NCBI GenBank assembly: GCA_040902195.1 | Contig: JBBDXS010000019.1 | Location: 213,969 to 277,968 of the forward strand | Reading direction: 5' to 3' | Length of the DNA stretch: 64,000 nucleotides | DNA from: Dehalococcoidia bacterium | GTDB taxonomy: Bacteria > Chloroflexota > Dehalococcoidia > DSTF01 > RBG-16-68-14 | Part shown: piece after piece, positions 1-64,000 of the stretch | Position numbering within the stretch: the stretch's first letter is position 1 | Layout of the letters: each line of letters opens with the position of its first letter | Translations under genes and position numbers: made by a program | Notes under the pieces: model-generated | What the model was told of the DNA's origin: nothing | Databases searched by the model: none | Seen by the model: the letters and a program-made list of their open reading frames with translations, nothing else

Positions 1-365
1 GGCGCGTACGTCCCGTTGTCCCACACGATGACCTGTCCAGCGCCGTAGCGCCCCTTCGGGATCACGCCCTCGAACGAGGCGTAGTCCATCGGGTGGTCCT
101 CGACCATGACGGCGAGATGCTTCTCTTGCGGATCGAGCGAGGGGCCCTTGGGGACAGACCAGGACTTGAGGACGCCATCGACCTCCAGCCGGAAGTCATA
201 GTGCAGGCGCGAGGCGTCGTGCTTCTGGATGACGAACGTCAGCGGCCCCTTGCCGCCGCGCTTCGTCGAGGGAGGCGGCTCAGGCGTCTGCTCGAAGTCG
301 CGCTTCTTGTCGTACTCTTCGAGCGGCTTCTTAGGGGAACGTGGCGATGCGTTGGCGCGGGGCAT
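1..365 (-). CDS. LigD 3'-phosphoesterase (PE) domain protein, N-terminal fragment; gene continues beyond window start
   Basis: Absent from the ORF track because there is no in-window stop. Reverse complement from the ATG at 365 reads [69 protein letters not shown], which contains the [15 protein letters not shown] / VLKSWAVPKGPS signature of LigD phosphoesterase modules. Lies 12 nt downstream of ku. Confidence 0.75.
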
Positions 366-377
366 TGCGCCGCGACG

Positions 378-1229
378 TTATCCCGCGGCGGCCTTGCGGC
401 GGCGCGTCGTGCTCGACTGGCCGTTGCTCGCAGCGCGCCGCGATCGTGTCGGGGCCTTCTGCTGCTTCTTCGCCGTCTCGACGCTCTTTTTGAGCGCCGA
501 CATGAGGTCGACGATTTTGCCGCGCGGCGCCGCCGGCGCTTCGACGATCTCCGCGCCCTGCAGCTTCGCCTCGATGACCTGCATCAGCGCCTCGCGGTAG
601 TCGTCGTGGTACTCCTCCGGCTGGAACTCCTCCAGCATGAGGTCGACCAGCGACGACGCCATGTCTTCTTCCTTGCTGGAGACCTTCACGTCGGGAAGGT
701 CGAGACCTTTCTGGACGCGGATCTCGTCCGGGAAGTAGAGCGTTTCGAGCATGAGCGTGCCATCGTAGGCGCGCAGCGCGCAGAGGCGCTCTTTGTTGCG
801 GATCGCGATCTTGGCTACCGCCGTGAGGCCGCGCTTGGTCAGGACGCGCATCAGCAAGACGAACGGCTTTAACCCCTTCTCGTCCGGCTCTAGGTAGTAG
901 CCCTTTTCGTAGAAGATCGGGTCGATGTCGTCCATCTTCACGAAGCCGGCTAGGTCAATGGTGTGCTTGCTGGGGAGCGGCAGGTTCTCGAAGTCCTCTT
1001 CCGAAAGGACAACGTACTCGTCCTTCGCGTATTCGTAGCCGCGCTGGATATCGTCGTAGGCCACCTCGCGCTCGTGCACGGGGCACCAGCGGAGCTGCTT
1101 GATCCGGCTGCCGCAGTCCTTATGGAGCTGGTTGAACGAGATGTCTTTGCTCTCGGTAGCCGTGTAGAGCTTCACCGGGATGCTCACCATCCCGAAGCTG
1201 ATGACACCGTTCCAGATCGACCTCGGCAT
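378..1229 (-). CDS. ku: Ku DNA end-binding protein (NHEJ)
   Basis: 283 aa. N-terminus MPRSIWNGVISFGMVSIPVKLYTA matches the bacterial Ku core; basic K/R-rich C-terminal tail. Confidence 0.93.
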   Translation of the reverse strand: MPRSIWNGVISFGMVSIPVKLYTATESKDISFNQLHKDCGSRIKQLRWCPVHEREVAYDDIQRGYEYAKDEYVVLSEEDFENLPLPSKHTIDLAGFVKMDDIDPIFYEKGYYLEPDEKGLKPFVLLMRVLTKRGLTAVAKIAIRNKERLCALRAYDGTLMLETLYFPDEIRVQKGLDLPDVKVSSKEEDMASSLVDLMLEEFQPEEYHDDYREALMQVIEAKLQGAEIVEAPAAPRGKIVDLMSALKKSVETAKKQQKAPTRSRRAASNGQSSTTRRRKAAAG

Positions 1230-1382
1230 GCCCTGCCATCCTTTCCGTTCGGGAACCCTTCAGGGACAGCCTTCACTCCGCTTGGAGGCCTGCACCGGCC
1301 CTCCCCAGGCCGCGGGGGTAAGGGAAAGGTTACCGATTATGCGATTACCGGTCAACAGAATGGTCGGCGGTGAGCGCGCCGC

Positions 1383-2459
1383 CTACAGCACAGGCGCAAG
1401 GGGCTCGCGCAAGCACTCCTCCGGCGGTACATCTGGCCTGGGCGCCACGAAGACGGGGAAGCGCAGCACGCCGGCTGGCGTCCACGCGCTGAAACGGACG
1501 TGGCAGGCCAGCTCAGGCTGGCACCAGTAGAAGAAGCGCTGGACTGCGGGCGGCGCGCCAAAGGGCGCGCGCTCGGTATGGAGGGGCGTGAGCATCTCGA
1601 GAAGCTGACGAGCCTCCTTGTCGCTGCAGCCGATACTGACCTCCCCTACGAAGTGAAGCTGGCCTCGATCGTATGCTCCGAGCAGGATCGTCGAGATCAG
1701 GTCCTTCTTGCGGAGCCCGCCTCCGAACGTATAGCCGCCGATCACGAAGTCATCGCTCTGGGCGGCCCGGATTTCCTGCCAGCTAATCGAACGCTCGCCG
1801 GGCAGGTAGTGGCTGTGCTTGTCCTTCGCGACGACGCCCTCAAGGCGATAGCTCGCAGCGGCTTCGAAAAAGGCTATGCCTTCCTCACGCACGAAGTCGG
1901 CTGCCTGAATGTAGCGATTCGGCCCGATCCGCTCGTGGAGCAGGTTGCGCCGCTCGTAGAGCGGACGCTTCAGCAGCCACGAGCGGTCCAGCTCCAGAAG
2001 GTCGAAGACCTGGTAGGTCACGGTCGAGCGCGGCGGCCGGCGGACCGCATCGTTGTCGGGCTGGAGGAGGCGGCCCCGCAGCAGCTCGACGTCCGGTAGC
2101 GCTTCGGCGCCCCACGCGATGATCTCGCCGTCGATGACGGCGTGCTTCGCGGTGACGCAGCGCGCGAGCGACTGCAGCTCGGGATAGTGAGCCGTAAGAT
2201 CGCGCAGGTTGCGTCCGTGCAGGCGCACGTCGTCGCCGTCGATGACGGCGATCGCGCGCACACCGCCCCACTTCACTTCGTAGATGTGGTCGGGCGAGTC
2301 GAACGGCTCATCGATGACGACGGGGAGCATCGGACGCAGCTCGTGGGGAGCAGGCTTCGCCTGCGTGGGCGGACGGTTGCTGCGTGCGGGCGACCTTCTG
2401 GTCATAACGCGTCCATGCGAGGACACGTAGAGCGTATGTCCGTCTGGTGCTGGCGTCAA
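1383..2459 (-). CDS. ATP-dependent DNA ligase (LigD/LigC-like ligase domain, stand-alone)
   Basis: 358 aa. Motif I region YEVKWGGVRA, motif III YQVFDLLELD, motif IV LEGVVAKD, C-terminal OB/motif VI VLRFPVFVAPRPD. The TTG at 2459 overlaps the DUF72 stop (TTGA); alternative ATG starts lie at 2405 and 2330. Confidence 0.82.
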   Translation of the reverse strand: MTPAPDGHTLYVSSHGRVMTRRSPARSNRPPTQAKPAPHELRPMLPVVIDEPFDSPDHIYEVKWGGVRAIAVIDGDDVRLHGRNLRDLTAHYPELQSLARCVTAKHAVIDGEIIAWGAEALPDVELLRGRLLQPDNDAVRRPPRSTVTYQVFDLLELDRSWLLKRPLYERRNLLHERIGPNRYIQAADFVREEGIAFFEAAASYRLEGVVAKDKHSHYLPGERSISWQEIRAAQSDDFVIGGYTFGGGLRKKDLISTILLGAYDRGQLHFVGEVSIGCSDKEARQLLEMLTPLHTERAPFGAPPAVQRFFYWCQPELACHVRFSAWTPAGVLRFPVFVAPRPDVPPEECLREPLAPVL

Positions 2460-3367
2460 GCGCCCTTCACACCGAGCAGCTTCTGCAGCCTCGCCGCGTT
2501 TACCACGCCCTGGTCTTCAAGCTTCGTGTTGAACATAAGAAAGACGTCGTCGGCCTCCGCGGCGAGCTGGCCGATGCGCGGCAGCCACTCCGATAGCTCG
2601 TCGTCCGTGTAGAGCCAGTTCAGCTTTTCTTGGGTCGATGCTGTCTTGTCGTCCCATCGTTCGGCGTTGCGCCCGCGAAAGCGCACCGACGCAACGGGCG
2701 CTGTTACGGCAACGATCGGCGGAAAGCTTGTCTTGAGCTCCTGCGGCTCATCGACGCAGACGAAGCCGCACTTCAACTCGCGCAGGAGATCGAACGTCGA
2801 TGCCGCGCTCTCATCGTCGGAGACCCAGAGAGCGTTCCGGAACTCGACGATGACCGGGTCGTCCGCCAGACGCTCGCGCGCGTGTGCGATGAACTCGCGA
2901 TTCGCCTTCGACGGCACGAACCACGGCGGGAAGTCGAGCAACACCGCGCCCAGCTTGTCCTCGTCGCGGAGCGGCTGCAGCGCGCGGCGGAAGATCTGCC
3001 ACAGCTCCTCGCTGACCTCTGGGGGGATGTCCTTGTAGTAGACGCGCGCCTTCTTTTGGACGTCCGGCGGCAGCGATTCGTGGAAGCTCTTGGGGATGGA
3101 GGAGAAGCGCGTCGGGTGCTGGCTGAACAGCGCGAACACCTTGACGTTGAATCGAAAGCCCTCGGGCACCGCGCTGCCCCAACGCTCCATGTTTTTGTGC
3201 GACGGCATCGCGTAGTACGTGCTGTCGATCTCGGCCGTGCTGTACCGCTCGCCGTAGAAGGCGAGGCGTTCGGGCGTGTCCTTGAGCTCGGGCGGGTAGA
3301 AGCGCCCGCAATTGACGAGCGACTTTTCAGCCCACGATGACGTGCCGATGAAGAAGCGCGCTGCCAT
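2456..3367 (-). CDS. DUF72 (UPF0759) family protein
   Basis: True start is the internal ATG at 3367 (MAARFFIGTSSWAEK...), the typical DUF72 N-terminus. The upstream part of the 439-aa track ORF is non-coding leader. Confidence 0.82.
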   Translation of the reverse strand: MAARFFIGTSSWAEKSLVNCGRFYPPELKDTPERLAFYGERYSTAEIDSTYYAMPSHKNMERWGSAVPEGFRFNVKVFALFSQHPTRFSSIPKSFHESLPPDVQKKARVYYKDIPPEVSEELWQIFRRALQPLRDEDKLGAVLLDFPPWFVPSKANREFIAHARERLADDPVIVEFRNALWVSDDESAASTFDLLRELKCGFVCVDEPQELKTSFPPIVAVTAPVASVRFRGRNAERWDDKTASTQEKLNWLYTDDELSEWLPRIGQLAAEADDVFLMFNTKLEDQGVVNAARLQKLLGVKGA

Positions 3368-3550
3368 GGCCAGAAGGGAAGCGCGCTTTGCATGCGCTGT
3401 CAACTGTGCAGCGGCGCAGCCAGCGTTCGTTCCATAATGCGTATGTGCAACGCCGAACATACGCGAGAAAAAGAGCGGGTTCGCCTTTCGGGACCGGCGG
3501 TCGAGTGAGTGTGGCGGCTGTGCCAAGCGTCGCGACGGAACCTGGTAGGT

Positions 3551-3579
3551 TTGACAATTCTTTGCGTCAGCGCTAGCCT
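3551..3579 (+). promoter_or_regulatory. candidate sigma70-type promoter (TTGACA-N17-TAGCCT) driving the riboswitch leader and GT20 gene
   Basis: Perfect -35 hexamer TTGACA is rare in this GC-rich DNA; a weak -10 follows after a 17-nt spacer, about 15 nt upstream of the structured leader. Confidence 0.3.
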
Positions 3580-3594
3580 TATAGCAAGAAATCG

Positions 3595-3730
3595 AATATG
3601 GCCGAGTCCCGAAAGGGAACGGGGGAACCACCCGAATTTGGGGTGCATCCTTCCGGAGCGGAAGGAAGGGCAGTTCTTTCAGCCCTAACCCGACAGCTAA
3701 CCCCGTAGGCCACTGGAAGAAGAGGTGATC
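3595..3730 (+). ncRNA. ydaO/kimA-class (c-di-AMP) riboswitch-like 5' leader
   Basis: Contains GAACGGGGGAACC ... GGGGUGCAUCC ... ACCCGACAGCUAACCCCGUAGGC. These closely resemble the conserved ydaO elements (CGGGGGA-CC, GGGGUGAAUCC, CCCGACAGCUAACCUCGUAAGC, recalled from B. subtilis ydaO). A 5' UCCCGAAAGGGA hairpin is also present. The leader sits in a 558-nt intergenic region about 195 nt upstream of the GT20 start. Confidence 0.5.
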
Positions 3731-3924
3731 GTGAGCACCATCGGGTCGGCGTAGCCGCGTCGGCCCCTTTGTCATCTTGCAGATGACGTTCCGCGGCTGT
3801 TCGCTGGCGAAGGCGGCAGTTCGCTCAACAATCGAAATCTAAACGACTAATGCGGTTCCCGGCCGGGAGGCAGCTTCGAGTCTGTATGGCAGCGCTTTGG
3901 GCTCATGAGAACCAGGAGGCTTAG

Positions 3925-5478
3925 GTGTCAGGACGAACGAACGACCGCGCTTCCGAGAACGCTTCCGCGAATCAGAAGCTGAGCGGCCCGCAATCCAGCC
4001 GCAGGCTGATCTTGGTCAGCAACCGCGGCCCTGTCGAGCATCGCACGAACGAGCGCGGCGACATAGAGCAAGTCTGTGCCAGCGGCGGCGTTGCGGCTGC
4101 GCTTAGCGCGCTCGCCCCGGGCCGGCCGATCACGTGGATAGCCGCCGCCACAGGCGCGCTCGATCGCGTGCTGGCGACGCAAGGGGAGCTACTTCCTCTC
4201 GATGACGGAAAGTACGTTCGCCTGATCGCTCCGCCGCGGGAGGTCTACGATCTCTTCTACGGCACATTCAGCAATCCGGTCCTCTGGTTTGTCCAACACG
4301 CGATGTACGATCGTTTGGAGATGGACGACGTTGATGCCGTCGCTGTCGACGCGTGGCAGCGCGGTTATTTGCCGGTGAACCAGATCTTCGCTGAGACCGT
4401 GATCGATGAGCTGGAGCGAAGCGGAAGCCGCGGGCGCGTCATGTTGCACGATTATCACCTGTACGCCGCGCCGCTCTTCATCCGGAACCGCCGGCCCGAC
4501 GCTGTGCTCCAGCACTTCGTGCACATTCCCTGGCCCCAGCCCGACGCATGGCGCGTCCTACGAACGCCCATCGTCCAGTCCATTTGCGAAGGCCTCCTCG
4601 CAAACGACAGCGTGGCGTTCCAGACACAAGCCTTCGCGCGCAATTTCATCGATACGTGCCGCGCGTACCTCACGGATTGTGAGGCGACGGCGGATCGGAT
4701 CACGCACGCCGGCCGCTCGACGCGCGTCTGGGCGAATCCTGTGTCCGTTGACATCTGGGACCTGCGCCGTCAGCTCGCGTTGCCTGAGGCAGAAGCATAT
4801 CGCTCCAAGCTCGCCGCACCGCCGGAGATGCGCACGATCGTCCGCGTCGACCGGCTCGATCCGAGCAAGAACGTAGCGACAGGCTTCCGTGCCTTCGGCC
4901 GGCTGCTCGAATCGCACCCGGAGTGGGTGGGCAAGGTGCGCTTCCTGTCGTTCCTCGTGCCGTCGCGCACCGGCGTCGCGGAGTATCGCCGGTACAAGGA
5001 CGAAGTCTTCGCCGCTGCCGGGGAAGTAAACGCACGTTTTGCCACGCCGGATTGGCAGCCGGTCGCCATCTATTACGAACACAACCGCCTCCAAGCGCTC
5101 GTCGCCATGAGTCTCTACGACGTGCTGCTTGTCAATCCTCTCATCGATGGCATGAATCTGGTCTCCAAGGAAGGCCCGGCCGTGAACGCCAGGAACGGCG
5201 CCCTCGTGCTGTCCGAGACAACCGGTGCGTTCGAGGAGCTGCGTGCGGGAGCGATCCCGGTGCTGCCGCACGATATCGCCGGCACCGCCGCCGCGCTCGA
5301 TCGCGCACTCAGGCTTCCGGCGGAGGAGCGGCGCGAGTGCACGCGACTGCTGCGTGAGGCTATCGTGCGCCACGATCTGCGTCGCTGGTTCCGTCTGCTG
5401 CTCGAGGACCTCGACGCCATGTCGGAAGATGAGCCGCAAGCGAGCGGCCCCGCTCGCGAGGCGCTGCGCACGGGCTAG
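3925..5478 (+). CDS. otsA: GT20 family alpha,alpha-trehalose-phosphate synthase (OtsA-like; glucosylglycerol-phosphate synthase not excluded)
   Basis: 517 aa. LILVSNRGP, MLHDYHLY and a C-terminal UDP-binding region typical of GT20. GTG start preceded by AGGAGG with a 6-nt spacer. Confidence 0.85.
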   Translation: MSGRTNDRASENASANQKLSGPQSSRRLILVSNRGPVEHRTNERGDIEQVCASGGVAAALSALAPGRPITWIAAATGALDRVLATQGELLPLDDGKYVRLIAPPREVYDLFYGTFSNPVLWFVQHAMYDRLEMDDVDAVAVDAWQRGYLPVNQIFAETVIDELERSGSRGRVMLHDYHLYAAPLFIRNRRPDAVLQHFVHIPWPQPDAWRVLRTPIVQSICEGLLANDSVAFQTQAFARNFIDTCRAYLTDCEATADRITHAGRSTRVWANPVSVDIWDLRRQLALPEAEAYRSKLAAPPEMRTIVRVDRLDPSKNVATGFRAFGRLLESHPEWVGKVRFLSFLVPSRTGVAEYRRYKDEVFAAAGEVNARFATPDWQPVAIYYEHNRLQALVAMSLYDVLLVNPLIDGMNLVSKEGPAVNARNGALVLSETTGAFEELRAGAIPVLPHDIAGTAAALDRALRLPAEERRECTRLLREAIVRHDLRRWFRLLLEDLDAMSEDEPQASGPAREALRTG

Positions 5479-5498
5479 GCCCAACCTCCGGCATCTCC

Positions 5499-5529
5499 AG
5501 GGCTGCGGGCGATGGACGTCTGCAGCCCT
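5499..5529 (+). terminator. stem-loop (AGGGCTGC...GCAGCCCT, 8-bp stem) 20 nt after the otsA stop
   Basis: Perfect 8-bp inverted repeat with a 15-nt loop followed by TCTTCGTG; the loop is long for an intrinsic terminator. Confidence 0.3.
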
Positions 5530-5970
5530 TCTTCGTGCCCAAAGTTATCGCTCCGTTAACGAGCGTCAATCTTGCCTTAACGTCGCCTGTGTACCTTGGA
5601 ACTGTGAGGAGCCTCGTCGACCGTACGTCACGCAGAGGGTCCGCGGTCGATCCACGACACAGCATCGGGCTGAGCGCCGGAACACGAGCGGGTATTGTCT
5701 GGGGAACGCAGGACCGTCACCTCGTTGCTAACCTCCGTTCTGGCGCTCTGCCGGATGCTGCGGACTCATCGTTGATTGGCGCTCGACCTTGGGCGCGCCT
5801 CCTCAACCGCTTCGGCCGGGCGATGGAATGGCTGGCCCGCTACCCCCTCTACAGCATCGATGGTGAGATGCCACTTCCCGTCCGGCCGCACGACGAGCAC
5901 GTAGTGGAGCGTTAGATCCACATCCCGTATAGTCTGCACAGTGCCGTGAGGGCAGGCAGATATACGTTAG

Positions 5971-6813
5971 ATGGCGCTCGATCTCCTTAAGGCCGCAATT
6001 CTCGGCATCGTGCAAGGGCTGACCGAGTTCCTGCCGGTGTCGTCCACCGGACACCTCATTCTCGTCGAGAAGCTGTTGCGCGTCGATCAGGACCGCTACG
6101 GTCTCTCGTTCGATGCGGCATTGCACCTCGGCACGCTGGCGGCGCTACTTGTCTACTTCGGTCGTTCGTGGCTGGAGCTCATTGCCGGCTGGTTTCGCAC
6201 GATCGCCCAACGGTCGCTCGCCGACCCCGACGGGCGTATCGCATGGCTCATCATCCTCGGGACGATCCCGGCCGCTGCGATCGGTTTCGTGTTCGAAAGC
6301 CAGGTTGAGCACGCGTTTCGGAAGCCGGCGCTGGTCGGCGCGATGCTCATCGCCTTTAGCGCCGTGTTCTTCCTCGCCGAGGCAGCGGGCCGCCGAACGC
6401 GCAGCCGCGCCGGCCTGACCCCCGTCGATGCGCTCCTTATTGGGGGCGCGCAAGCGATCGCGCTCGTGCCCGGCGTCTCGCGATCCGGCGCGACGATCAG
6501 CATGGGCCTCTTTCGTAATTTCGAACGCGTTGAGGCGGCATCGTTCGCGTTCCTGCTCTCTGCGCCGATTATTGCCGGCGCGGGGCTGAAGAAAGCCTAT
6601 GACGTTGTCGGTGAGTTTCGCGATGGCACGTTGGGTGGCGCGGACGCGGCGTTCTTCGCCGTAGGCGCCGCGTGCGCCGCCATCGTCGGCTATATCAGCA
6701 TTGCGTTCCTGTTGCGCTTCCTCTCGACGAACAGCCTGCGGCCGTTCGCCTACTACCGTATCGCTTTGGGCGTGGGCGTGCTCGCGGTTGTTGGTGGGCA
6801 GGCGCTGTTCTAG
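5971..6813 (+). CDS. uppP: undecaprenyl-diphosphatase UppP (BacA)
   Basis: 280 aa polytopic membrane protein; GLTEFLPVSSTGHL and PGVSRSGATI signatures. Confidence 0.9.
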   Translation: MALDLLKAAILGIVQGLTEFLPVSSTGHLILVEKLLRVDQDRYGLSFDAALHLGTLAALLVYFGRSWLELIAGWFRTIAQRSLADPDGRIAWLIILGTIPAAAIGFVFESQVEHAFRKPALVGAMLIAFSAVFFLAEAAGRRTRSRAGLTPVDALLIGGAQAIALVPGVSRSGATISMGLFRNFERVEAASFAFLLSAPIIAGAGLKKAYDVVGEFRDGTLGGADAAFFAVGAACAAIVGYISIAFLLRFLSTNSLRPFAYYRIALGVGVLAVVGGQALF

Positions 6814-9131
6814 CGAAAGCGGACGGTCAGCGTCTTCGTTGCATCGAGCGTGAACGCGAAGCGGAGTACGCGCCCGTTTCGCTTCGGCGCTATCGACTCG
6901 CCATCGAGCGTCGCGCCGGCGAGTCGATAGGCCGCAGGCGCGTGTACGAAGACCGCACCGTCCTTCTTCGCGACCGGAGTGAGCGCCACACGCAGCGTCT
7001 TGCGTCGCGCGTCGTACGAGACGCGTTCGATCTCGCGGCCGCCCATCGATACGTGGAACGTCGTTGCGATGAGCTGCGGGCGGGCGACCGCGCGTCGCAG
7101 CGCGAGCAGCCGTGCGCCGTGCGACGGCATGTCCTGTAAGTTGACGTGTTGCTCGCGCACGCCGTAGTGGCGCTCCTCCCATAGCTCGAAGACGTGCCAG
7201 CGGCCGCGCGGCAGCGGCACGCGCATCGATTGCCGCCGTCCTGTCCAGTTGAATGCGCCGAGGAGCCGCCACGAACCGAACGGCCGCGAGAGATCGACCT
7301 CCATCCGCGCCGGCATCGATACGTCCATCAGGTCCGGTACGACGGGCGCGTCGCCGATCGGCGGCAGCAGAAGCGAGACGATGTCGAGCCGCTTCGCTGA
7401 GAGTGTCGTGACGTTGTCGCTGAGCAGCACCATGCCGCCGGACAGGCCGATCGCCGTCGCCAGCGATTGTACTTCGGGCAGCGTGAGCTTCGTGCGGTCC
7501 TCGCGTACGAGCAGGCAGTCGGGGTCGTTGGCCCACAGGCGCCCGTGCATCCAGGAGCGCGTGAACACGTTGCGCAGCGCATTCTCCATGCTCGGTTCGC
7601 CGCCTGCGCGCGGTCGTCCGGGGCGTTTCGGCGGCAGCGGGCGGTTGAATCGCCACCACGGTGCGACGTCCGGGCCGATGCGCTGTCCGTCGACGATGCC
7701 GGCCGATGCCCCCATCAGCGCGCCGCAGCCAAGCACGAACCGCTTGCCAACCGACGCGCGGATCGCGCGCAAGCCGCGTCGATACGCTTCGATGCGGGAC
7801 GCTGACGCGTCGCACCGCCGTCCCGCGAGCGCGCCGCCGTAGAGGAAATCGATCTTCACGTAGTCGTACGTCCAGTCACGCGTCACTGTGCGGAACAGGT
7901 CGCGCAGCCACGCCTCGGCGTCGGGATGCGTGCAATCGAGTCCGTAGCAATCCGAACCCCAGTTATGCAGCGCGAGGGCCGGCCCGCCCTGCTCGCTGTG
8001 GACCATCCAGTCGGGATGCTCGGCGTAGAGCTGTGACGTTTTGCTGGCGATGAACGGCGCGAGCCAGAGGCCGGGTTTGAATCCGGCATCGCGGATCGCT
8101 TCCGCAAGTGAGCGCATGCCGTTCGGGAACTTCTCGTTGGTCGTCGTCCAGTCGCCGATGTCCGCCTGGTAGCCGTCATCGATCTGCACGTAGTCGAATG
8201 GTAAGCGGTCGCGCAGCCCGCGCAGCCGGTCAAGGTTCGCGAGGATGTCGGCTTCCGTAACGTTCGTGAAGTAGTAGTACCAGGAGCACCAGCCTGTCGG
8301 GACCTCGCGCGGCACGCGAGCGCCCATCTCGCGGCCGAGCGCGCCGGCATAGCGCGCGAGCGCGGCCGGTACGTCGTCAGTCAGCTCAATGAGCAATCGC
8401 TCCGACCACAACGTCTCGCCGGGCGCGACCGTCGCGCCGTCCGCGAACGCGACGGCATCGAGCGCCTGGCGGGACGCGTCGACCCGCACCTGTGTCCACT
8501 GTCGATGCGCCGTTACGAAGCCGAGGACGGCGGAGCGGCCTGTGACGGGATCGCTGATCGCGGTGAACTCCTCCGACGCGAACGCCCCGCGGCCGTCCGG
8601 CACGTCGGCGGGCGCGTGCACGGGCGGCCGCACGTCGATGTCGCGTTGCGCGCCCGCAAGCGAAAGCGTCGGCGTCCACGACTGCCAGCCGTGCCGTAAG
8701 AAGCGCAATTGCGCCGGCGGCGACTCGAACGCGAGCGAATGCGTCGTGAGCGGCACGAACCGTCGAATGCGCCGCGCCGTACGGCCCGTGTTCTCCACGC
8801 CGACGCGCAACAGCACGAACGGCTGCTCGTCGTATGCGCACACGTCGAGATGTAGTCGCGCGCCCTCGATTGCGTCCGTCGCCAGAAAGACGCGAGTGCC
8901 GCGGCCGTGTGCGTCATCGACAAGCCTCGGACGGTCCTCCGCCCTCCAACCAGACGCAGCGGACGAGACCGTAGCGCCGCCCTCGAACTCCACCAGCGCC
9001 GTCGCTTTCGCGATCGGACGCCAGCGGCCCCACGAAACGTCTGCCGCGCCGTCGCGGAGCGACACGCGCACGCGCGTGCGGCCGGCCGCGACCGTGACCT
9101 CGTCCGAAGAAAGATCGACCTCTGCGCGCAC
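6810..9131 (-). CDS. alpha-galactosidase, GH36 family
   Basis: 773 aa. GWCSWYYYF, DYVQIDDGYQ, YVKIDFLY catalytic-region motifs. GTG start 1 nt after the galK stop. Confidence 0.85.
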   Translation of the reverse strand: MRAEVDLSSDEVTVAAGRTRVRVSLRDGAADVSWGRWRPIAKATALVEFEGGATVSSAASGWRAEDRPRLVDDAHGRGTRVFLATDAIEGARLHLDVCAYDEQPFVLLRVGVENTGRTARRIRRFVPLTTHSLAFESPPAQLRFLRHGWQSWTPTLSLAGAQRDIDVRPPVHAPADVPDGRGAFASEEFTAISDPVTGRSAVLGFVTAHRQWTQVRVDASRQALDAVAFADGATVAPGETLWSERLLIELTDDVPAALARYAGALGREMGARVPREVPTGWCSWYYYFTNVTEADILANLDRLRGLRDRLPFDYVQIDDGYQADIGDWTTTNEKFPNGMRSLAEAIRDAGFKPGLWLAPFIASKTSQLYAEHPDWMVHSEQGGPALALHNWGSDCYGLDCTHPDAEAWLRDLFRTVTRDWTYDYVKIDFLYGGALAGRRCDASASRIEAYRRGLRAIRASVGKRFVLGCGALMGASAGIVDGQRIGPDVAPWWRFNRPLPPKRPGRPRAGGEPSMENALRNVFTRSWMHGRLWANDPDCLLVREDRTKLTLPEVQSLATAIGLSGGMVLLSDNVTTLSAKRLDIVSLLLPPIGDAPVVPDLMDVSMPARMEVDLSRPFGSWRLLGAFNWTGRRQSMRVPLPRGRWHVFELWEERHYGVREQHVNLQDMPSHGARLLALRRAVARPQLIATTFHVSMGGREIERVSYDARRKTLRVALTPVAKKDGAVFVHAPAAYRLAGATLDGESIAPKRNGRVLRFAFTLDATKTLTVRFR

Positions 9132-9132
9132 G

Positions 9133-10335
9133 CTAGGTACTCGCTCTGTGCATACGCAGGCCGTCCGCGGCGCGGCAGACGACCATGCGCGCCTCGTGCT
9201 TCGTCTGCATCGCGTACCGTTCGACGACGTCAGCGCGAAACGAGGCGAGCGCTTCGCTGCGCACGAGATTCACCGTGCAGCCGCCGAAGCCCGCGCCCGT
9301 CAGCCGCGCCCCGAACACGCCGGCCGCACCTTGCGCCAGCGCGACCAGGCAGTCCAGCTCCGGAGCGCTCACCTCGAAGTCGTCGCGCAGGCTGGCGTGC
9401 GAAGCATTCATCATCGCGCCGAACGACTCGAGGTCGCCGCCGCGCAGCGCCTCTACCGCCGACACGACGCGCCGCTGCTCGCTTGCGACGTGTCGCGCGC
9501 GGCGCAGCAGCGTCTCGGGCAGCGCCGGGCCGTGCTGAGCGAGATCGTCCAGCGTGACATCGCACAGCGATGTGAGATCGCGGCCTGGCTGGGCGTCTCG
9601 GAGCGCGTCGAGCGCCTCGCCGCATTCCTCCCGCCGCGCGTTGTACGCAGAGTCCTCGAGCTGCCGGCGCACGCCCGAATCGACCACCACGATCGCAACG
9701 CCCTGATCCTCGAGCCGGAGCGGAACGGGTTCGTGCGCGAGCGAGCGGCAGTCGATCAGCAGCGCGTGGTCGCGGACGCCGAACGTTGCGGCGAGCTGGT
9801 CCATGACGCCGCAGTGCACGCCGACGAAGTCGTTCTCCGCGCGCTGCGCGAGCAGGGCGACGCGCAGGTCGTCGAGTTCGAGACGCCATGCGGCCCGCAG
9901 CGCGCCCAGCGTCGCGACTGCGAGCGCCGCGGAGGATGATAGCCCGGCGCCGATCGGTACGTTGCCTGCGATCGTGAGATCGACGCCCGGCGTAGCGAAG
10001 CCCTCGCCGCGCAGCACGTCCAGCACGCCTCGAACGTAGTTGCTCCACGAACGCGTGTCGTCGCGCGCGATCGGCGCGTCCAGCGCCAGCGAGGACTCCT
10101 CGTCGTAGTCGAGGGAGTAGCAGCGCGCGAGCGCATCGTCGCGCGCCGCGTACGCGACGAGCACGGAGCGGTCGATTGCCATCGGCAGGACGAGGCCGCC
10201 ATTGTAATCGAGGTGCTCGCCGATCAGGTTGACGCGTCCGGGCGCCTCCGCAACGCCGTCCGCCGTGCGGCCGAACCGCCTGCGGAACGCATCGCTTACC
10301 TTCGCAACGCGCCGCTCGATGGCCTCATCCTCCAT
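9133..10335 (-). CDS. galK: galactokinase
   Basis: 400 aa. APGRVNLIGEHLDYNGG (GHMP kinase/galactokinase signature) and PIGAGLSSSAA motif. Confidence 0.9.
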   Translation of the reverse strand: MEDEAIERRVAKVSDAFRRRFGRTADGVAEAPGRVNLIGEHLDYNGGLVLPMAIDRSVLVAYAARDDALARCYSLDYDEESSLALDAPIARDDTRSWSNYVRGVLDVLRGEGFATPGVDLTIAGNVPIGAGLSSSAALAVATLGALRAAWRLELDDLRVALLAQRAENDFVGVHCGVMDQLAATFGVRDHALLIDCRSLAHEPVPLRLEDQGVAIVVVDSGVRRQLEDSAYNARREECGEALDALRDAQPGRDLTSLCDVTLDDLAQHGPALPETLLRRARHVASEQRRVVSAVEALRGGDLESFGAMMNASHASLRDDFEVSAPELDCLVALAQGAAGVFGARLTGAGFGGCTVNLVRSEALASFRADVVERYAMQTKHEARMVVCRAADGLRMHRAST

Positions 10336-10339
10336 CGCG

Positions 10340-11470
10340 CTACGTCCGCGGAGCGACAGAGCGCAGACGGCGCGCTGTGTCCTCAGCCTTCGCGTCGAGG
10401 ATGTACGTGCCTGCGCCCGTCTCGCAGCCGGCGAGGAACTTCAGCTTGTCGGGTGTGCGGTGCGGCGGCGTGAACTCGATGTGGAAGTGACAGCCGGGAT
10501 GGCGGCCGCCGTCTGTAGGACGCTGGTGCATGACCATGATGTAGGGAAGGGGGAAGTCCCACAGGCCGTCGTACTTCTGCGTGATGATCTTCATCACCCG
10601 GGCCAGCCCTTCGCGCTCCGCCGCCGTCAGCTCCAGCAGGGACGGCCTGTGCGCCTTGCTAGCAACGTGTACTTCGTACGGAAAGCGCGCGTAATGCGGC
10701 ACGAACGCCACGAACGTCTCGTTCTGCGCGACGATGCGCTGCTTGTCGCGCAGCTCCGCCGCGACGATGTCGCAGTGCAGGCAACGGCCGTGCTCGCGCC
10801 GGTAGCGACGGGCCACCGCCAGCTCGCGCGCGGGCTCCGGCGGAAGGTACGAGAAGCCGTAGATCTGGCCGTGCGGGTGTGTCAGCGTTACGCCGATCTC
10901 CTTCCCGCGGTTCTCGAAGATCAGCACGTACGCGATCTCGCGCCGGGCCGCCAGATCGCGATAGCGGTCCGTCCACACCTCGACGAGGCGCGTGATGTGC
11001 TCGACCGGCAGTTGCGCCAGCGTCGTATCGTGCGCCGAAGTGTAGAGCGTGACCTCGCAGGTGCCGAGCGCGCGTGACGTCTCGAACGGCCGCCGCGTCT
11101 TCGATGGCGCAGGCGGGTCGCTACGTAGACTCGGAAAGCGGTTCTCGAACACGGCGATCTCGTAGTCGCGCGACGGCACCTCCGTCGGCGACTTCGCGTT
11201 GCGCGTTGGGCAGAGCGGGCAGTAGCGCGCGGGCGGCAAGAACGTCCGCCCTTGCCGTTCCGGTGCGACGATGACCCATTCGTCCAGCACGGGATGGCGG
11301 CGCAGCTCGAGTCCCTCCGACTCCAGCTTGTGCGCTCTCGATGGCTGTGCAACCTCCGGAAGCGGGCGGTCCCAGGCGTAGTACCAGAGGTGGCGGCCGT
11401 CAGGCTTGGTGACGCGGGCTTTGCGTAGGGGCATCGCTGCCAGTCTAGGCATGCCCCCGGCGGGCGGCAA
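10340..11470 (-). CDS. galT: galactose-1-phosphate uridylyltransferase
   Basis: 376 aa. CPLCP zinc motif and HPHGQIYG active-site His-Pro-His. Start ambiguous (TTG 11470, ATG 11452 or 11434). Confidence 0.88.
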   Translation of the reverse strand: MPPAGGMPRLAAMPLRKARVTKPDGRHLWYYAWDRPLPEVAQPSRAHKLESEGLELRRHPVLDEWVIVAPERQGRTFLPPARYCPLCPTRNAKSPTEVPSRDYEIAVFENRFPSLRSDPPAPSKTRRPFETSRALGTCEVTLYTSAHDTTLAQLPVEHITRLVEVWTDRYRDLAARREIAYVLIFENRGKEIGVTLTHPHGQIYGFSYLPPEPARELAVARRYRREHGRCLHCDIVAAELRDKQRIVAQNETFVAFVPHYARFPYEVHVASKAHRPSLLELTAAEREGLARVMKIITQKYDGLWDFPLPYIMVMHQRPTDGGRHPGCHFHIEFTPPHRTPDKLKFLAGCETGAGTYILDAKAEDTARRLRSVAPRT

Positions 11471-11472
11471 GA

Positions 11473-12729
11473 CTAGGTCGCGGCCGCCTCCGCGCTCACG
11501 TCGTCGCCGTAGGTCGCCGCCTTCGCGCTCGCGCCCGCGTGGTGCTCGACGGCGTAACGCAGGTCCGAAACGAACTCGTCCACTACGAGGTGATGTCGTG
11601 GACTCGCCATCAGGTGTAGCGCCCGGGGGGAGTCCTGCCGGTCGAAGAACCAGCCGCGCTCGTTCAGGATGTCGCCGATTGCGAAGATATCGTGCTCGCG
11701 CGAGCCGGCCGCGACGACCGTCATGTCGGGTTCACCCCAGATGTGGATGCCGTCGATCGATTCGATCCCCTGCTTCAGCCGTCGCGTCGCGTCGACAGTC
11801 TGCTCGGCGAGGCGGAGGTAGCCGTCCTCGCCGAGGAACTGCATCACCGCCCACGCCGCGCCGATCGGCGCGGCTGGCTTCGTGCCCTGGAACGCCTGCG
11901 TGCCGTAGATGCCGCCGGGCCAGTCGCTGAACTGGAAGACCTGGTAACGCAAGTTCGTCTTCGGCTTGTGCAGTACGACCGACGCCCCTTTGACGCCGTA
12001 GCCGTACTTGTGCACGTCCGCAGAGATCGAGGTGACGCCGGGCACGCGAAAGTCCCACGGCGGCATCTCATGCCCGAGCCGTTCGAGGAACGGCAGCATC
12101 AGTCCGCCCAAACACGCGTCGACATGGAACGGAATGCCCGCGTCCAGCGCGACGGCCGCCAGCTCCGGGATCGGGTCGATCATGCCGAAGGGGAAGGCAG
12201 GCGCGCTGCCCACGATCAGCACCGTGTTCTCCGTCACGAGGCCGTCGATCGCGCTCGCGTGCGTGCGCAGGTCGTCGCCGAACGGCATCTGGACGAACTC
12301 AACGTCGAGCAGGTGCGCTGCCTTGGCGAACGCCGGGTGCGCCGTCTTTGGCACGACAAGCCGGCCCTTCTCGATGCCGCGTTCCGCACGCGCCTTATCG
12401 CGCGCCGTCGCGACCGCCATGAAGATCGACTCCGTCCCACCCGATGTCATCGAGCCGCTCGTCTCCTCGTCGCCGTGCAGCAAGTCAGCCACGATCGCGA
12501 CGACGTCGCGCTGCATCTCCTTCAGGCTCGGGAAGGCGAAGGGGTTGAGCGCGTTTTCGAGCAGGACATGGCCGGCCGCGGCCTGAAGCATCCCGTCGAC
12601 CTCGGGGCCGGCGTTATAGATCAGGGACCAGGTGCGCGCGTTGTGGTAATCGGCGTCATGCACCTCCATGGCGCGGAGCCGCGCCATGACCTCTTCGACC
12701 GACGATCCGTGTTCGGGCAGGCGGCGCAC
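11473..12729 (-). CDS. PLP-dependent group II decarboxylase (sphingosine-1-phosphate-lyase-like family)
   Basis: 418 aa. MTSGGTESI ... DVHKYGYG with the PLP-lysine context of the DDC/GAD/SPL family. Confidence 0.75.
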   Translation of the reverse strand: MRRLPEHGSSVEEVMARLRAMEVHDADYHNARTWSLIYNAGPEVDGMLQAAAGHVLLENALNPFAFPSLKEMQRDVVAIVADLLHGDEETSGSMTSGGTESIFMAVATARDKARAERGIEKGRLVVPKTAHPAFAKAAHLLDVEFVQMPFGDDLRTHASAIDGLVTENTVLIVGSAPAFPFGMIDPIPELAAVALDAGIPFHVDACLGGLMLPFLERLGHEMPPWDFRVPGVTSISADVHKYGYGVKGASVVLHKPKTNLRYQVFQFSDWPGGIYGTQAFQGTKPAAPIGAAWAVMQFLGEDGYLRLAEQTVDATRRLKQGIESIDGIHIWGEPDMTVVAAGSREHDIFAIGDILNERGWFFDRQDSPRALHLMASPRHHLVVDEFVSDLRYAVEHHAGASAKAATYGDDVSAEAAAT

Positions 12730-13163
12730 GGTGTCCTCCGGGGCGGCAGTATAGCACGCCCCGCGTCGCGGCTTGCCGTCTTCCTATCCGGGAACGTATG
12801 ACTGCGCAACGGACGGCGCGGGCGGCTCTACCCGCTACTGCTTCGCGACGGCGCAAACGGCTCGGATGGCTTACAAGAACATCGGCCTGTTGAACGACAC
12901 CTTCGGTGTCGCATTTACGTGCGGTTTGAAATCGTCGTCGCCGGGGTATCTGATGGTTTAGGACCGCGGGCCGCAGCTTGCACCCAACGCCTGGAATCTG
13001 AGCCCGGCTGACGGCCAATCGACCTCTTCAGCGATTTCTTCGGAGTGGCCTTCCAGTTCGGGCACCACCCCAATGAGGACCCCCGCGGCTCTGAGCTAGC
13101 TGGTAGATGCAGGGAGAGCCTAAACAGGCCGATATTCCCTCTAGGCGTTGATTGGAGGGCTGC

Positions 13164-15017
13164 GTGCCTCACAGGAGCACCGGCAAACGGGCCTGGCTCT
13201 CGACTGGAACTCGCTCAGTTGTTGCGTGGACGGTCGTGGCTGGAGCTGCGGCATTCCTGAAGCAACGCCTTGATCGCGAGGCTGTACATCGGGATGGTGA
13301 GGGAGACATCGACCGTCTCTATCGCGACAGCCTGAACGAAAATGCTCAGCTCGAGAAGGCGCTAGAGCGCGAGCGAGAGCTCGCCCGGCGCGATCCGCTC
13401 ACCGGCTGCCTAAACCACGCCGTCGTCCTAGAAGAATTACGACGAGCTCTGGGCCAAGAGGGCGTCCTGGCGCTGTCCGTTGCGTTGGTAGACGTCGATG
13501 GGCTGAAGGCGACCAACGATCTCTATGGACACCAGGTTGGCGATGCGGCGCTGATCAGCGTTGCGAACGCGCTCCAGCAGGGCGGCGCGATCGTTGGGCG
13601 CTATGGCGGCGACGAGTTCGTCGTCGTGCTGCCGGGCGTCGATCGCGATCAGGCCGAACGTTATCGCGAGCTTGTCCAGGGTCTGCTCGCCGCTGCGCAG
13701 CTCACGTCGCCAGACGGACCTGTCGATGTGCCCGTCATTGCGAGTATGGGTCTTGCCACGTACCCGGAAGAAGGCCACGCTGCAGAAGAGCTGCTCAAGC
13801 TCGCAGACAACGCGATGTACGCAGAGCGGCGCCGTCCTGCTCCCGGCCGCGTCGCCGCGCTACGATTCGATAGCGAGCGCGTCGCGAAGCTCCTCGGAGA
13901 CATCGTGCCGCTTCTTACGTCGAAGGGCACGCGCGAAGAGAAGCTGGAGACGCTTGCGCAGCACCTCTCCGTTGGCACCGGCTACGACGCCGTGAACATC
14001 GAGGTCGCAGGCATCCGCTCGGGACAAGCGGCCGAGTGGGAGAACACGTTTGCCCGCGCTCCGCGTGAGGTGCTCGATGCGTGGCAGGAAGAACAGCATC
14101 GCGAAGCGGAGCACCCGCTGAGCACGTTCCTTGAGGAAACGCGACAGCCGCACTTTGTCGCGGACGTCACGACGGAAGAGCGACTCACGGATAACGAACG
14201 ACAGATCCTGATGGCGTCCGGCATCAAGTCGGCCCTCGTCGTCCCCATGATCTGGCAGGACCAGTTCGTGGGTATGCTTTCAGTCGTCAGCAAGACACAC
14301 GGTACCTTCGGCGCGTGGGACGCACAGTTCCTGACCGCGGTCACGATGCACGTGACGGCTATCGTCTTCATGACCGATCTCGTCGAAGACCTTCAGGAAG
14401 CGTCCAAGTATCTCTCGGAGGCGCACGCCGAGACCGTCCTCATGCTCGCCGCCGCCGCCGAGGCCTACGACGACGGTACCGGCTCGCACCTCATGCGCGT
14501 GCGGACGATTACGGAGGCGCTGGCGAAGGAGCTGGGCTACAGCGATCACGACATCTGGCGCCTCGGCCTTGCCGCCGTGCTGCACGACGTGGGTAAGATC
14601 CGGGTACCGATCGCTGTCCTCACCAGCCCGCAGGGACTCACACAGGCCGAATGGGGCGAGATGCGCCGGCACACCGTGTGGGGCGCGGAGCTCCTGCGCG
14701 GACGGCGCGGGTTCGAGCTCGCATCGCAGGTTGCGCACTGCCATCACGAGCGCTGGGACGGGAAGGGCTACCCCGACGGCCTCGCCGGCGACGAGATCCC
14801 GGAAGCAGCCGCCATCGTCTCTGTCGCCGACAGCTTCGACGCGATGACGAGCGACCGGCCGTATCGAGTCTCGCGCCCGGCCGCCGAGGCGCTCGCCGAG
14901 ATCAACGCCTGCTCGGGCGTGCAGTTCAATCCGCACGTCGTCGCAGCGCTCAACAGGCTCGCCGAGCGAGGCGCGCTACCTGAGCACGAGCATCATGAGG
15001 AGGCGGCGGCCGCCTAG
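13164..15017 (+). CDS. GGDEF-GAF-HD-GYP multidomain c-di-GMP signalling protein
   Basis: RDPLTGCLNH ... GRYGGDEFVVVL (GGDEF with RYGGDEF A-site); central GAF (LVVPMIWQDQFVGML); C-terminal HD-GYP (HLMRV, LHDVGKI, HHERWDGKGYPDGL). Start moved to the GTG at 13164, preceded by GGAGGG (track ORF opens at TTG 13152). Confidence 0.85.
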   Translation: MPHRSTGKRAWLSTGTRSVVAWTVVAGAAAFLKQRLDREAVHRDGEGDIDRLYRDSLNENAQLEKALERERELARRDPLTGCLNHAVVLEELRRALGQEGVLALSVALVDVDGLKATNDLYGHQVGDAALISVANALQQGGAIVGRYGGDEFVVVLPGVDRDQAERYRELVQGLLAAAQLTSPDGPVDVPVIASMGLATYPEEGHAAEELLKLADNAMYAERRRPAPGRVAALRFDSERVAKLLGDIVPLLTSKGTREEKLETLAQHLSVGTGYDAVNIEVAGIRSGQAAEWENTFARAPREVLDAWQEEQHREAEHPLSTFLEETRQPHFVADVTTEERLTDNERQILMASGIKSALVVPMIWQDQFVGMLSVVSKTHGTFGAWDAQFLTAVTMHVTAIVFMTDLVEDLQEASKYLSEAHAETVLMLAAAAEAYDDGTGSHLMRVRTITEALAKELGYSDHDIWRLGLAAVLHDVGKIRVPIAVLTSPQGLTQAEWGEMRRHTVWGAELLRGRRGFELASQVAHCHHERWDGKGYPDGLAGDEIPEAAAIVSVADSFDAMTSDRPYRVSRPAAEALAEINACSGVQFNPHVVAALNRLAERGALPEHEHHEEAAAA

Positions 15018-16603
15018 TCGGGCTTCACTGAGCCGGCGTCCACAGCTCCGACCTCGACGGCGTCAGCGGCACCGATCGGTTCGGCTGGTCGCCCGCCGTC
15101 TGCCTGCAGGAACGCTGGTACGCGTTCTGTTGCTCGCCGGCGCTCGAAGCTCGCTCGGATGCGAGCACGCCGCTGTTCAAGATCGCGGCCGGCTTCGCGC
15201 CGAATGCGGTTGGCCAGCCAGCTCCGCGCAAATGGCAGGAGTCGAAGCGGGCGGGGCAGGGGATTAGCCAAGCCCATGAGCACGCCGTAGTTCGCACTCG
15301 CCGGGTCCTCGTAGTACTCGGGAACCGCGCGCAAGATATGGGCGCCGGGCACCGCCATGTAGCCGCGAACGTTGGAGCAGACGTAGTCGGCCGCTTCGTC
15401 ATCGGGAAGCTGCACCTCACCGCGTTCAGCGCGTATCGCCTGCACATGCTGGAAGTACTCGCCGTCTGGCAGGGGAGCGAGGCCGTTCTCAGCCCGCTCC
15501 TCGTTTAGCCGGTAGCCTCGGATCTCCCGGAGCATGACGTACTCCTCCGCCGAAAACATGCGCTTCCCCTCCGCGCGCCGGCGCTCGTTAAATGAGACGT
15601 AGCCGTTCATGCGGCTTCCGCCGATCATCCGGTTCTTGTTCCACTCAACGAGCGACGCGAGGATCTCGCCAAACATCGTGACTGTTGCGCCTTCTGTCAC
15701 CGATGTCAGGTTGACGCCGACGATCACGTCGCCGTCAGGGTCCGCGTTCGCGATCGTGCCGTTCGCCGTGACTTCGTCCCACGAGCGCACGTCTCCGATC
15801 TGCTGGTCGCGTAGCACGGAGATCGTGGACCAAGCGACGACCTTCTCTCGCACCCGCTGGCCGTCCATCTCCGTGACGTGGACGCAGGCGATCTGTCCCT
15901 GTGGAAACGCTGCGAGGCGCGAGTAGAACTGTTCGGCGGTGACGGCCTGTTCCTTCCACTTGATCTGCTCGATCTCCAGAATGCGGTCGAGGTCGCTGTC
16001 TCGCACGCGGCGTGTCTCGTAGTACGAGCGCTTCTCTGTCGCCGCGGCCGCCTCGGGTCGCACCATGATCACTTCCATGAATCCCCAGACCACCATCGTG
16101 ATCACGATGTCGAACAACGCCGAGCCGCGTAGCCCCAAAGGCGCGCCGCCGGCGCTGGCGATGAGCGCGTAGCAAAGCGGCACGAGCGCAGCAATGCGGT
16201 TGATGCGTCCCAGCGCGATGGCTTTCGTCGTGCGCAGGCGCAGGTCGAGGATCGGGAGGTCCCACGCGCCGATTGCGATCTGGCGCACACCGGACAGCAC
16301 GTTGCCGCGGCGCACCGCCTGCCAGCCCTTCGCGATCGCATCCGGCCAGATGCCGGCGTCCTCGCGGAAGATCCACACTCCCGTCGCGGCAACGATGATC
16401 TCGGAGCCGACGACGAGCGCGATGAACACGGGTACGTTGACGCCGTAGGGCGCCCACTTGCTCGCGCCCATAACCGCCTCGGCCACCAAATAGCCGACGA
16501 CCACCAGGTACGCCAGGATGCTGAGAACGAACGCCCTGTTCAGCCACCGCCGGACCGTTGGCGCGTCCGGCATAATGCCGCGGGCGAATCCGATGTGCTC
16601 CAT
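15014..16603 (-). CDS. integral membrane protein with unrecognised ~330-aa C-terminal soluble domain
   Basis: Hydrophobic N-terminal third (4-5 predicted helices); C-terminal part has no motif I recognise. ATG at 16603; TTG and GTG alternatives just upstream. Confidence 0.55.
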   Translation of the reverse strand: MEHIGFARGIMPDAPTVRRWLNRAFVLSILAYLVVVGYLVAEAVMGASKWAPYGVNVPVFIALVVGSEIIVAATGVWIFREDAGIWPDAIAKGWQAVRRGNVLSGVRQIAIGAWDLPILDLRLRTTKAIALGRINRIAALVPLCYALIASAGGAPLGLRGSALFDIVITMVVWGFMEVIMVRPEAAAATEKRSYYETRRVRDSDLDRILEIEQIKWKEQAVTAEQFYSRLAAFPQGQIACVHVTEMDGQRVREKVVAWSTISVLRDQQIGDVRSWDEVTANGTIANADPDGDVIVGVNLTSVTEGATVTMFGEILASLVEWNKNRMIGGSRMNGYVSFNERRRAEGKRMFSAEEYVMLREIRGYRLNEERAENGLAPLPDGEYFQHVQAIRAERGEVQLPDDEAADYVCSNVRGYMAVPGAHILRAVPEYYEDPASANYGVLMGLANPLPRPLRLLPFARSWLANRIRREAGRDLEQRRARIRASFERRRATERVPAFLQADGGRPAEPIGAADAVEVGAVDAGSVKPD

Positions 16604-16770
16604 CACTACAGATTCCAATCGTTGGCGGGGCTAGTAGAATGGCGGAGCTAGATCGCCTTATTTGTCCGCATCCACCTCGTACGGACCGTCAACCAGCCTA
16701 TACACGATCATGTACACCTGAGCGTTTCAGTTGTCAAGTTATCGTACGTTTACAGTTTTGTTAGAAATAG

Positions 16771-19221
16771 TCAGTCCGCGAGCGCCGGTTGCTCCTGCAA
16801 GGAAATCACGTGTATCTGCTGATCGGCCCACACGAGAAGCGACGGCAGGAGCAGGAGCGTTGTGAGCAGCGCAATGCCGACGTCCATCGCGGTCACGATG
16901 CCGAAGCTCTCGAGAAGCGGGAAGCCCGAAAACGCGAGGACGCCGAAGCCGCCGACCATTGTCAGCCCGGACGCCATAATCGCCCGCCCGATGCGTTGGT
17001 TCGTATCATCGATCGCCTCGCGTGGCGTGCGGCCGCGTCCTCGTTCTTCGAGATAGCGCCCCATTAACAGCACCGAAAACTCGACGCTGATCGCGATCAC
17101 GAGCGGCCCCGATAGCGCCGTGAGCGGGTTGATCTCGATGTTGAACAGATAGATGAATGTCGACGCCGCGCTGACCGCGATCACAACCGGGAAGAGAACC
17201 AGTAGCGTCCTTGCCAGACTTCGGTACACGATCAGAAACCAGGCGAACTTCACCGCGAGCGCCAGGTAGACCATGAGCGACCGGTTCGCGCTCAGGGCGT
17301 TCACCGTCTCGATCCCGATCACAGCCAGTCCGGCAGGCCGAACGCGAACGCCGGCCGGTGCGTCTAAGTCCGCTGCGATCTGGTCCGTCAGCCGCTCGCG
17401 CTCCTTTAGCGACACGTCGCCGATCGCGAAAATGATGTTCGCATGCTTACGGTCCTCGCTTACGAACGATCCCTTGAGCGATTCCGGCATCGTCGGGAGC
17501 ACCGCGTTCGCATCCGACTGCACCGGCGTCGCGCGCACGACCGAGTTCAGCGCCGACGCGATGCTGCCTGAGGTGACGATGTCGTGCGGATGGTTGTCGA
17601 TCGCGCGTTGCTGGAAGCCGGCCATCCAAGCGAGCATCTCGTCGCTCGTCACGTCGTCCGCATCGACGAGCAGGTTCAGCTCGGCCGATGAGCCGGCGGC
17701 GTCGCGGATCGTGAAGAGGTCCTGCAGGATAGGGCTGTCCTGCGGCACCCAGCGCTCCGGGTCGGTCTGCACGGTCACCCGGTGGTCGACCCAGAAGCCG
17801 GCTCCGATCAGCAGCAGACCAATCAAGATCCCTGGCAGCACGCGCGCATCGGCAGGGGAGGCGACTGTGCGCACCACGCGCTCGATCGGCAGGCGGCTCT
17901 TGCCAGAAGCGAAGCGCTCGGTAACGCCGCGATCACGGCAGTACAGCACGCTGCCCATGAACACGATTGATGCGATCAGGATCAGCACCGAGCCGACCGA
18001 CAGCATCGAACCGAAGTCCTGCACCATCGGCACTGCGGAGATCTGCAGCACCATGAAGCCACTGCTCGCCGCAATGACGGCGATCGTCAGCGGCGGCCCC
18101 AGGTGGGTCAACGTCTCGCTCAGAGCGGCATGTGCGTTCCCTGAGCGTTCGATCTCCTCTTCGTAGCGGCTGTGCACCTGGATCGCGAAGTCAACGCCGA
18201 GGCCGATCAGGACGGGCAGGGCGGAGATCGTCACCATCGTAAGCGGGATGCCCAGGTAGCCGATCAATCCGAACGCCCACACAGTGCTCATCAGCACGGC
18301 GCCCAGCGATAGTAGGCGCCACCGTGCGCGGAACATGACCGCGAGGACGATGGTCATCACACCCACCGCCAGCGCGCCCATCACGAGCACGCTGCCGCGC
18401 ATCGTTTCGTTGATCTCCGACAGCAGTACGGCAGGGCCCGAAGGCGTCACGGTGACGTTCTCGAAGTTACGCGAGTGGACGATGTCGACGACGTCCTGCG
18501 CCGCTGCCGACTGGTCGTCGAGCGAGAGGTTGCCGTTCAGCCGCACGACCATCAGCGCCGTCTTCTTGTTCATGAGGACGCCCTTCAGCTCCGGGCGGAC
18601 GTCGCCGTGCTCGTCGAACAGCACAAAGTCTACGAACTTCGGGTTGTCCAACGACAGCTCGCCCGCCTCCGCCAGCCGTCCTCCGTCGATGGCGTTGCGC
18701 TCGTTGATCGGGTCTGACGCGGCGTCAGCCGCTGCTGCGGCAGCGGCCTCTTGCTCCGCCGGCGTTGCTCCCGCGGCTGCGGCCTCCGCGCGCGCTTCCG
18801 CCGCGGCTTGCTCGCGCACCCGCTCGATCACCCCACCGACGAGGCTCGCCGCGGTCGGGATCGAGTCGCGGAAGTACGACGCTACCAGGAGAGGGCTGAT
18901 GATCGCGTGGTACTTGCCCGTCGCTCCCAGCTCGCGGTCGAGCGCGGCCATCTCCTCCATGTTGTGCGCGCTGAACAGATCGCGGATGTCGTTCGCCTGG
19001 AAGAGGACGAGCATCGGTTCGCCACCGAAAAGGCGCTGGTACTCCAAGTTGTCCTTGTAGATCTGCGTGTTGGGCGAAATGAGCGTGTCCTGGCTCGTCT
19101 TGAACTCGAGCCGCGTGATTCCGAAGCCGAGGGCAATTGTCACGACGCCGGAGATCGCGAGTAGCCAGACATACCGGCGCGCGATCAGCGTTGCGCAGCC
19201 CGCGAAGAGCGCCTGCACCAT
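16771..19221 (-). CDS. MMPL/RND superfamily membrane transporter
   Basis: 817 aa; two 6-TM bundles with periplasmic loops, MMPL-like. ATG at 19221 preceded by GGAGG at 6 nt. Ala-rich low-complexity segment in a loop. Confidence 0.82.
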   Translation of the reverse strand: MVQALFAGCATLIARRYVWLLAISGVVTIALGFGITRLEFKTSQDTLISPNTQIYKDNLEYQRLFGGEPMLVLFQANDIRDLFSAHNMEEMAALDRELGATGKYHAIISPLLVASYFRDSIPTAASLVGGVIERVREQAAAEARAEAAAAGATPAEQEAAAAAAADAASDPINERNAIDGGRLAEAGELSLDNPKFVDFVLFDEHGDVRPELKGVLMNKKTALMVVRLNGNLSLDDQSAAAQDVVDIVHSRNFENVTVTPSGPAVLLSEINETMRGSVLVMGALAVGVMTIVLAVMFRARWRLLSLGAVLMSTVWAFGLIGYLGIPLTMVTISALPVLIGLGVDFAIQVHSRYEEEIERSGNAHAALSETLTHLGPPLTIAVIAASSGFMVLQISAVPMVQDFGSMLSVGSVLILIASIVFMGSVLYCRDRGVTERFASGKSRLPIERVVRTVASPADARVLPGILIGLLLIGAGFWVDHRVTVQTDPERWVPQDSPILQDLFTIRDAAGSSAELNLLVDADDVTSDEMLAWMAGFQQRAIDNHPHDIVTSGSIASALNSVVRATPVQSDANAVLPTMPESLKGSFVSEDRKHANIIFAIGDVSLKERERLTDQIAADLDAPAGVRVRPAGLAVIGIETVNALSANRSLMVYLALAVKFAWFLIVYRSLARTLLVLFPVVIAVSAASTFIYLFNIEINPLTALSGPLVIAISVEFSVLLMGRYLEERGRGRTPREAIDDTNQRIGRAIMASGLTMVGGFGVLAFSGFPLLESFGIVTAMDVGIALLTTLLLLPSLLVWADQQIHVISLQEQPALAD

Positions 19222-19237
19222 CCCCACCCTCCGACGG

Positions 19238-20350
19238 TTAACCGGACGCTGCCGTATGCAGCGCCCCCGCAGCTTCCCCGAAGCCTCTCACTAGCTCTGA
19301 CATCACGTCATCGACCGAGCGGACGCGGTTCATGCTGCCGACGATCTGGCCCACCGGCGACGTTACCAGCTCGCGCGCGCCTTCGCTCTCATCCGCGAAG
19401 CGATGCATGCGGCTCATTGCATCCGCGTTCAGAAGGAACTGTAGCGGCATGGGCAGCGCGCCCGGCGACTCGACGCCGTCCCAGGCGTCCGTCCAGGGCG
19501 TGCGCAGCAGCCGGGCCGTCTTGCCGGTCATCGCCCGGCTGCGGACGGTGTCGCTGGAACCCGCGTGCAGGAGTTTCTCGATCACGGCGGGAGGCGTGTC
19601 GCTCTCTTCTGTCGTCAGCCAGATCGATCCCGTCCACGCCGCCTCCGCTCCCAGCGCGAGCGCGGCCGCGACCTGCCGCCCTTCACCGATGCCGCCTGCC
19701 GCCGCGACCGGAACTGGATGCACCGCGTCGACAACTTGTGGGACGAGCACCATCGTGCTCACCGCGCCGGTGTGGCCGCCCGCCTCCGTCCCGACGGCCA
19801 CGATCATGTCGCAGCCCGCCTCGACGTGGCGTTTCGCGTGTTCCGGCGTGCCGGCCAGCGCCGCGACGAGCGCGCCCCGTCGATGCGCTTCCTCGACCGT
19901 CGCGCGCGGCGGCGGGCCGAGCGCGCTCGCGAGCAGCTTGATCGGGTGCGCGAACGCGATCTCGGCCTGGCGCGTCGCGTTCTCGAGCGTCCAGCCCAGC
20001 AGCCCTTCCGTCGCCGATTCGCCCTCCGGCAAGGCCGGGACGTTGTAGCGCCGAAGAACGTCCTGCACCCACTGTCGGTGGCCCTCCGGGATCATCGCTT
20101 CGAGATCGATCTTCTCCGCGCCGGCCGCCTTCTCGACCGCGGGCACGACGATATCGACGCCGTAGGGCTTGCCATCGATGTGCTCGTCAATCCAGGCCAG
20201 CTCATTCTCGAGCTCGTCGGCGGAGTAGCCGACGGCGCCGAATACGCCCAGCCCGCCGCACCTGCTCACAGCGGCGACGACGTCGCGGCTGTGGCTGAAC
20301 GCGAAGATCGGGTACTCGATGCTAAACAGTTCGCAGACACGGGTTCGCAT
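19238..20350 (-). CDS. nitronate monooxygenase / 2-nitropropane dioxygenase family FMN oxidoreductase
   Basis: 371 aa from the ATG at 20350 (MRTRVCELFSIEYPIFAFSHS); NMO-like TIM barrel. Confidence 0.8.
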   Translation of the reverse strand: MRTRVCELFSIEYPIFAFSHSRDVVAAVSRCGGLGVFGAVGYSADELENELAWIDEHIDGKPYGVDIVVPAVEKAAGAEKIDLEAMIPEGHRQWVQDVLRRYNVPALPEGESATEGLLGWTLENATRQAEIAFAHPIKLLASALGPPPRATVEEAHRRGALVAALAGTPEHAKRHVEAGCDMIVAVGTEAGGHTGAVSTMVLVPQVVDAVHPVPVAAAGGIGEGRQVAAALALGAEAAWTGSIWLTTEESDTPPAVIEKLLHAGSSDTVRSRAMTGKTARLLRTPWTDAWDGVESPGALPMPLQFLLNADAMSRMHRFADESEGARELVTSPVGQIVGSMNRVRSVDDVMSELVRGFGEAAGALHTAASG

Positions 20351-20363
20351 ATTCGATCTCACC

Positions 20364-21572
20364 TCAGGCTGGAGTGATGCGCATCGGGATGTGCTTGACG
20401 CCGTTGATGAAGTTCGAGCGCAGCCGCGCAACGGGACCAGTCAGCTCGAACGAGGCGATGCTCTTCAGCAGCTCCTCGAAGATCAGGTTGATCTCCAGCC
20501 GGGCCAGGCTGTAGCCCAGGCAGAAGTGCGCGCCGCCGCCGCCGAACGTGATGTGCGGGTTCGGATTGCGCCGCACATCGAAGCGGTTGCTGTCCGGAAA
20601 CACCTCTTCGTCGCGGTTGCCAGAGATGTACCACAACGTAACGGGATCGCCCGCAGCAAGTTGCTGTCCGCGCAGCTCGATGTCTTGCGTCAGCGTCCGC
20701 CGGAAGTACATTACGGGCGTCACCCAGCGCAGCATCTCTTCGACCGTCGTCGGCAGTAGCGATGGGTCCCTCTGCACGTCCGAGAGCTGGTCGCCATGCT
20801 CGATCAGCGCCAGCATGCCGCCCGAGATGAGATTGCGCGTCGTCTCGTTGCCCGCAACGGCGAGCAACAAAAAGAAGACGTTGAACTCGATCGGCGTAAG
20901 CTTCTCGCCGTCGATCTCGGCCTCCATCAGCACGCTCACGAGATCATCTTGCGGCACGTCGCGACGCACCTGCGCGAGCTTGTCGGCGTACGCGAACATA
21001 TTGATCGCGGCCTGTTGCGCGTCGTCTTGCGTCAGGCCGTACTCGGGGTCTTCCACGCCGACCATGCGGTTGCTCCACTCGAAGATCGAGTGCCTGTCTT
21101 CCTGCGGGATGCCAATCATCTCGGCGATGACGCGCAGCGGCAGCTCGGCCGCGACCTCCGTCACGAAGTCGAACTCGCGCTTCTCCAGGGCGTCGCGCAC
21201 GATCGATTGCGCGATGCCGCGCACGTGCTGCTCCATCTGCCGGATCATCTTCGGCGTGAACCCCATGTTCACCAGCGTCCGAAGCTTCGTGTGCTGGGGC
21301 GGGTCCATGTTCAGCATCATCAGCTCGTAGCCGCCCTGGTTGATGTCGTCGCCGAGGATCACGCCCTTCGCGGACGAGAAGATGTCCGAGTGCTGGGAGG
21401 CATACACGATGTCGGCGTGCTTCGTGAGCACCCAGAACGGGCGGCCCCGCTCGGACTCTTGGCGGTAGACCGGCGCCTCCCGCCGCAGCCGCGCGAACGC
21501 CTCGTGCGGTACGCCGCCGACGAACGTGTCCGGGCTATCGAGTCGCGGGTTTGTGATCGTAGCGCTGGTCAT
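20364..21572 (-). CDS. cytochrome P450
   Basis: C-terminal FGGGGAHFCLG heme-cysteine loop. ATG at 21572 preceded by AGGAGG. Confidence 0.9.
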   Translation of the reverse strand: MTSATITNPRLDSPDTFVGGVPHEAFARLRREAPVYRQESERGRPFWVLTKHADIVYASQHSDIFSSAKGVILGDDINQGGYELMMLNMDPPQHTKLRTLVNMGFTPKMIRQMEQHVRGIAQSIVRDALEKREFDFVTEVAAELPLRVIAEMIGIPQEDRHSIFEWSNRMVGVEDPEYGLTQDDAQQAAINMFAYADKLAQVRRDVPQDDLVSVLMEAEIDGEKLTPIEFNVFFLLLAVAGNETTRNLISGGMLALIEHGDQLSDVQRDPSLLPTTVEEMLRWVTPVMYFRRTLTQDIELRGQQLAAGDPVTLWYISGNRDEEVFPDSNRFDVRRNPNPHITFGGGGAHFCLGYSLARLEINLIFEELLKSIASFELTGPVARLRSNFINGVKHIPMRITPA

Positions 21573-21582
21573 CGTGTCCCTC

Positions 21583-22779
21583 CTAGTACGAGCGTGGCAG
21601 GCCCAGGTCCTGCTCCGCAACGAAGTTCAGGATCATCTCGCGGCTCACCGGCGCCGTCTTCAGGATGCGCGCGCCGTTCCAGAGCTGGATCAGCCCGTAC
21701 TCGTCCGAGAAGCCGTTGCCGCCGTGCACCTCGATCGCGACGTCGGCCGCCCGGATCGCCAGGTCGGCCGCGAGGAACTTCGCCATGTTCGCCAGGCTCC
21801 CTACCTGCGCCGGATCGAGTCCCTGATCGTAGGCCCAGGCCGCCTTGTACGTCATCAGCTTCGCGGCTTCGAGGTTGATCTTCACCTCAGCCATCGGGTG
21901 CGCGATGCCCTGGTACGTGCCGATCGGTTTGTCGCCGAAGACGACGCGCTGCTTCGAGTACTCGACAGCCTTCGCGAGCGCTTGCTGCGCCATCCCCGTG
22001 CAGATGGCGCCCGTAAGGATGCGCTCCGGGTTGAGCGAGTTGAACATGACGAACGCGCCCTGGTCCTCCTCGCCCACGAGGTTGCACGCCGGCACTTCGA
22101 CGTCATCGAAGAAGAGCTGGAACTGCTTGTGCCCGTCGCTCGCCGGGATCGGGATCGGCTGCATCGAGATGCCCTTCGACTTCGTGTCGACGAGGAACAG
22201 CGATATGCCGAAGACTTTCGGCTTGCCTTGCTCCTTCAGCTCCTCGACCGACGTCGTCCGCGCGACGAGGAGCATGTAGTCGGACTGGTCGACGCCGGTA
22301 ATGAAGACTTTCTGTCCGTTGATCCGGTACGAGTCGCCGTTGCGCTTCGCGGACGTCTCGAGCCGGAACGTGTTCGTCCCGGCGTTCGGCTCCGTTACGG
22401 CGAAACAGAGCACCGTGGAGCCATCGACGACCGACGGCAGGATGCGGCGCTTCACGTCCTCCGACGCGTGCTTCACGAGGCACGCGCTGTCCATCGCCGT
22501 CACGAGCAGCAACCCGGGCGAGAACCCCTGCGCGACAATCTCCTCGAAGCCGTACGCGAGCGGGAGCAGCCCCGCGCCTGTGCCGCCGTACTCCGGGGGG
22601 ACGAGGCAGCCCATCAGCCCCACGTCCGCGAAGTCCTTCCACAGCTCTTCCGGGAAGACCCCCTCGGTGTTCATGATGCGCCGGATCTCTTGCCGTCTCG
22701 GCACGTATTTCTGCAGCATCGAACGCACGCTGTCGCGGATGAGACGTTCTTCTTCGGGCGGCGTGAAATCGAGTGACAT
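21583..22779 (-). CDS. acyl-CoA dehydrogenase
   Basis: 398 aa; ACAD fold with VTEPNAGTN, GQKVFITG and a C-terminal catalytic region. Confidence 0.9.
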   Translation of the reverse strand: MSLDFTPPEEERLIRDSVRSMLQKYVPRRQEIRRIMNTEGVFPEELWKDFADVGLMGCLVPPEYGGTGAGLLPLAYGFEEIVAQGFSPGLLLVTAMDSACLVKHASEDVKRRILPSVVDGSTVLCFAVTEPNAGTNTFRLETSAKRNGDSYRINGQKVFITGVDQSDYMLLVARTTSVEELKEQGKPKVFGISLFLVDTKSKGISMQPIPIPASDGHKQFQLFFDDVEVPACNLVGEEDQGAFVMFNSLNPERILTGAICTGMAQQALAKAVEYSKQRVVFGDKPIGTYQGIAHPMAEVKINLEAAKLMTYKAAWAYDQGLDPAQVGSLANMAKFLAADLAIRAADVAIEVHGGNGFSDEYGLIQLWNGARILKTAPVSREMILNFVAEQDLGLPRSY

Positions 22780-22781
22780 CG

Positions 22782-23603
22782 CTATCGTCCTTTGAACTGC
22801 GGCGTCCGCTTCTCTTTGAAGGCTCTCGGCCCTTCACGCGCGTCCTCCGTCGCGTAGACCTCCATGCCGATCCGGAACTCGATCTCGAGCGCCTGCTCTT
22901 CGGGCAACGCCTCGGTCTCCTGTACCGACTGCTTTACTTTCCCGACGGCGACCGGCCCGTTGGCGGCGATGCGCGCGGCGACCTCGCGCGCCACCGCTAG
23001 CGTTTCGCCGTCCGGCACGACGCGACCGATCAGGCCAATTCGGAGCGCCTCGTGCGCGGGGTAGTGGTCGCCAGTGAGAAGCATCTCCATCGCCTTGGTG
23101 TAGGAGATCTGACGCCTCAACCGCACGGTTGAGCCGCCCTGCGGGAACAGGCCCCAGCGCACCTCGGAGATGCCGAAGGTCGCACTCTCTCCGGCGATCC
23201 GGATGTCGGTCGTGAGCAGGACCTCGCTGCCGCCCGCGATACACGGGCCCTCGATCGCCGCGATGAGCGGCTTCGAGAGCCGGTAGCCGCGCAGCAGCCC
23301 CTGGAAGATCACGTTCGGGTCAGCGCGACAGCGCGCCTCGAACTCGTCCTCCGCCGGCACGTTCTTCATCATCCGCGTGACGAGCTGATCGAGGTCGGCG
23401 CCCGCGCAGAACGTCCCCTCCGCGCCCGTGAGGATCACGACACGCACGGCGTCGTCTTCGTTCGCCATCGTCCAGGCGTCCGCCATGCGACAGAGCATCT
23501 CGGGATTGAGCGCGTTTCTCGCGTACGGGCGGTTCATCGTCAGCGTGAGCACCGCGCCGTCGCGGTCGATGAGCAGGGCAGGGGCCTTCATCTCGGTTGC
23601 CAT
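22782..23603 (-). CDS. enoyl-CoA hydratase/isomerase (crotonase family)
   Basis: 273 aa; ILTGAEGTFCAGADL oxyanion-hole motif. Confidence 0.9.
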   Translation of the reverse strand: MATEMKAPALLIDRDGAVLTLTMNRPYARNALNPEMLCRMADAWTMANEDDAVRVVILTGAEGTFCAGADLDQLVTRMMKNVPAEDEFEARCRADPNVIFQGLLRGYRLSKPLIAAIEGPCIAGGSEVLLTTDIRIAGESATFGISEVRWGLFPQGGSTVRLRRQISYTKAMEMLLTGDHYPAHEALRIGLIGRVVPDGETLAVAREVAARIAANGPVAVGKVKQSVQETEALPEEQALEIEFRIGMEVYATEDAREGPRAFKEKRTPQFKGR

Positions 23604-23605
23604 CG

Positions 23606-25219
23606 TTACGCTGTCTCTCCTACCGCTTGCTCGGCGCTCAGCGCCTGCTCTTTCGCCCAGCGATAGTCCGCTTTACCGCTCGGCTGCCGCATCATCTCGT
23701 CGACGACGCACAGCAGTCGAGGGACCTTGTAGCCCGCGATGTGTTGTCGCGCGTGCGCATCGACGTCCTCGAGCGTGAGCGCCTGCCCGTCGCGCAGTTG
23801 CACAACAGCCGCGACCCGCTCGCCCCAGCGCTCGTCCGGCAAGCCGACGACGACGGCGTCGAACACGGCGGGGTGCTTTCTCAGCGCCGCCTCGACTTCT
23901 TCCGGGAAGACCTTCTCGCCGCCACTGTTGATGCACTGCGAGCCGCGGCCCAGCAGCGTGATCGCGCCGTCCGCCTCGATTATTGCCATGTCGCCGGGGA
24001 TCACCCAGCGCGTCCCGTCGATGTCGAGGAACGTCTTCGCCGTCTTCTCAGGGTCCTTGTAGTAGCCGAGCGGAATGTGCCCTCGACGCGCCAGCATGCC
24101 GGCGATTCCCGAGCCGGGCGCGATCGGCCGGTGGTGTTCGTCCAGTACCGCCGTGTGATCGTGTCCTTGGAAGCGCGGCCCCTGCGCTCCCGGGTCGCGC
24201 TCGACGCCGTGGCCCTGATTACCGCCCTCGCTGCCGCCAAACGTATCGAGCAGGATCGTGTTCGGCAGCTTGGCGCGCAGTTGCTCCTTCACGGCGTCCG
24301 AGAACGTCGCGCCGCCGGAGCCGATCACCATCAGCGACGACGTGTCGTAGCTTTCGTCGAGCGCTTCCGCCAGCGGCCGCCCGATCGCGTCGCCGACGAT
24401 CGAGAGCGCCTGCACCTTCTCGTCCTCCACAAGACGCCACACCTGCGCGGGATCAAATCGTTTTCCCGGCGCGAGGATCGTCTTGCCGCCCGCGTAGAGG
24501 AAGATCATTGCTGCCCACTGCGCGGCGCCGTGCATCAGCGGCGCGACCGGGAACGACGTCACGTCCGCGCTGCTCTTCGCGTTCTCGGCGACTTGCTCCG
24601 GCCGCTCCGGCGGCGCGCCGTACGGGTTGCCGCCCGAGAGCGCTGCGAAGAACAAGTCCTCGTGGCGCCACATCACGCCCTTGGGCATGCCGGTCGTGCC
24701 GCCCGTGTACAGGATATAGAGGTCGTCCGCCGATCGCGGCGGGAAATCGCGTGTCGATGGCGACGCCGCGATCGCTTCCTCGTAGTCGCTCGATCCGATC
24801 GTGGAGCAGTCGGCGTCGCTGCCGTCCTCGACGGCGAGGAACGTACGCAGCTTCGGTAAGTCGCTGGCGATCGCGGCGATGCGCGGCGCGAACTCCCGGT
24901 GGTGGATGACGCCGGCGAGGTCCGCGTTGTCGAACAGGTAGCGCAGCTCTTCTTCGACGTAGCGATAGTTGATGTTGATCGGCACCGCGCGGATCTTGTA
25001 CGCCGCCAGCGATGCCTCCATGTACTCTGAGCCGTTATACAGGTAGAGACCGATGTGGTCTCCCTTGCCGAGCCCTTGCGCGCGCAGCCAGTGCGCGAGG
25101 CGCGTCGCGCGCTCGTCGAGCTGCGCGAACGTCAGGCGGCGGTTGCCGCACACGATCGCCTCGCGCTCCGGCACGGCGTCCGCGACGTCTTCGAACAGGT
25201 CGGCCAGGTTGAACTCCAT
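23606..25219 (-). CDS. AMP-dependent acyl-CoA synthetase/ligase (FadD-like)
   Basis: 537 aa; YTGGTTGMPKGV AMP-binding motif; AGGAGG Shine-Dalgarno. Confidence 0.9.
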   Translation of the reverse strand: MEFNLADLFEDVADAVPEREAIVCGNRRLTFAQLDERATRLAHWLRAQGLGKGDHIGLYLYNGSEYMEASLAAYKIRAVPININYRYVEEELRYLFDNADLAGVIHHREFAPRIAAIASDLPKLRTFLAVEDGSDADCSTIGSSDYEEAIAASPSTRDFPPRSADDLYILYTGGTTGMPKGVMWRHEDLFFAALSGGNPYGAPPERPEQVAENAKSSADVTSFPVAPLMHGAAQWAAMIFLYAGGKTILAPGKRFDPAQVWRLVEDEKVQALSIVGDAIGRPLAEALDESYDTSSLMVIGSGGATFSDAVKEQLRAKLPNTILLDTFGGSEGGNQGHGVERDPGAQGPRFQGHDHTAVLDEHHRPIAPGSGIAGMLARRGHIPLGYYKDPEKTAKTFLDIDGTRWVIPGDMAIIEADGAITLLGRGSQCINSGGEKVFPEEVEAALRKHPAVFDAVVVGLPDERWGERVAAVVQLRDGQALTLEDVDAHARQHIAGYKVPRLLCVVDEMMRQPSGKADYRWAKEQALSAEQAVGETA

Positions 25220-25228
25220 GCCCGCCTC

Positions 25229-26386
25229 CTACGGCTTCTCGCTCCCGACGATCCACATCGAGAAGAACTGTGACCCGCCCCCGTACGCGTGCCCGAGCGC
25301 CTTGCGCGCGCCGTCGATCTGGTGCTCGCCCGCGAGGCCGCGCACTTGCAACGCCGCCTCGGCGAAACGGAGCATCCCGGACGCGCCGATCGGGTTCGAT
25401 GACAGCACGCCGCCCGACGCGTTTACCGGCAGCTCGCCGTCGAGCGCCGTCGCGCCGCCGAGTGTCATCTTCCAGCCTTCGCCTTCTTCCGCGAAGCCGA
25501 GGTTCTCGAGCCACATCGGCTCGAACCAGCTAAACGGCACGTAGATCTCCGCCGCGTCGATCTCCCCGCGCGGGTTCTCGATGCCGGCTTCCGCATAGAC
25601 GGCGGCGGCGCACTCGCGTCCGGCGCGCGGGCTCACTTCGTCGCGCCCGGGGAACATGATCGGCTCGCTGCGCATCGCGGTCGCGTGTACCCACGCCGGC
25701 GCCTTCGCTGCGCGGTCGCCGCCCGCTTCGTTCGTGAGCACCATCGCGCAGGCGCCGTCGGATGAGGGACACGTTTCGTGGAATCGAACGGGCTCCCACA
25801 ACATCGGCGACTCCGCGATCGTGTCGTAGGTCAGCGACTCGTCGCGGATGTGCGCGTAGGGGTTCTTCAACGCGTTCTGCCGGTCCTTCAGCGCGACGCG
25901 TATGCCAACGTCGTCCGGCGCGTTCGACCGCTCGATGTACGCGCGGATGTGCGGCGCGAAGTATCCGCCCGCGCCCGCGACGACGGGCGGCTGGAACGGG
26001 ATCTTCGGCGTAAGCGCCCACATCGCATTGCTCTCCGACTGTTTCTCGAACGCGACGGTTAGCACGCGCTCGTGGATGCCGCCTTGTATCAGGCTCGACG
26101 CGGCGATCGCCGTCGAACCGCCGACGCTGCCCGCCGTGTGCACACGCATCATCGGTTTGCCGCTCGCCCCCAGCGCGTCGGCGAGGTAGAGCTCGGGCAT
26201 CATCACGCCCTCGAACAGGTCGGGCGCCTTGCCGATCACGACAGCGTCGATGTCGCCCCACGACATGTCCGCGTCCTCGAGCGCGCGCGACGCCGCCTCG
26301 CGCACAAGTCCGGCGATCGAAACGTCGTCGCGCCGCGAGGCGTGCTTTGTCTGTCCGATGCCCACCACGGCGCAGCGCTCCGCCAT
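25229..26386 (-). CDS. SCP-x-type thiolase-like protein (lipid-transfer-protein family)
   Basis: Start at internal ATG 26386 (MAERCAVVGIGQTKH...), which forms an ATGA overlap with the upstream stop; nsLTP-thiolase-like. Confidence 0.82.
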   Translation of the reverse strand: MAERCAVVGIGQTKHASRRDDVSIAGLVREAASRALEDADMSWGDIDAVVIGKAPDLFEGVMMPELYLADALGASGKPMMRVHTAGSVGGSTAIAASSLIQGGIHERVLTVAFEKQSESNAMWALTPKIPFQPPVVAGAGGYFAPHIRAYIERSNAPDDVGIRVALKDRQNALKNPYAHIRDESLTYDTIAESPMLWEPVRFHETCPSSDGACAMVLTNEAGGDRAAKAPAWVHATAMRSEPIMFPGRDEVSPRAGRECAAAVYAEAGIENPRGEIDAAEIYVPFSWFEPMWLENLGFAEEGEGWKMTLGGATALDGELPVNASGGVLSSNPIGASGMLRFAEAALQVRGLAGEHQIDGARKALGHAYGGGSQFFSMWIVGSEKP

Positions 26387-27405
26387 CACGCCGCCTCCAT
26401 CACGCAGACGAGGTTCTGTTGCAGGCACGGCCCCGCGCTCGCGTGGGCCAGCGCGCGCTTCGCCTCGCCGCTCATGATGCGCGAGGCCGCCTCACCGATG
26501 CGGATCAGCCCGGTGACCATCACGGGATCGGCCGCCAGCGCGCCGCCCGATGGGTTGATCGCCACGCCCGCGCCGAGGCCCATCGCTTCGCGCAAGATCA
26601 GCTCCTGGTGTGTGTACGACGCGTGCAGCTCCGCGACATCGATCGGTCCGTTGCCCGCTCCGACGTGGCGCGCCGCCAGCGCCGCTGATGTCGAGCGCGC
26701 TAGGTCGCGCAAGCCAAGCCCCTGCGGCTCGATGCGGTGGTCGATGCCCCGGATCCACGCCGGCCGCTCGCATATCTCGCGTGCGAGATTGCCCGCCGCC
26801 AGCACGACCGCGGCCGCCCCGTCTGAGACGGGTGGGCAGTCGTGCTCGCGCAAGGGCGAGGCGACGTACGGTAGGGTGAGCAGCTCGTCGATTGTCGCGT
26901 CGCGCCGGCCGCGCGCGGCCACGGCGGCCATATCGCGCTCGGTGTAGTCCGAGCCCTCCAGCAGCGCGCGCGCCTGGAGCGCGGCGATCGCGTGCGTGTC
27001 CGGCCACAACGGCGCGACGTAGTAGGGATCGAGCTGGAGCGTCAGCACGTCGCGGATGCTGCCGAGCGAAGACTTGCCGAACGCGTAGACCAGCGCGGAA
27101 TCGATCTCGTCGTGCTGCATCCGCACCCACGCCTCGTAGAGCGCCCACGCACCGTCCTGCTCCACGTGCGACTCCTGCTTCGGCGGCCACAGCCCGACGG
27201 CGTCCAGCGCCGTCACGAAGGCGAACGGCTGCCCGGCCAGATAGTCGCACGAGCCGGACATCACGAAGCCGATCTCTTGGATCGACAACCCCGCGCGGTC
27301 GAGCGCCTCGCGAACGACCGGGGCGAGCATCTCCACCTCGTTCCGTTCGGCGTCAGGAGAGAAGCTCGGCGCCTGCGCGAACGCGACAACGGCGACTTCA
27401 CGCAT
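26386..27405 (-). CDS. second SCP-x-type thiolase-like protein (paralogous partner subunit)
   Basis: Start at ATG 27405 (MREVAVVAFAQAPSF...), 8 nt inside the end of the upstream gene; thiolase-like fold. Confidence 0.78.
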   Translation of the reverse strand: MREVAVVAFAQAPSFSPDAERNEVEMLAPVVREALDRAGLSIQEIGFVMSGSCDYLAGQPFAFVTALDAVGLWPPKQESHVEQDGAWALYEAWVRMQHDEIDSALVYAFGKSSLGSIRDVLTLQLDPYYVAPLWPDTHAIAALQARALLEGSDYTERDMAAVAARGRRDATIDELLTLPYVASPLREHDCPPVSDGAAAVVLAAGNLAREICERPAWIRGIDHRIEPQGLGLRDLARSTSAALAARHVGAGNGPIDVAELHASYTHQELILREAMGLGAGVAINPSGGALAADPVMVTGLIRIGEAASRIMSGEAKRALAHASAGPCLQQNLVCVMEAA

Positions 27406-27853
27406 GGTCGCCCCCGACGGGCCGGAAATAGCGCACGCTCTCCATCGACGGCCGCCGCTCGTTTTCCCAGACCGGCTCAACGCGCAGACCCGTGCGCACT
27501 TCGTTGGCGGAGATCTCCTGCACGAGGTGGAACAGCGCGACATCCGCGCCGTCCAGCATGATCGACGCGCAGGCGTAGGGCGGCTCGACCTGCTGGCCGG
27601 CGAACGGCACGTTCACGATGCAGAACATCGTGACGGTGCCCTGCGGTCCAACGTCGACCTCCTCGTCCGTCGCGATGCCGCAGATCGCGCACGAGCCACG
27701 CCCCGGCACATAGACGCCCTGACACTTTCCGCACCGCTGCCCGACAAAGCGCCGCTCCATCAGCCCGCGCAAAAATCGCGATTGCGCCCGGCCTGCGCTG
27801 AACGTGTACTCCAGTCGTACCGGCGAGACCACACCCAGGACCGGATCGCTCAC
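27398..27853 (-). CDS. DUF35 OB-fold/zinc-ribbon protein (ChsH2-C-terminal-like thiolase partner)
   Basis: 151 aa from the GTG at 27853, which overlaps the upstream stop (GTGA) and is preceded by GGAGGAGG. Rubredoxin-like CGKC...CAIC plus an OB region. Confidence 0.75.
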   Translation of the reverse strand: MSDPVLGVVSPVRLEYTFSAGRAQSRFLRGLMERRFVGQRCGKCQGVYVPGRGSCAICGIATDEEVDVGPQGTVTMFCIVNVPFAGQQVEPPYACASIMLDGADVALFHLVQEISANEVRTGLRVEPVWENERRPSMESVRYFRPVGGDHA

Positions 27854-28314
27854 GACTCCTCCTCCGGCTCGAAGCACTCGAGGTCGCTTAGGTCGCCCTT
27901 GCGCTCGGCTCGCCAGCGAGCCCGCACGCGCATGCCGGTCGCCATCCGTGACTCGTCGCTGGCATCGACGGCCTGCAGCATCGCGGTGTCCGCGCCGTCG
28001 AGCTTGATCAGCGCCCAGGCAAACGGCCTGTCCAGCGGCTGGTGCGGCCGAGGCTCGCTCGCCCACGTCCACGTCGTCACGACGCCGCTCTGACCCACCT
28101 CGACGAGCTCGTCCAGCCCGTCGCCCGTGTCCGGGTCGTATTCCAGCGGCGGCACGATCACCCGGCCGGCGTTCGTCTTGATGCCGAGCAGCTTGCCGGC
28201 GCGCAGCCCTGCGAGAAAACGCCCGACGACCGGCCCGACGCTGCGTGTGTACGCGTACTCGAGGACGTGCGGCGCCGTCAGCGCGGCCTCGGCGGCGACG
28301 GGCGTTTCGCTCAC
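27850..28314 (-). CDS. DUF35-like OB-fold protein (cysteine-less paralog)
   Basis: 154 aa from the GTG at 28314 overlapping the amidohydrolase stop (GTGA). DUF35-like C-terminal OB region, no zinc-ribbon cysteines. Confidence 0.65.
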   Translation of the reverse strand: MSETPVAAEAALTAPHVLEYAYTRSVGPVVGRFLAGLRAGKLLGIKTNAGRVIVPPLEYDPDTGDGLDELVEVGQSGVVTTWTWASEPRPHQPLDRPFAWALIKLDGADTAMLQAVDASDESRMATGMRVRARWRAERKGDLSDLECFEPEEES

Positions 28315-29129
28315 GCTTCGTTCTCTTTGCTGAACAGCAATCGCTGCGCGTTTGCGTAGAGGAACTTGTCGAGCACGCCCTCGCGCAGATCGAGTGCCTC
28401 CGCCTCCGGCACGCACCGCTCGAACGACAGTACCGGGTGGTCCGACGCGAACAGGATCTTGTCCTGCCCGCGCGTGTTCATGAAGTGGATCAGCTCGGGC
28501 GGGAAGTATTTCGGCGCATACGCCGAAGTCTGCAGATAAAGGTTGCGGTACTTGATCATCAGCCGTATCGCGACGTCCCACCACGGGTCCGCTCCGTGCG
28601 CCATCACGATCTTCAGCTCTGGGAAGAAGTAACAGACCTCATCAAGGTGCATCGGGTCCTGCATCTTGCCAGGCACGGGCGGCCCCGGCAGCCCGGTGTT
28701 GATCGCGATCGGCAGGTCCATCTCGATGCATTTCGCGTAGATCGGGTAGTATGCGCGGTCGTCCGGCGGCAGGCCCACCATGAACGGCACGGCACGCGCC
28801 AGCACGACCGGATGCTCGCGTACCAGCCGCTCGAGCGCGCGCACAGCTTTCATGCCCTGCTTCGGCTCGACCTGCACGCTCAGCGCGAAGCGCTCCGGGT
28901 GCTTCTCCGGAAACGACAGCACGTGCGGCGAGGGCGCGTCCGCCGTCGTCGTGAGGACCGCCTTCTCCATGCCGACGCGGTCCATCGCCTCGATCAGCTC
29001 CGGGATCTCGATGTTGCGAAACGTCTCGCTCGCGCGCTTGAAGTAGTCTTCAGCGACGCGCACCAGCCAGTCGGGCGGCGTCGACTCGCCCATATTCACG
29101 TTGACGAAGGTATCGATGCAGCGTGGCAT
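28311..29129 (-). CDS. amidohydrolase-2 (ACMSD/LigJ-like metal-dependent TIM-barrel hydrolase/decarboxylase)
   Basis: 272 aa from the ATG at 29129 (MPRCIDTFVNVNMGE...), 2 nt after the Rieske stop. Amidohydrolase_2-like HxH...D pattern. Confidence 0.75.
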   Translation of the reverse strand: MPRCIDTFVNVNMGESTPPDWLVRVAEDYFKRASETFRNIEIPELIEAMDRVGMEKAVLTTTADAPSPHVLSFPEKHPERFALSVQVEPKQGMKAVRALERLVREHPVVLARAVPFMVGLPPDDRAYYPIYAKCIEMDLPIAINTGLPGPPVPGKMQDPMHLDEVCYFFPELKIVMAHGADPWWDVAIRLMIKYRNLYLQTSAYAPKYFPPELIHFMNTRGQDKILFASDHPVLSFERCVPEAEALDLREGVLDKFLYANAQRLLFSKENEA

Positions 29130-29131
29130 GG

Positions 29132-30130
29132 CTATGCGTCCTGCGGCGGATCGATGTAGAACTGCCTGCACCAGCGCCGGAAGATGCCGATTGGACCATC
29201 GCCGTCGCAGAGCATCGGGCGCTCGACCATCTGCTTATGCTCCCAGATCGGGATGTCCTGCCCGAGCTGCCGCTCGATCTCCGCAATGAACGCCTTGCTC
29301 ACGTTCTCCGTCAGCGATTCGTTGCCGACCTTCTTCGCCATGAACGAGAAGCGCACATCGACGTACTCGCCGTCGATCGGCGTCACGGACGAGACGAGCA
29401 GCGTCTCGACGATGCCGGTGAACCGCACCAGCCCGAAGCCGAAGCCGTGCGAATCGGAAGCGATCTGCCCCTCGATCTCGCCCTGCGGCGTCGAGTACTG
29501 AACCGGCGATCGCACGCGCAAGATGTGCCCGTCGATCTCCGCGCGCGTTGCCGGCATCTCCGGCGTGCCGTGGACGTACTTGAAATGCGCTGCATCGACC
29601 GCGTTCTCCGCCATCTCCTGGTTGTGCGTGCGTATCCTCCAGCGCCCGCGGTGGTACGGTGTCCAGTTGTCGGAGCCATACTCAGGCACGACGGGCAGTT
29701 CGTAACGCGGCGGGTCGCCATGCATGTGGTGATGCACCATGATCAGGCCGTTGATCTCGTTCACCGGCCATGCGCCCAGCTTCGCAAGCGGCGGGATTTT
29801 GGTCGCGTAGGGCACTTCGACGCACGTCCCCTCGCCGTCGAAACGCCAGGCGTGGAACGGACAGCGGATCGTTGATCCTTCGATCGTGCCGCCGTACCCG
29901 AGATGCGCGCCGAGGTGCGGGCAGAACGCGTCCAGGACGCGCGCGGTGCCGTCGTCGCCGCGAAACATCACGAGCTGCCGCCCGAAGTACTGCAGCGGTA
30001 CCACGTCGCCCTGCGTTAGCTCGTCGCTGTAGGCAACTTGGAACCAGCCGTTGGGGTAGGGCGGTACCGGGAATCGATAGTCCGGCGTCACTTCCGCGCC
30101 GTTCGTTGTCGGCTCCGCAAGTTGCGTCAT
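29132..30130 (-). CDS. Rieske [2Fe-2S] non-heme iron oxygenase, KshA-like
   Basis: CPHLGAHL...CPFHAW Rieske motif; NQEMAENAVDAAHFKYVHG matches the KshA-type N..EN..D..H....H iron site. ATGA overlap with the tetR stop. Confidence 0.85.
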   Translation of the reverse strand: MTQLAEPTTNGAEVTPDYRFPVPPYPNGWFQVAYSDELTQGDVVPLQYFGRQLVMFRGDDGTARVLDAFCPHLGAHLGYGGTIEGSTIRCPFHAWRFDGEGTCVEVPYATKIPPLAKLGAWPVNEINGLIMVHHHMHGDPPRYELPVVPEYGSDNWTPYHRGRWRIRTHNQEMAENAVDAAHFKYVHGTPEMPATRAEIDGHILRVRSPVQYSTPQGEIEGQIASDSHGFGFGLVRFTGIVETLLVSSVTPIDGEYVDVRFSFMAKKVGNESLTENVSKAFIAEIERQLGQDIPIWEHKQMVERPMLCDGDGPIGIFRRWCRQFYIDPPQDA

Positions 30131-30807
30131 GGCGTACCTCCCTCTGCGCCCTCAGTGCCGGCGCCAAGCCGGAAGTCCTCCAAGGGGCCGAACTGGCGAA
30201 AGATCTGATCGACAAGGTAATCGCGCCGCTGGATCAGCGCGTCGATCGTGAACGGGTCCGAGTGGCGCAGCCGCTCCAGCAGCGGCCGGTGGCAGAAGTA
30301 GCCGATGAGCTGCACGTGGATGTCGTGGATGAAGAGCGCCGGATCGAGGCGCCGGATCAGGCCTGCATCCATCGCCCGCGTGAGCGTTTCGACGGCCGGC
30401 ACGTAGATCGGCTCGACGAAGCGGCTCAGGTACGCCTCGGGATCGGTCGACTCCAGCAGCTCCCGCTCGAGGAGGCGCGCCAGCGCAATGTGCTCGACGA
30501 AGAACGCCTGGATCTGATCGAGCAGGTACGCGACACGCTCCTTCGAGAACTCACCGCCCAGGAACTCGCGCATGACCTCGGAGATGCGGCCGAGCGCCTC
30601 GTCCAGGACGGCCTCGTGCAGCGCCTCCTTGCTCGGGAAGTGGTAGAGCAGGGTCGTCTTGTGCGTCTTCGCCGCGTCCGCGATGTCCTGGACCGTCACG
30701 CCCGAGAAGCCCCGCTCCGCGAACAGGAGCGTCCCGGCATCGATCACGGCGCGCCGCCTATCAGCGCGCGTCACCGACCGGCGGGTATGAGTAGGTTTTG
30801 CTACCAT
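30127..30807 (-). CDS. TetR family transcriptional regulator (first gene of the catabolic operon)
   Basis: 226 aa; N-terminal HTH (RRAVIDAGTLLFAERGFSGVTVQDIADAA). Confidence 0.9.
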   Translation of the reverse strand: MVAKPTHTRRSVTRADRRRAVIDAGTLLFAERGFSGVTVQDIADAAKTHKTTLLYHFPSKEALHEAVLDEALGRISEVMREFLGGEFSKERVAYLLDQIQAFFVEHIALARLLERELLESTDPEAYLSRFVEPIYVPAVETLTRAMDAGLIRRLDPALFIHDIHVQLIGYFCHRPLLERLRHSDPFTIDALIQRRDYLVDQIFRQFGPLEDFRLGAGTEGAEGGTP

Positions 30808-30949
30808 TTAGTCGGATATTGCTCCCAACTGGACGATTTGTCAAACGGGCCTAACGGCGTTGGCAGACGTTGAGCGCCAAGTAGGGCCATTCTCGGTGAA
30901 ATGCCGCAAGACCTGCGACACGGGAGATTAGCGTTCTGGAGCTAGCGGG

Positions 30950-31157
30950 AGCCATTCGACCCCGAAGGCCAGGCCTCGCCCCGGAGGCCAGGCCTTCAGG
31001 CTGGCGGAGCTCACGCAGGGATGGAAGACTAGGAGGTCCCGGTCTGTAGCGTTACGCCATGGCCCGAAGGCCAGGCTTTTCATAGAGTCGCCTCAGGCGA
31101 CAGCCTGGCGGAGCCCGCCTCAAGCGACAGCATGGCGCTGGCGCAGGTCTCGCGCGT
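30950..31157. repeat. degenerate ~103-bp tandem duplication in the tetR upstream region
   Basis: CCCGAAGGCCAGGC at ~30961 and ~31063; CTGGCGGAGC at ~31001 and ~31105; CCTCA(G/A)GCGACAGC twice; GTCGCC-TCA-GGCGAC hairpin. Confidence 0.5.
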
Positions 31158-31159
31158 TC

Positions 31160-32215
31160 TTACGCCCCGCGCAGCGTCTCGAGCAGCTCCCGCACGAGCC
31201 TCTCGTCGCTCCGCATTCCCGGCGCCAGCCCGAGGAACAGCGTCGACGCGATGCCGCCCCAGCGCTCTTTGAGCTGCGGGCCGACTTCGTCATAGGTCCC
31301 GATCACCGCGAATTCGGCAAGCATCTCGTCCGTGATGAGGCGGCCCATCTCGCCCCACTTTCCCTCTATCGAGTAGGCGTGGAGCGTCTGCCCGGCCTCC
31401 GTCCAGCCGTGATGGTCCAGCACCGCGTGGTACGTCCGCGTTGATGCGTAGAACGCGATGTGCTGCCGTACGCCCGGCTTCGCCGCCTCGACTTCGTCAC
31501 GCGTCTCGCCGGTGATCACGAACGGCGTCGCGACGAGATCGACGTCGCTCGCGAGGCGGCCGGTCTTCTGCGCGCCCGCCTCGATGGCTGGCCGCAGCAC
31601 ATCGGCCGTGTACTTCGCTGTGACGAGCGGATGGACGCGGACGCCTTCGCAGATTTCGCCCGCCAGTTTCGCCATGTAGGGGTTCAGCGCCGAGATGTAG
31701 ATCGGCACGTTCGGATGCTCGATCGGCCCCGGGTTGAAGAACGGCGTCATGAGCGTGTAGGTGTAATACTTGCCCTGGAAGCTGGGCCGCGTGCCGTTTT
31801 GGAACGAGTCGAAGATCGCGCGCAGGCATTCGACGTACTCGCGCATGCGCGGCCCCGCCGGTCCCGACCACGGCGTCGAGTAGCGCCGCTCGTTGTGGCC
31901 CTTTACCTGCGTGCCGATGCCCAGCTCGAACCGCCCGTTCGACCAGCGCTGCAGGTCCCACGCGATCTGCGCCGTCACCATCGGGCTGCGCGGGAACGCG
32001 ATCGCCACGTTCGTACCGAGGTGGAGGCGCTGCGTATGCTCCGCCGCGATCATGAGCGGCAGGAACGGGTCGTGCCCCGTCTCCGGTGTGCTCGCTGCGT
32101 CGAACCCCAGCGCCTCAATCTCACGCGCCGCCTCCGCGATCCCGTCGAGCGGGTTCGTCAGCGCCGCGCCCCCCGGCCCTGCCCCCGCGCCCGCCAGTAT
32201 CGTCTCTACGCGCAT
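31160..32215 (-). CDS. LLM-class (luciferase-like) flavin/F420-dependent oxidoreductase
   Basis: 351 aa from the ATG at 32215 (MRVETILAG...), preceded by GGGAGGA. The longer 542-aa track ORF runs through the tRNA-Pro and is not coding there. Confidence 0.85.
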   Translation of the reverse strand: MRVETILAGAGAGPGGAALTNPLDGIAEAAREIEALGFDAASTPETGHDPFLPLMIAAEHTQRLHLGTNVAIAFPRSPMVTAQIAWDLQRWSNGRFELGIGTQVKGHNERRYSTPWSGPAGPRMREYVECLRAIFDSFQNGTRPSFQGKYYTYTLMTPFFNPGPIEHPNVPIYISALNPYMAKLAGEICEGVRVHPLVTAKYTADVLRPAIEAGAQKTGRLASDVDLVATPFVITGETRDEVEAAKPGVRQHIAFYASTRTYHAVLDHHGWTEAGQTLHAYSIEGKWGEMGRLITDEMLAEFAVIGTYDEVGPQLKERWGGIASTLFLGLAPGMRSDERLVRELLETLRGA

Positions 32216-32240
32216 ATGCGTCCTCCCGAAGTCATGGAGT

Positions 32241-32257
32241 TGGATTGGATTGGATTG
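32241..32257. repeat. (GGATT)3 microsatellite between the LLM start and tRNA-Pro
   Basis: ggattggattggattgg read directly. Confidence 0.6.
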
Positions 32258-32270
32258 GAGAGGGGAGAGT

Positions 32271-32347
32271 TGGTCGGGGCGACTGGACTCGAACCAGCGA
32301 CCTCCTGACCCCCAGTCAGGTGCCCTACCAAGCTGGGCCACGCCCCG
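32271..32347 (-). tRNA. tRNA-Pro(GGG): tRNA-Pro (anticodon GGG), CCA encoded
   Basis: Reverse complement folds as CGGGGCG/CGCCCCG acceptor, GCCC/GGGC D-stem, CCUGA/UCAGG anticodon stem with loop CUGGGGG (U33, G37), GCUGG-UUCGAGU-CCAGU T-arm, discriminator A, CCA. Confidence 0.88.
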
Positions 32348-32421
32348 GACCTTGGCTCCAGGGTATCCGCGCGCCGTGCTGTCCGTCAAACGATGCCGCC
32401 AGCTCTCATCACACGCTCGCG

Positions 32422-33288
32422 CTAGCGAATAGCCGCCAGCCACGCCGTCGCCAGGACCGCCGTCGCCATGCCGATCAGGCCGAAGCCGATCTGGTGCGCC
32501 GCCTGCCCCGGACGCACGACGTGCGCGCCGATGGCGCCCCCAAGCAGCGCCGCCGCTAGCGCGGCACCGGTTGCGAAGGGTCGCCAGTCGTAGTCCAGGC
32601 GGAATCCGAGGGCTACCGCGAGCACCAGCGCGAGCGCGAAGCTGCCCCAGGCGAGCCGCCGCGTCGCGTCCGCGCCGATCGTGTGGGCAAGCCCGCGGAC
32701 CCCGGCCCTCCTGTCGGCCGCGATGTCCGGAAGGGTGTTGGAGAGGTGAACAGCCAGGCCCGCCAGGGGTGCGAACGGGATCAGCCACCAGAGTTCGCTT
32801 GAGAACCGGTCAAGCGACACCCAGACCCAAAAGGGCAGCGCCGGCAACGCGATCATGAAGGGGACCGGGCTCAAGATGCTTCGCTTAAGACGGACGTTGT
32901 ACGCCAGTCCCGCGGCCAGCCCAATGGCTCCAACGGCCAGCGATAACGGGCCGAACGTGGCGGCGAGCACGCCTGCTACCAGCGCCGCACCGCCGGCGAG
33001 CAGCAGCGCCGTCCTCGGCTCGAGCAGCCCCTGAACGATCGGCTTGTACGGCTTCGTTTCGGCGTCCAGATCTCGGTCGCAGTAGTCGTTCGAGGCGCCG
33101 ATGGCCGCCTGCGCGCAGAACATTGCGCCTGCGAGGCGGACGAGCGTCGAGCCCGCGGGGATGCCCTCATTGGCGATGGTTGCCAGGCCTATCGTCGCGG
33201 CAACGTTCAGCGCGACCGGGAAGGGGTGGATTACGCGTGCCGCCCGGATAACGCGGCCGAGAGATCGTTCGGCGCCTCGTCCCTCCAT
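32422..33288 (-). CDS. UbiA family aromatic prenyltransferase
   Basis: NDYCDRDLD (first Asp-rich UbiA motif); polytopic membrane protein. ATG at 33288. Confidence 0.85.
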   Translation of the reverse strand: MEGRGAERSLGRVIRAARVIHPFPVALNVAATIGLATIANEGIPAGSTLVRLAGAMFCAQAAIGASNDYCDRDLDAETKPYKPIVQGLLEPRTALLLAGGAALVAGVLAATFGPLSLAVGAIGLAAGLAYNVRLKRSILSPVPFMIALPALPFWVWVSLDRFSSELWWLIPFAPLAGLAVHLSNTLPDIAADRRAGVRGLAHTIGADATRRLAWGSFALALVLAVALGFRLDYDWRPFATGAALAAALLGGAIGAHVVRPGQAAHQIGFGLIGMATAVLATAWLAAIR

Positions 33289-33412
33289 CACGTGTCCATC
33301 ATGATCGGTCAGCTGTCCTGGATCGGGCTAACAATAGCGGTAACCGCACCGCCGCCGTCGAACGCAGATGTGTAAAGGTGGAGGCGAGCTGGGGTGTCCG
33401 CCCGGCTGGCCG

Positions 33413-34321
33413 CTAGCCGAGCACGCGGCCGAGAACGACGATCAGTACGCCGGCCGCCGTTACGAGCGTAAACTCCCCGGCGATGCGCCGGTCCAGGTCA
33501 CCCGTTAAGTGGTGCTGCACGAGGCCGGTCGAGAGGTAGAAGCCAAGTAGGAGCACAATTGCCGAGAGGAACTCCTCGAGGGGGATGAAGTAAAGCGCCC
33601 AGCGCGCTTCCGCCACGACAAGTCCGATCACGCCCGCGAACACGAGCGCGCGGTAGGCGTCCGCCTCAGCCTCGCGGAACAGCTCGATGGCGAGCAGCAT
33701 GCTGAACAGTCCGGTCGCAAACGCCGCAGGCAGCAGGTCGACGTCGAACTCGAAGACAACAGCGTAGAACCCGAACGCCGCGACGTACGTGAGGACGTGC
33801 AGCGCCAGCCGCCCGAACGCGAACGAAGGCCCGTGGCTTACCGACGCGTACTCGCCGTAGAGCGCCCCGGCGAACAGGACCGACGCGCCCAGCACTGCGG
33901 GTACCGTCTGGTAGCCGTCGACGACCTCCTCCAGGAAGAGGCCGCTCGCCAGCGCGAAGAGCACCGGGATGAACAGGAAGGGCGCCGTATCGGCCAGGCC
34001 GCGCAGCTCGACGCGCGGGTGCGTGCGCAGGATGCCGTCGGTGCCGAGGCCAACGAGCGCGACCATCGCGAGCAGGATCCAGGGCTGCGTCGGCTCCACC
34101 GCCAGGTACAGCGCGAGACCAATGCCGTAGACGGCCGCCAGCAGCGGGATCGGCGCAGAGCGCGGCAGCCCGCTCAGGTCGAACGTCGCGTAGTCATCGT
34201 GCGGCCAGCTCGTGCGGTCGAGCGTCGTCTGTGCCATGAGTGCATCTTGAGGGTCTTTGAGCTTACATAAGCCCAGCCACCAAGCTTCGGCCATTCTAGG
34301 CGGCAGGGCCCTCTCGGTCAA
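33413..34321 (-). CDS. hypothetical integral membrane protein
   Basis: 302 aa, about 8 hydrophobic helices, no recognisable motif; GC3-rich codon usage. Confidence 0.6.
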   Translation of the reverse strand: MTERALPPRMAEAWWLGLCKLKDPQDALMAQTTLDRTSWPHDDYATFDLSGLPRSAPIPLLAAVYGIGLALYLAVEPTQPWILLAMVALVGLGTDGILRTHPRVELRGLADTAPFLFIPVLFALASGLFLEEVVDGYQTVPAVLGASVLFAGALYGEYASVSHGPSFAFGRLALHVLTYVAAFGFYAVVFEFDVDLLPAAFATGLFSMLLAIELFREAEADAYRALVFAGVIGLVVAEARWALYFIPLEEFLSAIVLLLGFYLSTGLVQHHLTGDLDRRIAGEFTLVTAAGVLIVVLGRVLG

Positions 34322-34379
34322 ACGAAGAGGCTGGCTGCGAGTCGCGAGCGAGTTCCACGCCCGGTCGTTTGGGCTTCGC

Positions 34380-37300
34380 TTAGGTATTTACGGAAGCTAA
34401 GGAGGCCTCTTGCGCCAGTTTCGTCATCACACGTTCGAGCGCGTCCTGCCAACCCTCGCCCAGCGCGCCGAGGTCGAGCCGGGCCTGCGACGCTCCTGCC
34501 TTCAGGCCGGGTATACGTGCGCCAGCGAACACCTCGCGCGGCACGAGGCCGTCCTCGATGCGAACGACGAGCTCGTCGCCTTCCCGCTGTACGGCTGAGG
34601 CGTTCGCCTTCTTCGCCAGCGCCCGGATGCGGACGACGAACAGGAGGTTGCGCGCCGGCGCCGGGGCCGGCCCGAAGCGGTCGTCCAGCTCCTGCGCGAC
34701 CGACTCCGCTTCTTCCGGCGACTCGACTTCGGCCATGCGCTGGTAGAGCGCCAGGCGCACGTTCAGGTCGCCGACATACGCCGACGGGAGGTGCGCCGAG
34801 AACGGCAGGTCGATCGTCAGCGAGGGCTGCTGCGTCTTCGGCACGGGCGGGGTGCGCCCCTCGCGTAGCGCCTTCAGCCGCTCGACGGCGTCGGAGAGCA
34901 AACGCACGTACAGGTCGAAGCCGACAGCGCCGATGTGCCCGCTCTGCTCCGCCCCGAGCAGGTTGCCGGCGCCCCGGATTTCCAGGTCGCGCAGCGCGAT
35001 CTGGAAGCCAGACCCCAGTTCCGTCGCCTGGAAGATCGCCTGGAGCCGCTTCTGCGCCTGCTCCGAAAGCGATCGGTACTTGTCGAACAGCAGGTACGCG
35101 TATGCGCGCGCCGCGCCGCGCCCGACGCGCCCGCGTAGCTGATAGAGCTGCGCCAGCCCGAGCCGGTCCGCGCGGTCGATGATGATCGTGTTCACGTTCG
35201 GGATGTCCAGCCCGGACTCGATGATCGTCGTGCATACCAGGACGTCGACCCGTCCGTCTACGAAATCGACCATCACGCGTTCGAGCTGCTCCTCCGGCTG
35301 CTGTCCGTGCCCGATGCTGATCGCCGCTTCCGGCACGAGGTCGCTCAGCTTGCGCGCTACGGCCTCGATGTCCTGCACGCGGTTATGCACGAAGTAGACC
35401 TGCCCGCCGCGCTCCAGCTCGCGCACGATCGCGTCGCGCACCAGCTTGTCGTCCGACTCCGAGACGTAGGTCTTGATCGGCAGGCGCTGCTCGGGTGGCG
35501 TCTCCATCGTCGACATGTCCCGGATACCCGTCAGCGACATGTGCAGCGTTCGCGGGATCGGCGTCGCCGAGAGCGTCAGCACGTCGACCTCGCGGCGCAT
35601 CTGCTTCAGCCGCTCCTTGTGCGCCACGCCGAAGCGCTGCTCCTCATCGATGATCGCGAGGCCCAGGTTTTTGATCGCGACGTCCTTCTGCAGCAGACGG
35701 TGCGTGCCGATCACGATGTCGACCGAGCCGTCCTTCAGCCCCTCGATCGTCTCGCGCTGCTCCTTGTCCGACCGGAAGCGCGACAGCATGTCGACCCGCG
35801 CCGGAAATCCCGACAGCCGCTCGCGGAACGTGTTGTAGTGTTGCTGCGCCAGCACCGTCGTCGGCACAAGCATCGCCACCTGGCGGCCGTCCGTGATCGC
35901 CTTGAACGCCGCGCGCACAGCGACCTCCGTCTTGCCGTAGCCGACATCGCCGCAAACGACGCGGTCCATCGGGCGGTCGTGCTCCATATCGGCCTTCACG
36001 GCGCACACCGCCGCGAGCTGGTCCGGCGTCTCCACATAGGGGAACGACGCCTCCAGCTCCTGCTGCCACGGCGAGTCCTGCGGAAACGCGTGCCCTTCGA
36101 TGAGCTGGCGTGACGCGTACAGCTCGAGCAGCTCCTTCGCGAGGTCGGCGACGGCGCGGCGTACGCGTGCCTTGGCGCGTGTCCACTCCTGGCTGCCCAG
36201 CCGCGTCAGGTGCGGCGTCGCGTCGCCCGGCCCGACGTAGCGGCTCACACGGTCGACCTGCTCCGCCGGCACGAAGAGCTTGTCTCCCTGCGCGTACCGC
36301 AGGTCGAGGTACTCGTGCTCGATTTCGTCGACGCGCCGCCGGATCAGTCCCGCGAACCGCGCGATGCCGTGCTCCGTGTGCACGACGTAGTCGCCCGGCG
36401 AGAGGTCTGCGAGGAACGCCTCGCGCCCTGCCCCCGCCCGTCGCGGCAGCCGGCGGCGTTGCTTCACGAAGCCGAAGACCTCGGCGTCCGTCAACAGCGT
36501 CAGCGGCGGCTGCGATGTCGTCAGACGCCAGCCCTGCGGCAGCGAGCCATGTACCAGGACGATCGCGCCCGCCTCCGGCATCGATGGTGTCTCTGCCAGC
36601 GACGCCGGGACGCCTTGCTCTGCGAACACCTCCGCCAGCCGCTCCGCTTGCTGCGACACGATGACGATCGCGCGGCCGCGGGCCGTCGCTTCTGCGCCGT
36701 CCGAGACCAGGTTGCGCAGCCGCCCGCCATACGCATCGGGCGGCGCGAACGGCAGCCGCGCGCCCGTCCCCGAAGGCGTCTCGACCGCGACGCCGTCCTC
36801 ACGCGTGTCTACGGCCCAGCGCGAGAAGTGGACCCTCCGCGCGACGCCGTCAAGCGCGGCGCGCACGTCGCTCTCGGAAAAATGCGGCGAAGGCAGCCCT
36901 TCCGGCAGCTCGCCGCGCGATTGTAGGTCGATGCGCGCCTCCGCGCTCTGCGTGTCGTGCTCCTCGAGCGCCTTCGCCACGTCCGCCGGCTCATCGATGA
37001 GGAGCAGCGCGCCGGCAGGTACGTGGTCGAGCAAAGACCCCGACGCGAGCAGCGGTACGTAGAAGCCTTCCTCTGCGAACGCCGCGTCCTCCTCCAGCTT
37101 TACGAGCTCTTCCTCGAACCGCTCGCGTCCCTCCGGCGACAGCGTCGACAGGTCGATGCGTTGCGCCAGCTCTCGCGCGGCGCTCGCCATGTCGAGCACC
37201 TCGCGCGCGGGCCCAAGCGTCACTGCGTCGACCAGGCCGCCCGATCGCTGCGTCGCGACATCGAACCGGCGCATGCTCTCGATGCGGTCGCCGGCGAACT

Positions 37301-37883
37301 CGATGCGCAGCGGCGCGTCACCTGTCGACGGCAACACGTCGATGATCCCGCCGCGCCGCGCCGCCTCGCCCGGCTCCGCGACGACAGGCGCGGTTCGATA
37401 GCCCAGCCGCAGCAGGGACATCAGCAGCGCGTCGGGCGTCATCTGCGCGCCGACCGCGAGATCGACCATCGCATCTTCGTCGCGCGCCAGGGTGCGTTGC
37501 GCCAGCGCCGCCGCCGGCGCGACCATGATGCAGGGCTGCCTGCTGTGCAGCGTCTCGAGCGCGCGCAGCCTGTCCATGACGGCATCGATATCGGTCGCGA
37601 GCCGCTCGTAGGGGAGGGCATCGCGCTCCGGGAACGGAAGGACGGGTAGGGTGTCGCCCAGCCAGAGCTGCAACTCCTCGATCAGCGCCAGCGCGCGCGG
37701 GGGTTTCGGCACGACAACGATCACCGGCGCTCGCCCGACATCTGCCAGCCCGGCAATCAGCGCGCCCTTCGCCGCGTCCGTAATGCCCAGCACGACGGGC
37801 TCGCGCGCACCGAGGCGGCCGCTCAGCGCGCGCAGTCCGCAGGCATCCTCGATGGCCGCTAGTAGATTTCGTAAGTCACTCAT
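34380..37883 (-). CDS. mfd: transcription-repair coupling factor Mfd
   Basis: 1167 aa; UvrB-homology N-terminus, RecG-like SF2 helicase motifs (GDVGYGKTEVAVRAAF, DEEQRFG), TRG motif and C-terminal domain. Confidence 0.95.
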   Translation of the reverse strand: MSDLRNLLAAIEDACGLRALSGRLGAREPVVLGITDAAKGALIAGLADVGRAPVIVVVPKPPRALALIEELQLWLGDTLPVLPFPERDALPYERLATDIDAVMDRLRALETLHSRQPCIMVAPAAALAQRTLARDEDAMVDLAVGAQMTPDALLMSLLRLGYRTAPVVAEPGEAARRGGIIDVLPSTGDAPLRIEFAGDRIESMRRFDVATQRSGGLVDAVTLGPAREVLDMASAARELAQRIDLSTLSPEGRERFEEELVKLEEDAAFAEEGFYVPLLASGSLLDHVPAGALLLIDEPADVAKALEEHDTQSAEARIDLQSRGELPEGLPSPHFSESDVRAALDGVARRVHFSRWAVDTREDGVAVETPSGTGARLPFAPPDAYGGRLRNLVSDGAEATARGRAIVIVSQQAERLAEVFAEQGVPASLAETPSMPEAGAIVLVHGSLPQGWRLTTSQPPLTLLTDAEVFGFVKQRRRLPRRAGAGREAFLADLSPGDYVVHTEHGIARFAGLIRRRVDEIEHEYLDLRYAQGDKLFVPAEQVDRVSRYVGPGDATPHLTRLGSQEWTRAKARVRRAVADLAKELLELYASRQLIEGHAFPQDSPWQQELEASFPYVETPDQLAAVCAVKADMEHDRPMDRVVCGDVGYGKTEVAVRAAFKAITDGRQVAMLVPTTVLAQQHYNTFRERLSGFPARVDMLSRFRSDKEQRETIEGLKDGSVDIVIGTHRLLQKDVAIKNLGLAIIDEEQRFGVAHKERLKQMRREVDVLTLSATPIPRTLHMSLTGIRDMSTMETPPEQRLPIKTYVSESDDKLVRDAIVRELERGGQVYFVHNRVQDIEAVARKLSDLVPEAAISIGHGQQPEEQLERVMVDFVDGRVDVLVCTTIIESGLDIPNVNTIIIDRADRLGLAQLYQLRGRVGRGAARAYAYLLFDKYRSLSEQAQKRLQAIFQATELGSGFQIALRDLEIRGAGNLLGAEQSGHIGAVGFDLYVRLLSDAVERLKALREGRTPPVPKTQQPSLTIDLPFSAHLPSAYVGDLNVRLALYQRMAEVESPEEAESVAQELDDRFGPAPAPARNLLFVVRIRALAKKANASAVQREGDELVVRIEDGLVPREVFAGARIPGLKAGASQARLDLGALGEGWQDALERVMTKLAQEASLASVNT

Positions 37884-37956
37884 GTTCGGTACACGCGAAA
37901 ACGGGCTGGCCGCTCAGCGACCACCCCTCACACATCTATTGTACCGCAGCGCCTAT

Positions 37957-38613
37957 CTACGTGTTGTAGCGCCCCATCGCGACCGCGATGCCGTCCGTCA
38001 CCGCACACTCGATCGCCTCCATTGCGCGCTCGACGGCGGCGTCTAGCAGCGCGCGTTCGTCCGGCGGTGGGTCGGAAAGCACGTAGTTCGCCACGTGCTC
38101 GGGGTCCCACGACGGCTCGCCGTTCACGACCGGCCTGCCGATACCGATGCGCAGCCGCGCGAACTCGTCCGTCCCCGTCGCGTCGATGATCGACTTCAAC
38201 CCCTTGTAGCCGCCCGAGCCGCCGCGCGCGCGCAGCCGTACCTTCCCCACCGGCAGATCGAGCTCGTCATACACCACCAGCAGCTCCCGCGCGTCGTCCA
38301 GCCCGAGGCGCTTGATCAGGTTCCAGATGACATCGCCGCTCTTGTTGACGAACGTGCGTGGCTTCGCCAGCGCCACCTCGTGCCCGCCGATGCGTCCCTT
38401 GCCTAGCGCTGCCTGTCCACTGACCGACAGCTCGATACCGTGCCGTTTCGCGAGGCGGTTGATCGTCCAGAAGCCGACGTTGTGCCGGTTGCCCGCGTAC
38501 TCGCTGCTGGGGTTTCCTAGCCCGGCGATTAGCCGGATGCGATACTCGCGCGGCTCCTCGTCTGCGAACTTCTCCTTGCGCCCGAAGAAGCGTCGCAGCA
38601 ACCCGCCACTCAC
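37957..38613 (-). CDS. pth: peptidyl-tRNA hydrolase
   Basis: IRLIAGLGNPSSEYAGNRHNVGF, the classic Pth N-terminal motif. Start placed at the GTG at 38613 overlapping the upstream stop (GTGA); no in-frame ATG exists upstream of the conserved core. Confidence 0.8.
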   Translation of the reverse strand: MSGGLLRRFFGRKEKFADEEPREYRIRLIAGLGNPSSEYAGNRHNVGFWTINRLAKRHGIELSVSGQAALGKGRIGGHEVALAKPRTFVNKSGDVIWNLIKRLGLDDARELLVVYDELDLPVGKVRLRARGGSGGYKGLKSIIDATGTDEFARLRIGIGRPVVNGEPSWDPEHVANYVLSDPPPDERALLDAAVERAMEAIECAVTDGIAVAMGRYNT

Positions 38614-40121
38614 GTCGATTCGTTGGCGAGACGTACCTCGCCCTGTGAGGTTGCCCGCTCCGTTAGCAGCGTGCGCATCGTTTCCACCGCGGCATCGACG
38701 TCGTCCGGGCGCACGACCGGATGCGCGCGCGCGAACGCATCGATCAGGTGTACCGCGTCGGTTGTGATCGATACCGGCTGCTCGAGTAGGTCCTGCACGA
38801 ACGCGATCAGCTCGTCGTCCAGCACGCGTACCAGCCCCGCCTGGTCGGACGCTTGCACGATCTGGAGGAACTGCTCGATGCGCTCGCCACCGCGCGCCAG
38901 GATGCGCCGGATCGTCTCGGTCGCCAGCCGCGCCTGCTGCCGTTCGAGCGCGCGCCGTAGCCGCCGCACGACGTCCTGCGCCTGCTCTCGCGGCGTCTCG
39001 TCGTCCAGCGCGACGTTGCAGTCGGCACAGCGAGGCGTGTGGTGGAGGAACTCGCGGAGGTCCGCGCGCGTGCACGGCGCGATCTCGCGGCCAAGCGACG
39101 CGTACTCTCGCAGCGCCGCAACGCCGGCCGGCCTGCCCAGGCCACGGAGCACATTCAGCCGCTCCAGCGCGACAGCAAACGGCTTCGCGTCGTCGATCGC
39201 GCGCTGCAGCTGCGCCGTCGCCCGCACGTACGAAGCGTGGTGCTCCACGTAGGCGCGCGCGTATGCCGCCCGGAACGACTCGAACGCCGCGCGCATCCCG
39301 CCCAGGCTATGCGGCTCCGATAACAGCGCCACGAACGACAGCCGCTCGCGCGTCGAGGCGTGGTCGACGATCAGCTCGTGCTGCTGCGTCCCCGGCTGCG
39401 CGCCGGCAAGATACGCGCGCAGGCTGGCAAGCTCTCGCGCCCCTTCGGCGTGCTCGATGACGCAGCGGGCCAGCGCGGCGTCTTCTGCCAGCGAGCCGGG
39501 CGTTTCGACAATGTTCGGTTCCGCGCCGTCCGCGATCGCACGTAGCCGCTCGATCGCGGACGCGGCGTACGCCGGTGTGCTGTCGATTTCCTTAAGCAGC
39601 CGTCGCAACCGCACACGCAGCGCGTCGGGCCTCGCCAGCTTCGATGACTCGTTGGGGAACGAGAGCACCGCGTCGAGCGCGCGCCAGGAGCGGTCCGCTG
39701 TACGCCCATCGATCAGCAGCGCGCGCGCCAGCGATTCGAGATCGGCCTTGCCGTTGCTGGCGAACACTTCGCGAGCCGTAAGGGTCAACGGATGGGCCGT
39801 CAGCACCACACCGACGGCGTAGGAGTCGAGCGCTCGGCGTGGCAGCCGTATCGGCGGCGGGTCGCCGTTCGTTGCGTACGCGACGCGGCTCTCGCCGATC
39901 GCCGGGCCCAAACGCGTCGGCTCGGCCGGGGCGCAGAGCGCTAGTCCGGGCGTGCGAATCCGCGTGCCGTTGTTCAGCGGCCGTTCAGAGAGGACGATGG
40001 TGAAGGCGGCGTCCGGGCTGGTCGCAACGTCGTCCCGCCACGCGGGCACGATGACCACCTCGCCCCGGCGCGAAACGCCTTCGTCATCCTGGACGGCGAA
40101 GGGCAGGCGTCGCTCGGCCAC
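38610..40121 (-). CDS. hypothetical protein (503 aa, mostly alpha-helical, Ala/Arg/Leu-rich, with a C-x(n)-HH-x3-C-x2-C cluster)
   Basis: Long ORF with genome-typical GC3 usage, translationally coupled to pth. No Walker, nuclease or other motif I recognise. IAPCTRADLREFLHHTPRCADCN is a possible metal site. Confidence 0.6.
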   Translation of the reverse strand: MAERRLPFAVQDDEGVSRRGEVVIVPAWRDDVATSPDAAFTIVLSERPLNNGTRIRTPGLALCAPAEPTRLGPAIGESRVAYATNGDPPPIRLPRRALDSYAVGVVLTAHPLTLTAREVFASNGKADLESLARALLIDGRTADRSWRALDAVLSFPNESSKLARPDALRVRLRRLLKEIDSTPAYAASAIERLRAIADGAEPNIVETPGSLAEDAALARCVIEHAEGARELASLRAYLAGAQPGTQQHELIVDHASTRERLSFVALLSEPHSLGGMRAAFESFRAAYARAYVEHHASYVRATAQLQRAIDDAKPFAVALERLNVLRGLGRPAGVAALREYASLGREIAPCTRADLREFLHHTPRCADCNVALDDETPREQAQDVVRRLRRALERQQARLATETIRRILARGGERIEQFLQIVQASDQAGLVRVLDDELIAFVQDLLEQPVSITTDAVHLIDAFARAHPVVRPDDVDAAVETMRTLLTERATSQGEVRLANEST

Positions 40122-40156
40122 GCAGCGATGATAGCACAGGTGTCGAGGTGGTAAGC

Positions 40157-41344
40157 CTAGCTTGCCGCCACGCCTGCGCTGGCCTGTGCGCGCTCGACGA
40201 TGTCCGGCAGTACGTCCAGCAGCCTATCGATGTCGTCCGCCGATGTCGCCGGGCTCACGGTGAACCGCAGCGTGCCGGCCGCGCGGTTGAGCGGCACGTC
40301 CATCGCCAGCAGCACGTGTGAAGGCTCCAGCGTCTCTTCGTTGCACGCCGAGCCCGCGCTCGCGGCGAAGCCCGCCTCATCGAGCAGGCGCAGGAGGATG
40401 CGCGCATCGGCTCCCGCAAAGCTCACGTTAACGTTGTTCGGCACGCGGCGCTCGCGGTCGCCGTTCAGCGTCGCGCCGGGTACGCGCGCCGTGATGCCGT
40501 CGAGCAGCCGGTCGCGGGTCGCTCGACACGTTGCGCTGTACGCCTCTCGATTCGCCTGCGCCAGCTCGAACGCGCGCGCCGTCCCCACGATGCCCGCGAC
40601 GTTCTCGGTGCCCGCGCGGCGCTGTCGCTCCTGCCCGCCGCCCGACTGCTGCGCCAGAAACGGCGTGCCCCGTCGTAAATAGAGGATGCCGGCGCCCTTC
40701 GGCCCGCCGAATTTGTGCGACGAGAGGCTGAGCGCGTCGACCCCCAGCGCGTCTACATTCAGATCGAACGCGTTCGCTCCCTGCACGGCGTCCGTGTGCA
40801 ACGGTACCTCACGCCCGATCGATTTCGCCCGCTCGCGCACGGCCCGCGCGATGTCGGCTACTGGCTGTACGATGCCGGTCTCGTTGTTCGCCAGCATCAC
40901 GCTGACCAGCACTGTCCGCTCGTGTACTGCCCGCGCCGCCTCCTCCGGATCGACGAGGCCATCCCGGCTCACGCGCAGGTACGTCACTTCGAAGCCGAAC
41001 TTCTCCAGATACTGGCAGCTATGCAGCACCGCGTGGTGCTCGATCGACGACGTGACGATGTGGTTGCCGACGCGCGCAAGCTGTTGTGCGAACGCTACGC
41101 CCTTGATCGCCGCGTTGATCGATTCGGTGCCGCCGCTCGTAAAGATGATCTCCTGCGGCCGGGCGCCCAGTAGTCGTGCGACGGTCTCGCGTGCCGCATC
41201 GACGGCGTCACGGGCCGTTCGCGCCGGCGCATACGTCGCGGACGGGTTGCCGAAGCTTTCGTCCAGATAGGGCGTCATCGCGTCGCGCACCTCCGCCCGG
41301 AGAGGCGTCGTCGCCGCGTAGTCGAGATAGATGGAGTCGTTCAC
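40157..41344 (-). CDS. cysteine desulfurase (class V aminotransferase, IscS/NifS-like)
   Basis: 395 aa; IYLDYAATTP, SSHKFGGPKG (PLP lysine), C-terminal catalytic Cys region (SAGSACN). Confidence 0.9.
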   Translation of the reverse strand: MNDSIYLDYAATTPLRAEVRDAMTPYLDESFGNPSATYAPARTARDAVDAARETVARLLGARPQEIIFTSGGTESINAAIKGVAFAQQLARVGNHIVTSSIEHHAVLHSCQYLEKFGFEVTYLRVSRDGLVDPEEAARAVHERTVLVSVMLANNETGIVQPVADIARAVRERAKSIGREVPLHTDAVQGANAFDLNVDALGVDALSLSSHKFGGPKGAGILYLRRGTPFLAQQSGGGQERQRRAGTENVAGIVGTARAFELAQANREAYSATCRATRDRLLDGITARVPGATLNGDRERRVPNNVNVSFAGADARILLRLLDEAGFAASAGSACNEETLEPSHVLLAMDVPLNRAAGTLRFTVSPATSADDIDRLLDVLPDIVERAQASAGVAAS

Positions 41345-41417
41345 AGCAGTTGCGCTGTATCGAGTACAGCGCCCTGATCGTACCCCCAGCAGGTCTGTCG
41401 CGTCAAACGTCTTCGCG

Positions 41418-42125
41418 CTAGCAGAAGCCTTCCGGATCGAATCGGCAGTAGAGCATGTCGATGAACTCCTGCAGCCTGTCCAGATCGAGCTCGGTCGCGG
41501 GCATCAGGTCGCGTCGGCCCCAGACGGTGATCGCGACGGTCTCCATAGCCATGTTGGGGTAGGGGGCCAGCACCAGCGTAACGTCGTCGTTCAGGTTTTC
41601 CGTCGCAAACGTCTCCAGCTGGTCGATGACGTCTTCGTCCGCCGTGTTGTACCAGACGATCACCCCGGCGTGCTCCATATTGTGCACAAGCGTCTCGGCC
41701 GGCCAGGGCTCGCGGTAGATGCCCCACGGTGCCGGGCCGCACAAGGGCGGTGATGATGAGGGGTCCTGGCCGCACGCCGCGCTTCCCCAGTGCGGCCCGC
41801 CCGCCGGCGGCAGTCCCTGCGGCGAGTAGTCCATCGCGTAAGTAACGTGCGCTGAGGTGCCGGGACGTGTGCCGTACGCTCCGCCGTAGATTGCGGCCAG
41901 GTCGACGTATTCCCCGGGCAACGATGCGTCGTCATCCGCTTCCGCCGTCTGTTCGGGCGAGAGGCGGTCCACTGTCGTTGGCTGTGCGGTCGGCGTCGTT
42001 TCGGTGCTTTCGCCGCCACCACCTCCGAGTGCAGTCACGACCACAGTGGCGGCGAGCGCCACAGCCAGCACGACGATGGCGACGAGCATCGCCCCAATCA
42101 GGCGTCTAGTCGAAGACGATGACAC
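41418..42125 (-). CDS. DUF3105 domain membrane-anchored protein
   Basis: N-terminal signal-anchor; VHNMEHAGVIVWY core typical of DUF3105; Cys-rich C-terminus. Alternative start at 42089 would remove the 20-nt overlap with the ADH gene. Confidence 0.7.
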   Translation of the reverse strand: MSSSSTRRLIGAMLVAIVVLAVALAATVVVTALGGGGGESTETTPTAQPTTVDRLSPEQTAEADDDASLPGEYVDLAAIYGGAYGTRPGTSAHVTYAMDYSPQGLPPAGGPHWGSAACGQDPSSSPPLCGPAPWGIYREPWPAETLVHNMEHAGVIVWYNTADEDVIDQLETFATENLNDDVTLVLAPYPNMAMETVAITVWGRRDLMPATELDLDRLQEFIDMLYCRFDPEGFC

Positions 42126-43179
42126 TCCGTGCCACTTCGCCGTTCTTCATCGCTGCGAAGGCGTCGTTGATGCCTTCGAGCGGGTAAGTGCGCGACACGA
42201 GCTCGTCCAGCTTCAGCTTGCCGGCCATGTACAGGTCCAGGATGCGCGGCATGTCGTAGCGCGGCCTAGTCGAGCCGTAGACGCAGCCTCGCAACACCTT
42301 CTCAGCCAGGAACGCCGGGGCGCTGATCGCCGCCTCGGAGCCGACCGGCGCCATCCCCACCACGATAGCCTCGCCGCCGCGGCGGACCATGTTGAACGCC
42401 TGCGTGATCGCCGCCGGCAGGCCGATCACCTCGAACGCGTAGTCCGCGCCGGCGCCGCCCGTCAGTTCCTGCACCTTCGCGACCGGGTCTTCTTTCGACG
42501 CGTCGACGAAATGCGTCGCGCCGAACTCGCGCGCCATCTCGAGTTTGTTCGTGTTCACATCGATTGCGATGATCTTCTCCGCGCCCGCGAGCGCGCAGCC
42601 CTGGATCACGTTCAGCCCGACGCCGCCCGCGCCGATCACGGCGCAGCTTGCGCCCGGTTCCACCTTCGCGGTGTTGATCGCCGCGCCGACGCCTGTCATT
42701 ACGCTACAACCGACGAGCGCGGCCACGTTCATCGGCACGTCCTCGCGGATCTTCACGACGCCGCCCTGCGGCACGACCATGTACTCAGCAAACGACGACA
42801 TCGACAAGAACGGCGCGACGGCCCGGTCGCCGATCTTCAGCGTTGGGGTGCTCGCGCGTCCTTCGCCACAGAGGTTCGGCCGGCCCGTTGTGCAGTAGCG
42901 GCACACGCCGCAGAACGGCGTGAACAGCATCACGACGTGGTCGCCCGGCTTTACGTACGTCACGCCGTCGCCGACCTTCTCGACGATGCCCGAGGCCTCG
43001 TGCCCGAGGATCGCCGGCGTCGGGATGGGCCACGACCCCTCGATGAAGTGGAGGTCACTGTGACATACGCCGCTCGCGCTTGTCTTGACCAGGACAAGTC
43101 CCGGCCCCGGGTTCTTGTCGATGCCGACGTCCTCGATAACAAGCGGCTTCTTCGCTTCGCGTAGGACTGCTGCCTTCAT
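42106..43179 (-). CDS. zinc-dependent alcohol dehydrogenase (MDR family)
   Basis: 357 aa from the ATG at 43179 (MKAAVLREAKK). GVCHSDLH catalytic zinc, CGVCRYCTTGRPNLC structural zinc, GAGGVG Rossmann. Confidence 0.85.
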   Translation of the reverse strand: MKAAVLREAKKPLVIEDVGIDKNPGPGLVLVKTSASGVCHSDLHFIEGSWPIPTPAILGHEASGIVEKVGDGVTYVKPGDHVVMLFTPFCGVCRYCTTGRPNLCGEGRASTPTLKIGDRAVAPFLSMSSFAEYMVVPQGGVVKIREDVPMNVAALVGCSVMTGVGAAINTAKVEPGASCAVIGAGGVGLNVIQGCALAGAEKIIAIDVNTNKLEMAREFGATHFVDASKEDPVAKVQELTGGAGADYAFEVIGLPAAITQAFNMVRRGGEAIVVGMAPVGSEAAISAPAFLAEKVLRGCVYGSTRPRYDMPRILDLYMAGKLKLDELVSRTYPLEGINDAFAAMKNGEVARSVIVFD

Positions 43180-43325
43180 GGGGCTCCTTTCGTGTCGGTA
43201 CGATGGCGCCCGCTGCGGGGCGCGGACTGCATTGTACACATTGCGCCTGATCTATAGGGGCGCACGCCTGTGCGCCCCCGAGGTCAGTCGCCGCATGCCG
43301 CACCGTTCATGGTGCGGGGGTGTTA

Positions 43326-44537
43326 TCAATAGGCAGCACACGTGACCGACAGCACCGGCGGTAGCGTGCCGGGCAGGCGCTGCCAGCTTTCTCCGCGGTC
43401 GGCGCTGGCGTAGACCTCGCCGTTGCTCGTGCCGACGTAGACGCCCTCCGGATCGAGACCGTCCGTGTCGAGTCCTTCTCGATACACGCTCTGGTAGTCG
43501 TGCGGGCCCGGCAGGCCGTTCGTCAGCGGCTCCCACGTCTTCGCGCCGTCTTGCGTTCGGTACACCGTGAACTGGCCGAGGGATACGCGGAAGTTGTCCT
43601 GGCCGTAGTCCAGCGGGACCACGTAGACCGCGTCCGGCTGGCGGCGCGTGACGGCGATGGGGAAGCCGTGGAATGAGGGGAGGCCCTCCGTGACGTCCTG
43701 CCAGTTAGCGCCGCTGTCGTCGGAGCGGAAGACGCCCCAGTGCGCCTGACCCCAGATGCGCTCGGGGTTCTTCGTGTCCACCCGCATCTTGTGCATCTCG
43801 TTGAGCCCGGCCGGGTCCTTGTCCCACGGCCCGCGGTCGATTGACGGGTCCATGCCCTCGACCATGAACTGTTGGACCAGCTTCTTCGCCTCTGGATTCG
43901 TCGCGACCGCGTTGTGCGAGAAGAGATCCCAGCTTGCTCCGCCGTCCTTCGACTCGTACGAACCCCCTGCGCCGACGCATAGGAAGACGTGCTTCGCATC
44001 GCGCGGGTCGACCTGGACCGAATGGATGCAGGAGTCACCACCGCCCGTGCCCGACCAGTACTTGCGATAGGGGTGCCGGTTCATCGACTCTACCGGTGTC
44101 CACGACTGGCCCCAGTCCTCGCTGCGGAAGAGGCCGGCGGGCTGCGTTCCGGCGTACACGACACCCGGCTCGCTCTCGTGCCCCGGCGCGACGTTCCAGA
44201 TGTTGCCTATCGCGCCCGGCGGGGTGTTCTGCCACTCGCCGGGCGCGCCGGGCGGTGGCACGGAAGGGCTCTTCATGTCGGGCGGGAACTTGAGCCCCTC
44301 GCTGCGATAGTCCCACGTCTTGCCCAGGTCCGTGCTCTTTGCAACCGAGGGGCCCCACGCCCAGTGGTTTGCGGCCGCATAGAACCTCGGTGGATCGCTC
44401 CGCAGGTCGGCCGCCATGTGGAAGAACGACCAGCCGGGCAGGATCGGCTCGGAGACCTCCCACTTCTGTCGCTTCCCGTCCGAGGAATAGATAAACGCGC
44501 CCTTCTTTGTACCCACCAGCAATCGTGTTTCGCTCAT
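43326..44537 (-). CDS. BNR/Asp-box repeat beta-propeller protein (sialidase/glycosidase-like)
   Basis: Six S/T-x-D-x-G-x-x-W Asp-boxes (STDLGKTW, SEDWGQSW, SKDGGASW, SDDSGANW, TQDGAKTW, ADRGESW). Confidence 0.75.
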   Translation of the reverse strand: MSETRLLVGTKKGAFIYSSDGKRQKWEVSEPILPGWSFFHMAADLRSDPPRFYAAANHWAWGPSVAKSTDLGKTWDYRSEGLKFPPDMKSPSVPPPGAPGEWQNTPPGAIGNIWNVAPGHESEPGVVYAGTQPAGLFRSEDWGQSWTPVESMNRHPYRKYWSGTGGGDSCIHSVQVDPRDAKHVFLCVGAGGSYESKDGGASWDLFSHNAVATNPEAKKLVQQFMVEGMDPSIDRGPWDKDPAGLNEMHKMRVDTKNPERIWGQAHWGVFRSDDSGANWQDVTEGLPSFHGFPIAVTRRQPDAVYVVPLDYGQDNFRVSLGQFTVYRTQDGAKTWEPLTNGLPGPHDYQSVYREGLDTDGLDPEGVYVGTSNGEVYASADRGESWQRLPGTLPPVLSVTCAAY

Positions 44538-44589
44538 GCGGCCTTCCTTTCGCTAGGACGACGAATTTCCCGCCTTGAGTTCGACAGCC

Positions 44590-46023
44590 TTAGTCCAACC
44601 CTTCGACCGATCGCCAGTATCTTATCGCACGGCTCAGCGCCACTGCCGCGCGCTCGAACGAATGGAACGCCGGGATCCCGCGCTCGATGACCTTCGTACG
44701 CGCATGGAAGGTCACGTCTTCGACGTGGCCCGGGTGCAGGATCGTGAGGAACGGCTTGTCCGAGCGCTCTTTGTGCGCCGTTAGCAGGTCGAGCATGCGG
44801 TCCAGGCTCAATGGGTCAGCCTGCCACTGCCGCGCCATGAAGCCCGACGCGAGCTCCATCGCGATCGCGTCGACGTGCTTGTCCTCATTTAGGATCGTCA
44901 GCAGCCGCTCGAGCGCGCCCTGCTGCCCGCCGAAGCCGATCGTCCCGCCCATGTCGAGTGGATTGCGGTAGCTCCCGCCGATGATGTTGAAAAAGCTCGC
45001 GAGCGTCTCGTAGCTCGATTCCGTCAGCAGCGGCACGTCCAGTCCCGCGCGCACGAACGCGTCCGTGATCACGACGGACTGCCCGCCCGTCATCGCCATC
45101 AGCCCCATCCCGCGGCCCGTGCCGGGCTTGCAGTAGAGCAGCGCCTTCAGCACGTCGATCGTGTCGTCGACGGTGTCCGTAGCGATCGCGCCGCACTGCC
45201 GCACGACGGCGTCCCACACGTGCTGCGACGTCGCCAGCGCCGCCGTGTGCGATGCCGTCGCGCGCGCGCCCGCCTCCGTCACGCCGCCTTTCCAGACCAC
45301 GACGGGCTTCTCGTCCGCCGCGCGCTTGAGCGCCTCGAACAGCCGCCGGCCGTCCTTTGTCCCTTCGATATACATCGCGATGACCTTTGTGTCGCGGTCC
45401 GCAGCGAGGTAGTCGAGATAGTCCGGTGCATCCAGCACCTCGGCATTGCCCATACTGATCGCTGTGCTGATCCGCACGCCCTGCGCCGCGCCGACCTGGC
45501 TGAAGTTGATCGCGTGCGTGCCCGATTGCGAGATGAAACCGACCGGCCCGCCTTCGCCTGCCGGCTGCTCAGCAGACTGGCGCACGCCCAGGCCGGGGTT
45601 GTACACGCCCATGCAGTTCGGTCCGATCAGCGCGAGTCCGGCCTCGCGCGCGATGCGTCCGATCTCGTGTTGGAGGCGTACGCCCTCATCTTCGCCCGTC
45701 TCGGCGAACCCCGAAGTGAACAGCGCGACGCCGCCCACACCTTTCGCTGCGCAGTCCGCGATGATCCGCGGCGCGATCGTCCGCGGTACTGCGCACATCA
45801 CGTAATCGATATCGTCCGGAATGTCCGCCAGCGATGCGAAGTTGGGTACGCCCAACTCTTCGATGCCCGGGATCTCATTCGGGTCGACCTGGACGGAGTA
45901 CACCTTCCCCTGGAAGGTGCTCATGTTGCGTAGCCAGAGGTACGCGTTCGCCCGCTTGTCGCCTACGACGGCGACCGTGCGCGGACGCAACGCGCGGGCG
46001 AGGCCGTCTCGTGGCTCCGGCAC
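44590..46023 (-). CDS. acetyl-CoA synthetase (ADP-forming) alpha subunit (CoA-binding + CoA-ligase domains)
   Basis: 477 aa; LRPRTVAVVGD CoA-binding Rossmann, LIGPNCMG, ISQSG, active-site His context (ATASHTAA). GTG start. Confidence 0.8.
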   Translation of the reverse strand: MPEPRDGLARALRPRTVAVVGDKRANAYLWLRNMSTFQGKVYSVQVDPNEIPGIEELGVPNFASLADIPDDIDYVMCAVPRTIAPRIIADCAAKGVGGVALFTSGFAETGEDEGVRLQHEIGRIAREAGLALIGPNCMGVYNPGLGVRQSAEQPAGEGGPVGFISQSGTHAINFSQVGAAQGVRISTAISMGNAEVLDAPDYLDYLAADRDTKVIAMYIEGTKDGRRLFEALKRAADEKPVVVWKGGVTEAGARATASHTAALATSQHVWDAVVRQCGAIATDTVDDTIDVLKALLYCKPGTGRGMGLMAMTGGQSVVITDAFVRAGLDVPLLTESSYETLASFFNIIGGSYRNPLDMGGTIGFGGQQGALERLLTILNEDKHVDAIAMELASGFMARQWQADPLSLDRMLDLLTAHKERSDKPFLTILHPGHVEDVTFHARTKVIERGIPAFHSFERAAVALSRAIRYWRSVEGLD

Positions 46024-46034
46024 GATAGCGTCCG

Positions 46035-46133
46035 CTAGCGCGCCGGCGTCTTCGCCTGCGCTTTGCGCTTGTCTTTCGCCTTGCGTTCCTTCACGCGGCG
46101 TTTGTTCAGTGCGACTTTCCTCGATTTGTTCAT
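46035..46133 (-). CDS. candidate small basic protein (32 aa: [32 protein letters not shown])
   Basis: ATG overlaps the stop of the upstream beta-subunit gene (ATGA); AGGA Shine-Dalgarno 6 nt upstream; stop 11 nt before the alpha-subunit GTG; 78% GC3 like genuine genes; 14 of 32 residues Lys/Arg. Confidence 0.4.
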   Translation of the reverse strand: MNKSRKVALNKRRVKERKAKDKRKAQAKTPAR

Positions 46134-46867
46134 GGCACGTCCTTTAGTGTGATGCGCGCGTCGACAGCGATGGCGCCGTCTGGGTAGGCGAACACCGGGT
46201 TCAGGTCGAGCTCGTCGAGCTCGGGATGCGCTTGCGCGAAGCTCGAGAGCTTGAGCAAGATGTCTTGCAGCGCGTCGAGGTCCGCCGGCTCCTGTCCTCG
46301 ATACCCTTCCAGCAGCGGGAAGCCCTGGAGCTCGCGTATCATCTGCGATGCGTCTCGTTTCGTGATCGGCACGACGCGGAACGCGACGTCCTTCAGCACC
46401 TCGACAAGCACGCCGCCCAATCCGAACATCAACACCGGGCCAAACTGCGCGTCGGTCGTCATACCGGCAATTACCTCTACGCCTGGCTTGGCCATGCGTT
46501 GCACGGAGACGCCATCGATCGCTGCGTTCGGCTCGGCGCGCTTCGCCGCCGCGACGATATCGTCGTACGCGCTCGACACGCCGTCTGCCGATGTGAGCCC
46601 GAGCTTTACGCCGCCGGCGTCGCTTTTGTGCGTAATCTGCGGCGATACGATTTTGAGCGCGACCGGATAGCCCAGCTCGCCCGCGATCGAGACCGCCTCG
46701 TCCTTGGTCTTCGCGAGCCGCGTCTCGACCACAGGAATGCCCGCTTCTCTGAGGAGCTGCTTCGCCTCGACCTCATTGAGAAGCGTCCGTCCCTGCGCCC
46801 GGGCCTGCTCGATCACCGCAGCAGTCATACGATGACGTATCTTACGCAAGCCCGCGTAACGCGTCAA
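46130..46867 (-). CDS. acetyl-CoA synthetase (ADP-forming) beta subunit (ATP-grasp domain)
   Basis: ATP-grasp ([17 protein letters not shown] ... [22 protein letters not shown]). TTG 46867 preceded by AGAGGGAG; internal ATG at 46828 is an alternative start. Confidence 0.8.
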
Positions 46868-46919
46868 ACGGCGCTCCCTCTTGCAATCCTCTCGACGCTC
46901 GCTATACTAAGAGCTACGA

Positions 46920-46994
<75 letters not shown>

Positions 46995-47087
46995 CAACGC
47001 ACATTAGGCGCACGGCTCGAATCTAGAATTGCCCCGTTCCGGTTCGCAGGTTCGAGTTCTGCCGAGGATACCAGACACGTGACAACA

Positions 47088-47119
47088 CCACGGCGCCCCG
47101 TAGATGCGGGGCGCCGTGG
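47088..47119. terminator. 13-bp perfect GC-rich hairpin (CCACGGCGCCCCG-TAGATG-CGGGGCGCCGTGG) between convergent tRNA-Gly and the SDR gene
   Basis: Perfect inverted repeat read directly. No U-tract, as often seen in high-GC genomes. Positioned to terminate both convergent transcripts. Confidence 0.45.
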
Positions 47120-47149
47120 CATATCGAGGACGTTTGTTGGCGGTCAAAC

Positions 47150-47908
47150 CTAGCGCGCAACGAACCCGCCATCGACCGGGATCACGGCGCCTGTGATGAA
47201 TGACGAGCGGTCGGACGCGAGGAAGAGCGCAAGCTGCGCTACCTCCTTCGGCGTGCCGAAGCGTCCCACAGGCTCCAGCGCCTCCATTTGCGCAACTGCT
47301 GCGGGATCGTCGTGCGTGAACCGGCCGACCATAGGCGTGTCGATCACGCCCGGACAGAGGCAGTTCACGCGGACGCCCTGCTCGGCGTACTCCAGCGCTG
47401 CGGTTCGGGTGAGTTGGACGACTCCACCCTTGGAGGCGCAGTACGCCGGGATGCCCGGGAAGCCAACGAGCCCGGCGACAGAGGCGTTGTTGATCACCGA
47501 GCCGCCGCCGCCGCGCAGCATCGCGTCGATGCCGAACTTCAGGCCAAGGAACACGCTCTTCAGGTTGCAATCGATGACGCGCTGCCAGTTGTCAACTGTC
47601 GCTTGCGCCGTCGGCGCCTGCTCACCCTCAATGCCGGCGTTGTTGAAGAGCACGTCCAACCGCCCGTACTGGCTCAGCGCCAGATGGATCATCGCTTCAA
47701 CATCGCCCTCGCGTGACACGTCGGCGTGGACGTAGGCGCAGGTCGAACCCGTTCGCGCCAACTCGTCCGCAAGCTGCTGCCCCGCCTCGTCCTGGACGTC
47801 CGCCGCGATGACGACCGCACCCTCCGAGGCAAAGAGTTCAACGCTCGCCCGGCCGATACCGGACGCCGCCCCCGTGACAATGGCGACTTTGTTCTCTAGC
47901 TCGCCCAT
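47150..47908 (-). CDS. short-chain dehydrogenase/reductase (SDR)
   Basis: TGAASGIGRA cofactor motif, NNAG, YCASKGG catalytic Tyr-x3-Lys. ATG at 47908 preceded by GGGAGA. Confidence 0.85.
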   Translation of the reverse strand: MGELENKVAIVTGAASGIGRASVELFASEGAVVIAADVQDEAGQQLADELARTGSTCAYVHADVSREGDVEAMIHLALSQYGRLDVLFNNAGIEGEQAPTAQATVDNWQRVIDCNLKSVFLGLKFGIDAMLRGGGGSVINNASVAGLVGFPGIPAYCASKGGVVQLTRTAALEYAEQGVRVNCLCPGVIDTPMVGRFTHDDPAAVAQMEALEPVGRFGTPKEVAQLALFLASDRSSFITGAVIPVDGGFVAR

Positions 47909-48028
47909 CACTGTCTCTCCCTTTTCTGCATCGCTGGCTGCGCGGATATTTCGCGGTTTCTATCTTCTCGTAATGCTCGTCCGTCTGGCACGGCCAAGAG
48001 GCCCCTAGCTGCGAGCCATTCGGCACAT

Positions 48029-49300
48029 ATGCAGCGTCGTCCTTCCGATGTGAACGGCAAAAAGTCCTATACTGCTTTAGTGACTCAGGAAGGGCAGTCG
48101 GAGCATCCGCCAGAAGACGGCAGGCCAGAGCGCAGAGCTCGCGAGCTCTTGAACCTGCGGGCGGAGAACGAACGCCTGCGAACGCGCCTCATTTTGCTGA
48201 GCCGGCTCGGCCAGCAGATCGCCTCGTCACTCGACCTGACAACTGTGTTTCAGCAGGTCGTCGACAGCGCTTGCGAGCTGACGAGTGCTCGCTACGGCGC
48301 GCTTGGCATCTTCGATCGGCACGGACAGATCGAACAGTTCATTACGCATGGCCTGACGGACGAAGAACAGGACCGCATCGGCAGGCTGCCGGAGGGGCTC
48401 GGGGTCCTGGGCTGGCTCCGAGATCTTCAGGAGCCGCTTCGCTTGGGCGACCTGACGAAGCACCCGCGTTCCGCCGGCTTTCCCTCGAACCACCCAGCAA
48501 TGAAGACGTTTCTGGGTGCGCCCATCCGGCATGGCGCAGTGTCTCTCGGCAACCTCTATCTGACCGAGAAGGCTGAAGAACAGGACTTCACGCCGGAAGA
48601 CGAGAACCTGCTCGTCCTGTTTGCGGCGCAGGCGGCAATGGCGATCCGTAACGCGCAACTACACCGCCAAGTGCAGGACCTAGCCATACTGGAGGAGCGC
48701 GACCGGATCGGCATGGACCTACATGACGGCGTGATCCAGTCGCTCTACGCGACAGGGCTGAAGCTCGAAAGCGTATTGGACGACATGGCGAAGAACCCGC
48801 AGGAGGTCGCGTCCGAAGTTGGGCGCGCAATCGATCAGCTCAACCAGGTCATTGGCGACATCAGGAGCTACATCTTTCACCTCCGCCCCACCGCTCTCTC
48901 AGAGACCGACCTTGCCGGGGCGGTGGGTGGGCTGCTGCGTGAGCTCAAGGTCAACACGTTGATAGACGTTGAAATGCTGGAGGCGCCTGGTGCTTGTCGT
49001 GGGCTGGACCAGGAGCTTGCCGGAGGGTTGTTCCTGGTCGCCAAGGAGGCAATCGCGAACGCTCAGAAGCACGCAAAAGCGAAGCGCGTGTCCGCTTCAC
49101 TCGAGCGGTACAACGGCACCCTCAAGATGATCATTGCGGACGACGGCTCAGGATTCGATCCAGCCCTACCGAGCAGCGGCCTAGGCCTGCATAATGTCCG
49201 CGAGCGCATCGAGCGGCTTGGCGGAACGTTGTCGTTGGAGTCCAGTCCCCGGGATGGGACGCGCATCGTCGTAGAGGTCCCAGTCGCGGCTGGAAACTGA
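48029..49300 (+). CDS. GAF-domain sensor histidine kinase (HisKA_3/NarL-partner type, DevS/DosT-like architecture)
   Basis: GAF (TSARYGALGIFDRHGQI...), H-box RDRIGMDLHDGVIQSL, HATPase (ADDGSGFD, GLGLHNVRERI). Confidence 0.85.
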   Translation: MQRRPSDVNGKKSYTALVTQEGQSEHPPEDGRPERRARELLNLRAENERLRTRLILLSRLGQQIASSLDLTTVFQQVVDSACELTSARYGALGIFDRHGQIEQFITHGLTDEEQDRIGRLPEGLGVLGWLRDLQEPLRLGDLTKHPRSAGFPSNHPAMKTFLGAPIRHGAVSLGNLYLTEKAEEQDFTPEDENLLVLFAAQAAMAIRNAQLHRQVQDLAILEERDRIGMDLHDGVIQSLYATGLKLESVLDDMAKNPQEVASEVGRAIDQLNQVIGDIRSYIFHLRPTALSETDLAGAVGGLLRELKVNTLIDVEMLEAPGACRGLDQELAGGLFLVAKEAIANAQKHAKAKRVSASLERYNGTLKMIIADDGSGFDPALPSSGLGLHNVRERIERLGGTLSLESSPRDGTRIVVEVPVAAGN

Positions 49301-49956
49301 TGGTTGAGCAGGCGCGTGTGCTTCTCGTAGACGACCATGACGTCGTTCGCGAAGGCCTGCGCGCGCTGCTGCGTAGGCGCGATGAGTTGGTCGTGGTCGG
49401 CGAGGCGGACTCCGTCGCCTCCGCCATCGAGGCCGCGCGCGCCAGCCAGCCGGACGTCGTCGTTATGGACGTCCGCCTCCCTGATGGTACCGGCGTTCAG
49501 GCGTGCCGGGCGATCAGGGCCGAGCGGCCGGATACGAAGGTCATCATGCTCACGTCATACGCAGACGATGAGGCCGTCTTGGCATCGATCATGGCCGGCG
49601 CGAGCGGCTATCTCCTCAAGCAGACGCGCGGTCAGGACCTGCTCGACGCCATCGGGCGGGTCCTGCGCGGCGAGTCTCTCCTCGACCCCGTCGTGACGAG
49701 CCGGGTGCTCGAACGCGTGCGCAGTGCCGGACAAGGGAAACCTGACGAGCTCTCGCTCCTGTCGGAGCAAGAGCGCAAGATCCTCGACCTGATCGCAGAG
49801 GGCAAGACGAATAAGGAGATAGCGGAAGATGTCTTCCTCAGCGACAAGACGGTCAAGAACTACGTTAGTAGCATCCTGAGCAAGCTCGACCTGCGGCGTC
49901 GCTCCGAAGCCGCCGCGTTCATAGCCCGGCGTCAGACGCCTCCCCCGCAAGACTAG
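49300..49956 (+). CDS. NarL/LuxR-family response regulator (DevR/DosR-like)
   Basis: REC domain (LLVDDHDVVREG, VVMDVRLPDG, KVIMLTSY) plus C-terminal LuxR HTH (LSEQERKILDLIAEGKTNKEIA). TGATG overlap with the kinase gene. Confidence 0.9.
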   Translation: MVEQARVLLVDDHDVVREGLRALLRRRDELVVVGEADSVASAIEAARASQPDVVVMDVRLPDGTGVQACRAIRAERPDTKVIMLTSYADDEAVLASIMAGASGYLLKQTRGQDLLDAIGRVLRGESLLDPVVTSRVLERVRSAGQGKPDELSLLSEQERKILDLIAEGKTNKEIAEDVFLSDKTVKNYVSSILSKLDLRRRSEAAAFIARRQTPPPQD

Positions 49957-49965
49957 ACCTCCTCG

Positions 49966-49999
49966 CAGGGGCCATTCGGCCCCCCGGAAACGGGATTTT
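49966..49999 (+). terminator. GGGGCC-ATTC-GGCCCC hairpin followed by CCGG-AAA-CGGG-ATTTTC immediately after the regulator stop
   Basis: Inverted repeats read directly, 12 nt after the TAG of the regulator and about 35 nt before the orphan receiver gene; short T-run present. Confidence 0.3.
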
Positions 50000-50032
50000 C
50001 GGTTCTGGGGTCGTTGCCTCGGTCGTCGTACC

Positions 50033-50467
50033 TTGGCTACGGAGGGTACGATGTCTGAAACGGTGCCGCTTCCGGCAATCCGGGTCTTGCTCGTCGATGA
50101 AGATAGCAAGACGCGCGCAGCCATCGCAGACCGGATCGGACGAATGGAAGGTATGGAGCTTGCGGGGGCGGCCGGGGACGTGCAAGGCGTACGCGATCTC
50201 CTTCACAGCGCGCAGACGGACGTCATCCTCCTCGACCTACACCAGTACGACGGGCAGGACGGCGGCGTCTGTCGCAGCATCCGGGCGCTGACGGATCTGC
50301 CGGTTATCGTCCTCGCCTCGTTCATGACAGTAGAGCGCTGGCAGGAGGCAAGCGCCGCCGGCGCGACAGCGTATGTCCTCAAGAACATCGATACCGAGCA
50401 GCTTAGCCGCGAGATCAAAGAGCTCACGGCGAAGGCTGGACGCGGCAGCGGAGGAGGAGAAGAATGA
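50033..50467 (+). CDS. single-domain response regulator (CheY-like receiver)
   Basis: IRVLLVDED, DVILLDLHQYDG, VIVLASF, K at position 117. TTG start; ATG at 50051 is an alternative. Gly-rich acidic tail. Confidence 0.7.
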   Translation: MATEGTMSETVPLPAIRVLLVDEDSKTRAAIADRIGRMEGMELAGAAGDVQGVRDLLHSAQTDVILLDLHQYDGQDGGVCRSIRALTDLPVIVLASFMTVERWQEASAAGATAYVLKNIDTEQLSREIKELTAKAGRGSGGGEE

Positions 50468-50985
50468 TCAAGCGAATTCTCGTTCCACTCGATGGGTCAG
50501 CGCTCGCGGAGCGTGTACTGGATGAGGCGAGGCCTCTTGCGCAGAGCCTTGGCAGCACTCTTGTCCTTATCCGCGTCGTGCCGGCGCAGGAGGACGCGGT
50601 ACTGTACGTGCCCCAGCTTGTCGATGAGCTCCGAGAAGCCCACGTTCGAGCAGCGGAGGAGTATCTCACGACGATCGCAGCGCACATCGCCACAGATCAG
50701 CTGCCGACCGAGACGTACGTCTGTGTCGGCGCTGTCGCCCCCACGCTGGCCGACAAGGCAACGGAACTCCATTGCGACCTGATTGCGCTCACCTCACACG
50801 GGATGGGTGGCCTTGGCGCGGCCGTGTTCGGCAGCATTGCGCTGAAGTTGTTGCACAGCGCGCCGTGTCCCGTTCTCGTCATTCGTTCAACGGCGGGACA
50901 GCTCGAGGGCGAAGAGGAAGCGGAAGAGAGTGCGGCCGACCAAGCACTCCTGCGAGAGCTATCGAGTACGCCGGCCGCGCGATAG
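50464..50985 (+). CDS. universal stress protein (UspA family)
   Basis: ILVPLDGS ... LIALTSHGMGG ... GSIALKLLHSAPCPVLVI. ATGA overlap with the receiver gene. Confidence 0.9.
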   Translation: MIKRILVPLDGSALAERVLDEARPLAQSLGSTLVLIRVVPAQEDAVLYVPQLVDELREAHVRAAEEYLTTIAAHIATDQLPTETYVCVGAVAPTLADKATELHCDLIALTSHGMGGLGAAVFGSIALKLLHSAPCPVLVIRSTAGQLEGEEEAEESAADQALLRELSSTPAAR

Positions 50986-50997
50986 GGAGCTTCAACC

Positions 50998-52179
50998 ATG
51001 GATACGCCAACGATTCTCGTACCGCTGGATGGCTCGGAACTGGCCGAGGCAGCCCTTGACGTCGCTGAAGCGTTCGCAAAGGCCATCGGCGCTCGCATAC
51101 TGCTCTTCGCCGCGTTCGAAGACGTGGCCCAGGGGCCGCTCGCGGAGAACTCACGGGCTGCGGAGTACCAACAGCGCGGGATCGACGAGCTCCGTGCTTA
51201 CATTGCGAAGATGGCGAGTGAGCTTGGCCGCGACGGCATCCACGTCGACACAAAGGTTGTCCACGGTGCAGCGTCGGATGAGATTCTCCGCGTCATCGGA
51301 GACGAGGACCCGAGCTTCGTCGTTCTGACGACGCATGGGCGTTCCGGTATCAGTCGTTGGCGCTACGGGAGCGTCGCGTCCAGGCTGGTCCACGAATCGT
51401 CGGCCGCCACCGTCGTCGTCGGGCCTAACGCCCGTCATCCCAGAGGCGCGCACGCAAAACCTGTTCGCCACATCCTCGTCCCGCTCGATGGCTCCGCCCA
51501 GGCCGAGGTCGCGCTGGGGCCGGCAACGGAACTAGCCAAGGCGTTCGGCGCCGAGCTGGTTCTTGCGCAGGTCGTCCAATGGCCCGGAAGCGCGTATATC
51601 GCCGGCGCTCCAGAGCTCGACTTCGCTCAGATAGAGATTGAGCTCACCGAAGCGGCGGCCGAACATCTTCGCATGGTGCGCGACCGCCTCGCCGGCCGTG
51701 TCGCCGGCCGGACCGTTAGAACGTTCGTGCAACGCGGCCCGGCGGTGGACGCGTTGACCTCGCTCGTGGACGGGGAGGGCATCGACCTCGTCGTGATGAC
51801 CTCTCACTGTCGTACCGGTTTCGCTCGCGCCGTCCTCGGTAGCGTCGCCGACCGGATGCTGCAATGCAACGTGCCGGTGGTTCTCATCCGGCCGGAAGGC
51901 GCCGTTCCGACGGTGCACCGGCCTCGTGGGCGCTACTGCCACAACTGCGGCCGCTCGTCACCGTACGCGAACGTGCTGGAAGACGACGTCTGCCTGCGCT
52001 GCGGGCAGCACCTGCACACGTGCGGGAACTGCGCGTACTTTGACGGCGTAGCTTGCATCATGCAGCGTCCGGAAGCTCATAGCCTGCTGCCCGGCAGCGA
52101 CTGCCCGTACTTCCAGTTTCGCGAGAGCGAAGCGCCGCCTGTGCATTCGGCCATCGCTGCTAAACGCGACGACCGCTAG
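50998..52179 (+). CDS. tandem universal stress protein fused to a C-terminal Cys-rich zinc-ribbon region
   Basis: Two USP repeats (ILVPLDGSELAEAAL... and ILVPLDGSAQAEVAL...) followed by CHNCGR...CLRCGQHLHTCGNCAYFDGVACIMQ...CPYF. Confidence 0.85.
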   Translation: MDTPTILVPLDGSELAEAALDVAEAFAKAIGARILLFAAFEDVAQGPLAENSRAAEYQQRGIDELRAYIAKMASELGRDGIHVDTKVVHGAASDEILRVIGDEDPSFVVLTTHGRSGISRWRYGSVASRLVHESSAATVVVGPNARHPRGAHAKPVRHILVPLDGSAQAEVALGPATELAKAFGAELVLAQVVQWPGSAYIAGAPELDFAQIEIELTEAAAEHLRMVRDRLAGRVAGRTVRTFVQRGPAVDALTSLVDGEGIDLVVMTSHCRTGFARAVLGSVADRMLQCNVPVVLIRPEGAVPTVHRPRGRYCHNCGRSSPYANVLEDDVCLRCGQHLHTCGNCAYFDGVACIMQRPEAHSLLPGSDCPYFQFRESEAPPVHSAIAAKRDDR

Positions 52180-53561
52180 TGCGCCCCAGCGATAGCCGTC
52201 TCCTCCAGGTACTTGGTGTACTGGCACATTGCGGCCAAGGCCTGCACCGCTCGCTCCGGGTAAGCGTAGACTGGAACGCGCGCTTCGTCGAGGAGCTTGC
52301 GGCCACGGTCGACCGCTTCGCCGCCCATGAACACGGCGATGAGCGGCTTCGCAAATTCCCGCGCAAGGTATGAGATCACACGCGCGGTGCGTTCCGGCTC
52401 CGTCACTCGTTGCGGGGTAAGGAGCACGAGGAGGGAATCAACCGTGTCGTCCGCGGCGAGCGCCTCCAGGGCCAACTGGTAGCGGTCCGCGCCAGCGTCT
52501 CCAAGCAGATCGACAGGGTTGGTTGTCGCCGCTGCCGCCGGAAGCCGCTCCTTGAGGGCAAGCATCGTATCGCGGGATAGCGGCGCAAGCTTGAGACCAA
52601 CCCGCTCGATGGCATCCGACGCCATGACCGCAGGACCGCCCGCGTTCGTCACGACACCGACCCGCGGTCCTCTCGGCAATGTGGAGAACGAGAAGCAGAG
52701 CGTGTAATCGAACAGCTCCGCCATCGTCGCCGCGCGAACGATCCCGGCCTGCCGGAAGGCCCCGTCGACGATTGCGTCGGAGCTCGCGAGCGCGCCCGTG
52801 TGCGAGCTAGCCGCTCGTGCGCCGCCGCCCGTCGTGCCGACCTTGATCAAGATGACCGGCTTCGATGCGGTCACGCGTCTCGCTACATCCATGAAGCGTC
52901 TGCCGTCCGTTATGCCCTCGAGATAGCCGATGATGATCTTCGTCTGCGGGTCGTCGCCAAGGTAGTCGAGACAGTCGACGTCATTGAGGTCCGCCATGTT
53001 GCCTAGTGAGACGAACTTCGCGAAGCCGAGATCGATCGAGCGCGCCCAGTCAAGGATCGCCGTTGCCACGGCGCCGGACTGCGAGAGCATACTCACATCG
53101 AACTGGAGCGGCGTCGTCTCAGCGAAGGTAGCGTTCATCCCGATCGCCGCATTGATGATCCCGACGGAGTTCGGCCCGATAAGCCGCATGCCGTACCGCC
53201 GCGCGCACTCCACGAGCTCTCGCTCGACAGCAGCCCCCTCCGGTCCGGTTTCGCGGAAGCCTGCCGTTATCACAACCGCAGCGCGGACGCCCTTCCGGCC
53301 GCATTCGTCCAGCGCCGAGAGCACGGCCGCTGCCGGAACGGCAAGAATCGCTAAGTCGGGGACTTCATCGATATCTAGGACGCTGGCGTAGGAGTGCAAG
53401 CCGAGAACTCGCTCAATGTTCGGATTCACGGCGTACAGACAGCCCTGGTAGCGTGCTCGCTGGAGGTTGTCGAGCACCACGTACCCGATCTTTTGCGGGC
53501 TGCGCGATGCGCCGATCACGGCGATGCTTCGCGGATTGAAGAATCGATTGAGATCAATCAC
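52176..53561 (-). CDS. acetyl-CoA synthetase (ADP-forming) alpha-subunit paralog / CoA-binding acyl-CoA synthetase
   Basis: 461 aa; FNPRSIAVIGASRSPQKIG, LIGPNSVGI, SQSGA, HTGALAS. Confidence 0.8.
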   Translation of the reverse strand: MIDLNRFFNPRSIAVIGASRSPQKIGYVVLDNLQRARYQGCLYAVNPNIERVLGLHSYASVLDIDEVPDLAILAVPAAAVLSALDECGRKGVRAAVVITAGFRETGPEGAAVERELVECARRYGMRLIGPNSVGIINAAIGMNATFAETTPLQFDVSMLSQSGAVATAILDWARSIDLGFAKFVSLGNMADLNDVDCLDYLGDDPQTKIIIGYLEGITDGRRFMDVARRVTASKPVILIKVGTTGGGARAASSHTGALASSDAIVDGAFRQAGIVRAATMAELFDYTLCFSFSTLPRGPRVGVVTNAGGPAVMASDAIERVGLKLAPLSRDTMLALKERLPAAAATTNPVDLLGDAGADRYQLALEALAADDTVDSLLVLLTPQRVTEPERTARVISYLAREFAKPLIAVFMGGEAVDRGRKLLDEARVPVYAYPERAVQALAAMCQYTKYLEETAIAGAH

Positions 53562-53632
53562 GACGTACGGCCACGGTTGTCAGCGGCAGTGGTGGCCATG
53601 TGGAGCGTAGCACACGAGCCGTCGGCTGGCTG

Positions 53633-54790
53633 TCAGTAGCGAAGCACGGCGGCGATGCAGGCCTCTTCGAGGAGCGCGGCCTCGGCGTCTTGGTGGACGG
53701 TCTCGATGAGCGCGCCGGTTTGCAGCGCTCGTTCGATGGCCCATTCAGCGAGATCGGCCACCGGCTCAAGCGTCTGGCCACACACAGGGCACTCGCCCAG
53801 GGTTTCGATAGCGGCAAAGTCGCCGGCGGGGCATGCGCTGCCCTTGATGTTGCGCTGTGTCGCTACAACCAGTTTATGGACCCGCCCCTCACCCAGCGCC
53901 TGCAGCGTGTCGTCCCAGCCGACAGTCCCCAGCGCTCCGGAACGAGCCGCGTCAAGAACGTCGGAAACGATCTGGCGCTCGGCTTCGCTTTCGGCGGCGG
54001 CTTCGACCTCTTCGACGCGCTCGACAATCTGCTCGTCGGAGAGGAACTCTTCTGCCGCGAACGTACCGGCCACGCGCGTCCGCAGACCCCGAGGTAGCAC
54101 GGAGAGGAAGGCTGCGCGCGCCTCGTCCGGGCCCCCGACAATCAACCGATCGAATGAACGACGCTTAGCCTCAACCTGCAACTGCTTGGCGGCGCGCACG
54201 AGGTGACTGTGGAGGTGGGCATCGCGGTGCCGCGAGTAGCCGGGCTGGGCCCACCCGCCCCTCTTGCTGCGGCCAGGGTACTTGTCAACGACGTCTACCG
54301 CGTGCTCGACTCGCCCCAGGTACACGTGCAGCAGACGGGCGTGGTCTTTATCGACAAGAGCGACGGCGTACCGCTCGTAGTCGTCTAGAATGGCTGCGAG
54401 CGGCGCAAGGACCGGCCGCTCGGCAAAACGGGCGAGCGGCTGGACCGGTACCTGCAACTGAAACAGGTCCCACAACCCGCGCGGCTGGCAAGAAAAGAGC
54501 GCAACACCGCGGCCGGCCAGCTCGAAGTCATCGCGGAGGAATTCGATCACGCGGCGTCGCTCGTCGTCCACGCGGCCCTGGAGAAGGCCGCGCGCAGTGC
54601 CGCCGAGCGTATGGAGGACGTTCGTGGCTACACCGTGAATATCGCGCCGCTCGCCTCCCGACGTCTCGAAGGAAAGGTACACAGAGAGCACCCCGTGCGG
54701 ACTGCGAAAGCGCCCCAACCGGCGCAGGTCCCCTTCGGTTGGCGCTCGGAGCTGGTTGATTGTTGCCCGGTTTCGTGTTGGCATAGTCAT
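53633..54790 (-). CDS. eRF1/Pelota-like (bacterial baeRF family) protein with C-terminal zinc ribbon
   Basis: Central PGRSKRGGWAQPGYSRHRDAH parallels eRF1 domain-2 HGRGGQSALRFARLR (GGQ replaced by GGW-AQ). C-terminal CPAGD...CPVCGQ zinc ribbon. From memory it resembles M. tuberculosis Rv2629 (recalled as eRF1-like). Confidence 0.65.
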   Translation of the reverse strand: MTMPTRNRATINQLRAPTEGDLRRLGRFRSPHGVLSVYLSFETSGGERRDIHGVATNVLHTLGGTARGLLQGRVDDERRRVIEFLRDDFELAGRGVALFSCQPRGLWDLFQLQVPVQPLARFAERPVLAPLAAILDDYERYAVALVDKDHARLLHVYLGRVEHAVDVVDKYPGRSKRGGWAQPGYSRHRDAHLHSHLVRAAKQLQVEAKRRSFDRLIVGGPDEARAAFLSVLPRGLRTRVAGTFAAEEFLSDEQIVERVEEVEAAAESEAERQIVSDVLDAARSGALGTVGWDDTLQALGEGRVHKLVVATQRNIKGSACPAGDFAAIETLGECPVCGQTLEPVADLAEWAIERALQTGALIETVHQDAEAALLEEACIAAVLRY

Positions 54791-55215
54791 GGGCCCTTCT
54801 GTGAATGATGGCCGGCGACGGCGAGGAACGCATCGAGGTACTGCTTGACGTCATGCGCGACGTCGTCCAACGACAGCACGCCGATGACTCGGCCGCCGCT
54901 GATCGTGACCGGCATACGCCGCGCGCCGGCATTCCTCATCATCTCCACAGCCTTCTCCAGATCGACACCGCCATACACCGTCGTCGGGTGGAGCTCCATG
55001 CATGCACCGACGGGGCGCTTGGCGGGATCGCCACCGAGCGCCATACAGCGCACGACGAGATCGCGATCCGTGATCACCCCCTCAATGATGCGGCCCTCTT
55101 TCGTCGCGACAAGCATCCCAACGTGGTGGTCGCGCATGAGCTGGGCCGCGCGTTGGCAACTATCGACGGCTGACACTTCGACAAGGGCGAAGTTCATCAC
55201 GTCGTTGACCTTCAT
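54787..55215 (-). CDS. CBS-domain pair protein (Hrp1/Rv2626c-like)
   Basis: 142 aa, two CBS repeats (VGMLVATKEGRIIEGVITDRDLV; RRMPVTISGGRVIGVLSLDDV). ATGA overlap with the eRF1-like gene. Confidence 0.85.
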   Translation of the reverse strand: MKVNDVMNFALVEVSAVDSCQRAAQLMRDHHVGMLVATKEGRIIEGVITDRDLVVRCMALGGDPAKRPVGACMELHPTTVYGGVDLEKAVEMMRNAGARRMPVTISGGRVIGVLSLDDVAHDVKQYLDAFLAVAGHHSQKGP

Positions 55216-55233
55216 GCCGGTCCCTCCATTCGT

Positions 55234-55707
55234 TTAGGCGGTGGCAAGTTGGGCCACCTTCGGCTCGGCCACGCGCGTGTAATCTGCGAACGCCAAGCTA
55301 ATGGTGTCCGTATGCGTACCGGCCTGAAATCGGATCGTCTCGCCTGCTGCCAGTCCGGAGTCGATATACAACGGAATGTCATACAGTTTGCCGATCGGTG
55401 GCATCGCGCCGACGTCACAGTCGGGGAAGCGGGCAGCGAACTCCTCCTCTGTCGCCAGACGGACATCCGTCGCTCCAAGCAGCGCCTTCAGGTTCGTGAG
55501 GTTGACGTGCTCAGGCGCGGGCAGCGCTAGCATGATGAGCTTGCCGTCCCCCAGCACCATCACGACCTTCGCGAACTGTTTCCCGGACACATGCTCGCTC
55601 GCAGCAACCTCCTGAGCGGTGAACACTTCCGGATGATGCTGCACCTGAAACGGCACGTGCTGCTCGCGCAGGTATTGCTCAAGCCTCACTTTGCAGTCCA
55701 TGGCCAT
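55234..55707 (-). CDS. YbaK/ProX-like aminoacyl-tRNA deacylase domain protein
   Basis: 157 aa; fits the free-standing ProX/YbaK pattern (VPFQVQHHPEVFTAQEVAA ... KVVMVLGDGKLIMLALPAPEHVNLTNLKALLG ... GAMPPIG ... PLYIDSGL ... IRFQAGTHTDTISL). Confidence 0.72.
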   Translation of the reverse strand: MAMDCKVRLEQYLREQHVPFQVQHHPEVFTAQEVAASEHVSGKQFAKVVMVLGDGKLIMLALPAPEHVNLTNLKALLGATDVRLATEEEFAARFPDCDVGAMPPIGKLYDIPLYIDSGLAAGETIRFQAGTHTDTISLAFADYTRVAEPKVAQLATA

Positions 55708-55855
55708 CCTCCTCTGACTCCAGCCTAACGGGCTACGGACGGGCCGATGAGTGTCAAACAGCCCGTTCCTGGCGGGCTGTTTGGCCTGTAGGACGCAAGA
55801 CGGGGGCTACTGGTGGGCTGAGCCGAGAATGCGCGCCTTGGAGGTCTCCGCGGTC

Positions 55856-56794
55856 CTACTTGTAGTCGATCAGTCCTACCAACGAGCGGGACGCGTGCAG
55901 TCGTTGAATCGCCTCAGACAGGAGCTGTCGCAGACTGATCACCTGGACTGGTAGGCCGGTCTCTGCAGGCGATTTGACGCTGTCGGTAACGATGACGTGC
56001 TTCACAGGCAACGAGCGCAGTCGCTCAACAGCCTGGCCGGCAAACAGCCCGTGTGTGGCTGCGACGATCAACTCTGTGCTTGAACCAGCGTCCAGAACGG
56101 CCCGGTATGCCGCCTCAATGGTCCCGCCGGTGCTAATCATGTCATCCACGATGACCGGAGAGCGCCCGCGTACTTCCCCGCTGACGCGGGAGACCCGGAC
56201 TTCCGCGCCGGAAATACGGGTCTTGTGCACAACAGCCATCGGAACGCCCAAGGCGTCCGCAAATCGTTCGGCAAGGTGGGCTGCACCGAGGTCCGGTGCG
56301 ACGATGACGCTTGTCTCACCGCACAGAGGGCGGGCACTCTCGATCAGCGACTGGACAGCACTGAGGTGGGCGACGGGGATGCTGGTGAGAGCCTCGATGG
56401 CCGGCGTGTGAACGTCGACAGCGACTATCTGCTCGATGCCGCTTGCCTGGATGAGATCGGCTGCAAGCCGGGCGGCGATCGCCTCCCGTCCGCGCGCGCG
56501 TCGATCCTGTCGCGCATAGCCGAAATACGGGATGACCGCGGTGGTGCGCCCCGCCCCGGCGCGGCGGCAGGCATCGGCAAGCAAGAGCAGTTCCACTAGA
56601 TGCTGATCCGGCGGCGGGCTTGTCGCCTGAATGATGAAGACGTCGCGGCCGCGAACGGAGTCAACGAGTTCGACCTGAAGCTCTCCGTCAGGGAATCGCT
56701 CCACTCGGCGATTCGTCAGATCAATCGCAATGTCCGTCGCGACATGTTGGGCGAGCTCCAGGCTCGCCGTGCCAGCTATCAGCGAGAGTTCCAC
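55856..56794 (-). CDS. prs: ribose-phosphate pyrophosphokinase (PRPP synthetase)
   Basis: 312 aa; DGELQVELVDSVRGRDVFIIQ, PYFGYARQDRR, VIVDDMISTGGT PRPP-binding loop. Confidence 0.9.
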   Translation of the reverse strand: MELSLIAGTASLELAQHVATDIAIDLTNRRVERFPDGELQVELVDSVRGRDVFIIQATSPPPDQHLVELLLLADACRRAGAGRTTAVIPYFGYARQDRRARGREAIAARLAADLIQASGIEQIVAVDVHTPAIEALTSIPVAHLSAVQSLIESARPLCGETSVIVAPDLGAAHLAERFADALGVPMAVVHKTRISGAEVRVSRVSGEVRGRSPVIVDDMISTGGTIEAAYRAVLDAGSSTELIVAATHGLFAGQAVERLRSLPVKHVIVTDSVKSPAETGLPVQVISLRQLLSEAIQRLHASRSLVGLIDYK

Positions 56795-56865
56795 CGGCTA
56801 GCGCCTTCCGAGCCCTGCATTCCAATCCCCGATGGCGAACGGGCCGCGACCGTGCGCTCCCTGTG

Positions 56866-58239
56866 TCAATGGCTAGCCCGCGCTCGAACGGGCCGCCGCA
56901 TGTGCGCGTCCGTCAAGATCTGCTGTACTTCTGCGTCCTCGGTCTGTCCGAATTGCTCGTAATAGTAGCCAACGGCCAAGAACGGCTCGGGTTGGTATAG
57001 GCACACAACATCGTCGACCTCGTCGCCAAGAGCTGAGCAGGCCTCTGTGGATCCGACTGGTACAGCAACCACGATCTTCAAGGGACCTCCGGCCCGAACC
57101 GAGCGCACTGACGCTCGCATCGTCGCGCCGGTCGCAAGTCCATCGTCTGCGATAATCACAACGCGTCCGGAGAACACTCCCGCCGGCCGGCCCTTGCGGA
57201 ACTGTGTCTCGCGACGACGGGCCTCTTCTCGTTGCTCCGCGGTCTCCTCCTCCAGATATCTTTTGCTCACCGCGAGCTCGCGGATGACGTTCTCGTTGAG
57301 GAACCGTCCGCCGTTCGCGGTCACGGCCCCGATCGCCAGCTCCGGGTAGCCTGGAGCGCCAAGCTTGCGGGCGACGACGACATCGAGGTCAGCGTCCAGC
57401 CGCTTGGCGATCTCGTCCGCGACTGGTACGCCTCCTCGCGGAATACCCAGCACAATAACGTCCTGACCGCCGTACGCCTCAACGAGGCGCTCACCCAACT
57501 GCCGGCCGGCGTCGCGCCGGTCGCGAAAGTGCGGGCCATAGTCCGGCGCCCGCCGCGCGACCGGTGCCACCGGCTCCCCCCAAGGCGGATCTTCCTTCAG
57601 CCCAAGCTTCACGAGGAACCATTCGACCGTCCGATCGAGGGCTTGCTCCAGCGTCCCCGGCTCTTCGAAGAGGTGCCCGGCTCCCTCGACGATCGAAGTC
57701 GTCGCGAAGGAACATTGAGCGGCTCCATCGCGGATCTCGGAGAGCAGCGGGTCGGCGGAGCCAACGAGGACGAGCGACGGGACATCGAGCGCCTTCCAGC
57801 TGTCGGAGCTGAGCGGAGGCGCTCGCAACACCATCGTGGCCGGGCGAACGCGCCCGCGCCGAACAGCCTCGGTGGCCACGACGGCGCCGAAGCTCGAGCC
57901 GGCGATGGCGAGCCGCGCGGGGTCGAGCTGCGGATGCGCCAGGGCCCACTGGAAAACGGCCACAAGATCGTCGAGGAACGCCTCCTGGCCGCGCGGATCG
58001 TCAGAGGACTCGCCGTGGCCGCTGAGATCGAAGAGAATCGCCGCGATACCGGCGTCGAGCAGGTGCGCTGCAATTACGCTGTTGCGTGGCGACGCCTTAC
58101 TGCTTCCTAGCCCGTGGACAAAGATTACGCCCGGCACGCGGCCTGCAGTGGCCGGGGCCAGTAGACGTGCCGAGAGACGGGCGCCGTTTCGCGTGATAGT
58201 AACGTCCTTACATGTACCAACCATTTGCTTCCTCCACAT
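56866..58239 (-). CDS. alpha/beta-hydrolase (dienelactone-hydrolase-like) - phosphoribosyltransferase fusion protein (M. tuberculosis Rv0571c-like architecture)
   Basis: N-terminal GVIFVHGLGSSKAS ... AGSSFGA hydrolase motifs; C-terminal type I PRTase (VVIIADDGLATGATM). Confidence 0.8.
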   Translation of the reverse strand: MWRKQMVGTCKDVTITRNGARLSARLLAPATAGRVPGVIFVHGLGSSKASPRNSVIAAHLLDAGIAAILFDLSGHGESSDDPRGQEAFLDDLVAVFQWALAHPQLDPARLAIAGSSFGAVVATEAVRRGRVRPATMVLRAPPLSSDSWKALDVPSLVLVGSADPLLSEIRDGAAQCSFATTSIVEGAGHLFEEPGTLEQALDRTVEWFLVKLGLKEDPPWGEPVAPVARRAPDYGPHFRDRRDAGRQLGERLVEAYGGQDVIVLGIPRGGVPVADEIAKRLDADLDVVVARKLGAPGYPELAIGAVTANGGRFLNENVIRELAVSKRYLEEETAEQREEARRRETQFRKGRPAGVFSGRVVIIADDGLATGATMRASVRSVRAGGPLKIVVAVPVGSTEACSALGDEVDDVVCLYQPEPFLAVGYYYEQFGQTEDAEVQQILTDAHMRRPVRARASH

Positions 58240-58255
58240 GCTGCTTCACCTCGCG

Positions 58256-58558
58256 TCACTTCCGAAGGCTGGTGGCCTGTCCGAGGAAACGCTCCCAAGA
58301 AGTGGCGAGCCAGGTTTCGGTGGTAGCATGCCCAAGCGATCGCACGAGTAAGGCCACCTTGTTCGCGGAATCGCTATCGGGCGCCTCGTAGATATCGAGG
58401 TAGTCATAGGGACCAAGCAGGGCGTAGTTCGCTAGCCACTTGACGTTCGGGCATTGTTCCTTGATGCGGCTTTCCACCTCACGGTTCAGCGTTTCAACAG
58501 CGTCAGGACGGTTCAGCGCTTCAGGCGACAGGCGTGTGAGAAGGACATACGTTGGCAT
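58256..58558 (-). CDS. GYD domain protein
   Basis: 100 aa; LLGPYDYLDIYEAPD matches the GYD-family core. Confidence 0.8.
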   Translation of the reverse strand: MPTYVLLTRLSPEALNRPDAVETLNREVESRIKEQCPNVKWLANYALLGPYDYLDIYEAPDSDSANKVALLVRSLGHATTETWLATSWERFLGQATSLRK

Positions 58559-58866
58559 TGGTAGACTCCTTCATTACGCAGCGCGCGTTCGTTTGGTAGC
58601 GCTGCCTCTCCGTGTCGTCGTTAGCCGTCTCGGTAAGCTGATGGCCGCACTGGATACGATCCACGGCCCGTAGGAACGAGGGCTCGCGGTACAAGAGTGG
58701 GCCACGGCGCGACCGCCGGGGAGGGCGGACTTCCGACCGCTCTGGTGACTCCGCCTGGTGGGCTTTCGCCGTCCTTAGGCTCTGCCTCCGGGGAGGTCTT
58801 CCGTCCGTCCTCCACATACAACCCTACGACGAATGCCAGCTCGTGCTGAGTGCCGTATAGCCCTTC

Positions 58867-61812
58867 TTGGTCGAGCCGATCGTCCTAACCATCCGCGATG
58901 TTGGATGCGATATACGACTCGTATGCGGCGCGTTGCAGGAAGGGCCTGTTGACCTGCGAAACGGGGGCCGGATGCGGGTATGCTTCCGCGTCTCCGATCG
59001 CCTTTACTTACGTCGCGAGGTACCTGCGATTGTAAGGGACGTTCCGACCACAGCAGCGCCGAGCGTACAGAACACCAACGACCTCGTCGGCGCGGCGGCG
59101 GACGGCGTGTATGGCGTCCTCGGTACCTCTCCTGCGGGTCTGAGCAGCGAGGAGGCGCGGAACCGGCTGCTCCAGCATGGGCCGAACGAGTTGCCGCGCC
59201 CGCGACCCGCAAATCCAGCACGGCTGCTCTTTGAGCAGGTCAGCCACACGCTCGCGCTGCTGCTCTGGGCCGGGGCTGGACTTGCTTTCCTTGCGGGCCT
59301 GCCGCAGTTGGGTTGGGCGATCCTTGCCATCGTGGTCATCAACGCCGCATTTAGCTTCTGGCAGGAATACAGGGCAAGCCGGCTCATCGAGACATTGAAC
59401 CGGCGCCTGCCCGCGGTCGTTCGCGTTCGACGTGACGGCGTGGAGCATCGCGTACACACAGACGACCTGGTGCCGGGCGACTTGCTCATCGTCCGCCGAG
59501 GAGATCGCGTTCCAGCGGATGCCCGGCTCGTCCGCGCCGTAGACCTTCGCCTCGACTACAGCAGCCTCACGGGAGAATCGGAGCCGGTCGAGCGTGAAGC
59601 GCCGTCCGCGCCGCCCGCGCCCCTTGCCGATGCGCCCAATTGCGTTCTTGCCGGAACGACGGTCGTCGATGGAAGCGGCGAGGCCGTGGTGTTTGCGACG
59701 GGTAAGAGCACCGCTTTCGGCCAGGTGGCCGGGCTGACTGAGCGCGTCTACCTGGAGCCGAGCCCGCTCCAGCGCGAGCTCGCGCGCACTGCCCGCGCGA
59801 TCGCCGCGGTTGCGGTGATCACCGGGCTCTTTTTCTTTCTGGCGGGAGATGCGACCGGCCGTCTCACTGCCAGAGAAAGCTTCATCTTTGGCGTAGGCAT
59901 CCTCGTCGCGATCGTTCCCGAAGGGCTTCTTCCAACCGTGACGCTTGCGCTCGCGCTGACGGTGCAACGGATGGGACACCACAACGCGATCGTGAAGCGG
60001 CTTTCTTCGGCGGAGGCTTTGGGTTGCACGACGGTCATCTGCACCGACAAGACGGGCACGATCACAATGAACGAGATGACAGCCCGCCAGGTCTGGGCCG
60101 GCGAAGCCCACTATGGTATCAGCGGACAAGGATATGGATTGGGTGGCAAGCTGCGAGAGGCGGACGACAGCGGCAGGGACGAGGTCGCGTCGCTAGAACT
60201 ACTGCTGCGCTGCGCCGTCCTCTGCAACAACGGCATTCCTCCGCGCTCGGACACTCGCGTCGCTGAGCTGGGCGACCCGCTGGATGAAGCGCTGCTCGTT
60301 CTGGCGATCAAGGGAGGTCTGGATCCGGACGCGATTCGCCGCCAGTGGCGTCGACTTCGGGAGTACCCTTTTCACGCCGAGCGTCGCAGTATGGCCACGC
60401 TGCATGAGCGTGACGGCGAGTTGAAGGTCTTTGCCAAAGGCGGGCCGCTGGAGATACTCGAGCGGTGTACGGGCGAACTGCGAGCCGGCACTCCGCGCGT
60501 CCTCGACGACGCGAGACGGATAGAACTGCAACGGCGCGTCGAAGACATGTCGGATCGCGGACTGCGCGTCCTCGGCTTCGCCTATCGCGACGCACGGGAC
60601 GAGAACGATGTGAAGGACATCGATCGAGTAGAGAGGGACCTGGTCTTCCTGGGACTGGTCGGTCTCGATAATCCGCTCCGGTCCGAAGTCCCGGAGGCTG
60701 TCGAGCGCTGCCACAGCGCGGGCATCCAGGTCGTGATGCTCACAGGTGACTACGCGCACACGGCGCTCGCGGTGGCGCGCGAAGCTCGCATTGCGTCTAG
60801 CGCCGATGACGCGGTAACGGGAGCAGAACTCGATGCACTAAGCGACGATGCGCTCGGGAAACTGCTGGCGGACCGGCAACCCACCGTCTTCGCTCGCGTC
60901 ACACCGGAACACAAGCTCCGGCTGGTCGAAGCGTATCAGCGTCTGGGGCACATCGTGGCGGTCACGGGAGATGGCGTGAACGACGCGCCCGCGCTCAAGG
61001 CAGCCGAAGTGGGCATCGCGATGGGGCGTACCGGAACGGACGTCGCGCGCGAAGCGGCAGACATGGTGCTCATGGACGACAACTTTGCCACGATCGTCCG
61101 CGCCGTCGAAGAAGGACGAACGGTGTTCGCCAACATCAAGAAGTTTCTGACCTATGTCTTAACCAGCAACGTCGCGGAGGCCGCCCCCTTTGTTCTCTTT
61201 GTACTTGTCGGCGTGCCGTTGCCGCTGACGATCTTGCAAGTGCTGCTTGTCGACGTGGGAACGGACATGTTCCCGGCGATCGCGCTGGGGATCGATCCGC
61301 CCGATCCCGGCGTGATGCAGCGACCACCCCGCGCTAGGAACGAGCGCATCGTTTCGGCCGGCTTGCTGCTGAGGGCGCTGGGCTTCCTCGGGATGCTAGC
61401 CGCAGCGCTTAGCCTGGCCGCCTATTTCTACGTCCAGTGGGACATGACGGGACACGTTTTCCACGGCCTCGCCGATGAGGGCGCGCAGTACCGCGCAGCA
61501 ACGACCGTCACGATGGCGGCTATCGTCGCTTGCCAGGTAGCCAATGCGTTCGCGTGCCGGAGCGAACACGGTTCGGCGCTGGGCCGCGAGATGCTGGCGA
61601 ATCGCGCCCTCCTAATCGGTATCGCGGCGGAGATCTTACTGCTGACTGCGCTGATCGGCCTGCCGCCTCTGCGTCACATCTTCGATCTGGAGCCAATCGA
61701 CCGCACGTACTGGCCGGTGCTGGCCTCGTTTCCGATCGTCTTTCTGGCGGTGGAGGAGGTCCGGAAATCCATTGTGCGAGCGATGTCGCGAAGTGCTGGG
61801 GCGAAAGCGTGA
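58867..61812 (+). CDS. P-type cation-transporting ATPase (P2-type, Ca2+/CtpF-like)
   Basis: N-terminal cation-ATPase domain (LGTSPAGLSSEEARNRLLQHGPNEL), TGES, DKTGTITMN phosphorylation motif, TGD, GDGVNDAPAL. True start is probably downstream of 58867 (first ATG 58972; GTG 59107) because the first ~35 codons have atypical low GC3. Confidence 0.82.
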   Translation: MVEPIVLTIRDVGCDIRLVCGALQEGPVDLRNGGRMRVCFRVSDRLYLRREVPAIVRDVPTTAAPSVQNTNDLVGAAADGVYGVLGTSPAGLSSEEARNRLLQHGPNELPRPRPANPARLLFEQVSHTLALLLWAGAGLAFLAGLPQLGWAILAIVVINAAFSFWQEYRASRLIETLNRRLPAVVRVRRDGVEHRVHTDDLVPGDLLIVRRGDRVPADARLVRAVDLRLDYSSLTGESEPVEREAPSAPPAPLADAPNCVLAGTTVVDGSGEAVVFATGKSTAFGQVAGLTERVYLEPSPLQRELARTARAIAAVAVITGLFFFLAGDATGRLTARESFIFGVGILVAIVPEGLLPTVTLALALTVQRMGHHNAIVKRLSSAEALGCTTVICTDKTGTITMNEMTARQVWAGEAHYGISGQGYGLGGKLREADDSGRDEVASLELLLRCAVLCNNGIPPRSDTRVAELGDPLDEALLVLAIKGGLDPDAIRRQWRRLREYPFHAERRSMATLHERDGELKVFAKGGPLEILERCTGELRAGTPRVLDDARRIELQRRVEDMSDRGLRVLGFAYRDARDENDVKDIDRVERDLVFLGLVGLDNPLRSEVPEAVERCHSAGIQVVMLTGDYAHTALAVAREARIASSADDAVTGAELDALSDDALGKLLADRQPTVFARVTPEHKLRLVEAYQRLGHIVAVTGDGVNDAPALKAAEVGIAMGRTGTDVAREAADMVLMDDNFATIVRAVEEGRTVFANIKKFLTYVLTSNVAEAAPFVLFVLVGVPLPLTILQVLLVDVGTDMFPAIALGIDPPDPGVMQRPPRARNERIVSAGLLLRALGFLGMLAAALSLAAYFYVQWDMTGHVFHGLADEGAQYRAATTVTMAAIVACQVANAFACRSEHGSALGREMLANRALLIGIAAEILLLTALIGLPPLRHIFDLEPIDRTYWPVLASFPIVFLAVEEVRKSIVRAMSRSAGAKA

Positions 61813-64000
61813 GGGTTCCCGCACACCAATCTTCGGAGGACAAGCGGCCCGCTGGCCCGCGCCGCTCGCGCTCAGACGCATCGCTTCGTGACAGGGCAAA
61901 CCCCGCCTGGCACGCCGGACCGTCCTCGGTTGTCTGCGAAAAGCTGGGGGTAGACCCCGGCGAAGGTTTGTCTGAACACGAGGCGCAGCGCCGGCTTCAG
62001 CAATGGGGTCCCAACCGGCTGCCGGAAGAGCGGGGTCCCGGCTGGCTGGATTTGCTGCGGCGGCAGTTCGCACAGTTCCTCATCGCCGTCTTGGTCGTCG
62101 CTGCGGCCCTCGCCCTCGCGCTCGGGGAACGGCTTGACGCCGCAGCTATTCTCGGCATCATCGTCATCAACGCGGCGCTCGGCTTTGCTCAGGAGTACCG
62201 GGCCGAGCGAGCGCTGGCGTCGCTCCGCTCGCTGTCGGCGCCGACGGCTACCGTGCTGCGTAGCGGCGCCTTCGCCGTCTCGCCGGCGGCACAGGTGGCG
62301 CCGGGGGACATCCTCCGCTTGGAGGCTGGCGACATCGTTCCTGCGGATGCGCGGCTTCTTGAGGTCGCGGCGCTTCGGCTGAACGAGGCGCTCCTGACGG
62401 GCGAGTCCATCCCCGTCGACAAGAGCGTTTCGCCGGTTCCTGCCGAGGCGGACCTGGCCGAACGAACCTCCATGGTCTACCAGGGTGGTCTCGTCGTCAA
62501 CGGTCGCGCGCTGGCCGTCGTCGTTGCAACCGGCGAACGGACGGAGATGGGCGGCATCGCTGCCTCACTGCAAGGCCAGGCGCCGCGCAGCACTCCGCTC
62601 CAGCGGCGCTTGGCGGAGATGGGCCGCTGGCTGGTGTACGGTGCGGGCGGTCTTTGTGCCCTTGTCTTCATCGTCGGACTCTTGCGCGGCATTGACGTCA
62701 GCGAGATGGTCCTCACGTCAGCGAGCCTCGCCGTGGCGGCCATTCCAGAGGGCCTCCCCGCGGCCACGACGATCGTGCTCGCGCTGGCCGTCCAGCGCAT
62801 GGTGCGCCGGAATGCGATTGTTCGGCGGCTCGCCGCGGTGGAAGCGCTCGGCTCGGTCACAGTGATCTGCGTCGACAAGACCGGGACGCTCACCGAGAAC
62901 CGGATGAATGCTCAGGAGCTCTGGATCGAGGGCCATCCCGTGGTATTGGTCGAAGGCGGAAGCAGCTTAAGTGGCCGGAGCGACACGCTCACCCGCCTGC
63001 TGATCGCCGGCGTGCTGTGCAACGACGCGAGCCCGCAGGATGGCGCGGGCCTTGTCCGGGCGGTCGGCGATCCCACCGAGGGCGCTCTGCTCGATCTCGC
63101 CAGGCGGTTTGGCATGGACGCGAAGGAGGTGCGCGCAAAGGCCCCCCGGCTGCATGAGCTGCCGTTTGACGCCGAGCGCAGCCGCATGGCGGTAGTCTCC
63201 CAGACGACGAGCGGCGTCATGGCGTTTACGAAGGGAGCTCCGGAGGTTATCCTTCCGCTGGCGGCGGCCGTGCTGTTGGACGGCCGAGAGCGCGAGATCG
63301 ACGACCCTGCTCGCGAAGACCTCCTGCAGGCAGCCAGGAGTATGGCCGGCAGGGGCATGCGCGTCCTCGCGTTTGCCCAGCGCCTCCTGCGGTCTGGGAA
63401 CGATGAAGCGATCGAGGAGCAGCTCGTCCTGCTCGGGCTCGTGGGCCTCGCCGATCCTCTGCGCCCCGACGCCAAGGCTTCGATCGCGCGCGCGCGCGCC
63501 GCTGGCATCCGGACCGTCATGCTGACGGGCGACCATCCCAGCACGGCCCGCGCTGTGGCGAGACAGCTCGACTTGCCTGCCGGCGAGGTCGTCCTCGGGC
63601 GGCAAGTCGAGGAGCTCACGGACACCGAGCTCGACAGAGCGGTCGCACAGGCGAACGTCTTCGCCCGGGTCTCGAGCAGACACAAGCTTAGGCTGATCGA
63701 GTCGCTCCGTCGGCTCGGCCACATCATCGCCATGACCGGCGACGGCGTGAACGATGCTCCCGCGCTGCGCGCCGCGGACGTCGGCGTCGCCATGGGGCAG
63801 GGCGGGACGGACATCGCCCGCGACGCCTCGGATATCGTCCTCGTCGACAACAGCCTTCACTCCATCGTGGCCGCGATCGAGGACGGACGGACCATCTACG
63901 ACAACATCCGGAAGTTCGTCCACTATCTCGTCACCTGCAACCTGGCGGAGCTGGCGGTCGTCTTCTTAGTCCTGACCGTCGACGGAACGACTCCGCTCTT
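61809..64000 (+). CDS. second P-type cation-transporting ATPase, 5' portion (continues beyond window end)
   Basis: Not in the ORF track (no in-window stop). From the GTG at 61809 (GTGA overlap with the first ATPase stop) the frame reads ...VCEKLGVDPGEGLSEHEAQRRLQQWGPNRL ... TGESIPVDKS ... CVDKTGTLTENRM ... MLTGDHPSTA ... GDGVNDAPAL to the window end. Confidence 0.8.
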   Translation, partial: MRVPAHQSSEDKRPAGPRRSRSDASLRDRANPAWHAGPSSVVCEKLGVDPGEGLSEHEAQRRLQQWGPNRLPEERGPGWLDLLRRQFAQFLIAVLVVAAALALALGERLDAAAILGIIVINAALGFAQEYRAERALASLRSLSAPTATVLRSGAFAVSPAAQVAPGDILRLEAGDIVPADARLLEVAALRLNEALLTGESIPVDKSVSPVPAEADLAERTSMVYQGGLVVNGRALAVVVATGERTEMGGIAASLQGQAPRSTPLQRRLAEMGRWLVYGAGGLCALVFIVGLLRGIDVSEMVLTSASLAVAAIPEGLPAATTIVLALAVQRMVRRNAIVRRLAAVEALGSVTVICVDKTGTLTENRMNAQELWIEGHPVVLVEGGSSLSGRSDTLTRLLIAGVLCNDASPQDGAGLVRAVGDPTEGALLDLARRFGMDAKEVRAKAPRLHELPFDAERSRMAVVSQTTSGVMAFTKGAPEVILPLAAAVLLDGREREIDDPAREDLLQAARSMAGRGMRVLAFAQRLLRSGNDEAIEEQLVLLGLVGLADPLRPDAKASIARARAAGIRTVMLTGDHPSTARAVARQLDLPAGEVVLGRQVEELTDTELDRAVAQANVFARVSSRHKLRLIESLRRLGHIIAMTGDGVNDAPALRAADVGVAMGQGGTDIARDASDIVLVDNSLHSIVAAIEDGRTIYDNIRKFVHYLVTCNLAELAVVFLVLTVDGTTPL

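What the first reader, a model, noticed from the sequence alone, without database searches (positions are those of the whole stretch)
53633..55707. eRF1-like protein with GGQ replaced by GGW-AQ, co-encoded with CBS protein and a YbaK-like tRNA deacylase
The 385-aa protein carries an eRF1 domain-2-like segment (KRGGWAQPGYSRHRDAH versus eRF1 GRGGQSALRFARLR) and a terminal CxxC...CxxC zinc ribbon. Its stop overlaps the start of a CBS-pair protein (ATGA), and 19 nt further downstream is a free-standing YbaK/ProX-type aminoacyl-tRNA deacylase. The trio suggests a ribosome-rescue or peptidyl-/aminoacyl-tRNA quality-control device active during dormancy. The substitution of the catalytic GGQ glutamine-bearing loop is notable.
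Basis: partly seen in the sequence, partly recalled or inferred. Interest (0 to 1): 0.65.

Follow-up and report, generated by a model that had tools for sequence, protein, structure and literature searches.

The report
Balon-type ribosome hibernation factor homolog
The eRF1-like gene is real, but it belongs to an already described bacterial family whose studied members put ribosomes to sleep during stress, and its proposed partnership with the neighbouring tRNA-deacylase gene is not conserved in relatives.

Summary
The three genes exist on the minus strand, but in the order YbaK-like, CBS, eRF1-like.

The 385-aa protein is a clear member of Pfam baeRF_family10 (E 1.9e-31). Its closest solved relative by sequence and by fold is the mycobacterial ribosome hibernation factor Msmeg1130 (Balon), which falls in the same Pfam family.

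The GGWAQ loop is a family trait. The GG is near-invariant, but the Gln is replaced by Glu, Ala or Ser in 22-43% of relatives, which argues against conserved peptide release. The zinc ribbon has only three Cys plus Asp here; the family consensus is CxxC...CxxC.

Across 115 related loci the YbaK-like gene is adjacent only in a 96%-identical strain. The CBS gene, whose closest solved relative is M. tuberculosis Hrp1 (Rv2626c), is adjacent in four distinct relatives, but its orthologs also occur without the eRF1-like gene. More distant relatives sit beside Hsp20, ClpB, DnaJ, sigma-factor and RtcB genes.

The window locus lies next to a DosS/DosR-like two-component system and universal stress protein genes. 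Best reading: a Chloroflexota Balon-type hibernation factor inside a dormancy gene island. This is a new member of a known kind, not a rescue trio.

The parts
53633..54790 (-). 385-aa three-domain aeRF1-like protein, Pfam baeRF_family10, relative of Balon/Msmeg1130
   Evidence: ORF. PF18854 scores 109.7 bits against a cutoff of 27.1. Best PDB sequence hit is 8v9j_z, Balon MSMEG_1130, at E 2e-10. AF2 pLDDT 86.3. Top Foldseek hit is 8v9l_z at E 4.8e-26.
54002..54415 (-). Middle (RNase H-fold, eRF1 domain 2-like) domain, residues 126-263
   Evidence: Extent of the Pfam baeRF_family10 match.
54245..54259 (-). GGWAQ loop (residues 178-182), at the position of the eRF1 GGQ loop
   Evidence: Translation. 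In HMMER's alignment to aRF1 4af1, GGW of the window protein lies over GGQ of aRF1. Column statistics, close set / representatives: G178 98%/84%, G179 98%/91%, W180 88%/73%, Q182 78%/57%.
53780..53833 (-). Zinc-ribbon insert of the C-terminal (Pelota-like) domain: C320-x3-D324...C334-x2-C337
   Evidence: Translation. The family consensus is CxxC...CxxC. It aligns with the ligand-less insert of Msmeg1130.
54787..55215 (-). 142-aa CBS-pair protein; its stop overlaps the start of the eRF1-like gene (ATGA)
   Evidence: PF00571 matched twice. Best PDB hit is Rv2626c/Hrp1 (1y5h) at E 5e-12. Orthologs lie directly upstream of the eRF1-like gene in L035, L033/34, L042 and the P0004 contig.
55234..55707 (-). 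157-aa free-standing tRNA_edit (YbaK/ProX superfamily) protein, first gene of the apparent operon
   Evidence: PF04073 at E 2.9e-25. Below the YbaK_EbsC cutoff. Best PDB hit is 3op6, an uncharacterised protein, at E 3e-40. Linkage is not conserved.
52176..53561 (-). ADP-forming acetate-CoA ligase alpha-like protein, 71 nt downstream on the same strand
   Evidence: TIGR02717 scores 560 bits against a cutoff of 567; Pfam domains. The same arrangement occurs only in L035.
48029..49956 (+). GAF-HisKA_3-HATPase sensor kinase (48029-49300) and a NarL/GerE-type response regulator (49300-49956), a DosS/DosR-like architecture
   Evidence: Pfam.
50033..52179 (+). Receiver-only response regulator (50033-50467), USP (50464-50985) and tandem USP with a Cys-rich tail (50998-52179), convergent with the eRF1-like operon
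   Evidence: Pfam.
55856..58239 (-). PRPP synthetase (55856-56794) and an alpha/beta-hydrolase-phosphoribosyltransferase fusion (56866-58239), upstream on the same strand
   Evidence: Pfam. The same pair follows a CBS ortholog in L120. Relatives of the fusion lie near eRF1-like genes in several loci.
55755..55783 (-). 11-bp perfect hairpin between the PRPP synthetase stop and the YbaK-like start; a possible transcript boundary
   Evidence: RNA fold and sequence. It did not meet the terminator scan's criteria.

Best explanation
The 385-aa protein is a Chloroflexota member of the bacterial aeRF1 clade, family 10. This is the family that contains the mycobacterial Balon homolog Msmeg1130.

Most likely mechanism, inferred by homology: under energy or oxygen limitation it enters the ribosomal A site like a release factor. 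Its N domain sits at the decoding centre and its middle-domain GG-Trp loop and Arg/His-rich helix sit at the edge of the peptidyl-transferase centre. Its C domain, through the zinc-ribbon insert, faces EF-Tu. It blocks translation and protects ribosomes without releasing the nascent chain.

In this organism it is co-transcribed and translationally coupled with an Hrp1-like CBS-pair protein. Both belong to a DosR-like dormancy gene set that also includes USPs, a P-type ATPase, a hydrolase-PRTase fusion and PRPP synthetase. The YbaK-like deacylase is a lineage-specific passenger at the head of the operon, not a conserved component.

Shown here: family membership, fold, motif statistics and neighbourhoods. 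Inferred: ribosome binding, translation inhibition and regulation.
For: PF18854 scores 109.7 bits, above the 27.1 cutoff. Msmeg1130 residues 71-375 score 126 bits on the same model. The best PDB sequence hit is Balon MSMEG_1130 at E 2e-10. Foldseek ranks Msmeg1130 first at 4.8e-26, ahead of aRF1 at 1.3e-21, P. urativorans Balon at 3.9e-20 and Rv2629 at 6e-16. NCBIfam's best hit is the MSMEG_1130-family hibernation factor model, aligned end to end.

The protein has no NIKS motif and no GGQ tripeptide. Gln182 is replaced by Glu, Ala or Ser in 22% of close relatives and 43% of representative relatives, including a 75%-identical one.

Relatives are flanked by Hsp20 (22 loci), ClpB (17), sigma factor (15), DnaJ (13), MerR (10) and RtcB (2). 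These are the stress-operon neighbours reported for Balon (PMC10901736).

The CBS neighbour is closest to Rv2626c/Hrp1. The M. tuberculosis DevR regulon contains Rv2626c and the Rv2628-Rv2629-Rv2631 operon, as well as USPs, ctpF and hspX (PMC3177182). A DosS/DosR-like kinase and regulator and USPs flank the window locus.
Against: Scores are far below the NCBIfam equivalog cutoffs for all three curated Balon families: 95 against 480, 44.5 against 320, and 27 against 330. Identity to Msmeg1130 is only about 21%.

This clade keeps ancestral release-factor-like features that Msmeg1130 has lost: a near-invariant GG, a Gln in most members, a length-constrained loop in the close clade, and a liganded zinc ribbon. 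Burroughs and Aravind singled out family 10 as possibly catalytic (PMC6514570).

No HP dipeptide is present in the N domain. No HPF/RaiA gene was seen next to it. No experiment exists for this clade.
Confidence: 0.65

Rival explanations
1. The protein is a catalytically active aeRF1-type peptidyl-tRNA hydrolase. It would act as a rescue or termination factor for stalled ribosomes under stress, using GGWAQ like the GGxSQ loop of archaeal and actinobacterial Vms1-like factors.
For: GGWAQ fits the GGxSQ pattern described for aVLRF-1 and acVLRF-1. Family 10 was flagged as possibly active because of a well-conserved Gln (PMC6514570). In the AF2 model Gln182 sits immediately before the long helix that starts at residue 183. 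From my own recollection, untested here, this matches the position of the Gln of GGQ before its helix in eRF1. Pfam acVLRF1 scores 27.9 bits, just above its cutoff of 27.1. NCBI names homolog P0025 'Vms1/Ankzf1 family peptidyl-tRNA hydrolase'. G178, G179, R187 and H196 are strongly conserved. RtcB lies upstream in L001 and L002.
Against: Gln182 is Glu, Ala or Ser in 22-43% of relatives, including P0002 at 75% identity (GGWSEARY). Catalytic Gln residues of release factors are invariant (established knowledge). Msmeg1130, in the same Pfam family and with an AGQ at the aligned site, is an experimentally shown translation inhibitor and hibernation factor (PMC10901736). No Vms1 or ANKZF1 chain is among the 50 best structural matches. 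NCBIfam acVLRF1 scores 19.4 against a cutoff of 125. The neighbours are chaperones and dormancy genes rather than rescue components.
Confidence: 0.15
2. The Hrp1-like CBS-pair protein is a functional partner. It would sense adenine nucleotides or another ligand and gate or assist ribosome binding of the Balon homolog, making a two-protein energy-sensing hibernation module analogous to archaeal CBS-containing hibernation factors. This extends the best explanation rather than excluding it.
For: The genes are translationally coupled by an ATGA overlap in the window. Gaps of 2-11 nt are seen in L033, the P0004 contig and L042, whose eRF1-like proteins are 51-72% identical to the window's. The adjacent CBS proteins are clear orthologs with a shared C-terminal tail. 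Hrp1 lies near a Balon paralog in mycobacteria (PMC10901736). [quoted passage not shown]
Against: Most relatives of the eRF1-like protein lack an adjacent CBS gene, including a 76%-identical one, L036. Four further CBS orthologs with usable contigs are not next to an eRF1-like gene; instead they sit near the DosRS-like system or the hydrolase-PRTase and PRPP synthetase pair. This pattern fits shared regulon membership rather than an obligate pair. The similarity to Sri is generic CBS similarity.
Confidence: 0.2
3. This is the first reader's model: YbaK-like deacylase, CBS protein and eRF1-like protein form one dedicated device for peptidyl- or aminoacyl-tRNA quality control or ribosome rescue.
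For: The three genes are tightly packed on one strand with an 18-nt gap and a 4-nt overlap, and each start has its own Shine-Dalgarno-like sequence. The same arrangement occurs in L035.
Against: L035 is 96% identical, so it is not an independent observation. A sensitive search with the YbaK-like protein found no other copy in 115 related loci. The YbaK-like family is very widespread, with more than 1000 clusters at 90% identity and 59-70% identity among the listed relatives outside the window's own strain. It sits in unrelated contexts. In MAG RBG_16_68_14 the two genes lie on different contigs.
Confidence: 0.04

Closest known systems
Balon-type ribosome hibernation factors: Msmeg1130, Rv2629 and P. 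urativorans Balon (Helena-Bueno et al. 2024, PMC10901736)
   Same: Same three-domain aeRF1-like architecture. Msmeg1130 is the best sequence and fold match and falls in the same Pfam family 10. No NIKS and no GGQ tripeptide. Stress or hypoxia gene context with Hsp20, RtcB and an Hrp1-like CBS protein among the neighbours.
   Different: About 21% identity. Far below the NCBIfam equivalog cutoffs. It retains a liganded zinc ribbon where Msmeg1130 has a ligand-less insert, and a GG-Trp-x-Gln loop where Msmeg1130 has AGQ. No HP dipeptide in the N domain. No adjacent RaiA/HPF gene. No experimental data.
baeRF-1 family 10 (Burroughs and Aravind 2019, PMC6514570; Pfam PF18854)
   Same: Passes the Pfam model. 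Full N, M and Pelota-type domain complement with the zinc-ribbon insert. A Gln lies near the catalytic-loop position, the feature those authors highlighted for family 10.
   Different: Nothing categorical. In the clade around this gene the Gln is only 57-78% conserved, and the second zinc ligand has moved or changed to C-x3-H or C-x3-D.
Archaeal and eukaryotic release factor aRF1/eRF1
   Same: Same fold and domain order. aRF1 4af1 is the second-best hit by sequence (E 8e-9) and third by fold. The GG lies at the GGQ site and the zinc ribbon lies in the C domain.
   Different: No NIKS. GGW instead of GGQ. TIGR03676 scores 56 against a cutoff of 235. It is bacterial and embedded in stress operons.
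Vms1/ANKZF1 and acVLRF1 peptidyl-tRNA hydrolases
   Same: The GGWAQ loop resembles the GGxSQ loop of aVLRF-1 and acVLRF-1 (PMC6514570). There is a borderline Pfam acVLRF1 hit. A homolog carries this name in NCBI.
   Different: It has the N-terminal domain that acVLRF-1 has lost and the Pelota-type C domain that aVLRF-1 lacks (PMC6514570). NCBIfam acVLRF1 scores 19 against a cutoff of 125. No Vms1 structure is among the top 50 fold matches.
M. tuberculosis DevR/DosR dormancy regulon, especially Rv2623-Rv2631 (PMC3177182)
   Same: The same kinds of genes are clustered: a GAF-HisKA_3 kinase with a NarL regulator, USPs, a CBS-pair protein closest to Rv2626c, a Balon-family protein (Rv2629 type), a P-type ATPase (ctpF type), and Hsp20 and RtcB in relatives.
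   Different: A different phylum (Chloroflexota relatives). No Dev-box-like motif was found. Co-regulation is inferred, not shown.
Archaeal CBS-module hibernation factors: Hib/HibA, AHA, Sri and Dri (PMC13324472, PMC12934967, PMC13004131)
   Same: A CBS module is genetically tied to a ribosome-silencing protein. [quoted passage not shown]
   Different: In those systems the CBS modules are four-CBS proteins or are fused to HPF, and they bind the ribosome themselves. Here a separate two-CBS protein sits next to an aeRF1-type factor, and the linkage is patchy.

Membership tests
Pfam PF18854 baeRF_family10 | Score at or above the curated gathering threshold | tested here: met
   109.7 bits against 27.1, E 1.9e-31, residues 126-263 covering model positions 1-142 of 143.
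Pfam PF18854 baeRF_family10 | Full aeRF1 three-domain architecture with a zinc-ribbon or beta insert in the Pelota-type C domain (PMC6514570) | tested here: met
   AF2 model with pLDDT 86. Full-length Foldseek alignments to Balon, aRF1 and eRF1. C320/D324/C334/C337 insert.
Pfam PF18854 baeRF_family10 | Well-conserved Gln in the catalytic loop (highlighted by Burroughs and Aravind) | tested here: inconclusive
   Gln182 is present in the window protein. It is only 78% conserved among 58 close relatives and 57% among 141 representatives, with Glu, Ala or Ser otherwise.
Balon-type ribosome hibernation factors (NCBIfam NF052288, NF052289, NF052287) | Score above the curated equivalog cutoffs | tested here: not met
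   95.3 against 480, 44.5 against 320 and 27.2 against 330. It is a distant relative, not an equivalog.
Balon-type ribosome hibernation factors | Closest solved relative by sequence and by fold is a proven Balon, and it shares that protein's Pfam family | tested here: met
   8v9j_z at E 2e-10. 8v9l_z at E 4.8e-26, rank 1. Msmeg1130 scores 126 bits on PF18854.
Balon-type ribosome hibernation factors | Absence of the NIKS and GGQ motifs | tested here: met
   No NIKS in the sequence. The loop reads GGWAQ. Caveat: a Gln lies two residues after the GG.
Balon-type ribosome hibernation factors | HP motif in the N domain contacting the decoding centre | tested here: not met
   No HP dipeptide in residues 1-125, and only 14 of 141 representatives have one. 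The paper does not give residue numbers, so structural equivalence could not be mapped.
Balon-type ribosome hibernation factors | Beta-loop insert in the C domain that contacts EF-Tu | tested here: inconclusive
   A zinc ribbon occupies the aligned insertion site. PMC6514570 regards the beta insert as a degenerate zinc ribbon. EF-Tu contact is not testable here.
Balon-type ribosome hibernation factors | Location in stress-response operons | tested here: met
   Hsp20, ClpB, DnaJ, sigma factor, MerR and RtcB in relatives. USPs and a DosRS-like system in the window.
Balon-type ribosome hibernation factors | Binds the ribosomal A site and inhibits translation without peptide release | not testable with these tools
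   Needs ribosome binding assays, cryo-EM and in vitro translation assays.
Classical aRF1/eRF1 (TIGR03676) | Equivalog score, NIKS stop-codon motif and GGQ | tested here: not met
   56.3 against 234.7 bits. No NIKS. GGW instead of GGQ.
Vms1/ANKZF1/acVLRF1 | Family model score and an architecture lacking the aeRF1 N domain (acVLRF-1) or the Pelota C domain (aVLRF-1) | tested here: not met
   NCBIfam NF041024 scores 19.4 against 125. Pfam PF18859 scores 27.9 against 27.1, but lies under the far stronger PF18854 hit. The protein has both flanking domains. The GGxSQ-like loop is the only shared trait.
YbaK/ProX (INS) trans-editing superfamily (157-aa neighbour) | tRNA_edit domain; for YbaK proper, the TIGR00011 equivalog score | tested here: inconclusive
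   PF04073 scores 89.2 against 25.5, which is met. TIGR00011 scores 38.9 against 153, which is not met. The closest solved structure is the uncharacterised 3op6. The substrate is unknown.
Hrp1 (Rv2626c)-like stand-alone CBS-pair proteins (142-aa neighbour) | Two CBS domains only, about 140 aa, in a hypoxia or dormancy regulon context | tested here: met
   PF00571 matched twice. Best PDB hits are 1y5h and 1xkf (Rv2626c) at E 5e-12. Orthologs lie next to GAF-HisKA_3 kinase and NarL regulator pairs. Regulation itself was not tested.

The most novel reading that the evidence does not exclude
The zinc-ribbon, GG-Trp-(Ala/Ser)-Gln clade to which this gene belongs has not become a passive plug. It would retain chemistry directed at the peptidyl-transferase centre: peptidyl-tRNA hydrolysis or, from recollection and untested here, Vms1-like cleavage of the tRNA 3' end. 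That would make it a bacterial aeRF1-type release or rescue enzyme deployed in dormancy, possibly gated by the co-translated Hrp1-like CBS protein.
Probability: 0.12. Interest if true: 0.7.

Novelty: new member of a known kind. Interest (0 to 1): 0.3.

Why it matters
The finding extends the Balon/baeRF-1 family 10 hibernation factors into Chloroflexota. It also shows a DosR-like dormancy gene set recurring outside Actinobacteria, comprising a sensor kinase and regulator, USPs, an Hrp1-like CBS protein, a Balon homolog, a P-type ATPase and a hydrolase-PRTase fusion.

This clade keeps ancestral release-factor features, namely the zinc ribbon and the GG loop. That makes it a useful intermediate for asking how a release factor became a hibernation factor.

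Public annotations of its homologs lag behind the 2024 discovery. They read 'peptide chain release factor subunit 1' or 'Vms1/Ankzf1 family peptidyl-tRNA hydrolase'. The finding does not reveal a new kind of system.

Tried and rejected
(1) Conserved YbaK linkage. phmmer with the window YbaK-like protein against all ORFs of 115 related loci found only L035, which is 96% identical. The reverse look-ups of YbaK orthologs showed unrelated contexts. Rejected.

(2) Obligate CBS-eRF1-like pair. An HMM built from the four adjacent CBS orthologs found no further copies in the loci. Four CBS orthologs elsewhere lack the eRF1-like neighbour. Downgraded to regulon-mates.

(3) Anti-phage defence membership. 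There were no PADLOC hits for any of the three proteins.

(4) Dev-box-like operator. GGGACNNNNGTCCC gave one hit against 3.2 expected. A local palindrome GGGGCCATTCGGCCCC is not enriched in the window and is absent upstream of the YbaK operon.

(5) Sigma-70 promoter and intrinsic terminator scans of 52-57 kb gave nothing above shuffles.

(6) No cis-regulatory RNA was found near the locus. The intergenic region upstream of the YbaK-like gene does not fold unusually well overall, with z = -0.8.

(7) The first attempt at a genome scan with the 50-sequence alignment failed because no conserved stretch was available. It was repeated with 30 closer sequences.

(9) A literature search for PDB 3OP6 found nothing.
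Full report
**What is there**

All three genes of the finding lie on the minus strand.
- A 157-aa tRNA_edit protein at 55707..55234.
- An 18-nt gap.
- A 142-aa CBS-pair protein at 55215..54787.
- A 385-aa eRF1-like protein at 54790..53633.

The CBS stop codon overlaps the eRF1-like start in an ATGA. Each start is preceded by a GGAGG-like sequence. An ADP-forming acetate-CoA ligase alpha-like gene follows after 71 nt.

The quoted segment KRGGWAQPGYSRHRDAH is present, with GGWAQ at 54245-54259. The 'CxxC...CxxC' motif is not literally present. The protein reads C320-PAG-D324 ... C334-PV-C337, which is three Cys plus Asp, and it lies inside the C-terminal domain.

**What the eRF1-like protein is**

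It passes Pfam baeRF_family10 with 109.7 bits against a cutoff of 27.1. It has weaker hits to acVLRF1, baeRF families 2 and 3, and eRF1_2.

The best NCBIfam hit is the MSMEG_1130-family ribosome hibernation factor model. It aligns end to end but scores far below the cutoff, 95 against 480. aRF1 (56 bits), the Rv2629 family (44.5 bits) and the AOC03_06830 family (27 bits) follow.

Among solved structures the best sequence match is 'Ribosome hibernation factor Balon (MSMEG_1130)', 8v9j_z, at E 2e-10. Archaeal aRF1 4af1 follows at E 8e-9.

An AlphaFold2 model built on 50 homologs has a mean pLDDT of 86.3. Foldseek against the PDB ranks the matches as follows:
- Msmeg1130, 4.8e-26.
- aRF1, 1.3e-21.
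- P. urativorans Balon, 3.9e-20.
- eRF1 chains, 3e-19 and weaker.
- Rv2629, 6e-16.
- Pelota, 1e-10 and weaker.
- No Vms1 chain among the 50 best.

Msmeg1130 residues 71-375, recovered from the HMMER alignment, themselves score 126 bits on PF18854. The window protein and an experimentally characterised Balon homolog are therefore in the same Pfam family.

That family was defined computationally by Burroughs and Aravind (PMC6514570). [quoted passage not shown] They lack NIKS and GGQ and lie in stress operons (PMC10901736).

The family is large. A profile of this clade finds 10,054 clusters at 50% identity at E up to 0.001, and 2,086 at E up to 1e-30.

**The 'GGQ to GGW-AQ' loop**

I used a MAFFT alignment of 58 close homologs and 141 representative homologs. 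The figures below give the close set first, then the representatives.

| Position | Close homologs | Representatives |
|---|---|---|
| G178 | 98% | 84% |
| G179 | 98% | 91% |
| W180 | 88% | 73% |
| Q182 | 78% | 57% |

At position 182 the alternatives are Glu (17% and 16%), Ala and Ser. A homolog that is 75% identical to the window protein reads GGWSEARY.

Release-factor catalytic glutamines are invariant (established knowledge), so this variability argues against peptide release as the conserved function. Msmeg1130 has RAGQ at the aligned position and is nevertheless a hibernation factor.

R187 and H196, in the helix after the loop, are highly conserved. This fits the rRNA-contacting basic helix noted for the clade in PMC6514570. 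The loop is a known family trait, not a peculiarity of this gene.

It does resemble the GGxSQ motif of aVLRF-1 and acVLRF-1, and Burroughs and Aravind flagged family 10 as possibly active. A catalytic role therefore cannot be excluded for Gln-bearing members.

**The zinc ribbon**

In the wider family the insert is CxxC...CxxC: C320 99%, C323 92%, C334 99%, C337 97%. In the close clade C323 is replaced by Gly and the next residue is His (43 of 58) or Asp (7 of 58, including the window).

Msmeg1130 has no ligands at the same insert. This matches the statement that many baeRF-1 families carry a two-strand insert in place of the zinc ribbon (PMC6514570). In Balon this region is the beta-loop that meets EF-Tu (PMC10901736).

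The N domain has no NIKS and no HP dipeptide. Balon's HP-motif feature is therefore not met at the sequence level, although the paper gives no residue numbers to map.

**Gene neighbourhoods**

I collected 32 loci from species-representative genomes and 80 from metagenomes. Nearly all are Chloroflexota MAGs, at 25-76% identity. I added contigs for the closest homologs.

phmmer with the window's neighbours, plus Pfam scans of recurrent neighbour clusters, gave the following counts within 3 kb of the eRF1-like gene across 115 loci, 88 of which have at least 600 nt of upstream sequence:

| Neighbour | Loci |
|---|---|
| Hsp20 | 22 |
| ClpB | 17 |
| sigma-70-type factor | 15 |
| metallophosphoesterase-BON | 13 |
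| DnaJ | 13 |
| MerR | 10 |
| CBS | 4 |
| P-type ATPase | 4 |
| RtcB | 2 |
| YbaK | 1 |

The single YbaK case is L035, which is 96% identical to the window and has the same YbaK-CBS-eRF1-like-ACS order. It is not an independent observation.

The YbaK-like protein belongs to a very widespread and well conserved family. It has more than 1,000 clusters at 90% identity, with 59-70% identity among the listed relatives outside the window's own strain, and JGI names it Ala-tRNA(Pro) deacylase. Orthologs sit in unrelated contexts. One lies near an isoleucyl-tRNA synthetase-type gene and Ham1, and another near glutamine synthetase. In MAG RBG_16_68_14 the YbaK ortholog lies on a different contig from that MAG's eRF1-like gene.

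**The CBS protein**

Its best solved relative is M. tuberculosis Rv2626c (Hrp1; 1y5h and 1xkf, E 5e-12). It also hits a CBS-domain protein chain (9znf_4) of PDB entry 9ZNF, which is the Methanosarcina acetivorans 70S-SriA-SriB hibernation-factor complex.

Clear orthologs with the same C-terminal tail lie immediately upstream of the eRF1-like gene in four distinct relatives:
- L035, 96% identical.
- L033/L034, 72% identical, 2-nt gap.
- The P0004 contig, 70% identical, 3-nt gap.
- L042, 51% identical, 11-nt gap.

The linkage is patchy, however. A 76%-identical relative, L036, sits after amtB-glnK. Others sit after hemerythrin or before a P-type ATPase.

I examined four additional CBS orthologs on longer contigs. 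None is next to an eRF1-like gene. Two lie beside a GAF-HisKA_3 kinase and NarL regulator pair. One lies directly before the same hydrolase-PRTase fusion and PRPP synthetase pair that precedes the window operon.

The pattern fits genes of one regulon that are shuffled relative to each other. It does not fit an obligate two-protein machine.

**The island**

In the window the operon is convergent with several genes on the plus strand:
- A GAF-HisKA_3-HATPase kinase (48029-49300).
- A NarL/GerE response regulator (49300-49956).
- A receiver-only regulator.
- A USP and a tandem USP.

Upstream on the minus strand are PRPP synthetase, a hydrolase-PRTase fusion and a GYD protein. A P-type ATPase follows on the plus strand.

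This mirrors the M. tuberculosis DevR/DosR regulon. That regulon includes devRS, several USPs, ctpF, hspX, Rv0571c, Rv2626c and the Rv2628-Rv2629-Rv2630-Rv2631 operon (PMC3177182). The Balon paper notes a Balon paralog near Hrp1 and hypoxia induction of Rv2629 and Msmeg1130.

I found no Dev-box-like operator, so co-regulation is inferred from gene content only.

**Mechanism (inferred)**

Under energy or oxygen limitation the protein most likely occupies the A site as Balon does. The GG-Trp loop and basic helix would sit at the rim of the peptidyl-transferase centre, and the zinc-ribbon insert would face EF-Tu. Translation would be silenced and ribosomes protected.

The CBS-pair protein may be a ligand-sensing partner, which would be analogous to the CBS modules of archaeal hibernation factors. 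The neighbourhood data give this only modest support. The YbaK-like gene is best seen as a passenger.

**Verdict**

The interpretation as a rescue or quality-control trio is not supported, while its dormancy flavour is. The gene is a new, fairly divergent member of a known family. Interest is modest.

The main residual uncertainty is whether Gln-bearing, zinc-ribbon-bearing members retain catalysis. I put this at about 0.12-0.15.

Noticed in passing
window 3590-3726 (+): A strong c-di-AMP riboswitch (ydaO/yuaA type, 103.5 bits against a gathering score of 38) lies upstream of the + strand gene at 3925-5478. It overlaps the 5' part of my rough minus-strand gene call at 2456-3775, whose start is probably mis-called.
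   Followed up: no
window 50998-52179 (+): A tandem-USP protein (393 aa) carries a Cys-rich C-terminal tail (CHNCG...CLRCG...CGNCAYFDGVAC...DCPYF), which looks like one or two zinc-binding knuckle pairs. Pfam reports only the USP domains.
   Followed up: no
window 55856-58239 (-); L120 4041-6381; L006, L012, L048, L050, L061: An alpha/beta-hydrolase-phosphoribosyltransferase fusion travels with this gene set. It is paired with PRPP synthetase in the window and in L120, where the pair follows a CBS ortholog. Relatives of the fusion lie within a few kb of eRF1-like genes in several other loci. From memory, M. tuberculosis Rv0571c is a similar fusion in the DosR regulon; I did not test this.
   Followed up: partly
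window 49968-49983 and 48013-48026 (+): A perfect palindrome, GGGGCCATTCGGCCCC, lies between the NarL-type regulator and the receiver/USP genes. A related copy, GAGCCATTCGGCAC, lies just before the kinase start. It is a candidate operator, but matches are not enriched in the window (14 against 12.3 expected) and none lies upstream of the YbaK operon.
   Followed up: partly
window 55755-55783 (-): A perfect 11-bp hairpin (AAACAGCCCGC/GCGGGCTGTTT, with a 7-nt loop) follows the PRPP synthetase stop, and a TTGACA hexamer comes right after it. These could be a transcript boundary and the promoter of the YbaK-CBS-eRF1-like operon. Neither met the scan criteria.
   Followed up: partly
window 44590-46867 (-) and 52176-53561 (-): There are two ADP-forming acyl-CoA synthetase alpha-like genes in the window. 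The one at 44590-46023 is preceded by an ATP-grasp_5 beta-like gene (46130-46867). The one downstream of the eRF1-like gene has no beta partner nearby.
   Followed up: no
window 46920-46991 (+) and 32274-32347 (-): Two tRNA genes. The first lies in the intergenic region just upstream of the ATP-grasp/ACS pair.
   Followed up: no
window 61479-63998 (+): A second P-type ATPase paralog (phmmer E 8e-143 to the first one at 58867-61812) appears to run off the end of the window. My rough gene caller placed small minus-strand ORFs there instead.
   Followed up: no
L036 3-3151; L041 2-1675; L072 2097-3251; L001/L002: Close relatives of the eRF1-like gene have quite different upstream genes. These are amtB-glnK (PII) in a 76%-identical relative, hemerythrin in two relatives, and RtcB in two at 53-54% identity. 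P-type ATPases lie directly downstream in L033, L039 and L041.
   Followed up: partly
homologs P0004, P0023, P0025: Public annotations of this clade read 'peptide chain release factor subunit 1 (eRF1)' (JGI) or 'Vms1/Ankzf1 family peptidyl-tRNA hydrolase' (NCBI). None reflects the Balon-type hibernation factor family, and the NCBIfam hibernation-factor models miss this clade because of high cutoffs.
   Followed up: partly
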